Of a stretch of 64,000 nucleotides of DNA, positions 1-64,000 are shown piece by piece. This DNA comes from Sedimentisphaerales bacterium (lineage in GTDB: Bacteria > Planctomycetota > Phycisphaerae > Sedimentisphaerales > SM23-30), in assembly GCA_963663965.2 (NCBI GenBank), contig CAXXFK010000015.1:128001-192000 (forward strand). The letters run 5' to 3'. The position numbers and the translations under genes were made by a program. Position 1 is the first letter of the stretch. Each line of letters starts with the position of its first letter. A model generated the notes under the pieces. That model was not told where the DNA came from. It saw only the letters and a program-made list of their open reading frames with translations, and did not search any database.

Positions 1-2628
1 ATTTCGGGCCGCCAGATAACGAACCGCCCAGAGTTCACGAAAAATCTCTTCCCCTTTGATCACACTGAGTCGCTTCTTGATCAAGTTGGCCAGGCTGTCA
101 TATTGTCCGCTTAAAACCCCCGACCAGATCAACTCCTCCAGGATATCCGGATAATACTTATCTTTGCGTTGCGACTGTTCGCTTTCAATATAACTGCCCA
201 GCCAGCGCTGGTAATACGTCCAGGCCTGTTCATAAGCCCGGGTGATATGAAACAACCAACGGGCCTCTTTATCCATGACTTCAAACAGGGTGCTATTCGA
301 CCTGTCTGTCCGTTCAGACTGTTCCAGTAAAAGCGCAAACGTTTCCTCAATCGCCCCGGCTTCGCGCCCGGTCTCAAGGACTTGCTTGAATAGATCATTA
401 TCCGCCGTATTTTGCCGCCACAATGTCAATTGGCTTTCATAGGCATTTTGATAGCGTTTCTGAAACAAATAAACGGCAATGGCCTGCTGGAGAACGCGTA
501 CCTCATTGGGATAGCGGGCGGATTCTGTCTCCACCAATCTGGCCGCCTGATCGGCGTCTCCCTGCTTGAGAGACAACTCGCTGGCATAAAGACGCGCCAG
601 ATAGCCGGCAGGCTCGCCCGCAATCATTCGGTCCAACTCAGCAAGTGTCTCTTGATGGGCTTGCGCCACCGTTTCCGTGTCAGTTTCCCGATAAAACAAC
701 AGATAACGATCCAGCATTTTCCTGGCCGCCTGATCGCATTGCCGCCGGAATGCCGCGATTAAATTTGGGCGATCCCCCCAATTCACATATAATAAAAACA
801 ATTTATGACATACTTCACGATTCGCGGGCCAGTTGAATCGAATCCCTAACAGGGTTTGCTCTGCCTGAACCAGATCGCCTCGTCGCATTTGGATATCACC
901 CACGATCAATCGGCTCTGGATATCCTGCGGGTGATTCGCCGCCAGCCTGGCGTAAAACGCTTCGGCCTGGTCCAATTCTCCCAGTTTCAGATAGGCCTCT
1001 CCGGCGGCTTGAAGCAGACGCTCATCGGATGGATTTTGACCCAGCCAGGCCAGCACTTCATCATAGCGTTTCTGTCGCAGCATCAAACGCGCCAGTCCGC
1101 TGCGAGCGGTATCGTGTAACATGGGCGACTCGATGGCGCGACGATATAAATCTTCAGCATAATCATCCATCCTGGCCTGTTCGCACAATCCTGCTAATAA
1201 AAAGCTGCAACCCGGGCTGGCCAGGATTTCTTCTCTCGCCATCCCGCGACGGATCACCTCTTGCGGATCGCTGATGACACGGATCTGTTCTTCTACTTCA
1301 AGCCACAGTTGGACCGCCAGGTCTGATTTCAGATCGATAATCTGTCCATACACATGAATCATATCAAGCCATTGTCCCAGTTCCCCATAGAAACCTCCTA
1401 ACCTCCGCAAAGCATCTATAACCTCCGTACGTTTAAAACGATTATCCCGCAGGGCTTTTTCCAATGCTTCGATGGCCGCTTGCGGCCGGTCTGCCAGATA
1501 TAATCCCAGACTGTACAATCGGGCGTCGAACCAGGGCTCCGTATTGTACCATTGGGTGATCTGCTCCAGAAATGGTTCATAATACGCCATTTCCTGGCAG
1601 GCGGCATAAAAATACCTCAATACCTCATTTTGCCTCAAACCGCGCGCCAGCAAATACCGGCAAACCATGCGAACCCGATCAAAACGATCCTGTATCGGCG
1701 CCTTCTGTTCAGCCAGCGACTGGATAAACACGTCCATTAAATCCCGGTTGAATTGAATTTCCTCCTGGGCCGATTCCAGTAAATTGACAACCTGGGCGAT
1801 GTCCCCCATTTTCATTGCCAGATCAGCCATTAATAACAACGGAACCTGCTCATTATAGACCAGTTTCGCCGCTTCCGGATTCACCTGATGGGTGCCTTGC
1901 TGCCGGCGAATCAATTCAAGGGCACGCTGGTACGCGTCAATCGCGGCCTGATAATATCCCGCTTGGGTCAGCGATGAGGCGCACTGCATGTAAAGGACCA
2001 ATGTTGTTGAGTTCAAATCTTTCGCCATGGGCGACAATAACGCGCGCTGATAACAACTTCGGGCCTGGTCAAATTCACCCTTGGTGATATGATACGCGCC
2101 GAGGATCTGCCAGCTGGACAGGTTATGCGGATCCAGTTCCAGAGCCTTCAGTGCATGATAAATACCCCGCTGATTCTGCGCCAGGCTCAAATAAGCTTCT
2201 GCCGCCAATTCATGCAACCTGACCATGTTCGGATCGTGATTTAATCCCTCCCGGCATAACTCAATGATACGCTTGAAAGCATCCTCCCGTCGAGCATTCA
2301 AACGTTCCGCTATCCGCGACAATCGTCGCGCTTCCAGAGCATTTTTCACTGCCAGGCGTGGATCGGGAACAAAATCGGCGGATACCGCCTGATCGGCTTC
2401 CGGTTTTTCTTTATTTGGATAACCGTCATCCATCCTTTCCAGGCTATATTCCCCTGGCGGCAATTCATCCAGCGGGATGAACATCTTATCGACCGAAACG
2501 CCATTGCCCGGATCAACCTGACCGGGTGCAACCACACCATAATCGGCTTCCTCATGGGCCCCTTTTTCCACCCGCGGTTGACATCCCGTCACCACCACCA
2601 GACCAATCAACCCGAAATACCACCCCAA
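1..2628 (-). CDS. Large TPR-repeat putative lipoprotein, running off the left edge (>870 aa)
   Basis: Absent from the ORF track because it has no stop in the window. Both ends were translated by hand and are in the same frame: (L)GWYFGLIGLVVVTGC lipobox-like N-terminus, TPR-like helices (ALELDPHNLSSWQILGAYHITKGEFDQARSCYQRAL), and ...ELWAVRYLAARN at position 1. Start codon approximate. Confidence 0.75.
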   Translation of the reverse strand, partial: MGWYFGLIGLVVVTGCQPRVEKGAHEEADYGVVAPGQVDPGNGVSVDKMFIPLDELPPGEYSLERMDDGYPNKEKPEADQAVSADFVPDPRLAVKNALEARRLSRIAERLNARREDAFKRIIELCREGLNHDPNMVRLHELAAEAYLSLAQNQRGIYHALKALELDPHNLSSWQILGAYHITKGEFDQARSCYQRALLSPMAKDLNSTTLVLYMQCASSLTQAGYYQAAIDAYQRALELIRRQQGTHQVNPEAAKLVYNEQVPLLLMADLAMKMGDIAQVVNLLESAQEEIQFNRDLMDVFIQSLAEQKAPIQDRFDRVRMVCRYLLARGLRQNEVLRYFYAACQEMAYYEPFLEQITQWYNTEPWFDARLYSLGLYLADRPQAAIEALEKALRDNRFKRTEVIDALRRLGGFYGELGQWLDMIHVYGQIIDLKSDLAVQLWLEVEEQIRVISDPQEVIRRGMAREEILASPGCSFLLAGLCEQARMDDYAEDLYRRAIESPMLHDTARSGLARLMLRQKRYDEVLAWLGQNPSDERLLQAAGEAYLKLGELDQAEAFYARLAANHPQDIQSRLIVGDIQMRRGDLVQAEQTLLGIRFNWPANREVCHKLFLLYVNWGDRPNLIAAFRRQCDQAARKMLDRYLLFYRETDTETVAQAHQETLAELDRMIAGEPAGYLARLYASELSLKQGDADQAARLVETESARYPNEVRVLQQAIAVYLFQKRYQNAYESQLTLWRQNTADNDLFKQVLETGREAGAIEETFALLLEQSERTDRSNSTLFEVMDKEARWLFHITRAYEQAWTYYQRWLGSYIESEQSQRKDKYYPDILEELIWSGVLSGQYDSLANLIKKRLSVIKGEEIFRELWAVRYLAARN

Positions 2629-2845
2629 TTGCTTATTTTTTTTTAACAGTATTTGCTCCGCCAGGTATGCAGCAACTTCTAACAGAATGGACTTTATTTT
2701 ACACTTCATGATTTCTGTCCGGGGGGCCGGTCTTGTCACACTTCATAATACAATAGCATGCCATTCTATCAACCCGGCTGGAATCATACAGAAAAAAATC
2801 AGTTTCGTCCCGTTTGCGGATAATTCATATTAGCGTGCCGAGATA

Positions 2846-3877
2846 TCAAAACCGTACTGGATCCATTTCATATCCAGATACGTCCGCCCCGCATCCCATG
2901 CACTTCCCTTTAAGTATCTGGAAATCTTGGATTTGGTAGCCCTGTCGGCGGATCAGGACATGCCCGCATTGATAACAGAGAGTATTTTCATAACCACATC
3001 CGGGCAGGTTGCCAATATAAATATACCGTAATCCAGCCTTCTGGCCGGCCTCCCAGGCCCGCATGAGGGTTTGAGCCGGAGTTGGCGGATTTTCCTGCCG
3101 GTGATACATGGGATGATAACGACTGATGTGCCAGGGAATATGGACGCCCAGTTCTTCCGCGATAAAACCGGCTATTTGTCCCAGTTCATCATCAGAATCG
3201 TTTAAACCCGGTATGATCAACGTGGTTACTTCCAACCAGATATGGGTTTGCTGGGCGACATGGCGCAAGGTCTTCAGCACCCCTTCCAGGGTCGCCTTGC
3301 AATAGGTTCGATAAAACTCTTCCGTAAAAGCCTTTAAATCGATGTTCATCCCATCCAGAAATCCGCTGGCATATTCCAGCGCTTCTTCGGTCATATACCC
3401 ATTGCTGACAAACACATTCGCCAGCCCCTCCTGACGTGCCAACCGGCCGCAATCAGCCGCTAATTCCATAAAAATCGTCGGTTCTGAATAAGTATAGGCT
3501 ATATTGCTGCAGTGATGCTCCAACGCCGATCGGACAATCTGTTCCGGGGTATAGGGTCGGCCTTCAATCCGCTTTTCCGATCGGGGAGCCTGACTGATTT
3601 GCCAGTTCTGACAAAAATCACACTGAAAATTACATCCCATCGTCGCGATGGAAAAGCTTTTACGTCCCGGCTGAAAATGAAACAGGGGTTTTTTCTCCAC
3701 CGGATCCACTCCCATCGAACAGACCGAATCATAATTCAATGAATAAAGGGTGCCGCCAATATTTTGCCTGACCTGACAGACTCCCTTCTGGTCGGGTCGA
3801 ATCCGGCAACGGTGATGACACAGACCGCATAAGCATTCCTCATTTTCTCCGGTTTGCCATAATAACGCTTTGTGCAT
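2846..3877 (-). CDS. amrS: AmmeMemoRadiSam system radical SAM enzyme
   Basis: N-terminal CGLCHHRC, DPVEKKPLFHF, radical SAM motif CNFQCDFC-QNW, AYTYSEP, SRYHP, C-terminal CxxC pairs. Confidence 0.9.
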   Translation of the reverse strand: MHKALLWQTGENEECLCGLCHHRCRIRPDQKGVCQVRQNIGGTLYSLNYDSVCSMGVDPVEKKPLFHFQPGRKSFSIATMGCNFQCDFCQNWQISQAPRSEKRIEGRPYTPEQIVRSALEHHCSNIAYTYSEPTIFMELAADCGRLARQEGLANVFVSNGYMTEEALEYASGFLDGMNIDLKAFTEEFYRTYCKATLEGVLKTLRHVAQQTHIWLEVTTLIIPGLNDSDDELGQIAGFIAEELGVHIPWHISRYHPMYHRQENPPTPAQTLMRAWEAGQKAGLRYIYIGNLPGCGYENTLCYQCGHVLIRRQGYQIQDFQILKGKCMGCGADVSGYEMDPVRF

Positions 3878-3951
3878 GCTTAGACCTCTGATTGGCTGAC
3901 TATATCCCGGTACGATTCATCACCGCTAAATTCCCTTAACCCGATATGTCA

Positions 3952-5007
3952 TCAACCCGACAGCCGCTTTCGAATCAACTCAGCCCGATAAATATCCCGC
4001 TCTCTGGGTTCCATTTGCTTGCCATACCGCTTTTGCAGATGGGCCGGTTGAAGATAAAGAAACAACTCACTTAACGTTTGAAGACCAATATCCTTGATCC
4101 GGCCCAGATGCACTCCCAAACGGACCATACTCAGCATATACAGCGCTTCTTCAGTAGTGATCAGGCGAGAATGCTTCAGCAAACCGTATGCCCGGAAAAC
4201 CTTGTCGTCCAGTTCTATCTGTTTCTCGGTCAGCATTTTTTCCCGGGCCTGGCGCTCATATCCGATAATGGGGGTTACGGCCTGTTCCAGTACTAATTCC
4301 AGTATCTGCTCTTCCGAGCGTCCCAGTGTGGTCTGATTGGACACCTGATACAAATCGCCAATGGGTTCGGTCCCCTCACCATACAATCCCCGGATAGCCA
4401 GTCGCATGTCTTTCGCGGCACGGAAGACTTTTTCGATATGCCCCGTCATTTTCAATGCCGGCAGATGCATCATCACGGAAACCCGGATACCCGTTCCCAG
4501 GTTGGTCGGGCAGGCGGTCAGATAGCCGTAATGGGATGAAAACGAAAAAGCCAGTTGCTGTTCAATAATATCCTGCACCCGGTTGATCCGTTCATAACCA
4601 TCCTTCAGATTCAAACCACCCGTCAAAACCTGAATTCGCAGATGATCTTCTTCATTGATCATCAGCACCAGACCCTCATCCCGCGAGATCGCCGCCCCAC
4701 AATACCCTTTATTCTCCAGCAGCTTACGGGATACCAGTTGCTTCTCATTCAACATGGCCCGATCCAGGGCGGCCATCTGGTCCATCCGCACAAATTGCAA
4801 CTCATGACGCAATTCAGTTTCCATGATTCGGCTCTGGATCAAATGATAAATCTGGCTTTGCTGGTCGTAATCGGCCTTGCCAAAAAATACATAACCGGCT
4901 ATATTCCTGGCCAGTCGAATCCGCGAAGACACTACCACATCCTGCTCACTGCCCGGCATGGTCATCCACCCGGCTAAGCGTGTCTCTCTGCTTGTGTTAT
5001 CGTCCAT
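3952..5007 (-). CDS. mcsB: Protein-arginine kinase McsB
   Basis: SSRIRLARN, INEEDHLR, GYLTACPTNLGTG, RGLYGEG, SNQTTLG; adjacent to mcsA. Confidence 0.95.
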   Translation of the reverse strand: MDDNTSRETRLAGWMTMPGSEQDVVVSSRIRLARNIAGYVFFGKADYDQQSQIYHLIQSRIMETELRHELQFVRMDQMAALDRAMLNEKQLVSRKLLENKGYCGAAISRDEGLVLMINEEDHLRIQVLTGGLNLKDGYERINRVQDIIEQQLAFSFSSHYGYLTACPTNLGTGIRVSVMMHLPALKMTGHIEKVFRAAKDMRLAIRGLYGEGTEPIGDLYQVSNQTTLGRSEEQILELVLEQAVTPIIGYERQAREKMLTEKQIELDDKVFRAYGLLKHSRLITTEEALYMLSMVRLGVHLGRIKDIGLQTLSELFLYLQPAHLQKRYGKQMEPRERDIYRAELIRKRLSG

Positions 5008-5092
5008 GGTTGTTCTCGTATAGACCAGCCTGCTTGATCAGGCATTCGAATGGGTCGTCTTGTTTTGATATAAATTGACTATCAAATATCGA

Positions 5093-5581
5093 TCAATAAG
5101 GGCGTCCCAACTGCTCGATCTCATCTCGTAATTGCGCGGCTCTCTCATAATCTTCAGCTTCAATTGCCGACTGCAATTCTTTACGCAGTCTCATGATTTC
5201 AAGCGGACTTTCTGCTGGATGGCCGGATTTGACCTGGGGTATCCTGCCTACATGATACAACGCTCCTTCATGAGATTTTTCAATTATCTTATGGAGTAAA
5301 TTTTCAAATACTACATAATCATTTGGGCAGCCCATCAAGCCGCTGCTCCTGAAATCGTTCCAGGTCGTATTACACTGTGGGCAATGAATCTCGGTCACTT
5401 TCTGACTATCTTTGTATGATTGATTCAAATTATTCAAAATCTGGCTGATGGGGACTTGATTTTTGACGGTAACCCCTTCTTCACAAGCACAGCGCTCGCA
5501 TAGATGCCGCTCAACTTTTTTACCGTTAACGATCTCGGTCAGGTGGACGGTTGCCTGTTTGTCACATAATTCACAATGCAT
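5093..5581 (-). CDS. mcsA: McsA (zinc-binding, UvrB/C motif) McsB activator
   Basis: CxxC motifs, ATVHLTEI, C-terminal UVR motif AIEAEDYERAAQLRDEI. Confidence 0.92.
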   Translation of the reverse strand: MHCELCDKQATVHLTEIVNGKKVERHLCERCACEEGVTVKNQVPISQILNNLNQSYKDSQKVTEIHCPQCNTTWNDFRSSGLMGCPNDYVVFENLLHKIIEKSHEGALYHVGRIPQVKSGHPAESPLEIMRLRKELQSAIEAEDYERAAQLRDEIEQLGRPY

Positions 5582-5699
5582 AGTCTCTTAATATCCTCTA
5601 TTTTTTTATTGTATTAACCTGTTATTTAATTATAGGGCTTGCTTTTCATCCATGTCAACCTTTCGTATTTACCCCAGATTACCCGTTTTTACATCCTTT

Positions 5700-6071
5700 C
5701 TATTTATTCGTATAGATTGCCCGGCAACCCGGGGTTTCATGTACCTCTATCGATATTATTTTAAGTCCATCATATAAAAGAGGTAATAACTGGTCATAAA
5801 TATATATCGAAATATTCTCAGCTGTTGGATTAATATCTTTGAATGAACTTAACTCATTTATCATCGGTTTTTCACATAAGGGTTGTGTGATTTGTTTTAG
5901 CCACCGTTGAACCTTGTGAAAATCGACGACAAACCCACAATTATCCAGGGTGGACCGGCCAATTTCAGCCCAGACATGCCATTCATGATGATGGGCGTCC
6001 TCTAGTTCCCCGTTGGGCAATCGGACGCAGTGACCGGCTTTGAAGCGATGCTCTACTTTCACGGTATACAT
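5700..6071 (-). CDS. queD: 6-carboxytetrahydropterin synthase (PTPS/QueD family)
   Basis: FKAGH, HHH, GFVVDF, NPTAENI, VHETP motifs. Confidence 0.8.
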   Translation of the reverse strand: MYTVKVEHRFKAGHCVRLPNGELEDAHHHEWHVWAEIGRSTLDNCGFVVDFHKVQRWLKQITQPLCEKPMINELSSFKDINPTAENISIYIYDQLLPLLYDGLKIISIEVHETPGCRAIYTNK

Positions 6072-6151
6072 AATCTGCTCCCTGAATCTTAATTGTTATT
6101 ATCCAGAACGATTCTCTTGAATCCGGCTCAACGTTTTCCCCGCTTGAAGGA

Positions 6152-6646
6152 TCACGCTATCCCGAATCGGTTTTTCAATCGAATATGAACATTCGCCGGA
6201 ACCAGTTTCGAGACATCCCCCTGATACCTGACTACTTCACGGATCAATGTTGATGATGTAAATCCATATTGCTCGGCGGTCATGATAAATACCGTCTCGA
6301 TATTTCCGATGGATCGATTGGTCAGTGCCAGCTGAAATTCATACTGCACATCGGTCAGATTTCGTAATCCCCTTAAAATCACCTGGGCATCAACCTCCCG
6401 GGCGCATTCTACGGTTAAATTGGTAAATCGTTTAACCAGTACCCCCGGCATATCACAAACCAGTTCTTCGATCATCTCCATCCGCTCATCTCCGGTGAAC
6501 AGATAGTCTTTTTGTGGACTGTCACCTACGGCGACGATCACTTCATCGAACATCCGGATTGCCCGGCGGATGACGTCCAGATGGCCATTGGTAATGGGAT
6601 CGAACGATCCCGGAAACAGTGCCCTGACAAATTTATTTTGCCCCAT
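6152..6646 (-). CDS. coaD: Pantetheine-phosphate adenylyltransferase
   Basis: FPGSFDPITNGHLDVI, ILRGLR, ETVFI, SSTLIRE. Confidence 0.97.
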   Translation of the reverse strand: MGQNKFVRALFPGSFDPITNGHLDVIRRAIRMFDEVIVAVGDSPQKDYLFTGDERMEMIEELVCDMPGVLVKRFTNLTVECAREVDAQVILRGLRNLTDVQYEFQLALTNRSIGNIETVFIMTAEQYGFTSSTLIREVVRYQGDVSKLVPANVHIRLKNRFGIA

Positions 6647-6669
6647 GGTGTATCCTGTTTATTATTCCC

Positions 6670-7161
6670 TCATAAAGGAATTATCTCATAGCTCATGGTG
6701 TCGGTCTCCAGCAGGATAATATGCCCCTGACCGGACAGCCAGTCCGTGGACTCCCCTGGATTGATGACCATGGTCCTGCCTTCGGTTCGAATATCCCGTT
6801 TATGAGTATGTCCGTAAATGACCAGATCATATTTCTGACTGCTCACGATCTCCTCGATATTATGATGGGTATGAGTCATATAGACTCTTTTACCATCGAT
6901 CTCGCCCTTATAACAATATTCATGAATCTCGCCGCCAAACATTTCGATGGTATTCTTCAGAAAAATCTTTTCCCCATCATTATTGCCATAGACCGCTATG
7001 AAATGACTGCTTTCGAGTTCCCTGAAAATCTTGGCGCTGAATGGAGACACGATGTCTCCCGCGTGAAGGACATAATCGACGCCCAAGGATTGAAAGATCT
7101 TCACCGCACTCATCATATTACTATGATGATCGTGACTATCGCTGATAATCCCTATTTTCAT
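6670..7161 (-). CDS. Metallophosphoesterase, YfcE/MJ0936 family
   Basis: IISDSHD, HAGD, GNND, YGHTH, INPGE motifs. Confidence 0.9.
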   Translation of the reverse strand: MKIGIISDSHDHHSNMMSAVKIFQSLGVDYVLHAGDIVSPFSAKIFRELESSHFIAVYGNNDGEKIFLKNTIEMFGGEIHEYCYKGEIDGKRVYMTHTHHNIEEIVSSQKYDLVIYGHTHKRDIRTEGRTMVINPGESTDWLSGQGHIILLETDTMSYEIIPL

Positions 7162-7886
7162 ACTTTCTCCGAATAGTTGATAACTTATTTCTTGACGACC
7201 GTTTACCGCGTTTTAACGAATTGGGGGCCTTACGGTCTGTTTGTATGATTGTATGTTCTGCTCGCTAAAAAGTCATTATAAATTTATACCACCAGCAATT
7301 GACCTTGCCCGCTTGCAGCCCTGAATGGATTATTAGAGGATCCCTGCTATGGAATTTAACTTGCGCGCGATCGGACATTACCATACCCGATGGGGATAAA
7401 ACCCTTGGGCCGACCTGAACGATACTGATAATGGGATCCGCCAAAATGATCCAAAAGGTGACAACGAAAAGGTTTTTGGCACGTAGCCCATAGCGAACAC
7501 TGTTTTCACCGCACGCCAAATACCTGCTCGCATCCCGAGAACGGATTTAGTGATGCTCTGAATTGTTAAACGGTCTCTACCAGTACCGTTCCACAAAATT
7601 CCTTATTTTCGCCTTGATTAAAGGTCAGGTTACAGGACCTGAATTGCCCGTTCTGCCGAATTAATTGGATATTATCGACATTTCACCACAGGCGCCCCTA
7701 CCGGCTAACCGATCCGTGATCGCTATAAACCTTTATATGATTTGATATTATCAAAATGTCTTTCTGGCAGTTTCCCCAAATAGCCATTTTATCGATTATA
7801 CCGTTAATGGATTATTAAACCGACTTTCTCTTCCAGTCGATACCAATCGTACAGACAGAGAGTTTCAAATTCGTGGAGACAAATAA

Positions 7887-8222
7887 ATGTCAGTGAGTTA
7901 TGAACAGCGACAAGCGAAACGCACCAAGATGAACTGGCCGGTGAGTGTTTGGCATCCCCAGGCCTCACGGTTTTATCATGCCAGAAGCGTGGATGTATCC
8001 AGCAATGGTGTTTTACTATCTATGCCTATGAAAGCTCCGATCCGCGAGGGGCAGGATCTGGAAATTAATTTTCCACGCAAAGAGCTGCTGGCTCGTGAAA
8101 AGGGCAACTATGCCCGAATCAAACCGGCACGCGTGGTTCGCATCGACCGTACCGATGCCGTAAATACAGCTCAGGTTAAAGTTGGGCTGCAATTTACTAA
8201 CGGAGAAGAAAAAATGGTTTGA
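7887..8222 (+). CDS. Single-domain PilZ protein (putative c-di-GMP receptor)
   Basis: QRQAKR (RxxxR) and DVSSNG (DxSxxG) motifs; ARVVR...VGLQF. Confidence 0.85.
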   Translation: MSVSYEQRQAKRTKMNWPVSVWHPQASRFYHARSVDVSSNGVLLSMPMKAPIREGQDLEINFPRKELLAREKGNYARIKPARVVRIDRTDAVNTAQVKVGLQFTNGEEKMV

Positions 8223-8249
8223 GGGTCCGGATAAAGGTGGAAAGGCTGG

Positions 8250-8287
8250 AAAAGGCCGCCGGCATATTTGCCTCGCGGTCTTTTTTT
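8250..8287. terminator. Probable bidirectional intrinsic terminator
   Basis: AAAA-GGCCGC...GCGGTC-TTTTTTT hairpin between convergent genes. Confidence 0.6.
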
Positions 8288-9239
8288 ATGCGCCCTCTTT
8301 CTCTTTAGTAAGAAAAGAACGCGCGTAATTCCGCAAGATTATCGATTCAAGCTTGTCATCGGCGATGGAATGCAATAAACGAAGAGTCGAGCCGTTTTTA
8401 GGATCGGATTCACGGACAATCGTCTCTAAAATCGTATGGCGGGCGTCAAGCATCCGGGCGCGCGGATAGGATTCGATTAAACGCTGCAAGCGCTGCGCGG
8501 GAGTCTCGTTCTGACGCAAGGCAACGACCGGGCCGGGCCGATCGATCTCTTCGAGAACCACACCCTCGCCTTCGATCGCCTGCTCGATATCGCGATAATG
8601 CTGTTCCAATCCTAATGAAGGGGCTTTATCAATCGGAAACTCATGGACCATTTCCACGCCATAGCGATCACGATTACGGCTATCGCGCGTATGTTCATAG
8701 ACCAGGGTCAGCTCGATGCCTTTGGGAAACCGGATCCGGCCGGTATCACTATCGATTGTCATCTGGGCAAAACAATCCTCACCACTCCGTTCAATCAGAT
8801 AATTGCGAATCCGTTCGAAATTCTTAAAATAGCGATAACGATTATCGCTGTCAATGACCGTCGCCACCCGGCGCGATGACTCCAGCAGATTGTAACAACT
8901 CTGATAGTCCTCCGTCGCCAGCCCGTTGAAAAAAATGGTTGCGGTTTCCTGACGGGTCAGCGGAAACGGGTGCCCCGGATCAAGACTGTCTATGAATTTT
9001 CGCACCCCCACCCAGATCCCCCATCCTAGTCCGGCTACCACGGCGATAATAATAACTTTCGACACAATGGACGCCAACCGCTCTTGCAGGGCTCCCGAAA
9101 CATCGCCTCGGGCGCCGGATGGCCGCGTTCGGGCTGGCGCTGCCGCGGAACTCACTTCGAAGCGGTAACCGCATCCACCGCAACGTTTCGACGACGCCTC
9201 AATCTGGATATTGCATCTGGGACATTGTTTGGTTGACAC
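8286..9239 (-). CDS. Hypothetical membrane protein with N-terminal zinc ribbon
   Basis: CPRC..CGGC, then one hydrophobic helix and a soluble domain. Confidence 0.7.
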   Translation of the reverse strand: MSTKQCPRCNIQIEASSKRCGGCGYRFEVSSAAAPARTRPSGARGDVSGALQERLASIVSKVIIIAVVAGLGWGIWVGVRKFIDSLDPGHPFPLTRQETATIFFNGLATEDYQSCYNLLESSRRVATVIDSDNRYRYFKNFERIRNYLIERSGEDCFAQMTIDSDTGRIRFPKGIELTLVYEHTRDSRNRDRYGVEMVHEFPIDKAPSLGLEQHYRDIEQAIEGEGVVLEEIDRPGPVVALRQNETPAQRLQRLIESYPRARMLDARHTILETIVRESDPKNGSTLRLLHSIADDKLESIILRNYARSFLTKEKEGA

Positions 9240-9249
9240 GGGTTTATAC

Positions 9250-11670
9250 TCAACTATTGCTGGGTGGATTCTTCACGGTCATGGCATGGTGAATATTTTG
9301 CAAAAATACAATACGTTCGTCCACGGTTCCATTGGCTGGAAATTTCACAAAACGCTCGTCAAATACTTTCATCAACTCGATAATTCGAGGGTCGTGATTT
9401 TTGGTCTGTGTCAGCATGAGCTCCTGGTGATTCAAAAGCTCCACCAGAAGCTTGTGGGTCATCTCAGACCATTGTTTTTTCAGGGCCTCATCCGGATACT
9501 GGGTTAGCGGCGTGATAAAATCCGCTACCATCCGTGCCCGACGATAGAGCGAGTCAGCCTGGTCGTTGGACAGGCCGGCCAGTTTATCCAGAACAACTTT
9601 ATGGCTGGCCGCTGATTGCGATAACAGGATCAGAGTTTCCGGTCGCGCCAGTGTGATGTTTTTATCATTACCGTTGTCCAGCAGATTACTCAGAACTAAC
9701 TGTCGGTATTGATTTTTCTCTTCCTCGGACGCGGCTATTTTTATCAGACGCAAATACGAAGTCACCAGGATATCATTCGCCTGTTGCCGTTTGGCCAATT
9801 GGATCTGAAGTTTTAAAATGCCCGTTTCCAGATCCGCGGGAATCGCCTTGTTCTCTGTCTGCAGCGATTCCAGCCGGCGGACCATGCTGCCAACGAGCCT
9901 TTCTTGCAATGGTAGTAAACTGTCATCGGCAAATAACGGGGTGGACCAGTTATAAACTTCATTCAGGGACATCCCCGATAGAATTTTGGTAAGAGTATCC
10001 AGAAAATGCTTTTTGATATCGATATCCGTCTCGGCGAGATAACGATCTTTGAGCAGGCTTAAATGCGTGCTGTCACCGTATGCGTCAAACGCGGTCAGGA
10101 GTGCAAACCGGACGGTTGGATCCGGATCTTCAAAGAGCCTCGCTTCAAGCAAAATGCTTAAACAATCTTTCTTGGCCAGTTTTATCAAGGTATAGATCGC
10201 GTGCGAACGAACATCCGACCCACTGTCCTTGAGCGAACGATTGAGCAGTTCACCAAATAGTTTGGTCATCATTTCCCGGTTCTGTGGATTATCCGCCAGA
10301 ATCTCGATCGTCAAAATCAGTTCCCGTCTGGGTTCGAGCCACTGGATTTTCGCCGGGTAATACTTCGCCAGACTTTGAATCACTGTTTCCGTCTGTTGTC
10401 GGTCCAGGGCCGGCAGCAAACGGCCCATTGTCTTCACCGCGGCGGCGGAAACCAGTTTGTTCTCGCTTCGCTCCCAATAGGTCAGCGCGGGCTCGAGTGC
10501 CTGGACATATTCCATGGCGCCTAATGTGTTCAACAAGGTTGTTTGCACTTCAGGAATCTGTTCCGTCTCCAGCAGCTTCAATAATTGAACACCGTAAGGA
10601 CGCACCAACTCAATATCGAAGGTCGTCAGGGATTCCACGGCCAACTGCCTTACCCGTGATACGGGGTCGCTTAGTTCCGGCTCTATCAACTTAAGTATCT
10701 GAGCCGGACTCTTTTCTTCGATCGGTAGCGTGGATTTATTCCATTGTATAATACGCTGAATAGCCCAGAGCCGAAATGCTTCTTCAGTGTTATTGGACAG
10801 GTAAGTCGTCAACATCGCCAGACGTTCTTTGATTTTCAAAGTTTCAAACTTATCCGTCTCGCCGGCCAGATATGTTTTTCGCCACTTCTCTGCCTCTTGT
10901 TGTAACTTGATATTACTGGACTCATATTGCATGATCTGTTTTTGACGCAGTTCAAGTAACCACATCAAAAAAGTCTGTTGTTTGAGTTTCAGTAAACCCG
11001 GAAGTACATTTTCATCAAACTCCTTTATGTTCAATGGCTTACGCAAATACAACATCTCACAGATACTATCGGAAGCCATTTGACGAACGGTCGCCTGGTC
11101 ATCGGTTAGAAGTTTTGCCAACGCCTGCACAGACTCCTGTGAAGGGACCAGTTTCAATGCCGTTATCCCTGCCAAACGCGCACGCTCCGGTTCATCGCTG
11201 TTTTGAACCAGCATCGCCAGTTCGTGAACAACCCCATTACTGCATTTTAATACCGCCCGGGCCGCCCAGTTGTTAGTCTCGGTATCATCTATTCTCATTA
11301 GATCCAGTAGCGGATTGATAAATTCCTTAGGCAACAGCGGACTATCGGTAAAATCAAGATAACTTCCGGTCAATTGCGAGATACTCTGACAGAGAATTTT
11401 CTTGGTGGTATGATTATTGGAACTCTTTAATATATCGATCAGGGCCGGATAAGCCTCTGGATTCTTCAATAATGCAGCAGCATATTCCTGCCTTAAAGCC
11501 AGTTCCGTCGATTCCGACAGCATCCCCTTGACCATTAACTCCACTGGCGATGGCGATGCCGGTGCCTCTGGTGTTTGTCCCTGCACCAGTGGCGCCCAGA
11601 AAAAAAGCCCGAGCCATAATATCAGGATAAAGGCGGGCTTGGGTCTGGTTGCGAACATCGTCAACTCCAT
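9250..11670 (-). CDS. Secreted HEAT-repeat protein
   Basis: Signal peptide; repeated LxDxxxxVRxxA motifs (LTDDQATVRQMA, LSDPVSRVRQLA, LKDSGSDVRSHA, FEDPDPTVRFA). Confidence 0.8.
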   Translation of the reverse strand: MELTMFATRPKPAFILILWLGLFFWAPLVQGQTPEAPASPSPVELMVKGMLSESTELALRQEYAAALLKNPEAYPALIDILKSSNNHTTKKILCQSISQLTGSYLDFTDSPLLPKEFINPLLDLMRIDDTETNNWAARAVLKCSNGVVHELAMLVQNSDEPERARLAGITALKLVPSQESVQALAKLLTDDQATVRQMASDSICEMLYLRKPLNIKEFDENVLPGLLKLKQQTFLMWLLELRQKQIMQYESSNIKLQQEAEKWRKTYLAGETDKFETLKIKERLAMLTTYLSNNTEEAFRLWAIQRIIQWNKSTLPIEEKSPAQILKLIEPELSDPVSRVRQLAVESLTTFDIELVRPYGVQLLKLLETEQIPEVQTTLLNTLGAMEYVQALEPALTYWERSENKLVSAAAVKTMGRLLPALDRQQTETVIQSLAKYYPAKIQWLEPRRELILTIEILADNPQNREMMTKLFGELLNRSLKDSGSDVRSHAIYTLIKLAKKDCLSILLEARLFEDPDPTVRFALLTAFDAYGDSTHLSLLKDRYLAETDIDIKKHFLDTLTKILSGMSLNEVYNWSTPLFADDSLLPLQERLVGSMVRRLESLQTENKAIPADLETGILKLQIQLAKRQQANDILVTSYLRLIKIAASEEEKNQYRQLVLSNLLDNGNDKNITLARPETLILLSQSAASHKVVLDKLAGLSNDQADSLYRRARMVADFITPLTQYPDEALKKQWSEMTHKLLVELLNHQELMLTQTKNHDPRIIELMKVFDERFVKFPANGTVDERIVFLQNIHHAMTVKNPPSNS

Positions 11671-11876
11671 GCATTTTAGACAGTTTAATTGTTCATATAC
11701 TTAAAGAATACAAAACCAGGGCGGTCCTGTCAACGAAACTGATAGAAAATTCGGTCTTTCTTATTGAATTTTATTCATTTATGATCAATGATATTTGTTT
11801 TATACGATGTTTACCTGTATCGGTTCTGGCGATTACGTATCGCCAGTTATTAAACGAATAATGAACAGGATAAATT

Positions 11877-12929
11877 TTGAAAAAGAATCGTAAAAATTGG
11901 CTGTGGCTGATTGTCGCTCTGGCAGCGTTGGGGTTGCTAATCAAAAACGTTGATCCGGATAAACTCAAAGAGGCGGTCAGCCAGATGAACTGGTCTAAAG
12001 GACTCTGGGCGCTGCTCATCTATTTTGCTTCGCAAACCCTGATGGCGGTTCGCTGGCAGGCGCTGTTGCAGGTACAGGGTATCCGGGTTGGCCTCTTCCA
12101 GACCATACGCCTGGTCTGGATGGGTTTATTTTTCAATAATATGATGCCCGGCGCCGTCGGCGGTGATCTGCTCAAAGCATGGTATATTACCCACCATGGG
12201 GGTGAAAACGATAAAGTCGCCGCCATAACCACCGTTTTTGTCGACAGGATCGCGGGACTTGCCGGCATGATCGCTATCGGACTGATCGCGGAACGACTCT
12301 CGACTGAAATTTTAATGGTTCCCTTCATGGGTCACGAAATTCCGGTGCGGTATATTATCTGGACACTTATGGCCCTGTTTGTTATCGGAAGCGTGATCAT
12401 TTTAAGCAAACGCATCCGCAAATTCATCCTGCCGCCCACTGCTCTGGAAAAACTCCCCTTCGGCCATGCCATCAAAAAAGCCGACGCCGCGGTGCAACTC
12501 TATCGCTCTCACCCGATCAGTATAACGATCGCGGTCTGCTTAACCATTGTCATCCAGTGTATGGGAGTGGCGGCAACCTGGCAACTTGCCTGGGCGCTCG
12601 GTCTCACTCAGATTACCTTTATCCAGTGCCTCTCAGTGCTCCCGATTATCTGGTTAATCAGCGCGGCGGTTCCGGTGCCAGGTGGCCTGGGCGTCATGGA
12701 ATATCTGTTTATCCCGTTTTTCTGCAGGGCAATCATACCCGGTGTCGAGGCTGGCAGCGAAATGTGGGACGCGGCCGAATCACAGGCGCTGGCGCTGGCT
12801 TTCATGAACCGCCTGATGATTTGCGGTGCATCCTTGCCAGGTGGCCTGGTTCCGGTGCTGGGTGGGCACTTACCACCCCAGACCGAGATGCAAAATGAAA
12901 TGGAACAGATGGAAGCACAGGAAAACTAA
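11877..12929 (+). CDS. Lysylphosphatidylglycerol synthase TM-region (flippase-like, YbhN/AglD2) protein
   Basis: RWQALL, GLFFNNMMPGAVGGD, VDRIAG, PVPGGLGVME; multiple TM helices. Confidence 0.85.
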   Translation: MKKNRKNWLWLIVALAALGLLIKNVDPDKLKEAVSQMNWSKGLWALLIYFASQTLMAVRWQALLQVQGIRVGLFQTIRLVWMGLFFNNMMPGAVGGDLLKAWYITHHGGENDKVAAITTVFVDRIAGLAGMIAIGLIAERLSTEILMVPFMGHEIPVRYIIWTLMALFVIGSVIILSKRIRKFILPPTALEKLPFGHAIKKADAAVQLYRSHPISITIAVCLTIVIQCMGVAATWQLAWALGLTQITFIQCLSVLPIIWLISAAVPVPGGLGVMEYLFIPFFCRAIIPGVEAGSEMWDAAESQALALAFMNRLMICGASLPGGLVPVLGGHLPPQTEMQNEMEQMEAQEN

Positions 12930-12932
12930 CCG

Positions 12933-13619
12933 ATGCAAGCATTAATCGTTTATCTCCTATTCCCATTGACAGGGTATCTGCTGGGCGCGATCCCGTTCGG
13001 TTTAATCATCGGCCTCAGCCGCGGCATCGATATTCGCCAACATGGCAGCGGTAACATCGGCAGTACCAACACCGTACGGATCCTCGGCAAAAAATTAGGT
13101 TATCTCTGTTTCCTACTCGATGTCCTCAAAGGACTGCTGCCCACCTCTCTGGTTGCCATCTATCTGCACACCCGTTTAGAAACCACCCCAATGACATCGG
13201 GCGATCATCTGGCGCTTTTACTGACTGGTGGCGCCTGTGTAGCCGGTCACATCTTCCCGGTCTATTTGAAATTTAAAGGCGGCAAAGGCGTCGCCACGTC
13301 TCTGGGTATGGTCCTGGGAATCTGGCCCTGGTTTACCCTCAGCGGTCTGGCCGCGTTCCTCATCTGGGTCATCGTCTGGCAAACCTGGCGCTATGTCTCG
13401 CTGGCTTCTATCGTGGCCGCGATTACCTTTCCTGTCATATTATTTTTATGGATTCTCATGCGGCCGGACTGGTCGCTGGACCAATTATGGCTCCTGCAAC
13501 TGTTTGCCGTAATCATGGCAACTCTGGTAGTCATCAAACATAAAAGCAATGTTACCAGACTGCTTAACGGCACCGAAAGCGGCGGCCGAAAAGCAAAAGA
13601 CACCCAAGTCTCTAAATAA
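12933..13619 (+). CDS. plsY: Glycerol-3-phosphate acyltransferase PlsY
   Basis: DIRQHGSGNIGSTN, DVLKG, GHIFPVYLKFKGGKGVAT, HKSNVTRLLNGTE. Confidence 0.96.
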   Translation: MQALIVYLLFPLTGYLLGAIPFGLIIGLSRGIDIRQHGSGNIGSTNTVRILGKKLGYLCFLLDVLKGLLPTSLVAIYLHTRLETTPMTSGDHLALLLTGGACVAGHIFPVYLKFKGGKGVATSLGMVLGIWPWFTLSGLAAFLIWVIVWQTWRYVSLASIVAAITFPVILFLWILMRPDWSLDQLWLLQLFAVIMATLVVIKHKSNVTRLLNGTESGGRKAKDTQVSK

Positions 13620-13643
13620 CAAATACTAATGGAGGCAATAATC

Positions 13644-13913
13644 ATGATTGCCAGACATGCCTGCTTTTCCGGCCGGGTACAGGGAGTGGGTTTCCGTTAT
13701 ACCGCTCGCAGAATAGCATCGAACTATTCAGTCACCGGGTACGTAAAGAATCTAGCCGATGGCCGCGTAGAGATCCTGGCTGAAGGCGATAAAGAGGAAG
13801 TGGATGCTTACCTGGAAGAACTGCGAGAAGAGATGAGTGCTTATATTCGTAACGCGGCCATTGACCTATGGCCCTACAGTGGCCGTTACGGCTCCTTCCA
13901 GATCGCCTATTAA
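13644..13913 (+). CDS. acyP: Acylphosphatase
   Basis: [30 protein letters not shown] before the ATG at 13644. Confidence 0.95.
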
Positions 13914-13925
13914 GAGAGAGTAACG

Positions 13926-14768
13926 ATGCTGAGATTAATAAACAACCTGAAAACCGCCCTGTTACTGGGCTCATTAATGGGATTATTTCTGTTTGCCGGC
14001 GTTATGATCGGCGGCCAGCAAGGGCTGATCGTCGCCTTTATCCTCGGCGGCATGACCAATATTTTCGCTTACTTTTTTTCCGACAAACTTGCCCTGGCCA
14101 CCATGCGCGCCCGCCAGGTCACCGAACACGAAGCCCCCGGCCTGATCCGCCTGGTTCGCGAATTATCCCAGCGAGCCGGTCTGCCCATGCCCCGCGTCTA
14201 TATCTGCCCGCACCAGGCCCCCAACGCCTTTGCCACCGGCCGCAATCCGCGTAACGCGGCCATTGCGGTCACCGAAGGTCTGCTCAGGCTGGTCGACAAT
14301 CAAGAACTGGCCGGTGTCATCGGCCACGAACTGGCCCATGTCAAACATCGAGATATCCTCATCAGCAGTATCGCCGCCACTATCGCCGGTGCGATCAGCG
14401 CCCTGGGTTACCTGTTCTATTTCATCCCAATGGGTGGCGACAACCGTCGCGGTGGTAATCCTCTCGCCGCGTTGCTCATGATTATCCTGGCCCCCTTAGC
14501 CGCCATGCTCATTCAGGCCGCCATCAGCCGCAAGCGGGAATTCAACGCCGACAACTACGGCGCCGAACTGTGCGGCAACCCCAACTATCTGGCCAGCGCC
14601 CTCATCAAACTCCACAACTACAGTCAGCGTATCCCCATGGCCGTCCCCCTCGACAGCCAGCGAAATATGTTTATCGTCGAGCCCTTCACCAGCAAAGAAG
14701 CCCTCAGCCTGTTCGATACCCATCCAAAACTGGAAGCACGCTTACAGGCATTGAACAATATGTCATAA
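13926..14768 (+). CDS. htpX: Zinc metalloprotease HtpX (M48)
   Basis: PNAFATGRNP, HELAH, SRKREFNAD, THP motif. Confidence 0.95.
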   Translation: MLRLINNLKTALLLGSLMGLFLFAGVMIGGQQGLIVAFILGGMTNIFAYFFSDKLALATMRARQVTEHEAPGLIRLVRELSQRAGLPMPRVYICPHQAPNAFATGRNPRNAAIAVTEGLLRLVDNQELAGVIGHELAHVKHRDILISSIAATIAGAISALGYLFYFIPMGGDNRRGGNPLAALLMIILAPLAAMLIQAAISRKREFNADNYGAELCGNPNYLASALIKLHNYSQRIPMAVPLDSQRNMFIVEPFTSKEALSLFDTHPKLEARLQALNNMS

Positions 14769-14773
14769 TAACG

Positions 14774-17611
14774 TTAGTGTATCTGCCAGAGAACCACATC
14801 TCCCCGGCGCGATGCGGGCACAACCTCCAGATCGACCAGTTCCCCGTTACGGATCTGCCCGCTGACTGTGGTCTTCCTGGGCGCGTGCAGTTTAAAGTCC
14901 GCGTTCCATTCCCCAGGCCAGGCCGGCATCAGGTAGATCGTATCACCCTCAGTCTGCATCAGCATCACCTGCAAGATCCGCATCAATACCCCGCCGTGGT
15001 CCTGATCCGGCACCCAGTCATAATTGGGCCCCCAGAACGCCGGAAACCGTGATTCTTTATGCCAGTTTTTCGCGCGTTTAACCAGCAACTCCCGCGCCTC
15101 ATCCGCCAGGCCAAGCGATGCCATAAACAACTCATCCTGACGCCACCCCTGGTTGCCCCGGTCCCAGCGATGCTGCAAAGCCTCAATCCCCAACTGGACC
15201 GTCGGCTTGGCAAAACTAACCAGCTTGAATGGAAATACCGCATAGAGTTCAGGATTCTCGATATTCCGCTTCATATCAAACAACTCTGCCGGCGCCAGCA
15301 TGGTTTTGCCATCCTGACTGCGCAAAGGTAAATCCGGTATCTTCGCCAGCAAAGTCTGCCAGCGTTGACGCTGCTCCGGCTTTGCCAATCCCTCCGGCAA
15401 ACGCAGCAGACTCTCCAGCACCGCCCGCAACCCGGCCACTTCCGGCATCGGATTTGTACACCGCCACCAGGTTTCCAACGCCTGCGATGGACTCATCACC
15501 AACTTGCCCTCCGGCCCGGTCGGATAGAAATGATTGAAAAACTGGGTCACCTCATCGGCCACCGGAATCACCTTATCTTTAAGAAACGCCACATCCCGGG
15601 TATGCTCAAAATAATCCAGCATCATCCAGGCCAGTTCCAATCCCCCCACCCATTCCCATTTATGCCAGCCGCTTTCCTGCAGCTTATCATCCCGCTCATC
15701 AAAAGGCGTCCAGCCGTACGACTCACTGAACACCGCTCCCCAGAAATAGATACACTCCGGATAATAAGCCCCGCCATGCCTGAAATATCGCCGGGTTCGA
15801 TAGCGGCACACCTCAAATACATCACCGGCATACATATCGAACAACGGTTTCATCATCTCAAAATCGCCCGAAGCACACATACTCAGATACGGCAGCCGGG
15901 TATTCTGCCACCAGTAGCCCGGTCCCCAGCGCCGGTAATCGGCGTCACCCGGCGCGCCGGCATGCGACACAGTAAAAATCGAACCATTAAATTTAATCGG
16001 ATACCGCCCTCGTCCCGCGCAGGCTGTCACAAATCGTTGCAGAATATAACCCCGCGTCACCGCAACCCCATCCCGTTCCACAGACCCAATCTCCTCCGCC
16101 ACCTTCTGGCCGTTATGGAACATGGCAATCCGACCAGACTGCCGGTCAATCACCGCCGCTACATGATGCCATTGCCCCGCCTCCAGCAAATCGGCCCGGC
16201 TCAGAGTCCCGGCCTGGGTAATCAATCGCAGACTATTACCCGGATACGTATCCAGCAGAAAGCCATCATCCCCCCCCGGTGTGGTTTTATCGACAATCCG
16301 CCCGCCGCCTCGCCCCATTTTTTCCGGCCGAACCCACGCCTCCAGACTCAGCTGCTCCAATTCATCCACCTCCCGGAGCGCCTCCAATTCCAATCCAATA
16401 GCCACCGCCGTCTGACAGTCCAGAACCCCCTTCTTGCTTGTCAGATTCTGACGCCGATCACCCGCCAGCGCCTTAATCTCCTCATCGGTCAATGCACCCT
16501 TAAACAGCGTCACCCGGCCGATCTGTCCGGCAAAACGCTCTCCCCCATGCTGACTCAAACCGATTCGCACCGCATGCTCACTGGGCCGCATCAGGGCCGG
16601 CGGCAACGACGTCCCACCTGATTCCACATAGATCCAGCTCCGATCCCAGAAATCCGACCACCATTGCCGATGTCGACGCCAACGCCCCTCATACGGAATC
16701 GCCTCAACTTCAGCAATAATAGCCTCCAGTTCCTTCTGCCAACCCTCCGGCTTACTGGGATGACTCGTCAGCACATAAACCGACAACTGCTGCCTCCGGG
16801 CCGGCTCCACGCGTAACGTACGATCATCCACCCTTTCGCCCGCATTGCCGCTGGTCACCATCGCCCCAAAAATCCGATCCAGCAGCGGATCTGTCATCTG
16901 ATAACCGGCCAAACCCTGTATCCCCATCGTCAATTCCGGGCCCACTGATTTCGTATTATGATGATACCAGCCGATCCGCCCTTTCTGCCCGCTCATCACC
17001 CTGTCCGGCTCAACCACCGTCGGCCCATGCACTCCCTCCGGCCGGCTGCGATCCAGCATCACATCGCTCACCTCCACGGATGGCAATAACATCGGCTCAT
17101 TCCGCCACAACTCGATCCGGGCTGTCACTTCCAAAGGCTCATTGCTCTCACAATCCACACACACCACCGGATGATTCGCGTCAACCCACACCATCAATTT
17201 AACCCGGCTCTCACCACTCCCATAATCAACCTCAACAGCCCCCGTCTTCAGATTCAATCGCTGCTGAAACGCTGTCATCGGCGGCGCCGGACTCAAACTC
17301 ACTCGCAATCGCCCCACCTTCAACAACCGCCCGTTATCACCCCAGCTATCCGTTTTTGAAATATAAAACAACAGATCGCCATTGGGTTCTGTCCACACAT
17401 TCAGCCCGATATCACCATTCCCCAACGGCATGGAATCATCCACCCCTTCTCCCGGACTGTCCCATACCACATCGTAACTGGACAACCGGTTAAATGCCCC
17501 AGCGCCCCAGACATCCGTTTCCAGCAACAAACGCCCCGGCCCGCCGATTGCCAATAGAACCACACCGGCCCAAAACCAACCCCAAACAGACTTAATCTTC
17601 ATCAATTGCAT
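14774..17611 (-). CDS. Secreted GH95-like/DUF5703 six-hairpin glycosidase with an internal LamG-like insert
   Basis: SMPLGNGDIGLNVW, YPIKFNGSIF, WWQNTR, NIENPELYAVFP, GWRQD, FPAFWGPNYDWVPDQDHG, PAWP..W..FKLHAP. Confidence 0.75.
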   Translation of the reverse strand: MQLMKIKSVWGWFWAGVVLLAIGGPGRLLLETDVWGAGAFNRLSSYDVVWDSPGEGVDDSMPLGNGDIGLNVWTEPNGDLLFYISKTDSWGDNGRLLKVGRLRVSLSPAPPMTAFQQRLNLKTGAVEVDYGSGESRVKLMVWVDANHPVVCVDCESNEPLEVTARIELWRNEPMLLPSVEVSDVMLDRSRPEGVHGPTVVEPDRVMSGQKGRIGWYHHNTKSVGPELTMGIQGLAGYQMTDPLLDRIFGAMVTSGNAGERVDDRTLRVEPARRQQLSVYVLTSHPSKPEGWQKELEAIIAEVEAIPYEGRWRRHRQWWSDFWDRSWIYVESGGTSLPPALMRPSEHAVRIGLSQHGGERFAGQIGRVTLFKGALTDEEIKALAGDRRQNLTSKKGVLDCQTAVAIGLELEALREVDELEQLSLEAWVRPEKMGRGGGRIVDKTTPGGDDGFLLDTYPGNSLRLITQAGTLSRADLLEAGQWHHVAAVIDRQSGRIAMFHNGQKVAEEIGSVERDGVAVTRGYILQRFVTACAGRGRYPIKFNGSIFTVSHAGAPGDADYRRWGPGYWWQNTRLPYLSMCASGDFEMMKPLFDMYAGDVFEVCRYRTRRYFRHGGAYYPECIYFWGAVFSESYGWTPFDERDDKLQESGWHKWEWVGGLELAWMMLDYFEHTRDVAFLKDKVIPVADEVTQFFNHFYPTGPEGKLVMSPSQALETWWRCTNPMPEVAGLRAVLESLLRLPEGLAKPEQRQRWQTLLAKIPDLPLRSQDGKTMLAPAELFDMKRNIENPELYAVFPFKLVSFAKPTVQLGIEALQHRWDRGNQGWRQDELFMASLGLADEARELLVKRAKNWHKESRFPAFWGPNYDWVPDQDHGGVLMRILQVMLMQTEGDTIYLMPAWPGEWNADFKLHAPRKTTVSGQIRNGELVDLEVVPASRRGDVVLWQIH

Positions 17612-17751
17612 GGCTATTCTCCATTTACTGGTCAGGTAGTCAATTTCCGTACCCTGACTGTCATCGGCTTATTAGATTAACACCCAATAGTAACCCAACA
17701 GGCAACTTGTGGCAAACTAAAAGCGTCTGACCATTATGAGAATAACCGGCC

Positions 17752-20700
17752 TTAAAGCGACGTGTTAAGCCAGTTCGTTATCATAGCATCCACATCAGTC
17801 CACTGAAAGGCCGCCAGCCAGCTCTCGCTCAATTTCTCCCAGTCAGGCAGATTCACCCAGCCATCGATATTGATATCGCCCCGATAATAAAACGCGGCCG
17901 CCTCCTGCGATGCCTCCGACTCATTCCAGGCGGTATCCAGCGCGCGAACAATGTAGTAGTAATTTTGACCGGCCATCGTCTCGGTATCCCGATAGGAACT
18001 GTCCGTAACCTGAGCGGCAATCAGACTGGGCAAAACGCTGCCCGGAGTCTCCGTTCGATAAACGTTATACCCCGCGATATCGCCTTCCGGATTATTATCC
18101 CAGTCCAGCTCGATTGCCCCACCCGCCGGCGCCGCCGACAGATTGCCCGGCGCCCGCAAAGGTGTCCGGTCACGATACAGTACCGCAGCAGGAATCGCCT
18201 GCCTGGCAATCCCCGGTCCCGACCACTGCAATGTCAGCATCGGTTCGGCCCGCCCGCTGCGATAATACAGCCGGAAGGGATGCAACCCGGCCGCCAGCTT
18301 GATCATACCGGCCACTTCCACCCCTGTATGATTAAAATCATCATCGATCACCTGCGAATCATGAATCCTCAGATGAGCGCCCGTATCACAACTCAGATAA
18401 AAATTCCAGTCCCCATCCGCCGGGATATCGATATAACCACACACCAGCAAGCCGGCATCGGTTGGACAGGTTAAATGCTCCAGTCCGATCGCCGCGTCAC
18501 TCCCCGTGGCCACCGGTGTCATATCCCGAAACTCCGGCACCCACGGCCACAATCCCTCATAAGCCTGCCAGACAATCCCCCGCTCCACCGGCACAGTAAC
18601 CGGTGTGACCAGCGCCGAATCATACGGCCGGCTCGCCGTTGAATTGATCTGACGGATTCTCAGCACCTGATCCTTCATCTTCTGCTGCAAGCCGACAAAA
18701 TAAGAGGAGGTCCCCGCCAGGTTGGTCAACTCCCGCGGATCGTTGTTGACATCATAAATACGGAACAAATCATCATGACTCTGGATATTGTATCGCACCC
18801 CCTTATAGCCCTCCTGAAAGATCACTTGCATCTGGTTCCGCTTCAAACCGATATGCGACGCATCAAAATCACTATAACTGGGAGTCGATCCATTATTGTA
18901 ATATTCCACATACACCAGCCCGTCTTTCTGCGCACCTGCCCCCGTCAACGTCGGCCTCAGAGACACACCATCCGAGCGGCACGGTGCCGTCCACCCCGCC
19001 AGTTCCGCAAAGGTCGCCATCCAATCCTGAAACTGCGATGGCTGGTTACTGATCCGATTCCCCCCAATCGTACCCTGCCAGCGCACCAGCGTCGGCATAC
19101 GAACGCCGCCTTCCCACGTATCCCGCTTAATCCCGTCAAATGGACCATACGACTTAAACGCCGTCGGCTCATAATTCACCCCGCTCAGATAAGCCTCCGT
19201 ATGCGGCCCGTTATCCGATGAAAAGACAATCAGCGTTTTTTCATCGATATCCAGATCCTTCAGCGTCTGGATCAGATCGCCCACACAGTCATCCAGCCGC
19301 CGCACCGAGGTCGCGAACCGCACATCCTTATCCGGCCACCCCTTGCCGACATAATCCGGATGCCGCCACGAATCGATAGTGCCCGAGGCCGTATTGATCA
19401 TCGCCCCCGGCGTCCCATTCCATTGCAGTCCGCCCGTCAATCCCCGTCCGTCAGGATACGCCTGCGTCGGTAGCTGCAACGCCGCGTGCGGTGTATCGTA
19501 AGCCAGATAAATAAAGAACGGCTGATTCGGATTCGCCTGCCGATGTTCGGTTATCAGCTTCTTGGCCCGTGCGGTAAACAGATCCGCCGTATAACACTTA
19601 TCCAGCTGCCCGGATATCTCCGTATCGTTGTCCCATAGCTCCTTTTTCGACCGATGGGCCGCACTGTCACCCAGATCCCACGTATTTCCCGGATAATGCT
19701 GGTGACCATCACTATGCCGGACATAACCGAAGAAGAAATCGAATCCCCGTTTGGTGGGATAGGCCGGCCATTCGCTCGGATTACTGCCGCTGCCCTCCAG
19801 GCCATACTTACCGATCAACGAGGTATAATAGCCCGCCGATTTCAGCGTACTGGCCAGCGTAAAGTTATTCTCCAGCGCCTTATCGAACTGGTTGTCGCGC
19901 ACATTGGCATGACCCTGATGCACTCCCAGCAATAGCGAGGCCCGCGACGGCGCGCAGACCGGGGCCGGGCAATAATGCCGGTTCATAATAATGCCGCTCT
20001 GCGCCATCGTATCCAGGTGAGGAGTAAAATGTTTCTTGGTCCCCGGTATCTGGTTCTGAAACAATACCCCCAGGTCGCCATAACCCAGGTCATCACACAA
20101 AATGAAGATAATATTCGGCCGCTCTAGCTTTTCATTCGGATTTTTCGGATCCAGTTGCTTCGATACTTCCATCCCATCCGGCGTTCCATCCCCATCGGTA
20201 TCCGCCTTTTCCGGATCCGTCTTATAAATCTCAAGCTCATCTTTATCGGTCAGCAGATCATGATCGCTGTCAACCGTCGGATCGGCGTCCAGTATCGTAT
20301 CCGAAACCGTTCCCACTACAAAGAACCGCAAATCATCTTTCAACTCATTCGAAGAATTCACATCCGTCCGCTGCGCGATCAGGTTAAAGCCGCCCGGATA
20401 AGTATTCCCCGGACTCAACCGATAGACATCGATCCGCAGATCCTCACCCGCACTCGAATAGTCATCGAAGGATAACAGAAAACCGTATGCCTGGTTCTCT
20501 TTCATCAACAACGGCTCATCAAACCGGAAATGGATGAAATCACCGGCGACACAGGCAAAATTAGCGCCCACCTCTTCACCATGAATCAGAAACTGACTGA
20601 TCCCCGTCCCGTCAAACGGATCGCCATCGGCCACCCCATCGCTGTTCACCCATTGACTGCGGTCATTCCCATCCGCGCTGGGCCATTGGAAAACCCAGAT

Positions 20701-21075
20701 CTTCAACTTCGCATCCGGCCGGGCCGTAAAATCACGCGCGTCATCCGCCACCACCGTAATCTCCCTAACCGCCCAGCCATTTTTCAACCCGGCAATTTCC
20801 GGCATGGTAAACGTCTGACCCCGGTCCGCGTCGGCATTGGAATTCGTGGAATCCGGATCGAACACCGTCGTATACGAATTATCCTGGTTCTGCTCAATAA
20901 TCACATCCCCACTCGGCACAACCCGATCCTTCACCAGCGTCACCTCACCCACCACCACCCCGTTAAACAACAGCCCCAACAGCAACCCAGCAATCATCCA
21001 ACCCCGGCCGCCCCCATTGGTACGCCCAACTTCCGTCCGATATCCAGCATCAAGTTCACAGCTTCGTAACAACAT
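17752..21075 (-). CDS. Multidomain FGly-dependent sulfatase (TSP3-like repeat, sulfatase, PA14, FN3, dockerin-like)
   Basis: PNIIFILCDDLG, CAPSRASLLLG, GKY, SSDNG, WEGGVRMP; PA14-like CGYIDIP..GLHPFRLYY; FN3 LDW..GYNVYR; GDINIDGWVN. Confidence 0.9.
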   Translation of the reverse strand: MLLRSCELDAGYRTEVGRTNGGGRGWMIAGLLLGLLFNGVVVGEVTLVKDRVVPSGDVIIEQNQDNSYTTVFDPDSTNSNADADRGQTFTMPEIAGLKNGWAVREITVVADDARDFTARPDAKLKIWVFQWPSADGNDRSQWVNSDGVADGDPFDGTGISQFLIHGEEVGANFACVAGDFIHFRFDEPLLMKENQAYGFLLSFDDYSSAGEDLRIDVYRLSPGNTYPGGFNLIAQRTDVNSSNELKDDLRFFVVGTVSDTILDADPTVDSDHDLLTDKDELEIYKTDPEKADTDGDGTPDGMEVSKQLDPKNPNEKLERPNIIFILCDDLGYGDLGVLFQNQIPGTKKHFTPHLDTMAQSGIIMNRHYCPAPVCAPSRASLLLGVHQGHANVRDNQFDKALENNFTLASTLKSAGYYTSLIGKYGLEGSGSNPSEWPAYPTKRGFDFFFGYVRHSDGHQHYPGNTWDLGDSAAHRSKKELWDNDTEISGQLDKCYTADLFTARAKKLITEHRQANPNQPFFIYLAYDTPHAALQLPTQAYPDGRGLTGGLQWNGTPGAMINTASGTIDSWRHPDYVGKGWPDKDVRFATSVRRLDDCVGDLIQTLKDLDIDEKTLIVFSSDNGPHTEAYLSGVNYEPTAFKSYGPFDGIKRDTWEGGVRMPTLVRWQGTIGGNRISNQPSQFQDWMATFAELAGWTAPCRSDGVSLRPTLTGAGAQKDGLVYVEYYNNGSTPSYSDFDASHIGLKRNQMQVIFQEGYKGVRYNIQSHDDLFRIYDVNNDPRELTNLAGTSSYFVGLQQKMKDQVLRIRQINSTASRPYDSALVTPVTVPVERGIVWQAYEGLWPWVPEFRDMTPVATGSDAAIGLEHLTCPTDAGLLVCGYIDIPADGDWNFYLSCDTGAHLRIHDSQVIDDDFNHTGVEVAGMIKLAAGLHPFRLYYRSGRAEPMLTLQWSGPGIARQAIPAAVLYRDRTPLRAPGNLSAAPAGGAIELDWDNNPEGDIAGYNVYRTETPGSVLPSLIAAQVTDSSYRDTETMAGQNYYYIVRALDTAWNESEASQEAAAFYYRGDINIDGWVNLPDWEKLSESWLAAFQWTDVDAMITNWLNTSL

Positions 21076-21185
21076 GATCTCTCCAGTTGTGTGAGTGGTA
21101 TATATTTATCTAGATGGTTTCTACTCCTTTATATATCTTCTACCACCCGATCAGGTAACAAAAAACCCAATAATCCCAACATCCC

Positions 21186-21324
21186 GTAGCACGGGCATCC
21201 TGCCCGTGATTCCCCCCCCTTCTCTCCTTCCACACCCATCCTGCCCGCGATTTTCTTCAATTCAGGCCAGCCAACCCGCATTTTCCTCTTCCCCACACTG
21301 TAGAGACGCAATGCTTGCGTCTCT
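21186..21324 (+). repeat. Two GTAG-headed REP-like palindromes plus a degenerate third copy
   Basis: GTAG-CACGGGCA-tcc-TGCCCGTG (21186-21208); GTAGAGACGCAA-tgc-TTGCGTCTCT (21300-21324); decayed CATCCTGCCCGCG near 21237. Confidence 0.6.
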
Positions 21325-21361
21325 GATGCATTCGTTTCATTTCAACTTTCGTATATTCAGT

Positions 21362-21898
21362 CTAAACCAACCTGTTCCGGTCAATCACAAAGCTGACGGC
21401 CCATTTTTTATTATTCGATTTATCCCATTCTTTATAACTGATCCCCTCTGATTTTACCATCCAGGTTTCCAAACCGTTTAAATTGCTGCCGGCAATGATA
21501 GATGCTGCTTCACTTGGACTGTTAAATAATGTATTTTCATTTAAATACCAAACATCGTTGCGTTCGCAGTCAACAAGTTTGCCTTCCTTTATCAAACCAT
21601 TACGAACTTCAATGCGACCTTTCTGCATGGAGGGATTTTGCTTTTTCAAGAACTCAGAACCCTGATAGACGATGAATTTACCGGGTTTATAGCAACCTCT
21701 GAATTCTCTGGCAATGGCCCATACTCCGTTATAATTCATTATAAGCAAAGGAGTAACTAACAATTCGGTTAGAATTTCACCTTTTGCTTTTTTAGGTAAA
21801 ACGCCTCTTCTAATTTCTTTTTCACTCCATGCAATATCAAAGCTGGTATTGCAATAATCAATAATATTTCCCAATAAATTGTTAAGAAGTTTTTTCAT
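21362..21898 (-). CDS. DUF4357-like domain protein
   Basis: FIVYQGS...FNSPSEAASIIAGSNLNGLETW...GISYKEW matches the FxSPSxAA..G...NG..W pattern. Confidence 0.75.
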   Translation of the reverse strand: MKKLLNNLLGNIIDYCNTSFDIAWSEKEIRRGVLPKKAKGEILTELLVTPLLIMNYNGVWAIAREFRGCYKPGKFIVYQGSEFLKKQNPSMQKGRIEVRNGLIKEGKLVDCERNDVWYLNENTLFNSPSEAASIIAGSNLNGLETWMVKSEGISYKEWDKSNNKKWAVSFVIDRNRLV

Positions 21899-21923
21899 TT
21901 TAACTCACCGTTTTAATTTTGAT

Positions 21924-22169
21924 CTAAAGTTTTTTCTTTATTTTCCAGACGCCACTGCCTAATTTTACTGGCTCAAAACAGTCATGGCCTTTACCTCTTG
22001 AATTTTGCTGTAGCGCATTGCGAACCCATTCCTCATAATTATCGCCAAGCGTATCATTTCTAGATTTTCTCAATTTATATACTTCAGGGTAAATTTTAGA
22101 TAGATGAGCTTTGCCATTAAGCAGGGCTAATGCATTATAAACATCTTGATACCATTTCATATATATCAC
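21924..22169 (-). CDS. Small hypothetical protein, possible winged-helix
   Basis: ALALLNGKAHLSKIY...VRNALQQNS...GSGVWKI; AT-rich. Confidence 0.55.
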   Translation of the reverse strand: MIYMKWYQDVYNALALLNGKAHLSKIYPEVYKLRKSRNDTLGDNYEEWVRNALQQNSRGKGHDCFEPVKLGSGVWKIKKKL

Positions 22170-22224
22170 TTTTCATACTTATACTGTAGCATATCAACAT
22201 CTATGATGAACCAAATTTAAATAA

Positions 22225-22440
22225 TTAGGTTAACTCAGCTTTGGCTTTTTTTAGAATCGCATCAAGATTCTTCTTTAACTCGTTTACTTGATATTCAAGT
22301 TCATTATATATTACACATTCGGGTGTTATAAATCTAAATTCACCAACGCTAGAACTAGACTGAATGTATATTTGGGCGGATTTTTGACAAGGTAATTCCA
22401 GTCCTGTGCAGTCCTTATATTTGATATCGAATACTTTCAT
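22225..22440 (-). CDS. Small hypothetical protein
   Basis: 71-aa ORF with GGAG RBS, co-oriented with its neighbours. Confidence 0.5.
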   Translation of the reverse strand: MKVFDIKYKDCTGLELPCQKSAQIYIQSSSSVGEFRFITPECVIYNELEYQVNELKKNLDAILKKAKAELT

Positions 22441-22583
22441 TTTGATTCTCCAAAATCTAAGTAATAATTTAAATAAGATTGTTAGATTAACACTCTTATA
22501 TAGTTATATATAATTGCAAGAAAACAAATGTAAATCAGATAACATTTATTTAACAGATAAAAAACAGTAACACAACATACAAC

Positions 22584-25103
22584 TCAACGGCAGACTCGAA
22601 ATCCTATGGCGTCGTGTCTGAATTCTGGGGCGTTGTAGCCCCTGTTCGATACCGTACAGTTGCTGACTTTGCTGAACCAACATCCGCCTCGGACCAAGCA
22701 AGTGTCGGAACTTACCATGCTTGTCCACTCTAGAACATTCCCTGCCATATCCGCAACCCCATAGCCATATACCCCAAAAGCTCCCACAGGGGTTGTGCCA
22801 TACGGATGAACTGAATCAAAATAGTTAGCAAGACTATTATTAATTGTCAAACCGCACCCATAGACGTAGTTACCATCATAGTCCGCAACTGCCTGCCATT
22901 CCCACTCAGTTGGCAAGCGCCAACCATAATAACTCGCAAAAGCCGCTGCGCCATACCAGCTCACATAAGTTACTGGATGATTCTCAAAACCACTATCTAC
23001 AATGAACTGTCCTCCACTGTTTTTAATCCTCGAAGCACCACCACTAGTAGCTCCATTATACGATTCGCCTGAACCCACAAGATTGTAATAAGATTGATCA
23101 ATGAAATCCTCTCCGGAGTTGGAACCATTGGCTCCCTTAATATCATTGCCATCAATTGCTATATCACCAGAAACAAGAGCAGCATTGAGGAACTGACAAT
23201 ATTGGGAATTAGTCGTTTCGAATTTGCTCATTTCTCCGATAAAACTTTTGCCAGATACTCCAGGATCTTCGATATTTATCCAAACAAATCCATCGGGTTC
23301 AGATGACGCTATCGATAAATTAACACTACTATTTAGATTTACAATACTTTCCGCCACAGGGTTCGATGAAAGCACTGTCCCTGCTGGTATTTCTAGACTA
23401 TTGATATTGGTTATTGTACCTACAATCAGATGCGCAGCCTCAAGTGTAAAAAAAGCATCCTGAATTGTCATTCCTATTACATCTGGCACAATCGTTTCCC
23501 AACCTTTGGATATCATTAGATCCACTTCAGAATTAACCGCGACAATCGTATCTGCCGGCGGTACTGACCGGATCACCATGCCGATGGGAACCGTTGGATG
23601 GTATTCATGGGAAACAGTTCTGATCTGAAGGGCAGCTTCGAGGATTAAGGCTTCAGCTTCCGATTGAGTCAGGCCGGTGACATCCGGCACTGTCGTTTCG
23701 TAGCCTTTGGAAATGACCAGATTTACCACCGCACCCACCGTTACAATGCTTCCATTGGCAGGCTCGGTGGCGACGGTCTGGCCTTCCGGAATTGTTTCGT
23801 GGAATATTGATATTATGGTACCAACTGTCAGTGATGCGGCCTCTATTTGAGCAGTTGCATCATTTTGAGACAGGCCGGTGACATCCGGAACCGTCGTTTC
23901 ATAGCCTTTGGAAATGATCAGCGTGACCGGTGTGCCCACCGGGACGGTCGTGCCTGTTTCGGGTTCAATTCCTGCCACAAAACCCAGCAGTATATCAGGA
24001 TTAAAAACATAGTTGACCGTTTCAACTGTCATCCCTTCGGATTCAATTTTATCAACGGCCTCTGTTTCTGTTAAGCCCGTCAGATCCGGGACGGTCGTTT
24101 CATAGCCTTTAGATACCGACAAGTTGACTGAGGAGCCCATTGGCACCTTAAATCCAACTGACGGTTCTGAACTGATAACAGCACCCAACGGTACTGTAGG
24201 ATGGAAAACATGAGTAACCGCTCCAATTGTCAGTGAAGCCTCTTCAAGACTGGCGATGGCTTCGGACACAGTCAGAATATTGACTTCCGGCACAGTGGCT
24301 TCCATCCAGTGGCGGGTGAAGAAAGCGAAATCTTCGGCATCCACTTTACCGTCACCATTCAAGTCTGGATGTACATAGATTGTATATCCGTTTCGGAAGG
24401 GTGCGATTTCTCCATCAATATTATCGGTGACATGCACATCCCATTTACCCGGTTGGGCATTATCCGGGATAACAAAAGTCGCCTGCAGGGTAGCGGCATC
24501 TATACCTGAAAATTCTCTGGCATGAATAGTATCCTCACCCTTCGACAGCCAGACGCCGGTTATCGTTGAACTTTCATCAAAAAAAGTGGTAGCAAAGCCC
24601 TTGATAGTAATTTGGGTCCGCCAGCCCTGGGGACAGATATTGGGTGTGACCGATATGATTTCAAATGGAACCGCTGACACCGAAACAAAATACTCATCGA
24701 TCACCGCCTTAACATTAAATTCCCGGATCGAAACATAATAACTACCGCCCGGCAGAATGGTTTGGATGCGCGAAAAGGAATCTGAACCGCCATCGTCATC
24801 CGACATTAACTCATTATTTTGGCTGTCAAACAGGCTGATTACGGTATCGCCCTCAACGCCGCTGGTTTCGATTATTGCTTCTGCAGCGGAATCCAGCGTA
24901 AAAGTTATCCAGTCAATATCAGCGGCAGGGTAAATAGAGTAACTTTGCATCTGGCCGTCTGTGCTTATAGCGCCCGCATTCGAAAAGTCATCATCCGGTT
25001 CATGACCATCGATCTCCTGAGCAACCGCCGGCATCCCGATGCAGATCAAACAAAAACTGACCAACATAACTTTTAAGCCATGACCTGACAAATACTTAAA
25101 CAT
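22584..25103 (-). CDS. Secreted protein: PPC-like domain, dockerin-like motif, five PASTA repeats, C-terminal FGE-sulfatase (SUMF1-like) domain
   Basis: Signal peptide; HEPDD..DIDW..SDDDGG..FSRI; PDLNGDGKVDAEDF; 5 x VPDVxG...V.L.ISKG; HPVTYVSWYGA, RLPTEWEW, DMAGNVLEW, RGG.W, GFR. Confidence 0.85.
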   Translation of the reverse strand: MFKYLSGHGLKVMLVSFCLICIGMPAVAQEIDGHEPDDDFSNAGAISTDGQMQSYSIYPAADIDWITFTLDSAAEAIIETSGVEGDTVISLFDSQNNELMSDDDGGSDSFSRIQTILPGGSYYVSIREFNVKAVIDEYFVSVSAVPFEIISVTPNICPQGWRTQITIKGFATTFFDESSTITGVWLSKGEDTIHAREFSGIDAATLQATFVIPDNAQPGKWDVHVTDNIDGEIAPFRNGYTIYVHPDLNGDGKVDAEDFAFFTRHWMEATVPEVNILTVSEAIASLEEASLTIGAVTHVFHPTVPLGAVISSEPSVGFKVPMGSSVNLSVSKGYETTVPDLTGLTETEAVDKIESEGMTVETVNYVFNPDILLGFVAGIEPETGTTVPVGTPVTLIISKGYETTVPDVTGLSQNDATAQIEAASLTVGTIISIFHETIPEGQTVATEPANGSIVTVGAVVNLVISKGYETTVPDVTGLTQSEAEALILEAALQIRTVSHEYHPTVPIGMVIRSVPPADTIVAVNSEVDLMISKGWETIVPDVIGMTIQDAFFTLEAAHLIVGTITNINSLEIPAGTVLSSNPVAESIVNLNSSVNLSIASSEPDGFVWINIEDPGVSGKSFIGEMSKFETTNSQYCQFLNAALVSGDIAIDGNDIKGANGSNSGEDFIDQSYYNLVGSGESYNGATSGGASRIKNSGGQFIVDSGFENHPVTYVSWYGAAAFASYYGWRLPTEWEWQAVADYDGNYVYGCGLTINNSLANYFDSVHPYGTTPVGAFGVYGYGVADMAGNVLEWTSMVSSDTCLVRGGCWFSKVSNCTVSNRGYNAPEFRHDAIGFRVCR

Positions 25104-25226
25104 GACTATTCCCCCTCAGAGAATAATAGTTTGGTATTATAAAGCAATTGTTACATGATCTATTGTATCAAAATGTCAACTCTTCTGTCAATCGTGGTAA
25201 ATACGGTATACCTGATCAATTTTTAC

Positions 25227-26450
25227 CGCTGTTTTATTAAATCTCAAATCCCTTTTCTTAAATCCTGTCAATATGCTGAAAGTCCCTATCTGTCGGGATT
25301 ATCCTGTCTAAAAGGCTGTTATATTTTTTCATCTCCCCACCCGTTCCGGAATTTATCCCGATATTCATCGGGACTCCCTTTACTTACTACACGGTGAAAA
25401 TGCATTTCATTTTCCCCTTCCGTACTACAATCCTTCAATTCTTTGTTATTTTAGCGAAGTTTTTTTGTGTTGGAGAATAGCTGATCTTTTAAAACAAAAA
25501 CTTATATCACTTTGCGCCTTCCGTCAACTATTGTCTCTCCCAGCCGTTGCCCACCCTTTGCACCTTAGCGTCTTTGCGTTAAACCGGCTGTTTTTCTGAA
25601 GCTTGGTGTGAGCTATTTTTGGCGTTGCGGCTTGACCGCCCTAAGTCTTTCCGTGTCTTTCCGTGGTCATATCTTCTTATATTTAAATATCTTAACTAAT
25701 TTTAATCTGCGTCCATCTGAATTCATCTGCGGTTCAAACCGCTGTTATATTTTATTTGAATTCCCTCTTTCTTAAATCCTGTATATCCTGTGATCCTGTC
25801 TAAAATGCTTTATTCTTCCCTGCTCCATAATAACCCCCCGGCCATTACCCTCTATGCCCTCCCAATCTCTGTGGTAAACACCGTCTTAAAAATGTATCCC
25901 GTGGCGCAGCCACCCTTAACCTTTTTGATATACTTTCTGATCCTATCTTATTTTAAAAGCATTTTATTACTGATTTCTTCCGTGTTTTTCCGCGTTTTTC
26001 CGTGGTTATAAGTTATTCTATTATAATTACTTAAATCAGTTTTTATCTGCGTCTATCTGTCCCGATATACATCGGGATATGCGGTTGAATCGGCTGTTAT
26101 ATTTTTTCTTAACCTTCGTGAAGTGCCGCAGGTCGAAAGATCCGCCTCAGGAGGACACCCTTCGTGTAGCCGAAGGTCGAAGATCCGCCTCAGGAGGACG
26201 CTTCGTGGTTAACCCCTGCCTTTAAAAAATTTAACTCGTGGCCCCGCCACTCTTTATTTTCATCCATTTCTCAGTTCTATCTTCTTTGATTTCAACTTCT
26301 TAACCCTGATTTCTTCCGTGTGTTCCGTGTATTCATTGGTCATATCTTCTTATATTTCAATATCTTAACTAATTTTCATCTGCGTCCATCTGCGGATAAA
26401 CCGGCTGTTAATTCTTCCTTTTACCTTCATGCTCTTCATGGTGAAAATTT
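25227..26450 (+). repeat. Non-coding array of ~12 co-oriented short imperfect tandem repeats with AT-rich spacers and nested mini-hairpins
   Basis: Units of ATCCTGT, CTTTGCG, TTCCGTG, ATCTGCG, CTCTGTG, CTTCGTG and CTTCATG types, each 2-3x at 8-10 nt pitch; a ~100-bp composite block recurs at ~25649, ~25978 and ~26314. Confidence 0.8.
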
Positions 26451-26490
26451 CTTATATTACGTATTTAATACAAATAACAAAAATTTTTGT

Positions 26491-26519
26491 TTGACTATTA
26501 TTGAAATATGATCTATAAT
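26491..26519 (+). promoter_or_regulatory. Sigma70-type promoter
   Basis: TTGACT-N17-TATAAT, 73 nt upstream of the ATG at 26593. Confidence 0.75.
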
Positions 26520-26592
26520 CCCAACAGTCGGCCAGCAACGGTCAAACTCAGAATGTTTTTTTAATTTGTTCTACAGAATAAGAGGTGAATCC

Positions 26593-27378
26593 ATGAATCG
26601 TTCCATGCAAATTCTCGCCCGCGCCCAATACTACCACCGCCCCGAAATCAACAACCTGTTCCTCGCCACCATCAACACCACCCGCCGCCAGCATCAATAT
26701 ATCATCGACACCCACTCCTACCACTGCGAACTGGCCGGCCTCATCGCATACGACCGCCGCGACTACAAACTCCGCGCCACCCGCGCCGGCCACCAGGCCC
26801 TCCAGCGCCTCGTCGTCCAGTCCCGCTCCGACAACAACGTCACCGCCCGCCGCGCCACCGCCCAACTCATCCAGCAATTCATCACCGTTTCCAACTCCTT
26901 CAAAGATTGCCTCCCCGATGGCCCGCCCACCGACCTGGAATACCAGCAGATCATCCAGCAATCCAAAGAAATCCTCTTCGAAGCCGGCTACCAGATCACC
27001 CCCGCCATCCAATGCGACCCCAACGCCACCCCCGAACCAGATCAACAACCCGAAACCCCGCCAATACCAAACGAACCCAAAGTCGGCAAATTCAACCATA
27101 ACACAAACAATAACAAAAACTTAGAAACAAACAATCCAACCCATAACAACCACCGCAACCCCAACTCCCAGTCCAATAATACCCAATCCGATCCACAGAA
27201 CCAAACACCCCATCAATACAACCCCAACCACTCCAACTACCCCCCAGCGCCAAACGAAGCCAATCCCAACAATTACAACTATAACGTCAATTTTAACAAT
27301 AATTTACCACCATACACCCCAACAGAACCATCCCTGGATGACTCAACCAGCACCACCCTCCAATGCCGCAATTACTGA
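26593..27378 (+). CDS. Hypothetical protein with helical N-terminal domain and N/P/Q/T-rich low-complexity tail
   Basis: GAGGTG RBS, consensus promoter, strong C-ending codon bias in this frame. Confidence 0.6.
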   Translation: MNRSMQILARAQYYHRPEINNLFLATINTTRRQHQYIIDTHSYHCELAGLIAYDRRDYKLRATRAGHQALQRLVVQSRSDNNVTARRATAQLIQQFITVSNSFKDCLPDGPPTDLEYQQIIQQSKEILFEAGYQITPAIQCDPNATPEPDQQPETPPIPNEPKVGKFNHNTNNNKNLETNNPTHNNHRNPNSQSNNTQSDPQNQTPHQYNPNHSNYPPAPNEANPNNYNYNVNFNNNLPPYTPTEPSLDDSTSTTLQCRNY

Positions 27379-27557
27379 CATCCCCCAACCACCCGAATCC
27401 CGATGCAAAACGAACCCAACGATAAAAAATAAGGTAACGCCAACCACCACAACCTGACAATCTAACCGCCGTCTTGACCCAGAATTCAAGTCGGCCCGGA
27501 TTATGTGTGCATTGAACTCCTCAAATACGAATTTTATTGAGGGTTTATGTTACCCAT

Positions 27558-27953
27558 TCACAAGACCGCATCCAGAACATGCTCCGCCACGAACACCGGG
27601 CACTGATGAAAGATACTCAAAGCGATCGCGTCGCTGGGCCGGCTATCCACCACGATAATCTCACCTTCCCGATTCAGGATCAACTGGGCGTAAAAGGTAT
27701 GCTCCCGCAAATCGTTAACAATCACTTGCTCCAGCCGGACACGCAATGCCTGTAAAATCCCCGTTATCAGATCATGTGTCAACGGCCGCGGCGGCACATA
27801 TTGATTCACATAGCGGTTTATCGTCACCGCCTCATAAGAGCCGATCACAACCGGCAAAGCCCTCTCACCCCCCTTTTCCTTCAATACGATGATCTGTTCG
27901 TCACTGGTCTCGCGAATAATTATTTTTGCCAGTTCCATCTCAATGTTCATCAT
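27558..27953 (-). CDS. Bifunctional nuclease family protein (DUF151)
   Basis: LPVVIGSYEA, PRPLTHDL, FYAQL, DSRPSDAIAL. Confidence 0.9.
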   Translation of the reverse strand: MMNIEMELAKIIIRETSDEQIIVLKEKGGERALPVVIGSYEAVTINRYVNQYVPPRPLTHDLITGILQALRVRLEQVIVNDLREHTFYAQLILNREGEIIVVDSRPSDAIALSIFHQCPVFVAEHVLDAVL

Positions 27954-27996
27954 AAAAGCCCTCTTATGGGTGGGCGCCGGTCTGATCGAAATTTTA

Positions 27997-30960
27997 TCAA
28001 CTGTCACTTAAATCAGACAGATTCTTTTCGATCAGCGCCAACTGTTCGCGCATCTGATCCAGCCTCTCGCGTTCTCGTTGCACAACCTCAGGATTAGCCC
28101 GGCTCACAAAATTCGGATTCGCCAGTTTGCCGCTCGCAGAACCAATCCCCTTTTCCAGTTCAATCTTGCTCTTTTCCAGCCGCTGAATTTCCGCGGTCAC
28201 ATCAACCACATCCTTGACATAGATCTCCATATCGCCCGTAACCGCGGTCGCGGCATTCTTCGGCTTCGCACAGCCGATCCCGATCTCCAACACTTCCAGG
28301 CCGGACATCAGCATGATCAAACTCCGGCCCGCTTCCAGTTGCGCGACCCGCTCCGCCTGTGTTTTAATCGCGGCCGTCACCTTGGTCTTCGGCGCCACCT
28401 GGTACTGCGTCCGGATATCACGAATTGTGCGAATAATCGATTGCAGCATTTCCATTCGCCCTTCCAATTCCCTATCCACAAACGCCTGCGAAATCTCCGG
28501 CCACTGCGCCGTGATCAGGTAAGGGCTGTCAGGCAAAGCGGCCATTTCTCCCAGCGATCGGTCCACACACAATTCGCGCAACGGCTGATAGATCCCCTCC
28601 GTAATAAATGGCAAAAACGGATGAAACAGCCGCAAACTGGCGTCGATCGTAAACGCCAGCACCTTCTGGGCCACCGGCTTTAGTTGCGCGTCCCGCATAC
28701 GCGGCTTGACAAACTCCAGATACCAGTCGCACAATTCATTCCAGAAAAATCGATACAACGTCTGGATCGGCTCGCTAAACCGAAACGCTTCCAGTTGCGC
28801 CGTGACATCACCAGACACTCGCGCCAGCCGTGACAAAATCCACCGGTCTTCCATCTGCAACTGCTCCATATCGATGGCATCAACCGGGGTATTTTCCAGA
28901 TTGCCCATCGCGAATCGGGACGCGTTCCATAGCTTGTTACAGAAATTCCGGCCAATGTCAAATTTCGGCGACGAATTCACCGTTCGGCCATCCGGCAGCG
29001 TCATCGGCTCTACCGGCATGCGGACATCCTGGGTTTGCGTCGTCATACTTGCCAGCGCGAACCGCATCGCGTCTGCACCGTGGCTGTCGATTATATCCAG
29101 CGGATCGATACCATTGCCCAGACTCTTGGACATCTTCCGCCCTTCGCCATCCTGGATCATCGCATGAATAAACACATCGCTGAAGGGGATATCACCAACG
29201 CAATATTGACCCATCATCACCATGCGCGACACCCACAGAGTGATTATCTCGCGGGCCGTACACAAAACACTGCCGGGATAATACGTCTCCAGATCCTTCG
29301 ATGGTTCCGGCCAGCCCAGCGTACTGAACGGCCACAACGCGCTGCTGAACCAGGTATCCAGAACATCATTATCGCGCACCCACCCCTCGGCTTCCATGGC
29401 TTTTTCCAGCTCATCAAAGCCCGGCTTAACGCAAAGATAAGTCACCGGTCCGCTATCGCTCTGGAAAACCTGTCGGTGCGTACCATATTCACAACGATTA
29501 GGATGCTCACCGGGTTTGGACCAGACCGGGATCCGATGCCCCCACCAGAGCTGACGACTGATGGGCCAGTCACGTAAGTTCTCCAGCCATAACTGATAGT
29601 TGCGGCGATACCGTTCCGGCGTTATCCGTAACCGCCCATCCACCAGCGGTTTCAGCGCCAGACCCGCCAGTGAATTAACTGGCACATCAGTCCCTGCGAT
29701 CAGTCCCTGACCAAATTTTTCACCAAGGCCGGTTATTGGCTCCTTCACTGCAATATACCATTGATCCGATAAATACGGCTCAATCGGCACATGACTGCGA
29801 TAACTATGACCCACCTCATGGACATGATCCCGCACATCTTCCAATAGTTTATTCTGACGAAACCACTCCACAATCGCTTCCCGGGCCTCAAAACGGTCCT
29901 TCCCCAACACCCATTCTTCCAATAATCCCCGGTGCGCCTGGTCATGCTCATCCCAGTCAATCCAGCCAAAATTCTTGCTGATACTGCCATCCGGCGCCAT
30001 GACATTCACTATCGGTAAGCCATGTCGTTGACCGATCTGATAGTCATTGGGATCATGCGCCGGAGTCACTTTCAAAAATCCCGTTGAAAACCTGGCTTTC
30101 TCATCACTGCTTTCTGGATCCGGCAGTACGACATGCTGATCGGCAACAATCGGGATCACTCGCCCCACTATTGGCAAACGCAACATCTTGCCAACCAGAA
30201 CGCCGGCCCGGGGATCAACTGGATTCATCGCCACTGCCGTATCGCCCAGCATTGTCTCAGGCCGGGTGGTCGCTACCGTTACATAGGTAATTTTCCCACC
30301 CTTAAATGCCACCGGCTCAACCAGCGGATATCGCAGATACCAGAACGCCCCCTTCACGCTTTCGTGTTCCACTTCATCATCCGCCAATACCGTCTGGGTC
30401 GCCGGATCCCAGTTCACCAGTCGTTTCCCCCGATAAATCAAACCATCGGCAAATAATTTGGAAAACGTCTCCCGCACCGCCCGCGCGCAAACCTCATCCA
30501 TGGTAAACCGCGTCCGATCCCAGTCACACGAGCACCCCATCAATTGTAACTGCTTAATGATCCGGGCCTCATAGTCATCCTTCCACGCCTGCACCCGCCC
30601 CACAAATGCGTCCCGGCTAAAATCGGTCCTCCGCTTCCCTTCATCCGCCAGCAATCGCTTCTCAACCACCGTTTGTGTCGCAATCCCGGCATGATCCGTT
30701 CCCGGCATCCATAAAGTATTATACCCCTGCATCCGCCGCCAGCGGATCAGGATATCCTGCAACGTATTATTAAGAGCATGCCCCAGGTGCAGCGCCGCCG
30801 TCACATTCGGCGGCGGGATCACAATCGTATAAACCCGCATATCCACTTCCGGCTCTTCAGGCGCCACCGCACTGAAACATTTATTGTCATTCCATAAACG
30901 TGAAGCTTCCATCTCGATCTGACTGGGCTCATACAATGTCGACATGTCTTTCATCGGCAA
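27997..30960 (-). CDS. valS: Valine--tRNA ligase
   Basis: PPPNVT..HLGH, DHAGIATQ, ATTRPET, TPAHD, ISRQLWWGH, KMSKS, C-terminal coiled coil. Confidence 0.98.
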   Translation of the reverse strand: MPMKDMSTLYEPSQIEMEASRLWNDNKCFSAVAPEEPEVDMRVYTIVIPPPNVTAALHLGHALNNTLQDILIRWRRMQGYNTLWMPGTDHAGIATQTVVEKRLLADEGKRRTDFSRDAFVGRVQAWKDDYEARIIKQLQLMGCSCDWDRTRFTMDEVCARAVRETFSKLFADGLIYRGKRLVNWDPATQTVLADDEVEHESVKGAFWYLRYPLVEPVAFKGGKITYVTVATTRPETMLGDTAVAMNPVDPRAGVLVGKMLRLPIVGRVIPIVADQHVVLPDPESSDEKARFSTGFLKVTPAHDPNDYQIGQRHGLPIVNVMAPDGSISKNFGWIDWDEHDQAHRGLLEEWVLGKDRFEAREAIVEWFRQNKLLEDVRDHVHEVGHSYRSHVPIEPYLSDQWYIAVKEPITGLGEKFGQGLIAGTDVPVNSLAGLALKPLVDGRLRITPERYRRNYQLWLENLRDWPISRQLWWGHRIPVWSKPGEHPNRCEYGTHRQVFQSDSGPVTYLCVKPGFDELEKAMEAEGWVRDNDVLDTWFSSALWPFSTLGWPEPSKDLETYYPGSVLCTAREIITLWVSRMVMMGQYCVGDIPFSDVFIHAMIQDGEGRKMSKSLGNGIDPLDIIDSHGADAMRFALASMTTQTQDVRMPVEPMTLPDGRTVNSSPKFDIGRNFCNKLWNASRFAMGNLENTPVDAIDMEQLQMEDRWILSRLARVSGDVTAQLEAFRFSEPIQTLYRFFWNELCDWYLEFVKPRMRDAQLKPVAQKVLAFTIDASLRLFHPFLPFITEGIYQPLRELCVDRSLGEMAALPDSPYLITAQWPEISQAFVDRELEGRMEMLQSIIRTIRDIRTQYQVAPKTKVTAAIKTQAERVAQLEAGRSLIMLMSGLEVLEIGIGCAKPKNAATAVTGDMEIYVKDVVDVTAEIQRLEKSKIELEKGIGSASGKLANPNFVSRANPEVVQRERERLDQMREQLALIEKNLSDLSDS

Positions 30961-31198
30961 TTATCCCTTTTTCTGGCCGGCAATACGCAACAGCCTTTAC
31001 AACACAACTTATTGCAATAATTATAGTTACATAGACTATGAACTTTTATGAATTATAAGCGCTTAACCCTTATTGTCAACGCAATTTACTAGGTAATCAC
31101 CATTCCATGCAATTTTTTAACTTAACAATTGACCTGCAACCCCATTTCCCCTAAAATCCTGACTGAGCTTTTGCCCAAAAATGCAAATTCACATAAAC

Positions 31199-31273
31199 CG
31201 GGCTGTGGCGCAGTTTGGCTAGCGTGCTTGACTGGGGGTCAAGAGGTCGCAGGTTCAAGTCCTGTCAGCCCGA
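31199..31273 (+). tRNA. tRNA-Pro (anticodon GGG), CCA not encoded
   Basis: Acceptor stem CGGGCTG/CAGCCCG, anticodon stem CTTGA/TCAAG with loop CTGGGGG, T-loop GTTCAAG. Confidence 0.96.
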
Positions 31274-31280
31274 TTAATAC

Positions 31281-31317
31281 AAAAAAGGAAAGGATTTATA
31301 AAATCCTTTCCTTTTTT
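31281..31317 (+). terminator. Intrinsic terminator after tRNA-Pro
   Basis: AAAAAAGGAAAGGATTT-ata-AAATCCTTTCCTTTTTT perfect hairpin with T tail. Confidence 0.85.
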
Positions 31318-31923
31318 GTATGTCTATTCCGGGAGTTCTCATCAACAATTCAGCCCAAAAAGAATTGATTCATAATAAATTCTAACCCATGTTGGCTTAA
31401 TGCTTTGGGTGGCGCTGCGGCCAGATCAATTCTGGAGTGACAGTTGGTTGGATAAAATTTATTCTTGTCAAAAATTAACCCAACGGTTATCTGCAGAAAA
31501 ATGATTAAAATCGATCGGATCATTTAAAAACAATAAGGTCGAATCTACAAAAATACCTTTTATTAGTATTAATGATAAACAGTAATGGGTTCCCTGCCGT
31601 TAAACTGAATATATACCAGTCTATCTCACAATTTGGTGTATTTTGATTCCGATATTAAAAATCTGATTTTTTGACTCTAATTATAAATATTAGTAACAAA
31701 TATATGGTATGTGTTTTTTCTCTAAAGAAAAAAATCAATGGATTTTTCTGATCAGAAATTAAACCTGAATCAAGATATTCATTTGAATCCACCATTGATA
31801 GCTATACCTTTTTTTAAATAACTGCTTCAATACCCAATGATTACCCGTTTGCTGCTCTTAATAAATTATCAGAGTATATTAATATAGTATCGACGATGTT
31901 TTTTCGCCCAAATGAGAAAATAA

Positions 31924-34407
31924 ATGAATAAATACCAGTTTCTTTTAGATATAGCTATAGTATCAATTATATTCTTATCTTCAAACAGATCATGGGGTCA
32001 GCCAAACGTATGCTTGGAGCAATTAGATACCAGTTTGATTACGATACCTTGGGGCCAACCTCAAATTAATCAATCTGTTGGAAAGAATGTTCTGCAAATT
32101 AATGAGCAATCCTATTCCAGAGGTTTGGGATTACATGCCGCATGCAAATTCTGGATCGAAACAAGAGGCGCAACCCGTTTCAGCGGAGCGGTTGGAATTG
32201 ACGATGAATCCCTTGGAACCGTCGCCAGTGCTCAGATGACAATTTACGGAGACGGTGCTCTTTTATGGGAAAGCCCTGTCTTTAAAGCTGGCCAACCCGC
32301 CAATCGATTTGATCTGGACATTTCATCCATACAAAAAATCCTGATAGAAATATCGGATGGAGGAGATGGCATTAATAGCGATCATATCGATATCGTTGAT
32401 GCGATCTTTGAAGTGAATGGGAATCCCCCCCGACTGATTGAAACCCCTCTTCCGCCTGATCGCTGGATTTTGGGGCAAAAACATGATATTGAGTGGAATG
32501 TCGCTCACGAGGAGAGATTGCCGCATCAGGATTTTATTGAATTGAGCGGCCGTAAAGTGTCCTTTGTTCTTACCTATCAAGTTAATCCAGATAAAACGCT
32601 GGAAATTAACCGTCGCCTTATCTGGCCTGCCCTGCGTACAATCCCTAACGATACTCATGCCAGCTTGATTCATGATTTTCCGAAAGAATTGTTCTATAAA
32701 ATTGAGTCCAATGGAAATTCGATCTTACCTGAAACGGTCAACCAGATAATCATTCACGGTTTAGTAACGATCCGTTCAACACTGACAAATGGTTTACACA
32801 TGGAACGCCTATTAATGCCCAGCATGAATAAAGGTTACGTTGTTGAAATTGTTCGAATTACCAATCCTACCAAGGATTCAGTAACACTCACTTTTACTCC
32901 TCCCCATTACGAATATAAAACTGCCTCCGAAAAAGGAGTCTATGGATCCTACGTATTAGATATTTTAGCAGATTTTGAACCATCCATAACTTTGTTACCA
33001 GGGGCCGACCACACCTGTTCTCTTTTTTTTCGGGGCCGGAAACTAAACGAACTTCCGGAACAAGGTAACGCCCAACAGGAATTACAAGTACGTCAGCAAT
33101 ATGTCAACTCCCTTTTTGAATCCCTGATTTTGGAATGTCCGGACCCGATTATAACCCAGACTTTCAATTTTACCAAATTACGCGGTACCGAAAGCGTTTT
33201 TCAGACACAAGGTGGGTATATGTTTGCCCCGGGCGGAGAACGCTACTATGCCGCGATCTGGGCCAATGACAATGCGGAATATCAGGGCCCATTCGCCCCT
33301 TTTATAGGAGATTACTATGCCAATGAAGCAGCCCTGAATGCCTACCGCCACTTCGCTCGCTTTATGAACAATGAATTTAAACCGATACCATCTTCTATCA
33401 TCGCCGAAGGAGTTTCGATCTGGAATGGCGCCGGGGACCGTGGCGATGCCGCCATGATCGCCTATGGAGCGGCACGTTATGCCCTGGCGCGAGGCAGTCA
33501 GGACGTCGCCCGTGAATTATGGCCTCTGATTAAATGGTGTTTGGAATACTGTCAACGCCAAAAGAATACCCAGGGTGTTATCGCTTCTGATTGTGATGAA
33601 CTGGAACACCGATTCCCGGCGGGTAAAGCGAATCTTTGTACTTCAGCCCTGGCTTATGACGCATACCGCTCAGCGGCTATGCTGGCAAACACTCTGCATC
33701 TAAATTCATACATCAGCGATAAGTATCAACAGGAAGCCAATGCCTTGAAGGAAAATATAATCCGGTATTTTGCAGCAGAAGTTGAAGGGTTTCAAACCTG
33801 GCAATATTACGAAGGAAATACGGTTTTACGGGCATGGATTTGCATCCCTTTAACTACAGGGATCACTGACAGAATGGATGGGACCTTGGCTGCGTTATTC
33901 AGCCCGAGATTATGGACCCGCAATGGATTGGCAACCCAGGCCGGCGCCAGGACATTTTGGGATCGATCCACCCTGTACGCACTGCGCGGGGTATTCACCG
34001 TCGGAAAAACCGATTTGGGACTGGAAAAATTTCATTATTACAGTGAGAGACGCCTCCTTGGAGAACATGTTCCATACCCGGTCGAAGCCTGGCCGGAAGG
34101 CAATCAACGCCATCTGGCCGCTGAAAGCGCGCTGTATTGTCGAGTAATTACTGAAGGTTTGTTTGGAATTCGACCCACTGGATTCGGGCAATTTGAATGC
34201 GCTCCTTATCTCCCCTCTTCCTGGGATAAAATGGCTCTTAAACATATCAAATTATTCGACCGTGATTTTGATATCGTATCTGAAAGAACATCTGATGGTT
34301 TTGCCGTGACCATCCAATCGCCGCAACAACCGCCGGTCGTTTATCGTTGGAATGGTACAACCCCATTAAAAATCACCCTTGATCAACATGGCCTGCTTGA
34401 CAAATAA
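31924..34407 (+). CDS. Secreted NPCBM/NEW2 domain + six-hairpin glycosidase-like protein
   Basis: NPCBM motif RGLGLHA..FSGAVGIDD..GDGINSDH; catalytic-type region YYAAIWANDNAEY, DELEHRFP, TFWDRST, VEAWPE. Confidence 0.75.
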   Translation: MNKYQFLLDIAIVSIIFLSSNRSWGQPNVCLEQLDTSLITIPWGQPQINQSVGKNVLQINEQSYSRGLGLHAACKFWIETRGATRFSGAVGIDDESLGTVASAQMTIYGDGALLWESPVFKAGQPANRFDLDISSIQKILIEISDGGDGINSDHIDIVDAIFEVNGNPPRLIETPLPPDRWILGQKHDIEWNVAHEERLPHQDFIELSGRKVSFVLTYQVNPDKTLEINRRLIWPALRTIPNDTHASLIHDFPKELFYKIESNGNSILPETVNQIIIHGLVTIRSTLTNGLHMERLLMPSMNKGYVVEIVRITNPTKDSVTLTFTPPHYEYKTASEKGVYGSYVLDILADFEPSITLLPGADHTCSLFFRGRKLNELPEQGNAQQELQVRQQYVNSLFESLILECPDPIITQTFNFTKLRGTESVFQTQGGYMFAPGGERYYAAIWANDNAEYQGPFAPFIGDYYANEAALNAYRHFARFMNNEFKPIPSSIIAEGVSIWNGAGDRGDAAMIAYGAARYALARGSQDVARELWPLIKWCLEYCQRQKNTQGVIASDCDELEHRFPAGKANLCTSALAYDAYRSAAMLANTLHLNSYISDKYQQEANALKENIIRYFAAEVEGFQTWQYYEGNTVLRAWICIPLTTGITDRMDGTLAALFSPRLWTRNGLATQAGARTFWDRSTLYALRGVFTVGKTDLGLEKFHYYSERRLLGEHVPYPVEAWPEGNQRHLAAESALYCRVITEGLFGIRPTGFGQFECAPYLPSSWDKMALKHIKLFDRDFDIVSERTSDGFAVTIQSPQQPPVVYRWNGTTPLKITLDQHGLLDK

Positions 34408-34723
34408 AACTACTTCTGCGCAGAAGAGATGCACAAGAGTCATTTGATTAAGTTTTCCTTAAAAATATCACCATTACACAACATCGGGCTTGAATATATA
34501 AAACAGCCTTTGAGACTCGCATAGTCCTGAAATTATCTTGTATCGGATAAAGGGATCATTACAATTTAACAGGCTGACATTGGAGGAAATATAACATTTT
34601 TATTACGATCAAAAAATGGGAATGGACACAAAATAATTTTTTATTTTCCACCTCCAATTTTTCCCATCAATGACAAATTCATATGTTGCCTGACAAAGTT
34701 TAGATTCAATAACCCCAAACAAT

Positions 34724-35245
34724 ATGGATAAGAACAAACAGTTTATTCGCTTTTTTACCGGCGTCCAGGTTAAATTACATGCCTTTATCATGGCATGTGT
34801 GCATAACCGCAATGATGCCGACGATATCATGCAGGATGTTTCCGTAATTTTATGGGATAAATTCGAAACTTATGAAGTAAACCGGGATTTTGGCGCCTGG
34901 GCCATGGGAATTACTAAAATAAAAGTTATGGAATTCCTGCGTAAAAACAGGCGTTCAAAAATGGTTTTCAACGATTCCTTTTATCAATCGGTCTCTGATT
35001 ATACTGAGCAGGCCAATGATGACATAAACGAACGGATTGAAGTTGTCAAGAATTGCATGTTGAAACTTAAAGATAACGAACGAAATCTGTTAAAACTTCG
35101 TTACCACAAAAACCTTACTGTTAAGCAAGTCTCCCAGATCACCGGTCGTTCCTCGTACGGTTTATACAAATCTTTTGCACGATTAATCGTTTGTCTTCGT
35201 GAGTGCGTAAGGCGTAATCTGGCTATCCAGGGACTGGAGAGATAA
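34724..35245 (+). CDS. ECF sigma factor (Rhodopirellula/Verrucomicrobium-type)
   Basis: LHAFI..ADDIMQDVSVILWDKF..FGAWA; region 4 LLKLRY..LRECV. Confidence 0.9.
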   Translation: MDKNKQFIRFFTGVQVKLHAFIMACVHNRNDADDIMQDVSVILWDKFETYEVNRDFGAWAMGITKIKVMEFLRKNRRSKMVFNDSFYQSVSDYTEQANDDINERIEVVKNCMLKLKDNERNLLKLRYHKNLTVKQVSQITGRSSYGLYKSFARLIVCLRECVRRNLAIQGLER

Positions 35246-36955
35246 ATGACTGAAGAAAATAAACTCATTGAAATCTTTCTCCGTCTGCTGGAAAACGATG
35301 CGTCAGATCAGGATATCGCTGATTTTGAAAAATGGTACGAACTGACTCCAGACGCCAATGAGATTTACTGGAACTTTATCAAAGATTATGAAGCATTCCG
35401 TGTCGCGTGTGAAGCGGTTCATATCACCGGTATTTCTGCTCAGACCAATGGGGAACCGGTCAATCATAATATTCTATCCGCTTTGAGTGAGAATGAGCGC
35501 TCGGCGCCCACCATCGTACCGGAACAGAACCTTCCGGAATCATCTAACGAGATACTGACTCTTAAGATTAAGGCATTCCAACAGAATAATATACGCGGTC
35601 TGAAAAAGGGTTTCTGGTCCACACTGGGATTAGTAGCGTCGATTATCATGGTCTTATCGATCATTCTATATACTGAAATTATCCGTTTTCAACCCGGTAA
35701 AATCGTTGCAACCCTGGCGGATGGCCAGGATATCTCCTGGCGGGATTCCGCTTTCTCCGATCAAATAAACACACCGTTTTATTCCCGCCAAAAAACGGCT
35801 CAGCTTGATTCTGGTTTGGCGAAATTCATGTTCATTAATGGCGTCAAATTGGTTATGGAAGCTCCTGCGGCAATTAAATTTATTTCCGAAGATAAAATCA
35901 GTCTGGATTATGGCCGAATTTATGTGCGGGTGCCCGATCATTCCATCGGATTTACTGTATTAACGCATAATTCTGAAATCATCGATTTAGGCACTGGCTT
36001 CGGCATTTATGCCGATCAGGCGGGCAGCGCTTCCATCCATGTCATGGATGGACAGGTCAATCTGTTAAGCGGAAACAAAAGAAAACACAATCTAAGTAAA
36101 TTAGTTACGGTCGGGCAGGCTTATGAGGTTTCCGCGGATGGCCAGAAGGTTGATCCAATTGCATATTCCCCAACTCTTTTCGCCCGGGATCTATCCCCAA
36201 TCAATGGTAATGTCTGGCGGGGCGGTTCTCTGGACCTGGTTGACATATCCAACGGCGGCTTGGGAATCGACCTTAAAACAACACCTTGTACGATCAATCC
36301 GTTTACCGGCGAAATCATTAAACCAATCCGTGAAGATATGTCATTGAAAATCACGACGAATCCCTCTTATTGCATCACCGATTCATTATGGGCTGTCGAC
36401 GGTGTTTTTGTCCCCCAGCCGGTATTCTGGAATGCCGTGGTAAGTTCTGACGGCCACGTCTTTATGGAGATGCCCCGCATTGCAGGAGGCTGGCATAATC
36501 CAATTTTAACCCAGGCGGTTCAACGGTATATTTATATCGATACCGACAATCAGCCAACCTACCGAAACATTGAAGAACCGGTTATCGCCGGGGAATACTA
36601 TTGCCGCCCGGGCAATATGCCTGGCATGATTATCCATTCGAATCAGGGGATCACCTACGATTTGGATAAATTACGCCAGGCCCTGCCATTTATTGAAATT
36701 ACCGGGCTAAAAGCAAGGCTGGGACATCCTGATTCCGCTTATAAAATTTGTCGAACGGATTTCTGGGTCCTGTTGGATGGACAATTACGATTCCATTACG
36801 CCCACGACCCTGAAACCAGTGAGAGTATTCCGTTATCGTTGCCCCTGGAACGATCAAATCGCTTTCTGACTATGATCGCAACCGATGGCAATGATTCGAT
36901 TAATAACGATTGGTGGGGGTTGATCGAGCCCAGGCTGACAACCCGAGAAAAATAA
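35246..36955 (+). CDS. FecR-like anti-sigma factor with C-terminal NPCBM-like domain
   Basis: TM helix, FecR motif LDSG..GFTVLT..IDLGTGFG..HVMDGQV; C-terminal HSNQGITYDL..FLTMIATDG..D; abuts the ECF gene. Confidence 0.85.
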   Translation: MTEENKLIEIFLRLLENDASDQDIADFEKWYELTPDANEIYWNFIKDYEAFRVACEAVHITGISAQTNGEPVNHNILSALSENERSAPTIVPEQNLPESSNEILTLKIKAFQQNNIRGLKKGFWSTLGLVASIIMVLSIILYTEIIRFQPGKIVATLADGQDISWRDSAFSDQINTPFYSRQKTAQLDSGLAKFMFINGVKLVMEAPAAIKFISEDKISLDYGRIYVRVPDHSIGFTVLTHNSEIIDLGTGFGIYADQAGSASIHVMDGQVNLLSGNKRKHNLSKLVTVGQAYEVSADGQKVDPIAYSPTLFARDLSPINGNVWRGGSLDLVDISNGGLGIDLKTTPCTINPFTGEIIKPIREDMSLKITTNPSYCITDSLWAVDGVFVPQPVFWNAVVSSDGHVFMEMPRIAGGWHNPILTQAVQRYIYIDTDNQPTYRNIEEPVIAGEYYCRPGNMPGMIIHSNQGITYDLDKLRQALPFIEITGLKARLGHPDSAYKICRTDFWVLLDGQLRFHYAHDPETSESIPLSLPLERSNRFLTMIATDGNDSINNDWWGLIEPRLTTREK

Positions 36956-36982
36956 CAAACCCGTATTTGAAAGGAAAAGTGA

Positions 36983-39145
36983 ATGAAACTCCAAAGGTAT
37001 GCCAAAGCATTGTTAATGGCAGCATGGACCGTTGCCTTGATTGGAGGGAATCTGGCTGGTGCGACTTTGACGGATGGCCTGGTCGCTTACTATCCCTTTG
37101 ATGCCGGAGGGACGTATGATGAAAGCGGATATAATAATCACGGCACTATTGATGGAAGTGTCACGCCCCAGGAAGGCATCGTCGGAGGCGGCATGCTCTT
37201 TAATGGCCAAGGGGTGATTACTGCTCCGGATAAACCGCAGATTGACCTGGCCGGGAATCTGTCGTTTCAGGTCTGGTTCAAAACCTCCAGTACCAGCCGT
37301 ATGGGATTGCTGGGTAAAATCTATGCCTGGCCTTACGACGTGTTCCCTTATTACTGCGAATTAATTCAGGTTAACAGCGTCACAAAATTCTATCCCTATA
37401 TTGACGGCGCCGAATGGAATGGTGATGATCCGACGATACTGTTTGGAAATGCCCTTAACGATAATGAATGGCATCATGCCATAGTCACCTTTGATGATGC
37501 GGCAAACGTCATGAAGGTCTATATCGATGGTGTTTATAAGGGAGATGGCGGTACACAGGATGAGTTGATCGCTGATGAAGTAAATGATTACCCTCTGGTC
37601 ATTGGCGCCCTGCTGGCCGGGGATTCCCCCTCTTATTACCGAGTATTCAACGGAAGCATGGATGAAATAGCCATTTGGAATCGCGTACTGACCGAAAATG
37701 AAGTAACCGCTCTATACAACAATGGCCAGGGACGCCCGGTGAGCTCTGTAACTTACCCGGTTTCACCCCAGCATCATCAAACCGGTGTGGCTCCAACTGC
37801 CAGTTTACACTGGGAAACGGTTTCATCCGGTTCCGGCCAGAGCTATGACATTTATCTCGCCGGCAATCTGGATCCCAATCAAATAGACCCCAACAACTTA
37901 CCCCTGGTTGCCAGCGGGCTCGCCACAAAGGAATTCGATCCCGATGGCGAGCTGGGTTTCGATTTTACTTATCGTTGGCGAATTGTTACCCATATACCTG
38001 GCCAGGCAGACCAGACCAGCCCGGCTTGGACTTTTGTTGTTCGTTCGGATACGCCCTTCATTGCGACTCAACCACTTGATATCCATGCCACCCCGAATGG
38101 AATCGCTCAATTTACGATACAGGCAGAAAGTACCACTGACATGACTTACGCCTGGTATCGTCAGGTGGGTACAGAACCCACTCCGGCAACCGATCCACAA
38201 ATCTTCGACCAGAACGCCGGCACTCCGGAGGTTTTGGACCTGGCGTCAGTGCAACTTGCCGATGAAGGCTATTATTACTGTGTCGTATCTAATAATGGCG
38301 GCAGTGTAACCAGCTCTCCCGCCTTTTTAACCATCGATCGTATCATAGCAACCTGGGAATTTGACCAGACATTGGCCGATTCAACCGGTAATGGTTGGGA
38401 TGGACAGATGAGTCACGGTGCGACCCCCGTTTATGAGTCGGGCCTCAGCGGGACAGCCTTGAATCTCGCTGATACCCATGAATACGTTTATATCCCGGAC
38501 AGTAACCAGGGATTTGAATTCCTCAAGCGTGGTTATACCTTGTCTGTTTGGATTAATACAACGACGGGTGGATGGAATGGTGTTTTGACCAAATCTACTC
38601 GAGCGAGTGGTACTGCGGGTGGCGTAAACTACGCCAGCTATAAAGGAATCGTTATCACCCAGTATGATGGCTGGGCAGGTCACCAGATCCGTGGTGCAGG
38701 CGATTACTGGGGCAGCAACAACATCAACGACGGAAAATGGCACATGATTACAGCCACCTATCGCAACGATAAATGGGCCGAAATTTATGTCGATGGCCTG
38801 CGTTATTCCACCACCGGCGGACCGGTTGATGTTGATCCAACTACCAGTGCCGACACGGACCAACCGTTCGTAATCGGTAATGAATTAACGGTGCAATTGG
38901 AAAATGGGGATGATGTGCCATTTAACGGTCTGATCGATAATGTTCAGGTCTACAATTATGCGCTTTCACAGGATACCATTGCTGATATGTACCTGGCTTA
39001 TGTTGAGCAGGAGTATCTTTGCAAGAGTCGTCCGGAATTCGATTTTAACAACGATTGCATAACCGACCTGCTGGATTTCGCTCAGTTTGCCCAAACCTGG
39101 CTGGAATGCTACCGCTATCCGGAATGCCTGGATACACTGGAATAA
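36983..39145 (+). CDS. Secreted protein with two LamG domains, an Ig-like domain and a dockerin-like tail
   Basis: GLVAYYPFD, WHHAIVT, FNGSMDEIAIW; YYCVVSN; WHMITAT, FNGLIDNV; DFNNDCITDLLDFAQFAQTWL. Confidence 0.85.
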   Translation: MKLQRYAKALLMAAWTVALIGGNLAGATLTDGLVAYYPFDAGGTYDESGYNNHGTIDGSVTPQEGIVGGGMLFNGQGVITAPDKPQIDLAGNLSFQVWFKTSSTSRMGLLGKIYAWPYDVFPYYCELIQVNSVTKFYPYIDGAEWNGDDPTILFGNALNDNEWHHAIVTFDDAANVMKVYIDGVYKGDGGTQDELIADEVNDYPLVIGALLAGDSPSYYRVFNGSMDEIAIWNRVLTENEVTALYNNGQGRPVSSVTYPVSPQHHQTGVAPTASLHWETVSSGSGQSYDIYLAGNLDPNQIDPNNLPLVASGLATKEFDPDGELGFDFTYRWRIVTHIPGQADQTSPAWTFVVRSDTPFIATQPLDIHATPNGIAQFTIQAESTTDMTYAWYRQVGTEPTPATDPQIFDQNAGTPEVLDLASVQLADEGYYYCVVSNNGGSVTSSPAFLTIDRIIATWEFDQTLADSTGNGWDGQMSHGATPVYESGLSGTALNLADTHEYVYIPDSNQGFEFLKRGYTLSVWINTTTGGWNGVLTKSTRASGTAGGVNYASYKGIVITQYDGWAGHQIRGAGDYWGSNNINDGKWHMITATYRNDKWAEIYVDGLRYSTTGGPVDVDPTTSADTDQPFVIGNELTVQLENGDDVPFNGLIDNVQVYNYALSQDTIADMYLAYVEQEYLCKSRPEFDFNNDCITDLLDFAQFAQTWLECYRYPECLDTLE

Positions 39146-39164
39146 ATTGAAAGTATTGCGTATA

Positions 39165-39199
39165 GGTTCAGTCGAGCCGGCAAATGGCCCGGCTGAACC
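39165..39199 (+). terminator. Intergenic stem-loop (terminator or mRNA processing site)
   Basis: GGTTCAGTCGAGCC...GGCCCGGCTGAACC. Confidence 0.45.
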
Positions 39200-39275
39200 T
39201 TTCATATCCTGATAAATAAAGACTAACATCCAATATAAATCACCCCTGATTGATTTAACCAAATAAAAAATACTT

Positions 39276-40740
39276 GTAACCGTTCACACATTCTGACAGA
39301 TTAACGATGGATATTTTATGTTGCTCCAATGAGCAATAATCGATTCATGGATAAAATCAAGGACATTCTGACGCTGTTTTTTGCAGGTTGCTATTGTTGT
39401 CCAGATGCGTTCGCACCAGCGCATGCCTGCCTGGCCGCGCGTTCCTTGCGTGATCCGTCGGTCAATCACCACGGTGCGAATTTGGCGCTCCGTGCCATTA
39501 TTGGTGGGTTCGACAGCCGGCTCCGTCAAAAATCGGAAGTAATCGGTTGCAGCATTGCCCTTAAATCGTTTGGCCAGTTTCTGGGCCAGTTTGTGATTCG
39601 GCGGCCTTCGCATTTGCTTCAAAAAGCCGGTTTTGAGGCGCGCCATCGAACGCAACCAGCCCGGTGGCGTCAAGGCGTCCCGCCGATGCAGGGTGTCAAA
39701 CAGTTTTTTGAGCCATGCCAGCAATTTTGTTCCCCAGCGAGACAGTGCGGGCACGCGATGCTCGGCCAGAAAACGAACGTCTCGAATCAAGTGAGCCATG
39801 CAATACTGAACACGAACACCAAACAACCGGGCATACTTGCGATAGGCGCCCCAGTAATCGGCCCCAATGATCCCGGCAAAGGTTTTACCAAGCATGGTTT
39901 CCAGCACGCCGCTGCCGCGCGACGGATCAATCTTAAACAAACTGTAGGCGCCGGTATCAAAACACCAGGTCCAGTGCAGCTTGCCATTGTCATGATGGCC
40001 TGTCTCATCGATATTGACCTGCGGTTCGTTCGGCAATCGGTCGGCCAGTTCATCATACGATCGGCCCAAGGCGCTCGATCCCTTCTGAACCGCCTTGCCA
40101 AGCATGCCGCGAGAAACCTCCAGCTTCATCACCTGCTGGAAAAAACCCTGAATGGTGCTATACGACATATGGCAGGCGCCTTTCAAATAGGACACCAACG
40201 CCGTCAGGTCCGCACCCAGCAATCCCCCTTTACGAATCTCGTTCGGCAAGGGGGTGATCTGGACCTTTCCTGTCACAGGGTTTCGGTACTTTCTGGCTCG
40301 ATGCTCAATCACCTGGTACATTTTCTCCGGCAATCCGATTTGTTGAATGACAAACCAGGCATCCAGAGGCTTAAGGCCCACGGCGTCTTTGTCTGCCAAC
40401 TCGTATTCAAATGTGTGGTCAACTTCTTCAAACGGTTGACGCGAAAACTTTTTATGCCCATGCTGGCCACCCCGGTTGCGTTTTTTGCGACTAGCCTTAG
40501 CGGAAGGCCTCTTGGGTTTGACAATATCACTTGAGGGCGGCTTGGACGAATTGCTCGAATCTTTCTTGAGCCGAGCAATTTCTTCTTTGAGCTGCCTTAC
40601 TTCTTCGCGTAAGGAAGCGACCTCTTGGAGCAGCTGCGCTATAACAATATCTTTGTCATCCATAACTTATGGTATAACAGATGGTTGTGCAGGGCGCAAT
40701 CTTTTTTCTTGTTATTTTTAAAAAAAGTGTGAATTGTTAC
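39276..40740 (-). mobile_element. IS66-family (single-ORF, ISBst12-like) insertion sequence, 1465 bp
   Basis: Terminal IRs GTAACCGTTCACAC / revcomp GTAACAATTCACAC; perfect 8-bp target duplication AAATACTT at 39268-39275 and 40741-40748. Confidence 0.95.
39284..40663 (-). CDS. tnpC: IS66 family transposase
   Basis: SSNSSKPPSSD, GGQHGH, IDETG, QYCMAHLIRD, PTNNGTERQIR. Confidence 0.93.
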   Translation of the reverse strand: MDDKDIVIAQLLQEVASLREEVRQLKEEIARLKKDSSNSSKPPSSDIVKPKRPSAKASRKKRNRGGQHGHKKFSRQPFEEVDHTFEYELADKDAVGLKPLDAWFVIQQIGLPEKMYQVIEHRARKYRNPVTGKVQITPLPNEIRKGGLLGADLTALVSYLKGACHMSYSTIQGFFQQVMKLEVSRGMLGKAVQKGSSALGRSYDELADRLPNEPQVNIDETGHHDNGKLHWTWCFDTGAYSLFKIDPSRGSGVLETMLGKTFAGIIGADYWGAYRKYARLFGVRVQYCMAHLIRDVRFLAEHRVPALSRWGTKLLAWLKKLFDTLHRRDALTPPGWLRSMARLKTGFLKQMRRPPNHKLAQKLAKRFKGNAATDYFRFLTEPAVEPTNNGTERQIRTVVIDRRITQGTRGQAGMRWCERIWTTIATCKKQRQNVLDFIHESIIAHWSNIKYPSLICQNV

Positions 40741-40784
40741 AAATACTTTAAGATCTGAAACGATCTTCTGGAGAGACACTACGC

Positions 40785-42428
40785 TTGGATATTCTGAAAT
40801 TATTCTGCCTGCTTGCTTGTATCCTGACTGTTCCGGTAAATCAGTCAATGGCTGACAACCCTGCTTCTTATTTAACCGCCGTCAGCCCGGATCGGATTAT
40901 TGGAAAAATGAGCATTGACGAGAACATCTACGGATCTTCGATCGTAATCGCAGGCCAACCCTTTGAACGCGGGATATCGGTCCAGGCTGACAGCGAAATC
41001 ATTTACCCGTTAACCTCATCCTGGCATCGTTTGGAAGCCTGGGCAGGACTCGACATGCAATCCGCCAATCCCGGTCAGGCGCAATTTCAAATCTATGCCG
41101 ATGACCAATTGGTACTGGATAGCGGCAATGTCAGCTTTTATCCCTGGCAACCCGGCTCCAGTAATCCTAATCGCCCTTTTCGAGTTTCTGTGCCCTTGAA
41201 TGGCTGTCGTCAGTTGCGGTTAATTGTAAAAAACACCGGATCTCCTGCGGATAACGTATGCGCCAACTGGGCGAACCCCCGTCTGGTTACCCGCTCGGAA
41301 CCGGAATTTCGCCAACCGGTTCTCCTGAATAATCCGCCATTACCTCCGATGGGTTGGAATAGTTGGAATTGTTTTGGGACCGACATCGATGAAATAAAAA
41401 TCAAAGCGATCATCGATACCATTATTGATAGTGGTCTCTTTCAGGCTGGATATCGTTTTATCAACCTGGATGATGGCTGGCAGGCTCCTGAATATCATGA
41501 CGATCAGGGACGCCCTTTGTGTCATCCCATTCGTTTCCCCAATGGTATCAAGTCTCTGGCGGATTACGCGCACACCCATGATATGAAACTGGGAATCTAT
41601 ACCAGGCCCGCCTGGATCAGGAACCATTATCAACCAACCGCCAAAACCTTCGCCGAATGGGGAATTGATTATATCAAATTTGACTTCAGCGATGAAGAAA
41701 GCAATCGCCAGATGATTCAGGCCACCCGTTCAGCCGGACGCCCGGTCCTGTTTGCGGCCTGCGAATGGGGGGCAAACCTGCCCTGGCGCTGGGCTCCCGG
41801 GTTTGGCGCCGAATTATGGCGTACCAGCTACGATGTCGTCGATGCCTGGCACAACCAACGCGATAATAACCGCGGCATAGGTATCCTGGATGCCGCCCGG
41901 CAATGTGAATATGTGGCGTCGATTTGCGCCGGCCGGGGGATATGCGATCCCGATATGTTGATCGTCGGCTTAAACGGAAAATCTCATCATGGCGGTGGAT
42001 GCACTCTGGAAGAATATCGATCCCAGTTTACCCTCTGGTCATTGCTGGGGGCTCCTTTACTACTCGGCAACGATATCCGCAATCTAAGTCCGGAAATTAA
42101 AGCGATCCTGACCAGCCAGGAATGCATTGCCGTCGATCAGGATCGTCTCTCAGTGCCTGCCTGGCGGGTTTGCATCATGCCGTCTTTTGAAATCTGGAAA
42201 AAACCACTCACTGGCGGCGGCTGGGCCATCGGAATATTAAATCTTGATAATAAGCCCCAATCGATAACGATCGACTGGATAAAACTCCATATTACACAGC
42301 CATACACCATTAAAGACATCTGGAATGCCCGGGAACTCCCAAATACCAGTCAACCGCTAATCGTCCATCTGGTCCCCCACCAGACCGCCCTGCTTGAACT
42401 ACGACCAGCCACCGATTCTTCCCATTAA
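40785..42428 (+). CDS. NPCBM + GH27 alpha-galactosidase family protein
   Basis: [43 protein letters not shown]. Confidence 0.9.
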
Positions 42429-42447
42429 CCATAGAAAGGGATTCCAC

Positions 42448-43233
42448 ATGAATATGATTAATAAAAACAGACGGGGGTTTACTCTGATTGAATTACTTGT
42501 TGTTATTTCGATTATCGCTTTATTGATCGCGATATTAATGCCCGCGCTGGGTAAAGCCCGGGAACAAGCCAGGCTGATTACCTGTGTCACCAATGTCAGA
42601 TCGCTTTCCCAGGCCTATGACTTGTATCTGAGTAATTATGATGGCAAATTATTGCCTTACTACGAGGGGGGGGATTTCGCCCGGAAAATCCAGAATTTAT
42701 GGTTGTTGCAATTGCAGAAAATCCAGAAGGATGTCAGTGACAATCGCTTTTGTCCCATGGCAGCCAGGGCGAACCTCACTGTAGATCCTGTCGCAAAATC
42801 TCAATACTACCCGAAACACAAAAAAGAACCCTGGCACTGGCATGGTCTGAATACCGAATATGTCGCCGACGGCAGCTATGGCATGAATGGCTGGATTTAT
42901 GGCCCGAAATACAACGAATCCGATTTGCCGGATCATTACAAAAACAGTTCGGAAATCAAGCCGGCCGCCAATGTGCCGCGTTTTTTTGACTGTATCTGGG
43001 TTGACACCTGGCCTTCGGACAACAATAGCGTCAACAACCTGACATCCGATCCGGGCTTACTGGAAACCGGAAGCTGGGATAGTATGATGGGACGTATCTG
43101 GATTAACCGTCACGCCAAAAAACTCGCCATGTCTTTTTGGGATGGTCACGCCGAAGCGATTCCATTAAACACACTCTGGTCACTGGACTGGCACAAACGG
43201 TTTTACAAACAGCTTGATATTACGCTACCCTGA
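42448..43233 (+). CDS. Prepilin-type N-terminal cleavage/methylation protein with H-X9-DG motif (DUF1559-like)
   Basis: [61 protein letters not shown]. Confidence 0.92.
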
Positions 43234-43683
43234 TTAGTTTAATATATCAGTTCTGGGGATATCCTATACAATAATATTTTACCGTTGCGCTAGGAGATAA
43301 CCAGTTAACGAGTAATATGTTATCTTTCGAGCGATCAGGAATTTTCTTACCCATTGGGTAAAGAAATGTCCGATCGCTCGTAAGCTAAGTTCCTACTTGT
43401 AAGAGACTTATTTCACAACCCGGCGGGCATTATCGTTTGTCAATAGTATATCTCTTTAATCCGATCCTTTAAAAGTAACCACCGTCAACTCAGCGGTTCT
43501 CCAGCTTTTATTGTCCAGAACCTCATGCAGTTCGCCCGGTTTCAGTTCCGGCGTATTATCCGTTCGTTCTACAACTTCAATTGCCTTGGCCCCCTTGTCG
43601 GTAGACTGTATCCGTTCGGTGAAGTACCCGTTGTAAGGTTGGTGGAGGGGTATTATAATTGTTTGGGGTGAGTTTCGACCGTT

Positions 43684-45255
43684 TTAGTCTGGGGTAGCGG
43701 ACCATTTATCCGGCAGCAGTTCACTCAGTCGGCTGACTGGGATATCGCTGATCCGGTCGAGGACATTCTTGAGATACACCTGTGGATTCAGGTCGTTGCG
43801 TTTGGCGCTCTGGATGATCGACATCAGAATCGCCGCGGCGCGGCCACCCCGGTCGCTGCCCATGAACAGCCAGTTTTTCCGCCCGATAGCGACCGGTTTC
43901 ATCAGTCTTTCCGCTTCATTATTGTCGATGTCAAACTCTCCGTCGGTCGTATAACGACACAACGCCTCCCAGCCGTTTTCCGCATAATTGATTGCCTTGC
44001 GGAACGGGCTTTCCGGCAGGGCCTGCCGGTCGGTAATCCCAGCCAGCCACTGCTTAAAATCAGCCAGGATCTTAACCGACTTCTCCTGCCGCACCGCGTA
44101 CTTTTCCTGCGGACTCTTCTCCTTCAGCTGCTTTTCAATCTGGTACAACGGCTGGATAAAGGCGAGCGCAGTCAGGCTGAGCTGGGGCGCGGTCTTTTCC
44201 GCCTCCCGGAACTTGCGGCGCGCATGGGCCCAGCACAGCAGTTCTTGCACCGACCGCTGGGGGTCGTTAAAAATAAAGTCATACCCGGCATAGGCATCTG
44301 CCTGGATAAAGCCGGAGGTAAAATCCCGCAAAAACTCGGCCGGACCGTGACGGCTCCGGTCCGGGGTAAAATCATAGACATAATACGGATAAGACGGGTC
44401 GCCGGCATAGATCCACAAGCGCGATTGGCTCATGCCTTTGGGGTGGTTTTTATCCTGTTTACTGACCGGGGTGTCATCGGTTTTGATGACTTTTGACTGC
44501 AAAACCCTCGTTTTCATCAAGTCATACAATGGAACCAGCAAGTCCGCCGTATTCATCATCCAGCCGCACAGGGTCGACCGGCTGAGCTCGATGTCATGAC
44601 GATGGAAGATCTGTTCAATGCGATACAACGGCAGGTGGTCGAGGTATTTGCTGACCGCCACATAAGTCAGTAATCCGGAGGCCGCCAGTGATTTTTCTAA
44701 CGGCTGATTCGCCTTGGGAGCCGTCTCGATCCGGCCCTCGCATCGTTTATTCTTGCAGGCATATTTATAACGGATATGCTCATTAATGAATAATCGGGCG
44801 GGAATATACTCCAGTTGCTCCGATTTGTCTTCCCCGATACGCTCCATCGCAATGCCGCAGCAGGAACAGGTCTTCTCCGATTCATCCAGATCATGGATAA
44901 TCTGCCGGCGTTCCATATGCGCCGGAAAGGTATTGCGCCTTTTCGGCTGGTTGCGGGTATAGGAGATGGTCTCTTTTTCAGGAGGGGTCTTTTCCGCTGC
45001 CTGCTCCTGAGCTTTCAGTTCGGCCAGATAATCCTGCATAAACGGAAGAAGTTGTTTGGGATCAATCTCTTCCAGCCGTTCCGATTTGCGGCCGAACCGC
45101 TGTTCCAGCAGTTTTTGGATGCCATGTTCCAGTCGGGTCACTTTCCGCTCATACTTCTCGATCGTTTCAAAAAGCGTGCGAATCAGTTCATGGCAAAGAC
45201 CGATGTCTTCGGGGAGTTCCACTGGAGAGGTGTTGTTTGCTTCCTTGCTTATCAC
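43684..45255 (-). CDS. tnpC: IS66 transposase TnpC
   Basis: FGRKSE, zinc finger, KYLDHLPLYR, DDTP, DAYAGY, CWAHARRKF, IDNNEAER..GRKNWLF. Confidence 0.96.
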   Translation of the reverse strand: MISKEANNTSPVELPEDIGLCHELIRTLFETIEKYERKVTRLEHGIQKLLEQRFGRKSERLEEIDPKQLLPFMQDYLAELKAQEQAAEKTPPEKETISYTRNQPKRRNTFPAHMERRQIIHDLDESEKTCSCCGIAMERIGEDKSEQLEYIPARLFINEHIRYKYACKNKRCEGRIETAPKANQPLEKSLAASGLLTYVAVSKYLDHLPLYRIEQIFHRHDIELSRSTLCGWMMNTADLLVPLYDLMKTRVLQSKVIKTDDTPVSKQDKNHPKGMSQSRLWIYAGDPSYPYYVYDFTPDRSRHGPAEFLRDFTSGFIQADAYAGYDFIFNDPQRSVQELLCWAHARRKFREAEKTAPQLSLTALAFIQPLYQIEKQLKEKSPQEKYAVRQEKSVKILADFKQWLAGITDRQALPESPFRKAINYAENGWEALCRYTTDGEFDIDNNEAERLMKPVAIGRKNWLFMGSDRGGRAAAILMSIIQSAKRNDLNPQVYLKNVLDRISDIPVSRLSELLPDKWSATPD

Positions 45256-45294
45256 GAGTCATATCCTAAGCAAAAATGCTTGAAATTGCAAGTG

Positions 45295-45636
45295 TTATTT
45301 TAGCTTAAAACGTGCTTTTAATGCAGTTTTATGCGGTTTTAAGCCTTTCAGCATCATCGCCAGTTGACGATGATCCACGGCATGATCGGCGCCGGTTGGC
45401 GGGATGGAAAAGGTGCCTTTTTCCAGGCGCTTATACCAGATGGCATAGCCATCTTGATCCCAGTATAAACACTTGATCCGATTGCCGCGTTTATTGCAAA
45501 AGATAAAGATGTGGCCGCTGAGCGGATTCTGGCAGAGAACCGACTCCACCAGAACGGCCAGGGCATCGAAACTCTTTCGCATGTCCGTGGGCGCCTGGCA
45601 AAGATAGATCTTGACGGGGGAGGGCAGATGCCACAT
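45295..45636 (-). CDS. tnpB: IS66 accessory protein TnpB (Orf2)
   Basis: PTDMRKSFD, LYWDQDG..KRLEKGTF. Confidence 0.95.
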   Translation of the reverse strand: MWHLPSPVKIYLCQAPTDMRKSFDALAVLVESVLCQNPLSGHIFIFCNKRGNRIKCLYWDQDGYAIWYKRLEKGTFSIPPTGADHAVDHRQLAMMLKGLKPHKTALKARFKLK

Positions 45637-45639
45637 ACG

Positions 45640-45969
45640 CTACCTCCGGCACAAGACGATGACTTTGTCGAGTTGGGCCAGGTCGCACGTTTCCGGCACA
45701 TCGATGGATATCCCCGTGGGCAGATTGATTCTGAGCAGAGAACTCGCACGGGTCCTGACCTCGATAAAGGACGGTGGGCGGGTGGCCGTTTGGGCCGGAA
45801 CGCCAAGATCACCGTCCAGGATCTTTAACTTGCGGGCAAAAGTTGAGATCGCCAGGTGATGCTCCCGGCAGTAATCCGATAGGCTTTGGCCACTGAGTCG
45901 AAATTGATTGATCTCGGCCTGCCAGAATTCCTTGCTGCGAAATAGCCGTCGCTTGCCTGTTCGGCTCAT
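45640..45969 (-). CDS. tnpA: IS66 accessory protein TnpA
   Basis: W....SGQSLSDYCREHHL..STF, FIEV, INLPTGI; AGGAG RBS. Confidence 0.88.
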   Translation of the reverse strand: MSRTGKRRLFRSKEFWQAEINQFRLSGQSLSDYCREHHLAISTFARKLKILDGDLGVPAQTATRPPSFIEVRTRASSLLRINLPTGISIDVPETCDLAQLDKVIVLCRR

Positions 45970-46190
45970 AATAGCTCCTGTCCTGATTAGAATATTGAAT
46001 GTCAAATAACCTGGACAGATTTTATCACACCCCCGCTATCCCGCAACGGGGGGTTCGCCGAACGGATACGGTAGACTTGAACTTACCGGAGTAATTTCTT
46101 GAATCAACCCCCGTTAATAGCAAAGGACGACGCATCGCGATCGCACGCACCAGGAATTCACCATGTGGAGGCCTGATAGCCAGTTGAAAA

Positions 46191-46784
46191 TTATCCCGTG
46201 GATCGGAAATCAGCATTTTCCCACCACCGCGCGTCGGGATAGGTCTCCCGCTGCATAATCGACTGGTTATAATCCACTCCCAGCTGGGTTTTCAGATACA
46301 ACACCATCGTCACCGCCCGGAACTTGCCTTCCGAACCATCGTAAGCCGCCGGCTCCTGCCGAAACCGCGGCAAACGCAACTCCGTCTGACAGCCAACCTC
46401 CGCCGCCCACCGATCCAGGATCGCCAGGCAATTCTCCACCTCCAAATCCTGCGATCCCGGCAGCCCCCCGGCGCACAACAGGTTCATCCGGGCGATATCC
46501 ACCCCCGCCAGTTCTTCCGGCCCCATCGCCAGCAACTCACCCAAAGTCCCCGGCTTTTGCCCACCTTGCGATACAACAGTTTTATTCGTTTTCTCAACCG
46601 GCATCACCTCAGAACCAGCCACCACCCCCAGCGTATCAGCCAGTGCAACCTTGGACCGCCCCTTCGCCTCGCGACCATCAGAATTCACCGCGACAGTCCC
46701 CACAACCCCAATCACACAGCCGGCAAGAAATATCCCTATCGCCTTCACGCCCCATACAGCTTGCTTAGTTATCATTTTTCCCAT
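46191..46784 (-). pseudogene. 3'-truncated near-identical copy of the transglutaminase-like gene at 50132-51151
   Basis: Near-identical DNA to ~50622-51125 up to ...YPDAR, then the sequence switches abruptly and stops; the catalytic Cys/His region is missing. Confidence 0.85.
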
Positions 46785-46789
46785 AGCTC

Positions 46790-47821
46790 TTATTCCGCCG
46801 CCTGCCACACTTTAATATCATATTTCGCAAACAACGGCTCCAGGACCCTTTCATACTCACGGACCTCCCTGGGAATCTGTTCTTCTTTCAGTTTCCATTC
46901 CTCTCGAATATATCCCGTACTGCCAAACCGGGGAATAGGCGGCACCTCCGGCCCCTGGATCAGCTTCTCCGCGCGAGCCAGGTAAAAGCCATTCCCAATC
47001 TCCACCACCATCTTCTTAAACCCATTGCCATGATAAAAGATATACTCCTCATGATAATACGGACCGGACCGGTCCAGATACGGTTCAGGGTTCAAATCCT
47101 CCTTCGTGATCCGCCGGATAACGCTTTCCGGCCGGGCCTGTTGAATCTCATCCTGAATTTTCAGATACGCCGCTATCGGCACCCGGCGACACCCAAATCG
47201 GTAAGGTGAAAATTCCTCTTCATCTTTGGCAAATTGGATACTATAGTGCCAATCCATCTTGATGTCTTGTACTGGATCTTTTACCGCTAACAACTGCCGG
47301 GCATTCTCTTCATTTACCTCCCAGTCAAAATAGATATAATCCCTGAAATTATTTTCTAACAGATAGATGCGAAAAGGTGTCTTTATCCATTCTCTTTCGT
47401 GTGTTTCATTATGAATTCCCCATTCATGATATTGAGAACCATAATATATGTGATCTTTTGAACGTCGTTTCAAAAAATCATATTTATCTAACAAATAATT
47501 TCGATCGATTATATGGTTTTCAGGATAATACTGATTTACATACTCCGTATAATTTATAAATTCTTTATCGCGAATAACACATTGACTAAAATCCTTTTCA
47601 AATGCCTTCCAGATCAAGATCTCTTTGTTTATCTCACCCAGTTTATCCGGATGAATACCTATACAAATTTCATCAGTTTTATCATATTCACTTAAAGTCT
47701 CTTTGATCGCCACGATATCATGGCCACAATAATGACATCCCAGCATAAAAATTACTATCACGGCGTTAATAGGATAATATGCTTTTCTCATAGTATCTCC
47801 GGCAAAATACCTCATAATCAT
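46790..47821 (-). CDS. Exported hypothetical protein, putative partner/immunity of the upstream Tgl-like gene; paralog of 51204-52211
   Basis: Hydrophobic N-terminus ending LGC; shared motifs EILIWK.FE, DYI.FDW, YH.EY.FY..N.F..MV...GNGF...R.E.LIQGP, LF.KY. Confidence 0.7.
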   Translation of the reverse strand: MIMRYFAGDTMRKAYYPINAVIVIFMLGCHYCGHDIVAIKETLSEYDKTDEICIGIHPDKLGEINKEILIWKAFEKDFSQCVIRDKEFINYTEYVNQYYPENHIIDRNYLLDKYDFLKRRSKDHIYYGSQYHEWGIHNETHEREWIKTPFRIYLLENNFRDYIYFDWEVNEENARQLLAVKDPVQDIKMDWHYSIQFAKDEEEFSPYRFGCRRVPIAAYLKIQDEIQQARPESVIRRITKEDLNPEPYLDRSGPYYHEEYIFYHGNGFKKMVVEIGNGFYLARAEKLIQGPEVPPIPRFGSTGYIREEWKLKEEQIPREVREYERVLEPLFAKYDIKVWQAAE

Positions 47822-48879
47822 TTTTTGCTTCTGGCATGAAAGACTTTTTCAGCAATTTGAGCCCAATCCAAAAAATCGTTAAATTCAATCCAGATATGAG
47901 TGTTGCTGCTATAGGCCGAACCAATAGTCTGACTGCCAACCACCTTTTCGAAGGGAACATAATAGTTCCAGTTATCTATCAAACTATGCTGTAATTCCTC
48001 AGCAGAAAGAATTTTTTTTGAAGGAAATCCAAAATACGAATTTTCTCCAACTTTTATTGCATTTTCATGCCGGGCTGATCCTAAACTTTGTGGATATTTA
48101 CTTATTCCAGTTATAACAGTTGGCCCATAGGGACCATTCCAATTATTTATATAGGGACCGTTAGTAAAGCGTATCCAATTCCCAATCACCATACTATCAA
48201 AATTCCTGTCATACTCTATGAACGGCAAAGCCTCTCCCTTGAATGTAACATTGTATTCGGCCGGCTTCAAAGTCCCGATAACGGCATTAGCCATAATAAA
48301 ATAAGCCGCGTCCCAACAATCCGCCTGCAGTCTATTATTCGGATTGCCAAAATATCTTTTAATCATTACATCACTCGCACCGTAACGTTTTTGCACTCCC
48401 AGCGAATTAAAGCTCCCATGAAAACCATAGGCCCCCGCCACCACATTCGAACGAAGCAGGTTTTCATAGTACCTGAAATAATACTCAAGATTATAAATGG
48501 TCCCTTCAGGTACTTCATCCTTGATTTCCAATCCCGGTACCTTTTGTACAATATTTCTGACTTGCGAATAGAATTGCCCCATTTCGCCCGGTAACAGTTT
48601 CCACAATCCGCTCCAGGTATCGCGACACTCAGCTTGCACCAAACCCTTATACGGCTTCGATTCCCAGGGTTTTCCATAAACCTTCCACAAACCCGCCGGA
48701 TCAACCGCTAGCACCGGTTGGCTTCCCACATATTCATACCCGTTCATCCCATCCGTATATTCCACCGGATCCAGGCTCAGCCACCGCCCCTGCTTCGCGT
48801 CATACATCCCATAGCCCGCCTGTCCGGCCAATCCAATCCAGATCATCATAACAGCAAAGATCGCTTTGGGCTTATCCAT
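47818..48879 (-). CDS. Signal peptide + Rhs-core tail + Tgl-like transglutaminase domain
   Basis: SP ending AGYG; YDAKQGRWLSLDPVEYTDGMNGYEYVGSQPVLAVDPAGL; DCWDAA..GNWIRFTN..HENAIKVGENSYFG. Confidence 0.75.
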   Translation of the reverse strand: MDKPKAIFAVMMIWIGLAGQAGYGMYDAKQGRWLSLDPVEYTDGMNGYEYVGSQPVLAVDPAGLWKVYGKPWESKPYKGLVQAECRDTWSGLWKLLPGEMGQFYSQVRNIVQKVPGLEIKDEVPEGTIYNLEYYFRYYENLLRSNVVAGAYGFHGSFNSLGVQKRYGASDVMIKRYFGNPNNRLQADCWDAAYFIMANAVIGTLKPAEYNVTFKGEALPFIEYDRNFDSMVIGNWIRFTNGPYINNWNGPYGPTVITGISKYPQSLGSARHENAIKVGENSYFGFPSKKILSAEELQHSLIDNWNYYVPFEKVVGSQTIGSAYSSNTHIWIEFNDFLDWAQIAEKVFHARSKK

Positions 48880-48975
48880 CTGCTCACCTCTCCGCTTCGG
48901 GCGGATTTATCACCTTTATTCGTTTAGGTGTTTTGTTAAATCGAATAGGTTTGCACAATACTCTAAACTCAAACA

Positions 48976-49221
48976 TCACAATAAACATTCAACATGATTA
49001 AAGAGGATCAAGGCCAGGCATATTCCAATTAAAATAGCGTTAATAATACCTTCTCTTTTCGAATATCTGCCTTTTTTCTGGAATATCAATAATATAATTC
49101 CCATCAGATAAAAACAATCGCCAATCAATTCGAATTTATCTTGCACTATTAATGAAAATACAATCCCTAAAAACAAGAGTATCAAAATTAGGATGGTATT
49201 ATTGCGCCTTTTTAACGACAT
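48976..49221 (-). CDS. Small membrane protein, putative immunity protein
   Basis: Three hydrophobic helices, AT-rich, overlaps the stop of the upstream Rhs-tail gene. Confidence 0.6.
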   Translation of the reverse strand: MSLKRRNNTILILILLFLGIVFSLIVQDKFELIGDCFYLMGIILLIFQKKGRYSKREGIINAILIGICLALILFNHVECLL

Positions 49222-50119
49222 TAAGTATTCCCCAATTAAAACCAGCAGCTTCAAATCCATTGCCCAACCAATAAAAACCATTTTTTGAAACCGTATCAGA
49301 CCAGGGTGGATTCGCTTGGGCAGCATTACAAATTTTTAAAATAAGAATACCCAATTGATGATCTGGAATATCTAATGGGATTATTGTGTCTGAATTGTCA
49401 CCTTGATTTTTTGAGACGAGCCATACTCCTTTTAGTGCATTGCCCCATGGAAGAGAGAACTTACCTCCTTTACCACCCCAGCCATGTCCACCTCCCATAA
49501 TACCGTACAATTCTGTAGGAGATATATTACTAATATTGGAGGATGGCCATGGCCTTACATAATAATCATAGAATGGGGCATAAAAACCTTTTTGGCTTAA
49601 TAATTCAATAGCTTTTCGCCATGTACCAAGATATAAATAATGTGCTTGGGTATTCATGTGTCCCAATGCGACAACAAATGTGTTAGGGACTGAAAAACGC
49701 CTGGTTTCTTTGAGTGCTTGACTTGAACTTGGCGGAAGCGGTTTTCCATCTAAAGCAACCAGCCATCTTCTAAAATACCTTTCATCTAATAATATTTTTT
49801 TGGATAAACTATCAATTGTATCTCCGCATTCCCCTATGGCGTTAGCTGTTTTTTTATATTGCCGAATTACTTTCCACTCTAATCCAAACATATCTTTTTC
49901 ACTGCTAGGCCTCCCCCCTACATACTCATACAAATTCCCACCATCCGCATACTGCCCCGTCGGCCCAAACGCATTCGTCTCATCGCCCACCACCGTCCCC
50001 ACCGGATCCAGGCTCAGCCACCGCCCCTCTTTCGGATCATACATCCCATAGCCCGTCAGACAGAAAGCTCCCATCCAGATCAGGCCCACAACCCATCGGT
50101 AACACCCCAGTTTAGTCAT
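49199..50119 (-). CDS. Signal peptide + Rhs-core tail + unknown C-terminal domain
   Basis: SP ending TGYG; YDPKEGRWLSLDPVG..NLYEYVGGRP..DMFGL; GC-rich 5' part and AT-rich CT. Confidence 0.75.
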   Translation of the reverse strand: MTKLGCYRWVVGLIWMGAFCLTGYGMYDPKEGRWLSLDPVGTVVGDETNAFGPTGQYADGGNLYEYVGGRPSSEKDMFGLEWKVIRQYKKTANAIGECGDTIDSLSKKILLDERYFRRWLVALDGKPLPPSSSQALKETRRFSVPNTFVVALGHMNTQAHYLYLGTWRKAIELLSQKGFYAPFYDYYVRPWPSSNISNISPTELYGIMGGGHGWGGKGGKFSLPWGNALKGVWLVSKNQGDNSDTIIPLDIPDHQLGILILKICNAAQANPPWSDTVSKNGFYWLGNGFEAAGFNWGILNVVKKAQ

Positions 50120-50131
50120 CAGATGATCCTC

Positions 50132-51151
50132 TCATTGAGTTGGCGTAACAGTCTTCTGATAAATCGCACGATAGTTTCCCAGTTCCTTTTCCAGCGCCCG
50201 GTTCAAATGGGCCAGGGTATCCAGCGAATCCGGCATCAACCGATAGGCCCAGGCGTACATGGCCTGGGCTTCCGTCACCCGTCCGGCATCGAACAGACAA
50301 TGCCCGCGTGTCTGCAAGAACACACCCAGTTCCTCGGACGGGCTCAACGATCTCAGATACGGATTGGCCCGCATATCCGCATCGCTGATCCGGCCCGGCC
50401 AGCTGCGATAATACGCATCCGGATGCGAATCACAGCCCGGACAGCAGGCCTCCACATTAAAAACCTCACTCCCCTCCTCCCAGCGGAAAAACACATGCTG
50501 GCGGGTCGCAACCAGTTTGAGCGGATACCCCAGCCGCCGGCCCACCGCCACACACAAAGTCGGAATCGACAGACAGCCGCCCTGCTTCTGATCGCCCAGA
50601 CAGCCATGAATAAACACATCCCGCGCGTCGGGATAGGTCTCCCGCTGCATAATCGCCTGGTTATAATCCACTCCCAGCTGGGTTTTCAGATACAACACCA
50701 TCGTCACCGCCCGGAACTTGCCTTCCGAACCATCGTAAGCCGCCGGCTCCTGCCGAAACCGCGGCAAACGCAACTCCGTCTGACAGCCAACCTCCGCCGC
50801 CCACCGATCCAGGATCGCCAGGCAACTCTCCACCTCCAAATCCTGTGATCCCGGCAACCCTCCGGCGCACAACAGGTTCATCCGGGCGATATCCACCCCC
50901 GCCAGTTCTTCCGGCCCCATCGCCAGCAACTCACCCAAAGTCCCCGGCTTTTGCTCACCTTGCGATACAACAGTTTTATTCGTTTTCTCAACCGGCATCA
51001 CCTCAGAACCAGCCACCATCCCCAGCGTATCAGCCAGTACAACCTCGGTCCGCCCCTTCGCCTCGCGCCCATCAGAATTCACCGCGACAGTCCCCACAAC
51101 CCCAATCACACAGCCGGCAAGAAAGATTACTACACCCACTTTCAACTTCAT
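50132..51151 (-). CDS. Membrane-anchored transglutaminase-like (Transglut_core2/SirB1-like) protein with TPR-like tail
   Basis: DIARMNLLCA; FIHGCL..GGCLSIPTLCVAVGRRLGYPLKLV...HVFFRW....FNVE (Cys-His-Glu). Confidence 0.75.
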   Translation of the reverse strand: MKLKVGVVIFLAGCVIGVVGTVAVNSDGREAKGRTEVVLADTLGMVAGSEVMPVEKTNKTVVSQGEQKPGTLGELLAMGPEELAGVDIARMNLLCAGGLPGSQDLEVESCLAILDRWAAEVGCQTELRLPRFRQEPAAYDGSEGKFRAVTMVLYLKTQLGVDYNQAIMQRETYPDARDVFIHGCLGDQKQGGCLSIPTLCVAVGRRLGYPLKLVATRQHVFFRWEEGSEVFNVEACCPGCDSHPDAYYRSWPGRISDADMRANPYLRSLSPSEELGVFLQTRGHCLFDAGRVTEAQAMYAWAYRLMPDSLDTLAHLNRALEKELGNYRAIYQKTVTPTQ

Positions 51152-51203
51152 GCTATCCCCTGATTTTTTGATAATTTAATCTGTTTTCACCTTAACAGGC
51201 ATC

Positions 51204-52211
51204 TTACAAACCGTATTTATCAAATAAACTTTTCACATAATTTTCAAATTCACTGACCTCAGCCGGAATTTGGTCTTTCTCCACCCGATACGCCCCAACA
51301 TCACTAAGCTGGGTTCCATGGCGCTGTTTTCGTTCTTCAAGTTCTTCCGCGCTCCATTCAAATTGTGGTCCTTGTATCAGCAGTTCAACCCGGCCCATAA
51401 AAAAACCATTACCCATCTTGATCACCATCCGCCAGAAACTGTTTCGATAATAGAAAACATACTCTTTATGATACCATTTCTTATCGGTACGAATGCTGGG
51501 TTCAGGCAAAATCGTATCGGTCCCTGCCATTTTTCTGACACATTGCGGCCGGCTGGCTCGAATTTCTTGTTGAATCGCTGGATACTTGTCAAGAGGAATT
51601 ATTCGATAATCCAGTTGATAACCATCCACCGCATCAATTTCGTCCAAAAACGCCAGGTTTCCAGCCACCAATTGACGATCCAGTTCATGCATTTCCTTTA
51701 GCAGTTCTTCGGCATGATCCCTGATCAGATCCCAGTCAAAATGGATATAATCAAAAAATTGATTGCCCATCTCCCGGCAACCCAGGTCGTTTTGAATAAC
51801 CCATTTGATTCGTGGTTCCGGCTTATTCGTTTTAGCGCTATAGCGGTTTTGATATCGCTTTTCAAAAATCTGACAATCCGGCCGCAATTTTAAAAACCGA
51901 TGCTGATCCAGAAATGGATAAGATTGCACCTGACTCACGACCTCAAGACCCTGTTTGGCTACCAAGAAGCTGTTTGGATCGCCATAATTAACAAATCCCT
52001 GACAAAGAAACGGATCATTTGATTCCATTTCAAATATCTTCCATATGAGAATTTCATGATCGATATCCCAGACTTTGGCGGCATCAATATAAACACAAAC
52101 AGCGATTGATTCCTGGCATTCATCAAATATTTCACAATTCGTGTGTATTGCCTGAATCATCGATCCCATGCAACACAAGATTACAATTACTATTTTATCC
52201 ATACTAATCAC
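51204..52211 (-). CDS. Exported hypothetical protein, putative partner/immunity; paralog of 46790-47821
   Basis: Signal-like N-terminus; motifs shared with the 46790 gene. Confidence 0.7.
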   Translation of the reverse strand: MISMDKIVIVILCCMGSMIQAIHTNCEIFDECQESIAVCVYIDAAKVWDIDHEILIWKIFEMESNDPFLCQGFVNYGDPNSFLVAKQGLEVVSQVQSYPFLDQHRFLKLRPDCQIFEKRYQNRYSAKTNKPEPRIKWVIQNDLGCREMGNQFFDYIHFDWDLIRDHAEELLKEMHELDRQLVAGNLAFLDEIDAVDGYQLDYRIIPLDKYPAIQQEIRASRPQCVRKMAGTDTILPEPSIRTDKKWYHKEYVFYYRNSFWRMVIKMGNGFFMGRVELLIQGPQFEWSAEELEERKQRHGTQLSDVGAYRVEKDQIPAEVSEFENYVKSLFDKYGL

Positions 52212-52232
52212 ACATAAAAATACTAGATTCCA

Positions 52233-53264
52233 TTAACTTCTATTTCTTATATTAAATATTCTTTTTGCAATTCTCGCCCAGTCTAAAAAACGATTAAATC
52301 CAATCATAACATGATTTTTATTGTACGGATCATATGGTCGTTTCAAATCAGGCCCCCGACCATTATTTACAACATTATTGATCCAGGCATTAATCATCTC
52401 AGTCCTCCATCCATCCCAGCTTAAATTTCCAATTGGAAATCCCCAATACAAATCTTCACCAACTTTAATGGCATTTTCGTGTCGAAACGCGTCTGGATTT
52501 GGTGACCATTTTGGATTTATGTATAGATCTTGGCCGTTTATTATTGGCCCATTTTGAAATCGTACCCAATTACCAACTGGCATATTGCTAAAGCTCTTAG
52601 GATATTCAACAAATGGGATCGCGCCAATTTGATTAAATTCACCTGGATGTAATGTATCTATCACCGCTTTGTCCATAACATATTGAGCGGCATCCCAGCA
52701 ATCCAGCGATTTACCCGTTGCCGGGTCTTCATCAAAGTAAGCGTTCACAAAATCTTCTTTGGCCGAATAGCGCGCAGTTAAATGACTGGCACCAAATTTT
52801 CCCATCTCAAAACTCACGGTTGCTTTCACCACATTACCACGCAATAATTGCTCGTAAAACATCAGATACGACTTTAGGTTGACACGGATCCCATTAGGCA
52901 CGCTGTCAATATCGACCCCGGCTATTTGTTTCGTAGCATATGCCAGTGCATGATATAATCCACCATCCAACCCCGGCAATAAACTCAATAACTCGCTATA
53001 AGTATCGCCACATTCTGATATGATAAATCCTTCATAGGTCAATGACTTCCAGGCTCCCTGAGCCTTCCACAGGCCCGCCGGATCAACCGCTTGCGCCGGT
53101 TGGCTTCCCACATATTCATACCCGTTCATCCCATCCGTATATTCCACCGGATCCAGACTCAGCCACCGCCCCTGCTTCGCGTCATACATGCCATAGCCCA
53201 CCTGGACAAGTGATAGAATCCAGCCAACCGCCATCACCCCAATCAGCCTTTTTGTATTAATCAT
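52233..53264 (-). CDS. Signal peptide + Rhs-core tail + Tgl-like transglutaminase domain; paralog of 47818-48879
   Basis: GGAGGT RBS; SP ending VGYG; near-identical Rhs tail; DCWDAAQYVMDKAVIDTL..EFN, GNWVRFQN, HENAIKVGEDLYWG. Confidence 0.75.
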   Translation of the reverse strand: MINTKRLIGVMAVGWILSLVQVGYGMYDAKQGRWLSLDPVEYTDGMNGYEYVGSQPAQAVDPAGLWKAQGAWKSLTYEGFIISECGDTYSELLSLLPGLDGGLYHALAYATKQIAGVDIDSVPNGIRVNLKSYLMFYEQLLRGNVVKATVSFEMGKFGASHLTARYSAKEDFVNAYFDEDPATGKSLDCWDAAQYVMDKAVIDTLHPGEFNQIGAIPFVEYPKSFSNMPVGNWVRFQNGPIINGQDLYINPKWSPNPDAFRHENAIKVGEDLYWGFPIGNLSWDGWRTEMINAWINNVVNNGRGPDLKRPYDPYNKNHVMIGFNRFLDWARIAKRIFNIRNRS

Positions 53265-53311
53265 AAAACCTCCAATTTGATATAATTATTTCTTCCAGTT
53301 TAAGTCAGCAT

Positions 53312-53388
53312 TTAGATTCAGCGGTTCATCGATTCCATTGCCATAGACGAACTCACGCCGGGTTGTTCCTTGCTCATCGGTTTCCATT
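53312..53388 (-). pseudogene. Short Rhs-core remnant
   Basis: Encodes METDEQGTTRREFVYGNGIDEPL, matching the Rhs cores at ~56750 and ~60730. Confidence 0.7.
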
Positions 53389-54585
53389 ATTATCCTCAAA
53401 GATAATGGGATACCCAACTTCTGTATCCCATTCAATCACATACTGATATAAAGGTTGCTGATCCCAGGTAATTAGCTTATATTTCGGCCCGTTATTTTTC
53501 AGTGCCGAATCAGTTTCAGTTTTAATGTCTATTTCCAGCCTCTGCTTTTTCAGAAGCTCAAAGCTGCGTTCTCTGAATTCTGACTCAGAATTACGATCCC
53601 ATTCTGTCACAATGGTCAATCCAGGTAATTTTTGTCTTAACGCCTCAATACCTGTTAAAGTTACCTGAGTATTGAATACTGTCAGATATTTTAAATTTTT
53701 CATATACGCCAGAAAGCTTAATCCTTTATCCGAAATCGCAGTCGAATGCAATTCCAGATACTCTAAATCTGGCTCTCGATAAAAATATAGATCACGATCC
53801 GTAATATTAGTATAGGACAATAGTAGCTTCTTTAAATGAAGCGGATTGAGTTCCGCAATATTGTAATCTCTGAAATAATTTCCCCGCAAATCCAGAATTT
53901 GCAGCTCCGACATATCTGCAATATCACACCATCCCGAACCTGTGATCTTAGTCCAGGAAGCATTCAGATAACGCAAGTTTTTGAAATTCGCTACCACACT
54001 GAGATAATCATCGTTACTGGTATACGGCAATCCCAGATAGGTCAGATTGGATAATCCCGAAAGTTCAGCGAAGTTTTCCCGGGTCATACTGGCAAAATAT
54101 AAGTCCAAATACTTCAAATCGACAAAGTCGGAAATCTCCTTGACTGTGGGAACATAAGTTTGGTTTCTAAAATCATAACAAAAGGATCTCAACTCGATTT
54201 GACCGATATGTGTCAATGTCTGTCTATCGCCGGAACGGCCATTGCTAATCGCTAAACCTTCCACATACAATTCGGATGGTTTAGCTGTTGAACGAGAGCC
54301 GAACTGGACTAGCAAGTGGTCAATCCCTGCCAAATCTTCTAAACCTTTCCTATCTCTGGAATTAAGCCCCTCATATAACTTACAATTCAGGTCACTTTTA
54401 TAATAGAGATACCCTCCTTGAGGTACGGTATAAACACGACGAAGCATACCCCTAATATTTTCGGAATATAACTCCCTCTGACAGCGAAGCCAATGATCTT
54501 CTGTAATCCCTTCACCACCCATCAAAGCGTTAGAAAGCAAAAACAGGTTAAAATACAACAGGTATATCCTTTTTAATGAACACAT
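53374..54585 (-). CDS. Leucine-rich-repeat protein (planctomycete-type), possibly an orphaned immunity protein
   Basis: Repeated LxxLxLxxTxITDxG (LRYLNASWTKITGSG, LKKLLLSYTNITD, LEYLELHSTAISDKGL). Confidence 0.8.
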   Translation of the reverse strand: MCSLKRIYLLYFNLFLLSNALMGGEGITEDHWLRCQRELYSENIRGMLRRVYTVPQGGYLYYKSDLNCKLYEGLNSRDRKGLEDLAGIDHLLVQFGSRSTAKPSELYVEGLAISNGRSGDRQTLTHIGQIELRSFCYDFRNQTYVPTVKEISDFVDLKYLDLYFASMTRENFAELSGLSNLTYLGLPYTSNDDYLSVVANFKNLRYLNASWTKITGSGWCDIADMSELQILDLRGNYFRDYNIAELNPLHLKKLLLSYTNITDRDLYFYREPDLEYLELHSTAISDKGLSFLAYMKNLKYLTVFNTQVTLTGIEALRQKLPGLTIVTEWDRNSESEFRERSFELLKKQRLEIDIKTETDSALKNNGPKYKLITWDQQPLYQYVIEWDTEVGYPIIFEDNNGNR

Positions 54586-54847
54586 ATTATTCACCTTAAT
54601 ATAATACCACACTTGGATCATATTCACCAGATACCCATGGGCTTATTGAATTCGATGCATAATCACTTACATTAAATGGATACCAAACATTTGGATCCCA
54701 AGCATGTAAATAGTCGGGTCAGTAACGGCTGTTCCGGCCCAATTGGGCGTCGCCCATGCGGTCTCATTTAAATGATCCATCATTTCCTGATCCATCCTGT
54801 CAATCCTGTGATCCTGTCTAGAATATTTTTCTTTAAAATCTCGACGA

Positions 54848-54946
54848 TCTCCATCACCACCTACCGGCGGTCATTTTAATAATACTGCGTCACAGTATCC
54901 ATCACCTCGCCCGGCACCCGCATCGCGATGTAGCGTCCCAGCGCGT
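54848..54946 (-). pseudogene. Degenerate Rhs-core remnant with in-frame stops
   Basis: ALGRYIAMRVPGEVMDTVTQYY*NDRR*VVME versus intact ALGRRIEMRVPGEVVDTVTRYYFNDRWQVVME. Confidence 0.75.
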
Positions 54947-54999
54947 TTTAATAACACTTTACTATCCTTACTCAATGTTTATCCTGCTATCAGATCCCA

Positions 55000-55458
55000 T
55001 CATTCCGTTGACACAAAACGCTTATAGAGTATAAGACTATATTTTTCATATAAATCCTTTGCAATAAATTTGTGCTTGCCTTTAATTAGAAAAACCTGCT
55101 CATTTCCCTTATCGTAAATTGTACCACTGCGTTCTTTAAGATCGTTAAAATCCTTACCATACCCAATAAAATAATCATCCAACGCATCAGTTTGAATGAC
55201 ACAATCCATATTTTGACCATATCGTAATAGATAATCTTTATTTGAAACCGAGTCTGGTTTTACCAATTGCAAATAACCTTTTAAAATCAGATCATTCTTG
55301 CTTGTAGGCATTGCATTATTCTGGTCAATATAACAAGAAAGCCAGGTACATATTTTGTACAAATCACATCCCGTCTTATATCTTATATAAGCAACATCGA
55401 AAGCAATATACAATATAATTATAACCGCAATTATAATTAGTCTTTTTTTCATGGACAC
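55000..55458 (-). CDS. Putative immunity protein (N-terminal TM helix)
   Basis: AT-rich, overlaps the 3' end of the upstream Rhs-CT. Confidence 0.65.
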   Translation of the reverse strand: MSMKKRLIIIAVIIILYIAFDVAYIRYKTGCDLYKICTWLSCYIDQNNAMPTSKNDLILKGYLQLVKPDSVSNKDYLLRYGQNMDCVIQTDALDDYFIGYGKDFNDLKERSGTIYDKGNEQVFLIKGKHKFIAKDLYEKYSLILYKRFVSTE

Positions 55459-56930
55459 TCCTTCAACATTACCTCAATAATCTGCCTGGCATATCTTCCA
55501 CATGCATGTTGTGCAGTATATATCCAAGGCTGATCTACAAGCCCCTTTTTTAATTTGTCTGCGGCATCGCAACTTATTGCTCCGGCAAATTCCCATTTCG
55601 CACCTAAATCCGAATTGTGTGTAATTTCTGTTTGAACAATGCTAAATACAAATCCGGCCTGCTTAAATCCAAACAACTCACCTGGCATTACATGAATATC
55701 CCATGATTTCTCAATGCCATGCTTGAAGCATTTTACTCTGGCAACTTTATGAGCCCATGTGGATTCAAGGGTGACAAAATAAACTCCGCACCAACAACAT
55801 GTACCTTTATGAGCGCCATAGACAGTACTTGATGAATTTCCATATTTACATTGACATGCGGCCATCGCATCTTGTTTTTCTCCTCTTGGCACTGAAACCT
55901 GTTTACAATCACTTATCGTCTTATAGTGCTGTATCGGGTCCCCATGCATATAAGTAGTATGCGTATAGACCTTTTTACCATGCTCTGGACCTTTGATCTT
56001 GCAACAGGCATAACTATCTTCACTTAATCCAGTTAAATCACCATTCATCATCGGTCCACTCTTTACATATTCATACAAATTCACTCCATCCGTATACTGC
56101 CTCAGCGGACTGAAACCATTCATAGTGTCCCCCGGCACTACCCCCAGCGGATCCACACTCAACCACCGCCCGGTCCGATAATCATAATACCGATGACGGT
56201 TAATCTGAATCAGCTTCGCCCCGCCGTCAAGGATATCTAATCGCCGACCGGTGAAGTAGTACGGATTACCGATAACCGATCCTACCGCCGAAGCCGTCAA
56301 TTCCGAAGTCGGCCCCGCCACACTCATCGCCGGCATCTCCAATCCTCCCAGCGACAGTCCTTCAGCATCAATCACCGTATTGGGATCCAGCAGCATCCCC
56401 AACGAATCGTTCGGATCGTAAACCGGGTCATACTCCGGCAACTCCGTCGCATACAATACCGGCGCAAACTGCCAGTCCCACGGCTCCATCCGCCACAGCG
56501 ACTCCTGCGCCAACTCATCCTCCGTCACCCCCGCCCAGGCCGCCTCATCATACCCCCCATACGCCGGCATAACCGCCCCGGCGATCAGATCATCCCGCAC
56601 CCACACACTCGGCTTGCCATAGACATCATACTCGTACCGCTCGGCCACCTCTGCCGATTCATCTAATAAGGCAACGGTGCTATTCAGGTGGTCCTGAACA
56701 TAGTAATACAACGGCTCACCGGCCGTCATCCCATCGATCAGGATCAGCGGCTCATCGATACCATTGCCATAGACGAACTCACGCCGGGTCGCCCCTTCTT
56801 CATCCGTCTCCATCACCACCTGCCAGCGGTCATTGAAGTAATAGCGCGTCACAGTATCCACCACCTCGCCCGGCACCCGCATCTCGATGCGGCGTCCCTG
56901 GGCATCGCTAGGCTCAAAAAACAACAACAA
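55449..56930 (-). CDS. Orphan Rhs core fragment + Cys-rich C-terminal toxin domain
   Basis: FVYGNGIDEP, DHLNST, YEYDVYG, NPYYFTGRRLD, RYYD..GRWLSVDP, NLYEY..DLTGL; no convincing start. Confidence 0.8.
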   Translation of the reverse strand: MLLFFEPSDAQGRRIEMRVPGEVVDTVTRYYFNDRWQVVMETDEEGATRREFVYGNGIDEPLILIDGMTAGEPLYYYVQDHLNSTVALLDESAEVAERYEYDVYGKPSVWVRDDLIAGAVMPAYGGYDEAAWAGVTEDELAQESLWRMEPWDWQFAPVLYATELPEYDPVYDPNDSLGMLLDPNTVIDAEGLSLGGLEMPAMSVAGPTSELTASAVGSVIGNPYYFTGRRLDILDGGAKLIQINRHRYYDYRTGRWLSVDPLGVVPGDTMNGFSPLRQYTDGVNLYEYVKSGPMMNGDLTGLSEDSYACCKIKGPEHGKKVYTHTTYMHGDPIQHYKTISDCKQVSVPRGEKQDAMAACQCKYGNSSSTVYGAHKGTCCWCGVYFVTLESTWAHKVARVKCFKHGIEKSWDIHVMPGELFGFKQAGFVFSIVQTEITHNSDLGAKWEFAGAISCDAADKLKKGLVDQPWIYTAQHACGRYARQIIEVMLKECP

Positions 56931-56958
56931 TCATAAAATCAGTACACATAGTATCATT

Positions 56959-57453
56959 TTATGGATTTTCCTCATCTATTGCCCACGATTTATTAATAGC
57001 ATATTTCTGCACAATATCATCCTTCAATCCCTTGTCATCTTTTCCATTGTAGCCATAACTCATAAGACAATACTGACCATCTTTCTCCTTGATAATTATG
57101 ATTGGTTTATTGTAATCATCAAGCAAATCATTGTTTGTGTCAATATATTCATCTAAATAACTCAAATTTGCAGCAACTACAATATCGTCATTTTCTACAG
57201 ATTCACCCCATTCTGCAGATTTGCCCCATTCTATCACCGAACGGGTAGTTATGGGAAATTTTTCATTATTTTTTGCATATATTTCTACGATATTAGAAAA
57301 AAAATCCATTCTTTGCTTTGTTCTAGATATAGCCTCAGCCTTCCCTTGTCGTATACAATCTCGCTCATTTAAAAAATTGACGACAAGTACAAACACAACA
57401 ACAACGGCCACAAGTGCCGCTAAGATATATTTATATTTTTTATTTAAACACAT
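56959..57453 (-). CDS. Putative immunity protein with GspG/pseudopilin-like C-terminal motif
   Basis: TM helix; DDYNKPI..YCLMSYGYNGKDDKGLKDDI; overlaps the toxin stop. Confidence 0.6.
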   Translation of the reverse strand: MCLNKKYKYILAALVAVVVVFVLVVNFLNERDCIRQGKAEAISRTKQRMDFFSNIVEIYAKNNEKFPITTRSVIEWGKSAEWGESVENDDIVVAANLSYLDEYIDTNNDLLDDYNKPIIIIKEKDGQYCLMSYGYNGKDDKGLKDDIVQKYAINKSWAIDEENP

Positions 57454-58669
57454 CGGGGATTCGTCCTTCGGTTCCGAACTCATATATTACGTTACTAGGA
57501 TGACAAACAAATTTATAGCAAGAATTGCCCTTATATTTTAATAAGCTGTTATATTTTTCCGCTAATTCACGACAACTTAATTTAAAACCAAATATTTTTT
57601 TAAGCTCTTCAAATGGTCGTTCACCTAATGTAAAATTATATCCCAACAAGCCCTGTTCCGACATTGTTAACAGGCTTTTTGGCAAACCCTTAAGAGCTTC
57701 ACTTGAAACAACCCAAGCGCCATTATATTGTACGCCTTCTCTAGCTGTACTCCATACTAATTTCCAGAATCCTTTGATTTTTCTTGTATTAGAAAAATTA
57801 TTTTCAACATTATAAATATATATCTCCCGCTCTAAAAGTCTAAGATCTCTTAATGGGGTTAAAATTTGTTCTGAAGCATATGCTATGCCTTCATTTTTAA
57901 TAATATCTCTTAAATTATCCTTATCAGGATAAATTCCATTAAGATATAAATATGCATGAACTAACTCATGTAATGCGGTAGCATTAGTAGAACCTTCGGG
58001 CAAATATACAGTTTCGGATTCATCATCAAAATGAGCAATAGATGTAATTATAGGTCGTCTAATTCCACCATGATTGAATAGTACATTAGCAGTATTTGTT
58101 AAATCAATCTCAAGCATTTTTTTAAAACCTGTTAAAGGATAAAAAGCAGTAGAAACTTCATTTCCGTTTACATTAACTGAAGAATAATAAGAAATAAGAC
58201 TTTGAATATGATTTAATAGGAAGTTTTCTGCCGCTTTTGGGGTGTCTCTCACATAATTCCCTCCTAGCCCTCCATAAGGATCCCAATAATCTGTACCCAA
58301 AGGATCATAATATTCAACAGGATTATCCCCAACATACTCCAACAAATTCCCCCCATCTGCATACTGTCCCAGCGGACTAAAAGCATTCTCATAATCCCCC
58401 GGCACCACGCCCAGCGGATCCACACTCAGCCACCGCCCGGTACGATAATCATAATGCCGATGCCGGTTAATCTGAATCAGTTTCGCCCCGCCGTCAAGGA
58501 TATCCAGCCGCCGCCCGGTGAAGTAGTACGGATTGCCGATAACCGACCCCACCGCCGAAGCCGTCAATTCCGAAGTCGGCCCCGCCACACTCATCGCCAG
58601 CATCTCCCCAGCGGCGAGCGTCAGCGACCCGATTTCGTCCGCCGACAGTCTCTGCGACAATCCATCCAC
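57440..58669 (-). CDS. Orphan Rhs core tail + HExxH metallopeptidase-like toxin domain
   Basis: Rhs tail ending DPLG; TVYLP..TALHELVHAYL..NEGIAY. Confidence 0.75.
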   Translation of the reverse strand: MDGLSQRLSADEIGSLTLAAGEMLAMSVAGPTSELTASAVGSVIGNPYYFTGRRLDILDGGAKLIQINRHRHYDYRTGRWLSVDPLGVVPGDYENAFSPLGQYADGGNLLEYVGDNPVEYYDPLGTDYWDPYGGLGGNYVRDTPKAAENFLLNHIQSLISYYSSVNVNGNEVSTAFYPLTGFKKMLEIDLTNTANVLFNHGGIRRPIITSIAHFDDESETVYLPEGSTNATALHELVHAYLYLNGIYPDKDNLRDIIKNEGIAYASEQILTPLRDLRLLEREIYIYNVENNFSNTRKIKGFWKLVWSTAREGVQYNGAWVVSSEALKGLPKSLLTMSEQGLLGYNFTLGERPFEELKKIFGFKLSCRELAEKYNSLLKYKGNSCYKFVCHPSNVIYEFGTEGRIPDVFK

Positions 58670-58730
58670 AGCCGTATTAGATAGGATAACAGGATTTACA
58701 GGATAATTTATAATCCAATAGCCCTCCTTC

Positions 58731-59267
58731 TTATCTCGTAAGTAGAGTATCGAGCCGTTTTACCACATTATCCGTTTTCCAATCGTCCGACATCCAAAAC
58801 TTAATAAATGTATCATAAGGGACTGGAGCATACCGGTGAAGTACGCCCGTATCCAAACTTGTGACCTCAATTAATAAGCCAATTCTATCATTTTCTTTTG
58901 AAATAAAATACAAATATTCATAATCAAGACCAGATATGCCTCTACCACAAGCATAGATCGCACTAATTGTTATTATCGGCTTTCTGTCAATTAAATCAGG
59001 TTTAACTGCATTAGGGTCTGGAGGATCAAACACAATATCAGATTCGTCAAAACCTTCAATTCTATACTTTTTTTGATATCCAAGCATTTCAAGTTTCTGA
59101 CAAACCTTTTCAACCTGATCACCAATTACTAAATTGGGGGCCGGGTTATAGTTAGTCCGGCATAGCAAGGAAGACTCGTCACACCACATTTTGGCGGCTG
59201 TTACCCTGTCACACCCTGACAAATAGACACACACAATAAACAACGCGATCAAAATTAGTTTTCTCAT
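58731..59267 (-). CDS. Putative lipoprotein immunity protein
   Basis: MRKLILIALFIVCVYLSGC lipobox; overlaps the toxin stop. Confidence 0.7.
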   Translation of the reverse strand: MRKLILIALFIVCVYLSGCDRVTAAKMWCDESSLLCRTNYNPAPNLVIGDQVEKVCQKLEMLGYQKKYRIEGFDESDIVFDPPDPNAVKPDLIDRKPIITISAIYACGRGISGLDYEYLYFISKENDRIGLLIEVTSLDTGVLHRYAPVPYDTFIKFWMSDDWKTDNVVKRLDTLLTR

Positions 59268-61339
59268 TTATTAATCTCCACCACTAACCATGGAAATGCC
59301 TCGTATGGGTATCGTAACGGACTTATTATCTTGCCATCTGGACTTACGCATCGTTTTACAATTTCATGTTTAGACTCATCATAATAAATATTGCATGAAT
59401 ATCGATGTTCTTCATTAGTCCAGGCAAATGGCGCGCTTTTTTCCCATGGATCTAACCGCACTGAGCATGGACCAGTAAGTAATGGTCGTTCACCAACAGA
59501 TACTGTTGCCCAATTGTGTCGAATAGTCATACTTTTATTAATTGTTTCAGTTGGATCATAGCCTGCTCTCCATACTTTAAAACAGCTATCCGAATCCCTG
59601 CTGGCTTTGATGGCATTGTAGGTTAAGGTCTGCCAGTAGAAGCAGGGCCAACCACAATGTAAATTGCCATATTCAGACCCCAAGTAACTGTTATCTTGTA
59701 TTCCAAAATTAATCATCGCAAATGACTGAGGATAATTCGCCATATTATCCCACATCTTGATATAATCGTTCGCAATCTGCCGGGCCTCTCTGAGGCATTT
59801 GAAAAGATCGCATTTGCAATCAGAATTATCTCTGCACTTTTTGTTTCGACATACTTTGGCCAATTTTTCATAAACTAACGATGCCGATTCAGTTAACGGC
59901 CCGTATAATGGAGGTTCTGCTCTTGTTTGAGCGTCTGGATAAATTACTTTTGGATAAATCAGACCGGTATCAGGGTCAACATAATCTGTTGCGGAATCAA
60001 TAACATTCGTCATCTTTCCCATCGGATCTGTATTTATCATCACCTGTGAATAAGCATATTGATAAAGATTCATCCCATCGACATATCCAGCAGGATCCAC
60101 ACTCAGCCACCGCCCGGTACGATAATCATAATACCGATGCCGGTTAATCTGAATCAGCTTCGCCCCGCCGTCAAGGATATCCAGCCGTCGCCCGGTGAAG
60201 GAATACGGATTGCCGACAACCGACCCCACCGCCGAAGCCGTCAACTCCGAAGTCGGCCCCGCCACACTCATCGCCAGCATCTCCAATCCTCCTGGTATCC
60301 CCGTATCAGCGGCGATCAATCCCGTACTATTGGGATCACTCGGCCAGCCCATCATGTCGCTGCCGCTCCATGCTTCATTCGGATCCAGCGCCGCCAACAG
60401 CAGTATCGGCGTATTATCACCCACCGCCATTTCTCCGGATGTTTCCTCCATGACCTTCATGTCCCTCGTGGTGAATAACGGCTGTTCCAGCCACCCGGCC
60501 GCCGCGTCGGCGTAGAAGGTCAACGAATCCATCGGCCTCACCGTCGGCGCCATGATCGAGTCGCTGACGCTCCCCGCTGCTACCCAGACACTCGGCTTGC
60601 CATACACATCATACTCATACCGCTCGGCCACGTCCGCCGCTTCATCCAACAGCACAACGGTACTATTCAGGTGGTCCTGAACATAGTAATACAACGGCTC
60701 TCCGGCCGTCATCCCATCGATCAGGATAAGCGGCTCATCGATCCCGTTGCCATAGACGAACTCACGCCGGGTCGCCCCTTCTTCATCCGTCTCCATCACC
60801 ACCTGCCAGCGGTCATTGAAGTAATAGCGCGTCACAGTATCCACCACCTCGCCCGGCACCCGCATCTCGATGCGGCGTCCCAGCGCGTCATAGTCATAAG
60901 CGACCACATCCGTATCACTCCCTTCATCATACACCCCATCGCTGTCCAGGTCAATATAAACCCGCTTCAGCCGGTTCTCATAGTCCCAGACATAACTATA
61001 GCCTTCTTCATCAGTTACGACATTCCCCGCCGCGTCATAGCCCAGCTGCACATCATAACTGCCGACCGCGTCATACTGGTTCGTCAGCGCATCGACGGCA
61101 TAAGTCTCGACCGCCCCGGTTTTCAGGGCCACCTGCGTCCGGTTCCCCAGGGTATCGTAATCGAAAACTTCCGACTGACCCTGGGCCAGCCGCTCGATCG
61201 TCGCCTCAGACAGAACCTGGTTATAGATCCGCACATCGTCGATCACCCCATCAAAACCACGGCCGCCGCCGATCCGGGCCAATGAAATGACCTGAATGAA
61301 CCGACTTTCAGCCGCCAGACTATTGGCAATTACCATCAC
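59264..61339 (-). CDS. N-terminally truncated Rhs protein (LamG remnant, YD repeats, core) with Cys-His-Asp C-terminal domain
   Basis: FDGVIDDVRIYNQVLS (LamG end); YDTLGNR, YDAAGN, WDYENRL, YDALGRR; core ending DPMG; CT PCFYWQ..HNWA..LDPW. Confidence 0.8.
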   Translation of the reverse strand: MMVIANSLAAESRFIQVISLARIGGGRGFDGVIDDVRIYNQVLSEATIERLAQGQSEVFDYDTLGNRTQVALKTGAVETYAVDALTNQYDAVGSYDVQLGYDAAGNVVTDEEGYSYVWDYENRLKRVYIDLDSDGVYDEGSDTDVVAYDYDALGRRIEMRVPGEVVDTVTRYYFNDRWQVVMETDEEGATRREFVYGNGIDEPLILIDGMTAGEPLYYYVQDHLNSTVVLLDEAADVAERYEYDVYGKPSVWVAAGSVSDSIMAPTVRPMDSLTFYADAAAGWLEQPLFTTRDMKVMEETSGEMAVGDNTPILLLAALDPNEAWSGSDMMGWPSDPNSTGLIAADTGIPGGLEMLAMSVAGPTSELTASAVGSVVGNPYSFTGRRLDILDGGAKLIQINRHRYYDYRTGRWLSVDPAGYVDGMNLYQYAYSQVMINTDPMGKMTNVIDSATDYVDPDTGLIYPKVIYPDAQTRAEPPLYGPLTESASLVYEKLAKVCRNKKCRDNSDCKCDLFKCLREARQIANDYIKMWDNMANYPQSFAMINFGIQDNSYLGSEYGNLHCGWPCFYWQTLTYNAIKASRDSDSCFKVWRAGYDPTETINKSMTIRHNWATVSVGERPLLTGPCSVRLDPWEKSAPFAWTNEEHRYSCNIYYDESKHEIVKRCVSPDGKIISPLRYPYEAFPWLVVEINK

Positions 61340-61826
61340 TCGCGGAACATTATCCGGTAAAGTAATCTCTACAGCCTAGTCAATCCCAATGAAACGAACG
61401 GACCGTTTTGACAACAATGATTTTAATGCATAATTCTTAACCAACCAGATGCCCGGCTCCCAACATGGCGTTCGACCGATAACTATTGCCCGATAAATTA
61501 AAATCCGAATTATCAGTATTATTTTGCCAACAAATTTGCCTTTTCATTTTCATGGTGTATATTATATACGGCGCCCGTTGGACCGGAGAGCCTGACGGAT
61601 AAAACTGGTTGCCCGATTACCCGAGAGAGAGCTGACTCACGGTAAGTTATAAAGCGAGACAACTTTTTATGAGTTTGTCGCCGTAAAGGAAAGAATAACC
61701 GGATAAAGCTCAAGGTAACCGAAATAGCAAGATCCAAAATTAAGTTCCATGAATGCAATCGTACACTGCTTTTAAGAAGGGAGTAAGAAGATTCGATAGT
61801 TGGAAATGATTCTGGGTCAACAGGCT

Positions 61827-61860
61827 AAAAGCCCCCGGTCAATACCGCGGGCTTTTTTTA
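61827..61860. terminator. Probable intrinsic terminator downstream of the DeoR gene
   Basis: AAAAGCCC...GGGCTTTTTT hairpin with A/T tails on both sides. Confidence 0.6.
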
Positions 61861-61883
61861 TTGCGCTTAGTCCATCGCTTTGA

Positions 61884-62651
61884 TCACGCCACCACAACTT
61901 CCATGCCATTTTTTTCCAGGATTAATCGATCTTCCACTGACGGTTCAGCATCCACAATCAGAACATCGATTTCATTGCACGACAAAACACTATATAAAGC
62001 CTTCCTGCCCATTTTGGTTGAATCTATCAGCAAATAGACTTTACCCGCACGCGCCGCGATCTGACGTTTAATGGTCCGATTGAACGCCGCGTTTTCAAAG
62101 GTTCCCTCACCCGGCATCAATCCTGTACAGGAGAAAAAAGCTTTTTCAATATAAATCGAATCGCGCTGACTGTCCGTCTCAAACCCAACAAAAGAATAGG
62201 TCTCTCGATCAAATACCCCCCCCAGACCAATCAACCGGATTTCCTGTGAGCGCGCCAGTTCATTAGTAATAATCGCGGAATTGGTCACCACAGTCACATC
62301 CCGCCGCTGCCGGGTCAGTTCCCTGCCAAAACATGCCACTGTTGTCGATCCATCCAGAAATATCGAATCGCCCGCGGAAACAAAATCCATCGCCCGGTTG
62401 GCAATTTTCTGCTTTTGGACCAGATTCATTTGCATCCGATAAGTGAGTGCCGCTTCCCGAAATTGCGCCGGCGAATCCAACCGTTGGGCCCCCCCCTTGA
62501 TTCGCGTCAAAAAACGCGATTCCGCTAGAAAATCCACATCTCGACGAATCGTAAATGGAGACACCCCAAATTTATCAGCAAGATCACCAAACGAAGCAAT
62601 GCCAACTTGCTGAATATATTCCAATATCTTTTGCTGTCGTTCTCTTACCAT
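61884..62651 (-). CDS. DeoR/GlpR family transcriptional regulator
   Basis: RQQKIL..FGVSPFTIRRD..GGA; K.KIA..IFLDGSTT; VVTNS; LIDSTK. Confidence 0.95.
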   Translation of the reverse strand: MVRERQQKILEYIQQVGIASFGDLADKFGVSPFTIRRDVDFLAESRFLTRIKGGAQRLDSPAQFREAALTYRMQMNLVQKQKIANRAMDFVSAGDSIFLDGSTTVACFGRELTRQRRDVTVVTNSAIITNELARSQEIRLIGLGGVFDRETYSFVGFETDSQRDSIYIEKAFFSCTGLMPGEGTFENAAFNRTIKRQIAARAGKVYLLIDSTKMGRKALYSVLSCNEIDVLIVDAEPSVEDRLILEKNGMEVVVA

Positions 62652-62765
62652 TTCTAATTCATTTAATAATAGATAATTATATTAAAAAAACCATTCTAAT
62701 TGACACTATATATACCGCTAATTATACCTAAATGTTGGTTTTTTGCAAATATTTTGCAAAATATA

Positions 62766-62793
62766 TTGACATTATTAGCACATTCTTTACAAT
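62766..62793 (+). promoter_or_regulatory. Sigma70-type promoter for the E1 gene with flanking palindromes
   Basis: TTGACA-N16-TACAAT; TTTTGCAAA-tat-TTTGCAAAA directly upstream. Confidence 0.55.
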
Positions 62794-62889
62794 AAATGAA
62801 TCGTCAACAGCAATATTTTGTCAGTATTGCTAATATTACGCTAAAATTTCCTGAACATTCCATAAAGCGACTGTGGAGAACTGGTAAAA

Positions 62890-64000
62890 ATGAAAAGTAT
62901 CCTTGCGGCACCGGATTTCACTCCAAAATCACTCACCTTTGGTGAAGTCCCATGTTACCAATACACTGGCACTCTAAAAGATGAAATCAAAGCCAACTTA
63001 TTGAGTAAAGATGACGCTATCTTTATGTTCCGCGTCATGCTTTATAACCGTTATTTTGAACAAACTATCATCAAACTACGCAATGGTGAGCTTGTTCCTT
63101 ATGAAGGATTTAAATTTACCGGCGCCACTCACTTATCCATCGGCCAGGAAGGCGTTGCCATTGGTGCCAATGCCGCACTGCGCTATGACGATTATATCAC
63201 CAGTTCCCATCGCGGTCATGGCCATGGCATCGCGAAAAGCGCTTATGCGCTGCGCCAATCCTGCCAGAGCGAATGGGCCGATTTTATCAAAGGGGTCAGC
63301 TTTACCAGCCAACAAACAGACCTTTTCGAACAGGCTATGGAAGTCCATCTTTATCGCACCATGGCAGAATTTATGGGAATGGAAGAGGGCTATTGCCGCG
63401 GACGAGGCGGCGGCATGCACATTGCCGATTTTCACGTTGGACATCTGGGCGCCAACGCCATCGTTGGTGGCAGTATTCCAATCGCCACTGGCGCAGGCAT
63501 GTCGATGACATTACAGCACAAAGATCGGGTCACCTGTTGTTTCTTTGGCGATGGCGCCTGCAATAACGGCGTGTTTGGCGAATCGCTTAATATGGCTTCC
63601 ATGAAACAATTCAAACAGGGAGTACCTGTCATCTTCTTAATCGAAAACAACCAGTTTGGCATGAGCGGTCGTGGCGCAGGCGAAGTAACCGGGGTAGACC
63701 ATGTGGTCCGGCGCGGTTGGGGCTACAAACAAAATGGCATGCACGCCGAAGTGGTTAACGGCATGAATGCCATGGCCGTTTATGAAGCCGTGCGGCGGGC
63801 AGTCGACACCTGCCGGTCAGGCGATGGCCCGGTCCTGCTCGAGTGCATGACCTACCGATACCGCGGTCATTCTCTCAGTGACCAGAATGCCTATCGCTCC
63901 GATGAAGAAATAAAAGCCTGGATGGACGAAGACCCCATCAACCGTATGGAAAAAGAACTTATTGATGCCGATGTCCTTACTGCCAACCAGATAGAAGCCA
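62890..64000 (+). CDS. TPP-dependent 2-oxoacid/acetoin dehydrogenase E1 alpha-like, truncated by the window edge
   Basis: Hand-translated: GATHLSIGQEG, SSHRGHGH, GRGGGMH, GANAIVGG, FFGDGA...IENN, TYRYRGHS. Confidence 0.9.
   Translation, partial: MKSILAAPDFTPKSLTFGEVPCYQYTGTLKDEIKANLLSKDDAIFMFRVMLYNRYFEQTIIKLRNGELVPYEGFKFTGATHLSIGQEGVAIGANAALRYDDYITSSHRGHGHGIAKSAYALRQSCQSEWADFIKGVSFTSQQTDLFEQAMEVHLYRTMAEFMGMEEGYCRGRGGGMHIADFHVGHLGANAIVGGSIPIATGAGMSMTLQHKDRVTCCFFGDGACNNGVFGESLNMASMKQFKQGVPVIFLIENNQFGMSGRGAGEVTGVDHVVRRGWGYKQNGMHAEVVNGMNAMAVYEAVRRAVDTCRSGDGPVLLECMTYRYRGHSLSDQNAYRSDEEIKAWMDEDPINRMEKELIDADVLTANQIEA

Follow-up and report, generated by a model that had tools for sequence, protein, structure and literature searches.

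The window, as the whole stretch of 64,000 nucleotides analysed here is called, carries on its minus strand a series of short genes in which an Rhs-type tail is followed by differing C-terminal domains. Two of these mini-Rhs genes, encoding P0001 and P0002, end in a domain resembling the spore-coat protein Tgl; the part behind the tail is called the cargo. The features are, in the direction of transcription:

55000..61339 (-): three partial Rhs cassettes upstream, with unrelated tips, each with a small gene behind it whose product has a hydrophobic N-terminus
53374..54627 (-): leucine-rich-repeat protein flanked by Rhs-repeat remnants, possible orphan immunity gene
52233..53264 (-): mini-Rhs gene 1, P0001, 343 aa, with signal-like N-terminus, Rhs tail, LysM-like module and Tgl-like domain
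53190..53264 (-): predicted Sec signal peptide of P0001, residues 1-25, by sequence inspection; hydropathy 2.2
53073..53189 (-): Rhs-associated core tail of P0001, residues 26-64, with Asp38 and Asp61 (the latter opening DPAG, followed by L)
52869..53045 (-): LysM-like beta-alpha-alpha-beta module of P0001, residues 74-132; support weak but consistent
52236..52868 (-): Tgl-like, NlpC/P60-fold predicted catalytic domain of P0001
52698-52700, 52476-52478 and 52437-52439 (-): codons of C189, E263 and F276 of P0001
51204..52211 (-): partner gene 1, P0003, 335 aa, hydrophobic N-terminus, putative immunity protein
50132..51151 (-): Transglut_core2 (SirB1-like) protein, 339 aa; the N-terminal segment is hydrophobic and the C193-H219-E234 triad is kept
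49199..50119 (-): third mini-Rhs gene, 306 aa, with signal, tail and LysM-like module as in P0001 and a different C-terminal domain
48976..49326 (-): small membrane protein, putative partner of the third mini-Rhs gene; start possibly further downstream
47818..48879 (-): mini-Rhs gene 2, P0002, 353 aa, layout as in P0001
48316-48318, 48064-48066 and 48025-48027 (-): codons of C188, E272 and F285 of P0002, equivalent to the above, with D187 and N273 beside them
46790..47821 (-): partner gene 2, P0004, 343 aa, lipobox-like motif, overlapping the stop of P0002
46191..46808 (-): truncated second Transglut_core2 copy, 97.6% identical over 507 bp, adjoining an element that we take to be IS66-like

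On the minus strand the P0001 and P0002 reading frames are unbroken, each beginning with ATG behind a ribosome-binding site (GGAGG / GAGG). The two proteins are 48% identical overall and 39-41% identical within the cargo, and P0003 and P0004 are 29% identical. A contig of sequencing run X1 reproduced 51069-53125 without differences and contigs of run X2 matched 46701-48743; as these runs possibly derive from the source sample, the agreement excludes an assembly slip only. A preliminary description had placed the first domain at 52233..52850, which spans the catalytic domain only (about residues 139-343 of P0001), and had listed five motifs common to the paralogs. All five were found in both proteins, AVI(D/G)TL among them, although the spacing from TL to the following E is three residues and not two. 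Its account of the genes as mini-Rhs genes also holds, since both have the signal-like start and the Rhs tail and both exceed the TIGR03696 cut-off of 32.5 (P0001, 41.6 bits, E=1.3e-10; P0002, 40.1 bits). No YD-repeat cage is present in either polypeptide, the cargo being preceded by 64 residues, whereas longer homologues do contain YD repeats. The signal-plus-tail layout of P0001 recurs in P0002, in the third mini-Rhs gene and in the homologues P0008, P0009, P0022, P0029 and P0038. Within the window the shared tail extends over 150 bp at 93% identity, and behind it the Tgl-like domain alternates with unrelated tips. By analogy with Rhs toxins, the DPAG sequence beginning at Asp61 is the predicted cleavage site of P0001.

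In the model, the stretch of about 60 residues behind DPAG folds as a beta-alpha-alpha-beta module, which is conserved across the Tgl-like family and is also shared with two non-Tgl tips. Pfam LysM (PF01476) matched 1 of 11 members only (E=0.097). The model of the module had a pLDDT of 70 and a best VIA Z score of 4.3 (rmsd 2.8, 52 residues aligned). At least 24 of the 45 Foldseek rows were LysM-bearing proteins, each at E>2 and none significant alone; seven carry LysM in their title, and the others we take to be LysM proteins from general knowledge. A LysM-like identity is likely but unproven, and the presence of such a module in P0001 brings up a peptidoglycan-directed reading of the whole protein, considered below. 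The preliminary description names neither this module nor the Transglut_core2 gene. In the third mini-Rhs gene (49199-50119), and likewise at L008:1432-2289, a domain containing the motif GGHG, possibly caspase-like, comes after the LysM-like module.

The likeness of the cargo to Bacillus Tgl, proposed in the preliminary description, stood up to comparison of both sequence and model. P0001 passed the Pfam TGL family (PF20085) narrowly, with 24.2 bits (E=2.3e-5) against a gathering threshold of 23.7, and P0002 alone gave no match to it. Among PDB sequences, B. subtilis Tgl (4P8I) was the only match of P0001 (E=0.021), and a 69-row family profile matched 4P8I at E=2.4e-19 and 7C9J at E=2.7e-16, the remaining 12 matches being Rhs tails. 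The structural check suggested earlier was carried out with an AlphaFold model of the P0001 cargo (pLDDT 86, pTM 0.88), and Tgl came out on top by both methods used. Foldseek gave a best E of 5e-6, and the two matches at E<=0.001 were both Tgl structures; VIA-align superposed 170 residues on Tgl with Z 15.2 and rmsd 3.0, the next match being an NlpC/P60 protein at Z 8.5. A search of the ESM Atlas returned no usable match for the cargo or for P0004. The homology of the window domains to Tgl is real and beyond chance, and the model predicts a Tgl-like fold for the P0001 cargo.

P0001 and P0002 nevertheless lie outside the spore-coat Tgl family itself. Against the PRK03187 equivalog, with its cut-off of 307 bits, P0001 scored 16.1 bits and P0002 gave no match; nor are the two stand-alone enzymes, being fused to a signal and an Rhs tail. 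A quick unrooted tree, built from 92 rows, grouped 10 proteins resembling canonical Tgl and one PG-binding fusion in a clade with support of 99. The window proteins fell outside it, among the other group of 74 rows (support 67, weak), as a pair on a long branch of 1.12. The tree being unrooted, no direction of recruitment between Tgl and toxin tips is claimed. The PG-binding fusion (L018:235-1644, G164) joins PG_binding_1 to a domain inside the spore-Tgl clade and comes from a genome of the window's phylum. As for the host, no Spo0A_C match was present in its genome (94.6% complete), a B. subtilis control being positive, in line with the non-sporulating lineage supposed earlier. The genome also contains five matches over cut-off to DUF1559 (SBP_bac_10), a family that we take to be typical of planctomycetes. 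From these two results we infer that the host is a non-sporulating planctomycete.

Aligned to 4P8I, residues F157, D188, C189, E263, N264 and F276 of P0001 correspond to F69, Glu115, Cys116, Glu187, Asn188 and His200 of Tgl, respectively. Thus Cys and Glu are kept, as C189 and E263 in P0001 and C188 and E272 in P0002, and the His position is occupied by Phe (F276 and F285), all as first noted from the sequence alone. Among the rows covering it, the Cys116 site is Cys in 66 of 66, and the residue before it is acidic in 63 of 66 (Asp in 53, Glu in 10). Glu187 is retained in 65 of 69 rows and Asn188 in 62 of 69. The His200 site, in contrast, is Phe in 38, His in 13, Trp in 11, Tyr in 6 and Ile in 1, and only 4 of 69 rows keep both Glu115 and His200. 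Judged by the alignment, the family departs from Tgl at two sensitive sites, Glu115 (mostly Asp) and His200 (mostly Phe, Trp or Tyr). The window proteins also have Arg for Tyr171, Asn for Asp168 and Phe or Ala for Trp184, while the equivalents of the tunnel-lining F69, E187 and N188 are kept as in Tgl. The Cys-His pair of NlpC/P60 enzymes is missing from both, with Glu at the His position as in Tgl. Passages of PMC6490927 describe a Cys116-Glu187 dyad in Tgl, with Glu115 as a substitute, and a His200 that is non-essential for catalysis and required for substrate binding; activity of the B. subtilis E115A and H200A mutants is given there as undetectable. In Tgl the place of the usual His is taken by a Glu, or by the Glu directly preceding Cys (PMC10318531, PMC6490927). 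Since Cys and Glu are conserved and an aromatic residue mostly occupies the His200 site, the family is compatible with a catalytic dyad plus an aromatic side chain at the mouth of the tunnel. A His directly before the catalytic-site Glu (H262 in P0001, 52479-52481; H271 in P0002, 48067-48069) occurs in only the two window proteins among the 69 rows, and could provide a local base.

A homologue search of 1.84 billion representative sequences gave 70 matches, namely the two paralogs, P0010 and 67 relatives; P0010 was dropped as a Rib-repeat false positive. Of the 68 non-self matches, 64 fit Pfam TGL at E<=0.01. An Rhs core is present on 19 of the 67 relatives, many of the others being fragments, and lengths reach 1978 aa. 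Other carriers are an eCIS core (one), Calx-beta or PKD domains (two) and a lectin propeller before the Tgl-like domain (one), and five relatives start, by inspection, with signal-plus-tail like the window genes. At L012:3-7466 and L014:2-6082 (the latter from an Omnitrophota genome) the LysM-like and Tgl-like modules are internal in proteins of more than 2000 aa and have no partner. Six loci were assigned to carrier taxa: Hydrogenedentes, Planctomycetales, Myxococcales, Omnitrophota, Chloracidobacterium and Phycisphaerae. The window's phylum was searched with a domain-only alignment, which kept Rhs tails from crowding the matches. Matches came from 8 of 401 genomes, the host included, with none listed from its own family or order; the other seven carry more Tgl-like domains, of which two belong to mini-Rhs genes and one follows an eCIS core. 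Among 8000 scored candidates, only two longer homologues emerged, both Rhs proteins. None of 15 pattern matches in viral contigs was confirmed, and plasmids gave a single weak Bacillus match. Of ten homologues checked for names, 5 have a member called 'hypothetical protein', and the others are nameless. In P0023 and P0049 a HEAT-like domain follows the Tgl-like domain in one chain, a possible toxin-partner fusion.

Linked genes were examined at 20 loci of the close family, of which 4 were duplicates, 2 had an internal domain and 2 lay at a contig edge, leaving 12 informative. All 12 have, closely linked on the downstream side, a gene whose product starts with a hydrophobic segment, and 8 of these partners form one family without a Pfam name (leave-one-out E<=8e-20). 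The members (L011, L016, L028-L030, L035, L037, L038) are 230-280 aa long, apparently exported and mostly lipoprotein-like. The family had no match among 20 stand-alone Tgl loci; members were nevertheless present in 4 of 401 genomes with no Tgl-like gene beside them, which counts against strict pairing. These orphan members (L068-L071) twice adjoin other immunity-like genes, and in one case the member is joined to a membrane protein, with an ECF-sigma-like gene behind it. P0003 and P0004 lie outside this family, in a different one (HHalign probability 0.2%), and no homologues of them beyond their own genome were found among 1130 candidates of 184-601 aa. Prediction of a complex between the P0001 cargo and P0003 scored 0.00, the fold of P0003 being itself uncertain. 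As a control, the other Rhs cassettes of the host genome were inspected with a pattern that caught only 10 of its 32 TIGR03696 places. Of the seven non-Tgl cassettes with a called downstream gene, five also have a signal-bearing partner. The use of the partner signal as a mark of a periplasmic target is weakened by this result, and the target compartment is not pinned by it. Taken at the sequence level, the Rhs, eCIS, surface-protein and giant-protein carriers together with a linked partner family form the pattern of a polymorphic toxin tip. The preliminary description had left the choice between a toxin and an extracellular cross-linker; the Rhs and eCIS carriers of the relatives and their toxin-then-partner gene order favour the former over the latter.

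The protein encoded at 50132-51151 matched Pfam Transglut_core2 below the cut-off (E=6.7e-4), and relatives of it were found in 21 of 301 genomes. An Rhs-tail gene lies within 250 bases downstream of 14 of the 15 distinct close matches (7 genomes), against 0 of 14 distant matches, the exception being the truncated copy at 46191-46808. The Rhs-tail profile used here was built from unrelated full-length Rhs proteins, and kin among the 15 places are not independent. The loci are the window gene at 50132-51151, L073-L078, L094-L099 and L101. Where inspected, the following genes have a signal-like start and varied tips, three of them Tgl-like; in the window itself the Transglut_core2 gene precedes the third mini-Rhs gene and not P0001. 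The Cys-His-Glu triad is kept also in distant Transglut_core2 relatives. This pairing suggests an undescribed cage-less Rhs system, in which the Transglut_core2 clade is a possible dedicated processing or anchoring enzyme for Rhs-tail mini-genes. A passage of PMC10318531 calls the function of the Transglut_core2 family unknown.

The host genome contains 32 Rhs-core places and 8 secretin matches over cut-off; no T6SS sheath gene was found in it, VipB giving no match. PADLOC matched 0 of 6 proteins. Further mini-Rhs genes stand beside LRR genes at G000:C12:63128-64885, and long Rhs-core frames elsewhere in the genome (6482 aa on C21, 2285 aa on C11 and 2129 aa on C6 of G000) could supply cages. 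Within the window, the tip of the Rhs cassette at 57440-58669 contains the motif HELVH and matches Tox-MPTase4 weakly (E=0.31). Transposase regions, which we presume to be IS66-like, occupy 39284-40663 and 43684-46005, the latter bordering the truncated Transglut_core2 copy. Farther away, a cluster at 31924-43233 with an ECF-sigma-like gene, a likely anti-sigma gene, LamG-type and glycosidase-like proteins and a gene with a prepilin-type N-terminus looks, by eye, like one for polysaccharide use, and a 270-aa ORF at 26566-27378 (+), with an Asn/Pro-rich low-complexity tail, runs on the strand opposite to its neighbours.

Our preferred reading, which we hold tentatively and at slightly less than even chance, is that the cargo is a Tgl-related polymorphic antibacterial effector, released at DPAG, that cross-links or deamidates Gln residues of envelope proteins in rivals, the downstream gene protecting the producer. 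Sequence homology, residue conservation, domain architectures and gene neighbourhoods are direct observations; that the window domains work like Tgl is suggested by analogy. The N-terminal signal would direct export through Sec. A cut after DPAG could then depend either on the Asp within the tail itself or on the adjacent papain-fold protein with its Cys-His-Glu triad; in Photorhabdus Rhs1 the Asp of the second DPxG motif is described as a catalytic residue in a section of PMC8636562. The LysM-like module might keep the cargo at the cell wall. A thioester would arise from attack of Cys189 on a gamma-carboxamide, Glu263 or Asp188 serving as acid/base, and would be resolved by an amine or by water; the exported partner would bind and block the enzyme. 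A more extended proposal is that the mini-Rhs genes constitute a cage-less, Sec-exported system. In it the Transglut_core2 enzyme would process or anchor proteins through the 40-residue tail, a recurrent, His-independent Tgl-type payload would kill by envelope cross-linking, and the new exported families would confer immunity. As a whole this is speculative and rather unlikely.

NlpC/P60 enzymes cleave the gamma-glutamyl amide, which is the same type of bond. The same toxin system could be aimed at peptidoglycan, the domain being a His-less relative of NlpC/P60 and Tae/Tse1 enzymes that hydrolyses or transamidates the gamma-D-glutamyl bond of the stem peptide. We regard this main alternative as unlikely while giving it real weight. 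The next-best structural matches after Tgl are NlpC/P60 hydrolases, at least 24 of 45 Foldseek rows for the LysM-like module are LysM-bearing (each at E>2), the Tgl-clade protein at L018 is fused to PG_binding_1, and the partner proteins appear exported. In addition, part of PMC10318531 groups TGL with NlpC/P60, CHAP and amidase effectors, and the giant Omnitrophota protein at L014 belongs to a class tied to cell-wall attack in part of bioRxiv 2023.11.21.568195. However, the hydrolase His is Glu in the Tgl-like family and the third site is mostly aromatic, and the Tgl match stands far above all hydrolases (Z 15.2 vs 8.5). The LysM-like assignment, too, is weak (VIA Z 4.3; Pfam LysM E=0.097, 1 of 11), and the module, being common to non-Tgl tips, is not specific to peptidoglycan chemistry. 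Toxin tips with another acyl-enzyme chemistry, such as a protease, an isopeptidase or an amidase of lipids or small molecules, would suit the diversity of reactions among papain-fold toxin domains, and the main text of PMC3482391 left Tox-TGase between peptidase and transglutaminase. The retention of the F69, E187 and N188 tunnel equivalents as in Tgl makes this very improbable.

Outside toxin function, the domain might be a harmless exported enzyme that stabilises the surface layer or matrix of the producer itself by cross-linking, in which case the downstream protein would be its substrate or chaperone. Cross-linking is the only proven function of Tgl in the sections of PMC6490927 that deal with it. 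Some homologues have Calx-beta or PKD surface-protein carriers or lie in giant proteins, and the mini-Rhs proteins have neither a cage nor a known injection part. The chance of such a role seems small all the same, as the spread is patchy (8 of 401 phylum genomes, the same family or order not being listed), the domain exchanges with unrelated tips behind one tail, and it stands behind Rhs and eCIS cores in a toxin-then-partner gene order. Slimmer still is the chance that these are silent or decaying spare cassettes of the Rhs array, or that activity was lost in this lineage. Against this, each gene is equipped with a ribosome-binding site and a start codon of its own and encodes a signal-like N-terminus, the paralogs are about 40% identical yet keep Cys, Asp, Glu and Asn, and the signal-plus-tail layout recurs in 14 places of 7 genomes. 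Pointing towards decay are the partial Rhs genes, the repeat remnants and the truncated gene beside an insertion element, as well as the long branch of the window pair (1.12) and its changes at several sites important in Tgl.

If the Tgl-type exchangeable toxin tip proves true, envelope protein cross-linking or deamidation would join the chemistries of interbacterial conflict. Members of the family are candidate small transglutaminases with new specificity, and their natural variation at His200 (Phe, Trp or Tyr) and at Glu115 (Asp) offers a direct test of the Cys-Glu dyad and of a non-catalytic His in Tgl. The Transglut_core2-mini-Rhs link would give bacterial members of that family a first testable role. 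In the freely accessible literature, the original structure paper on Tgl aside, nothing relevant linking Tgl with Rhs or toxins was found, and Tgl is not named in the main-text portion of PMC3482391, its large supplementary domain tables aside. What emerges is a real and apparently undescribed Tgl-like family, probably serving as polymorphic toxin tip, with a cage-less mini-Rhs carrier and a conserved papain-fold companion gene.

Among known systems, the NlpC/P60 amidase effectors Tse1 and Tae3 and the LysM-NlpC/P60 endopeptidases share with the window proteins the predicted fold (Z 5-8.5), a putative extracytoplasmic partner and, probably, a LysM-like module. They differ in that the window proteins have Glu in place of the catalytic His, and their structural match is far weaker than that of Tgl. 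Tox-TGase (Zhang et al. 2012) is likewise a papain-fold domain, proposed in the main text of PMC3482391 as a cross-linking or peptidase toxin tip, but belongs to a different clade, typified there by AvrPphE and RTX domains. To spore-coat Tgl (PF20085, PRK03187, 4P8I, 7C9J) the window domains are alike in the predicted fold, in the equivalents of Cys116, Glu187, Asn188 and Phe69 and in the acid before Cys. In contrast to Tgl, with which identity is about 15-18% and for which P0001 scores 16 bits where the equivalog cut-off demands 307, they have Asp at Glu115, Phe at His200 and Arg at Tyr171, and add a signal, an Rhs tail, a LysM-like module and a linked partner gene. Moreover, their host has no Spo0A_C match, and in the quick tree the pair falls outside the clade of Tgl sequences (support 99). 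With Rhs toxins (TIGR03696; Photorhabdus Rhs1, as described in part of PMC8636562) they have in common the two Asp-Pro motifs, a variable tip after DPxG, a downstream partner and an arrangement in cassette arrays. Unlike those toxins, however, the mini-Rhs proteins carry no YD-repeat cage and no PAAR or VgrG, the signal is joined straight to the last 40 core residues, and a Transglut_core2 gene stands before the signal-plus-mini-Rhs genes in 14 of 15 places.
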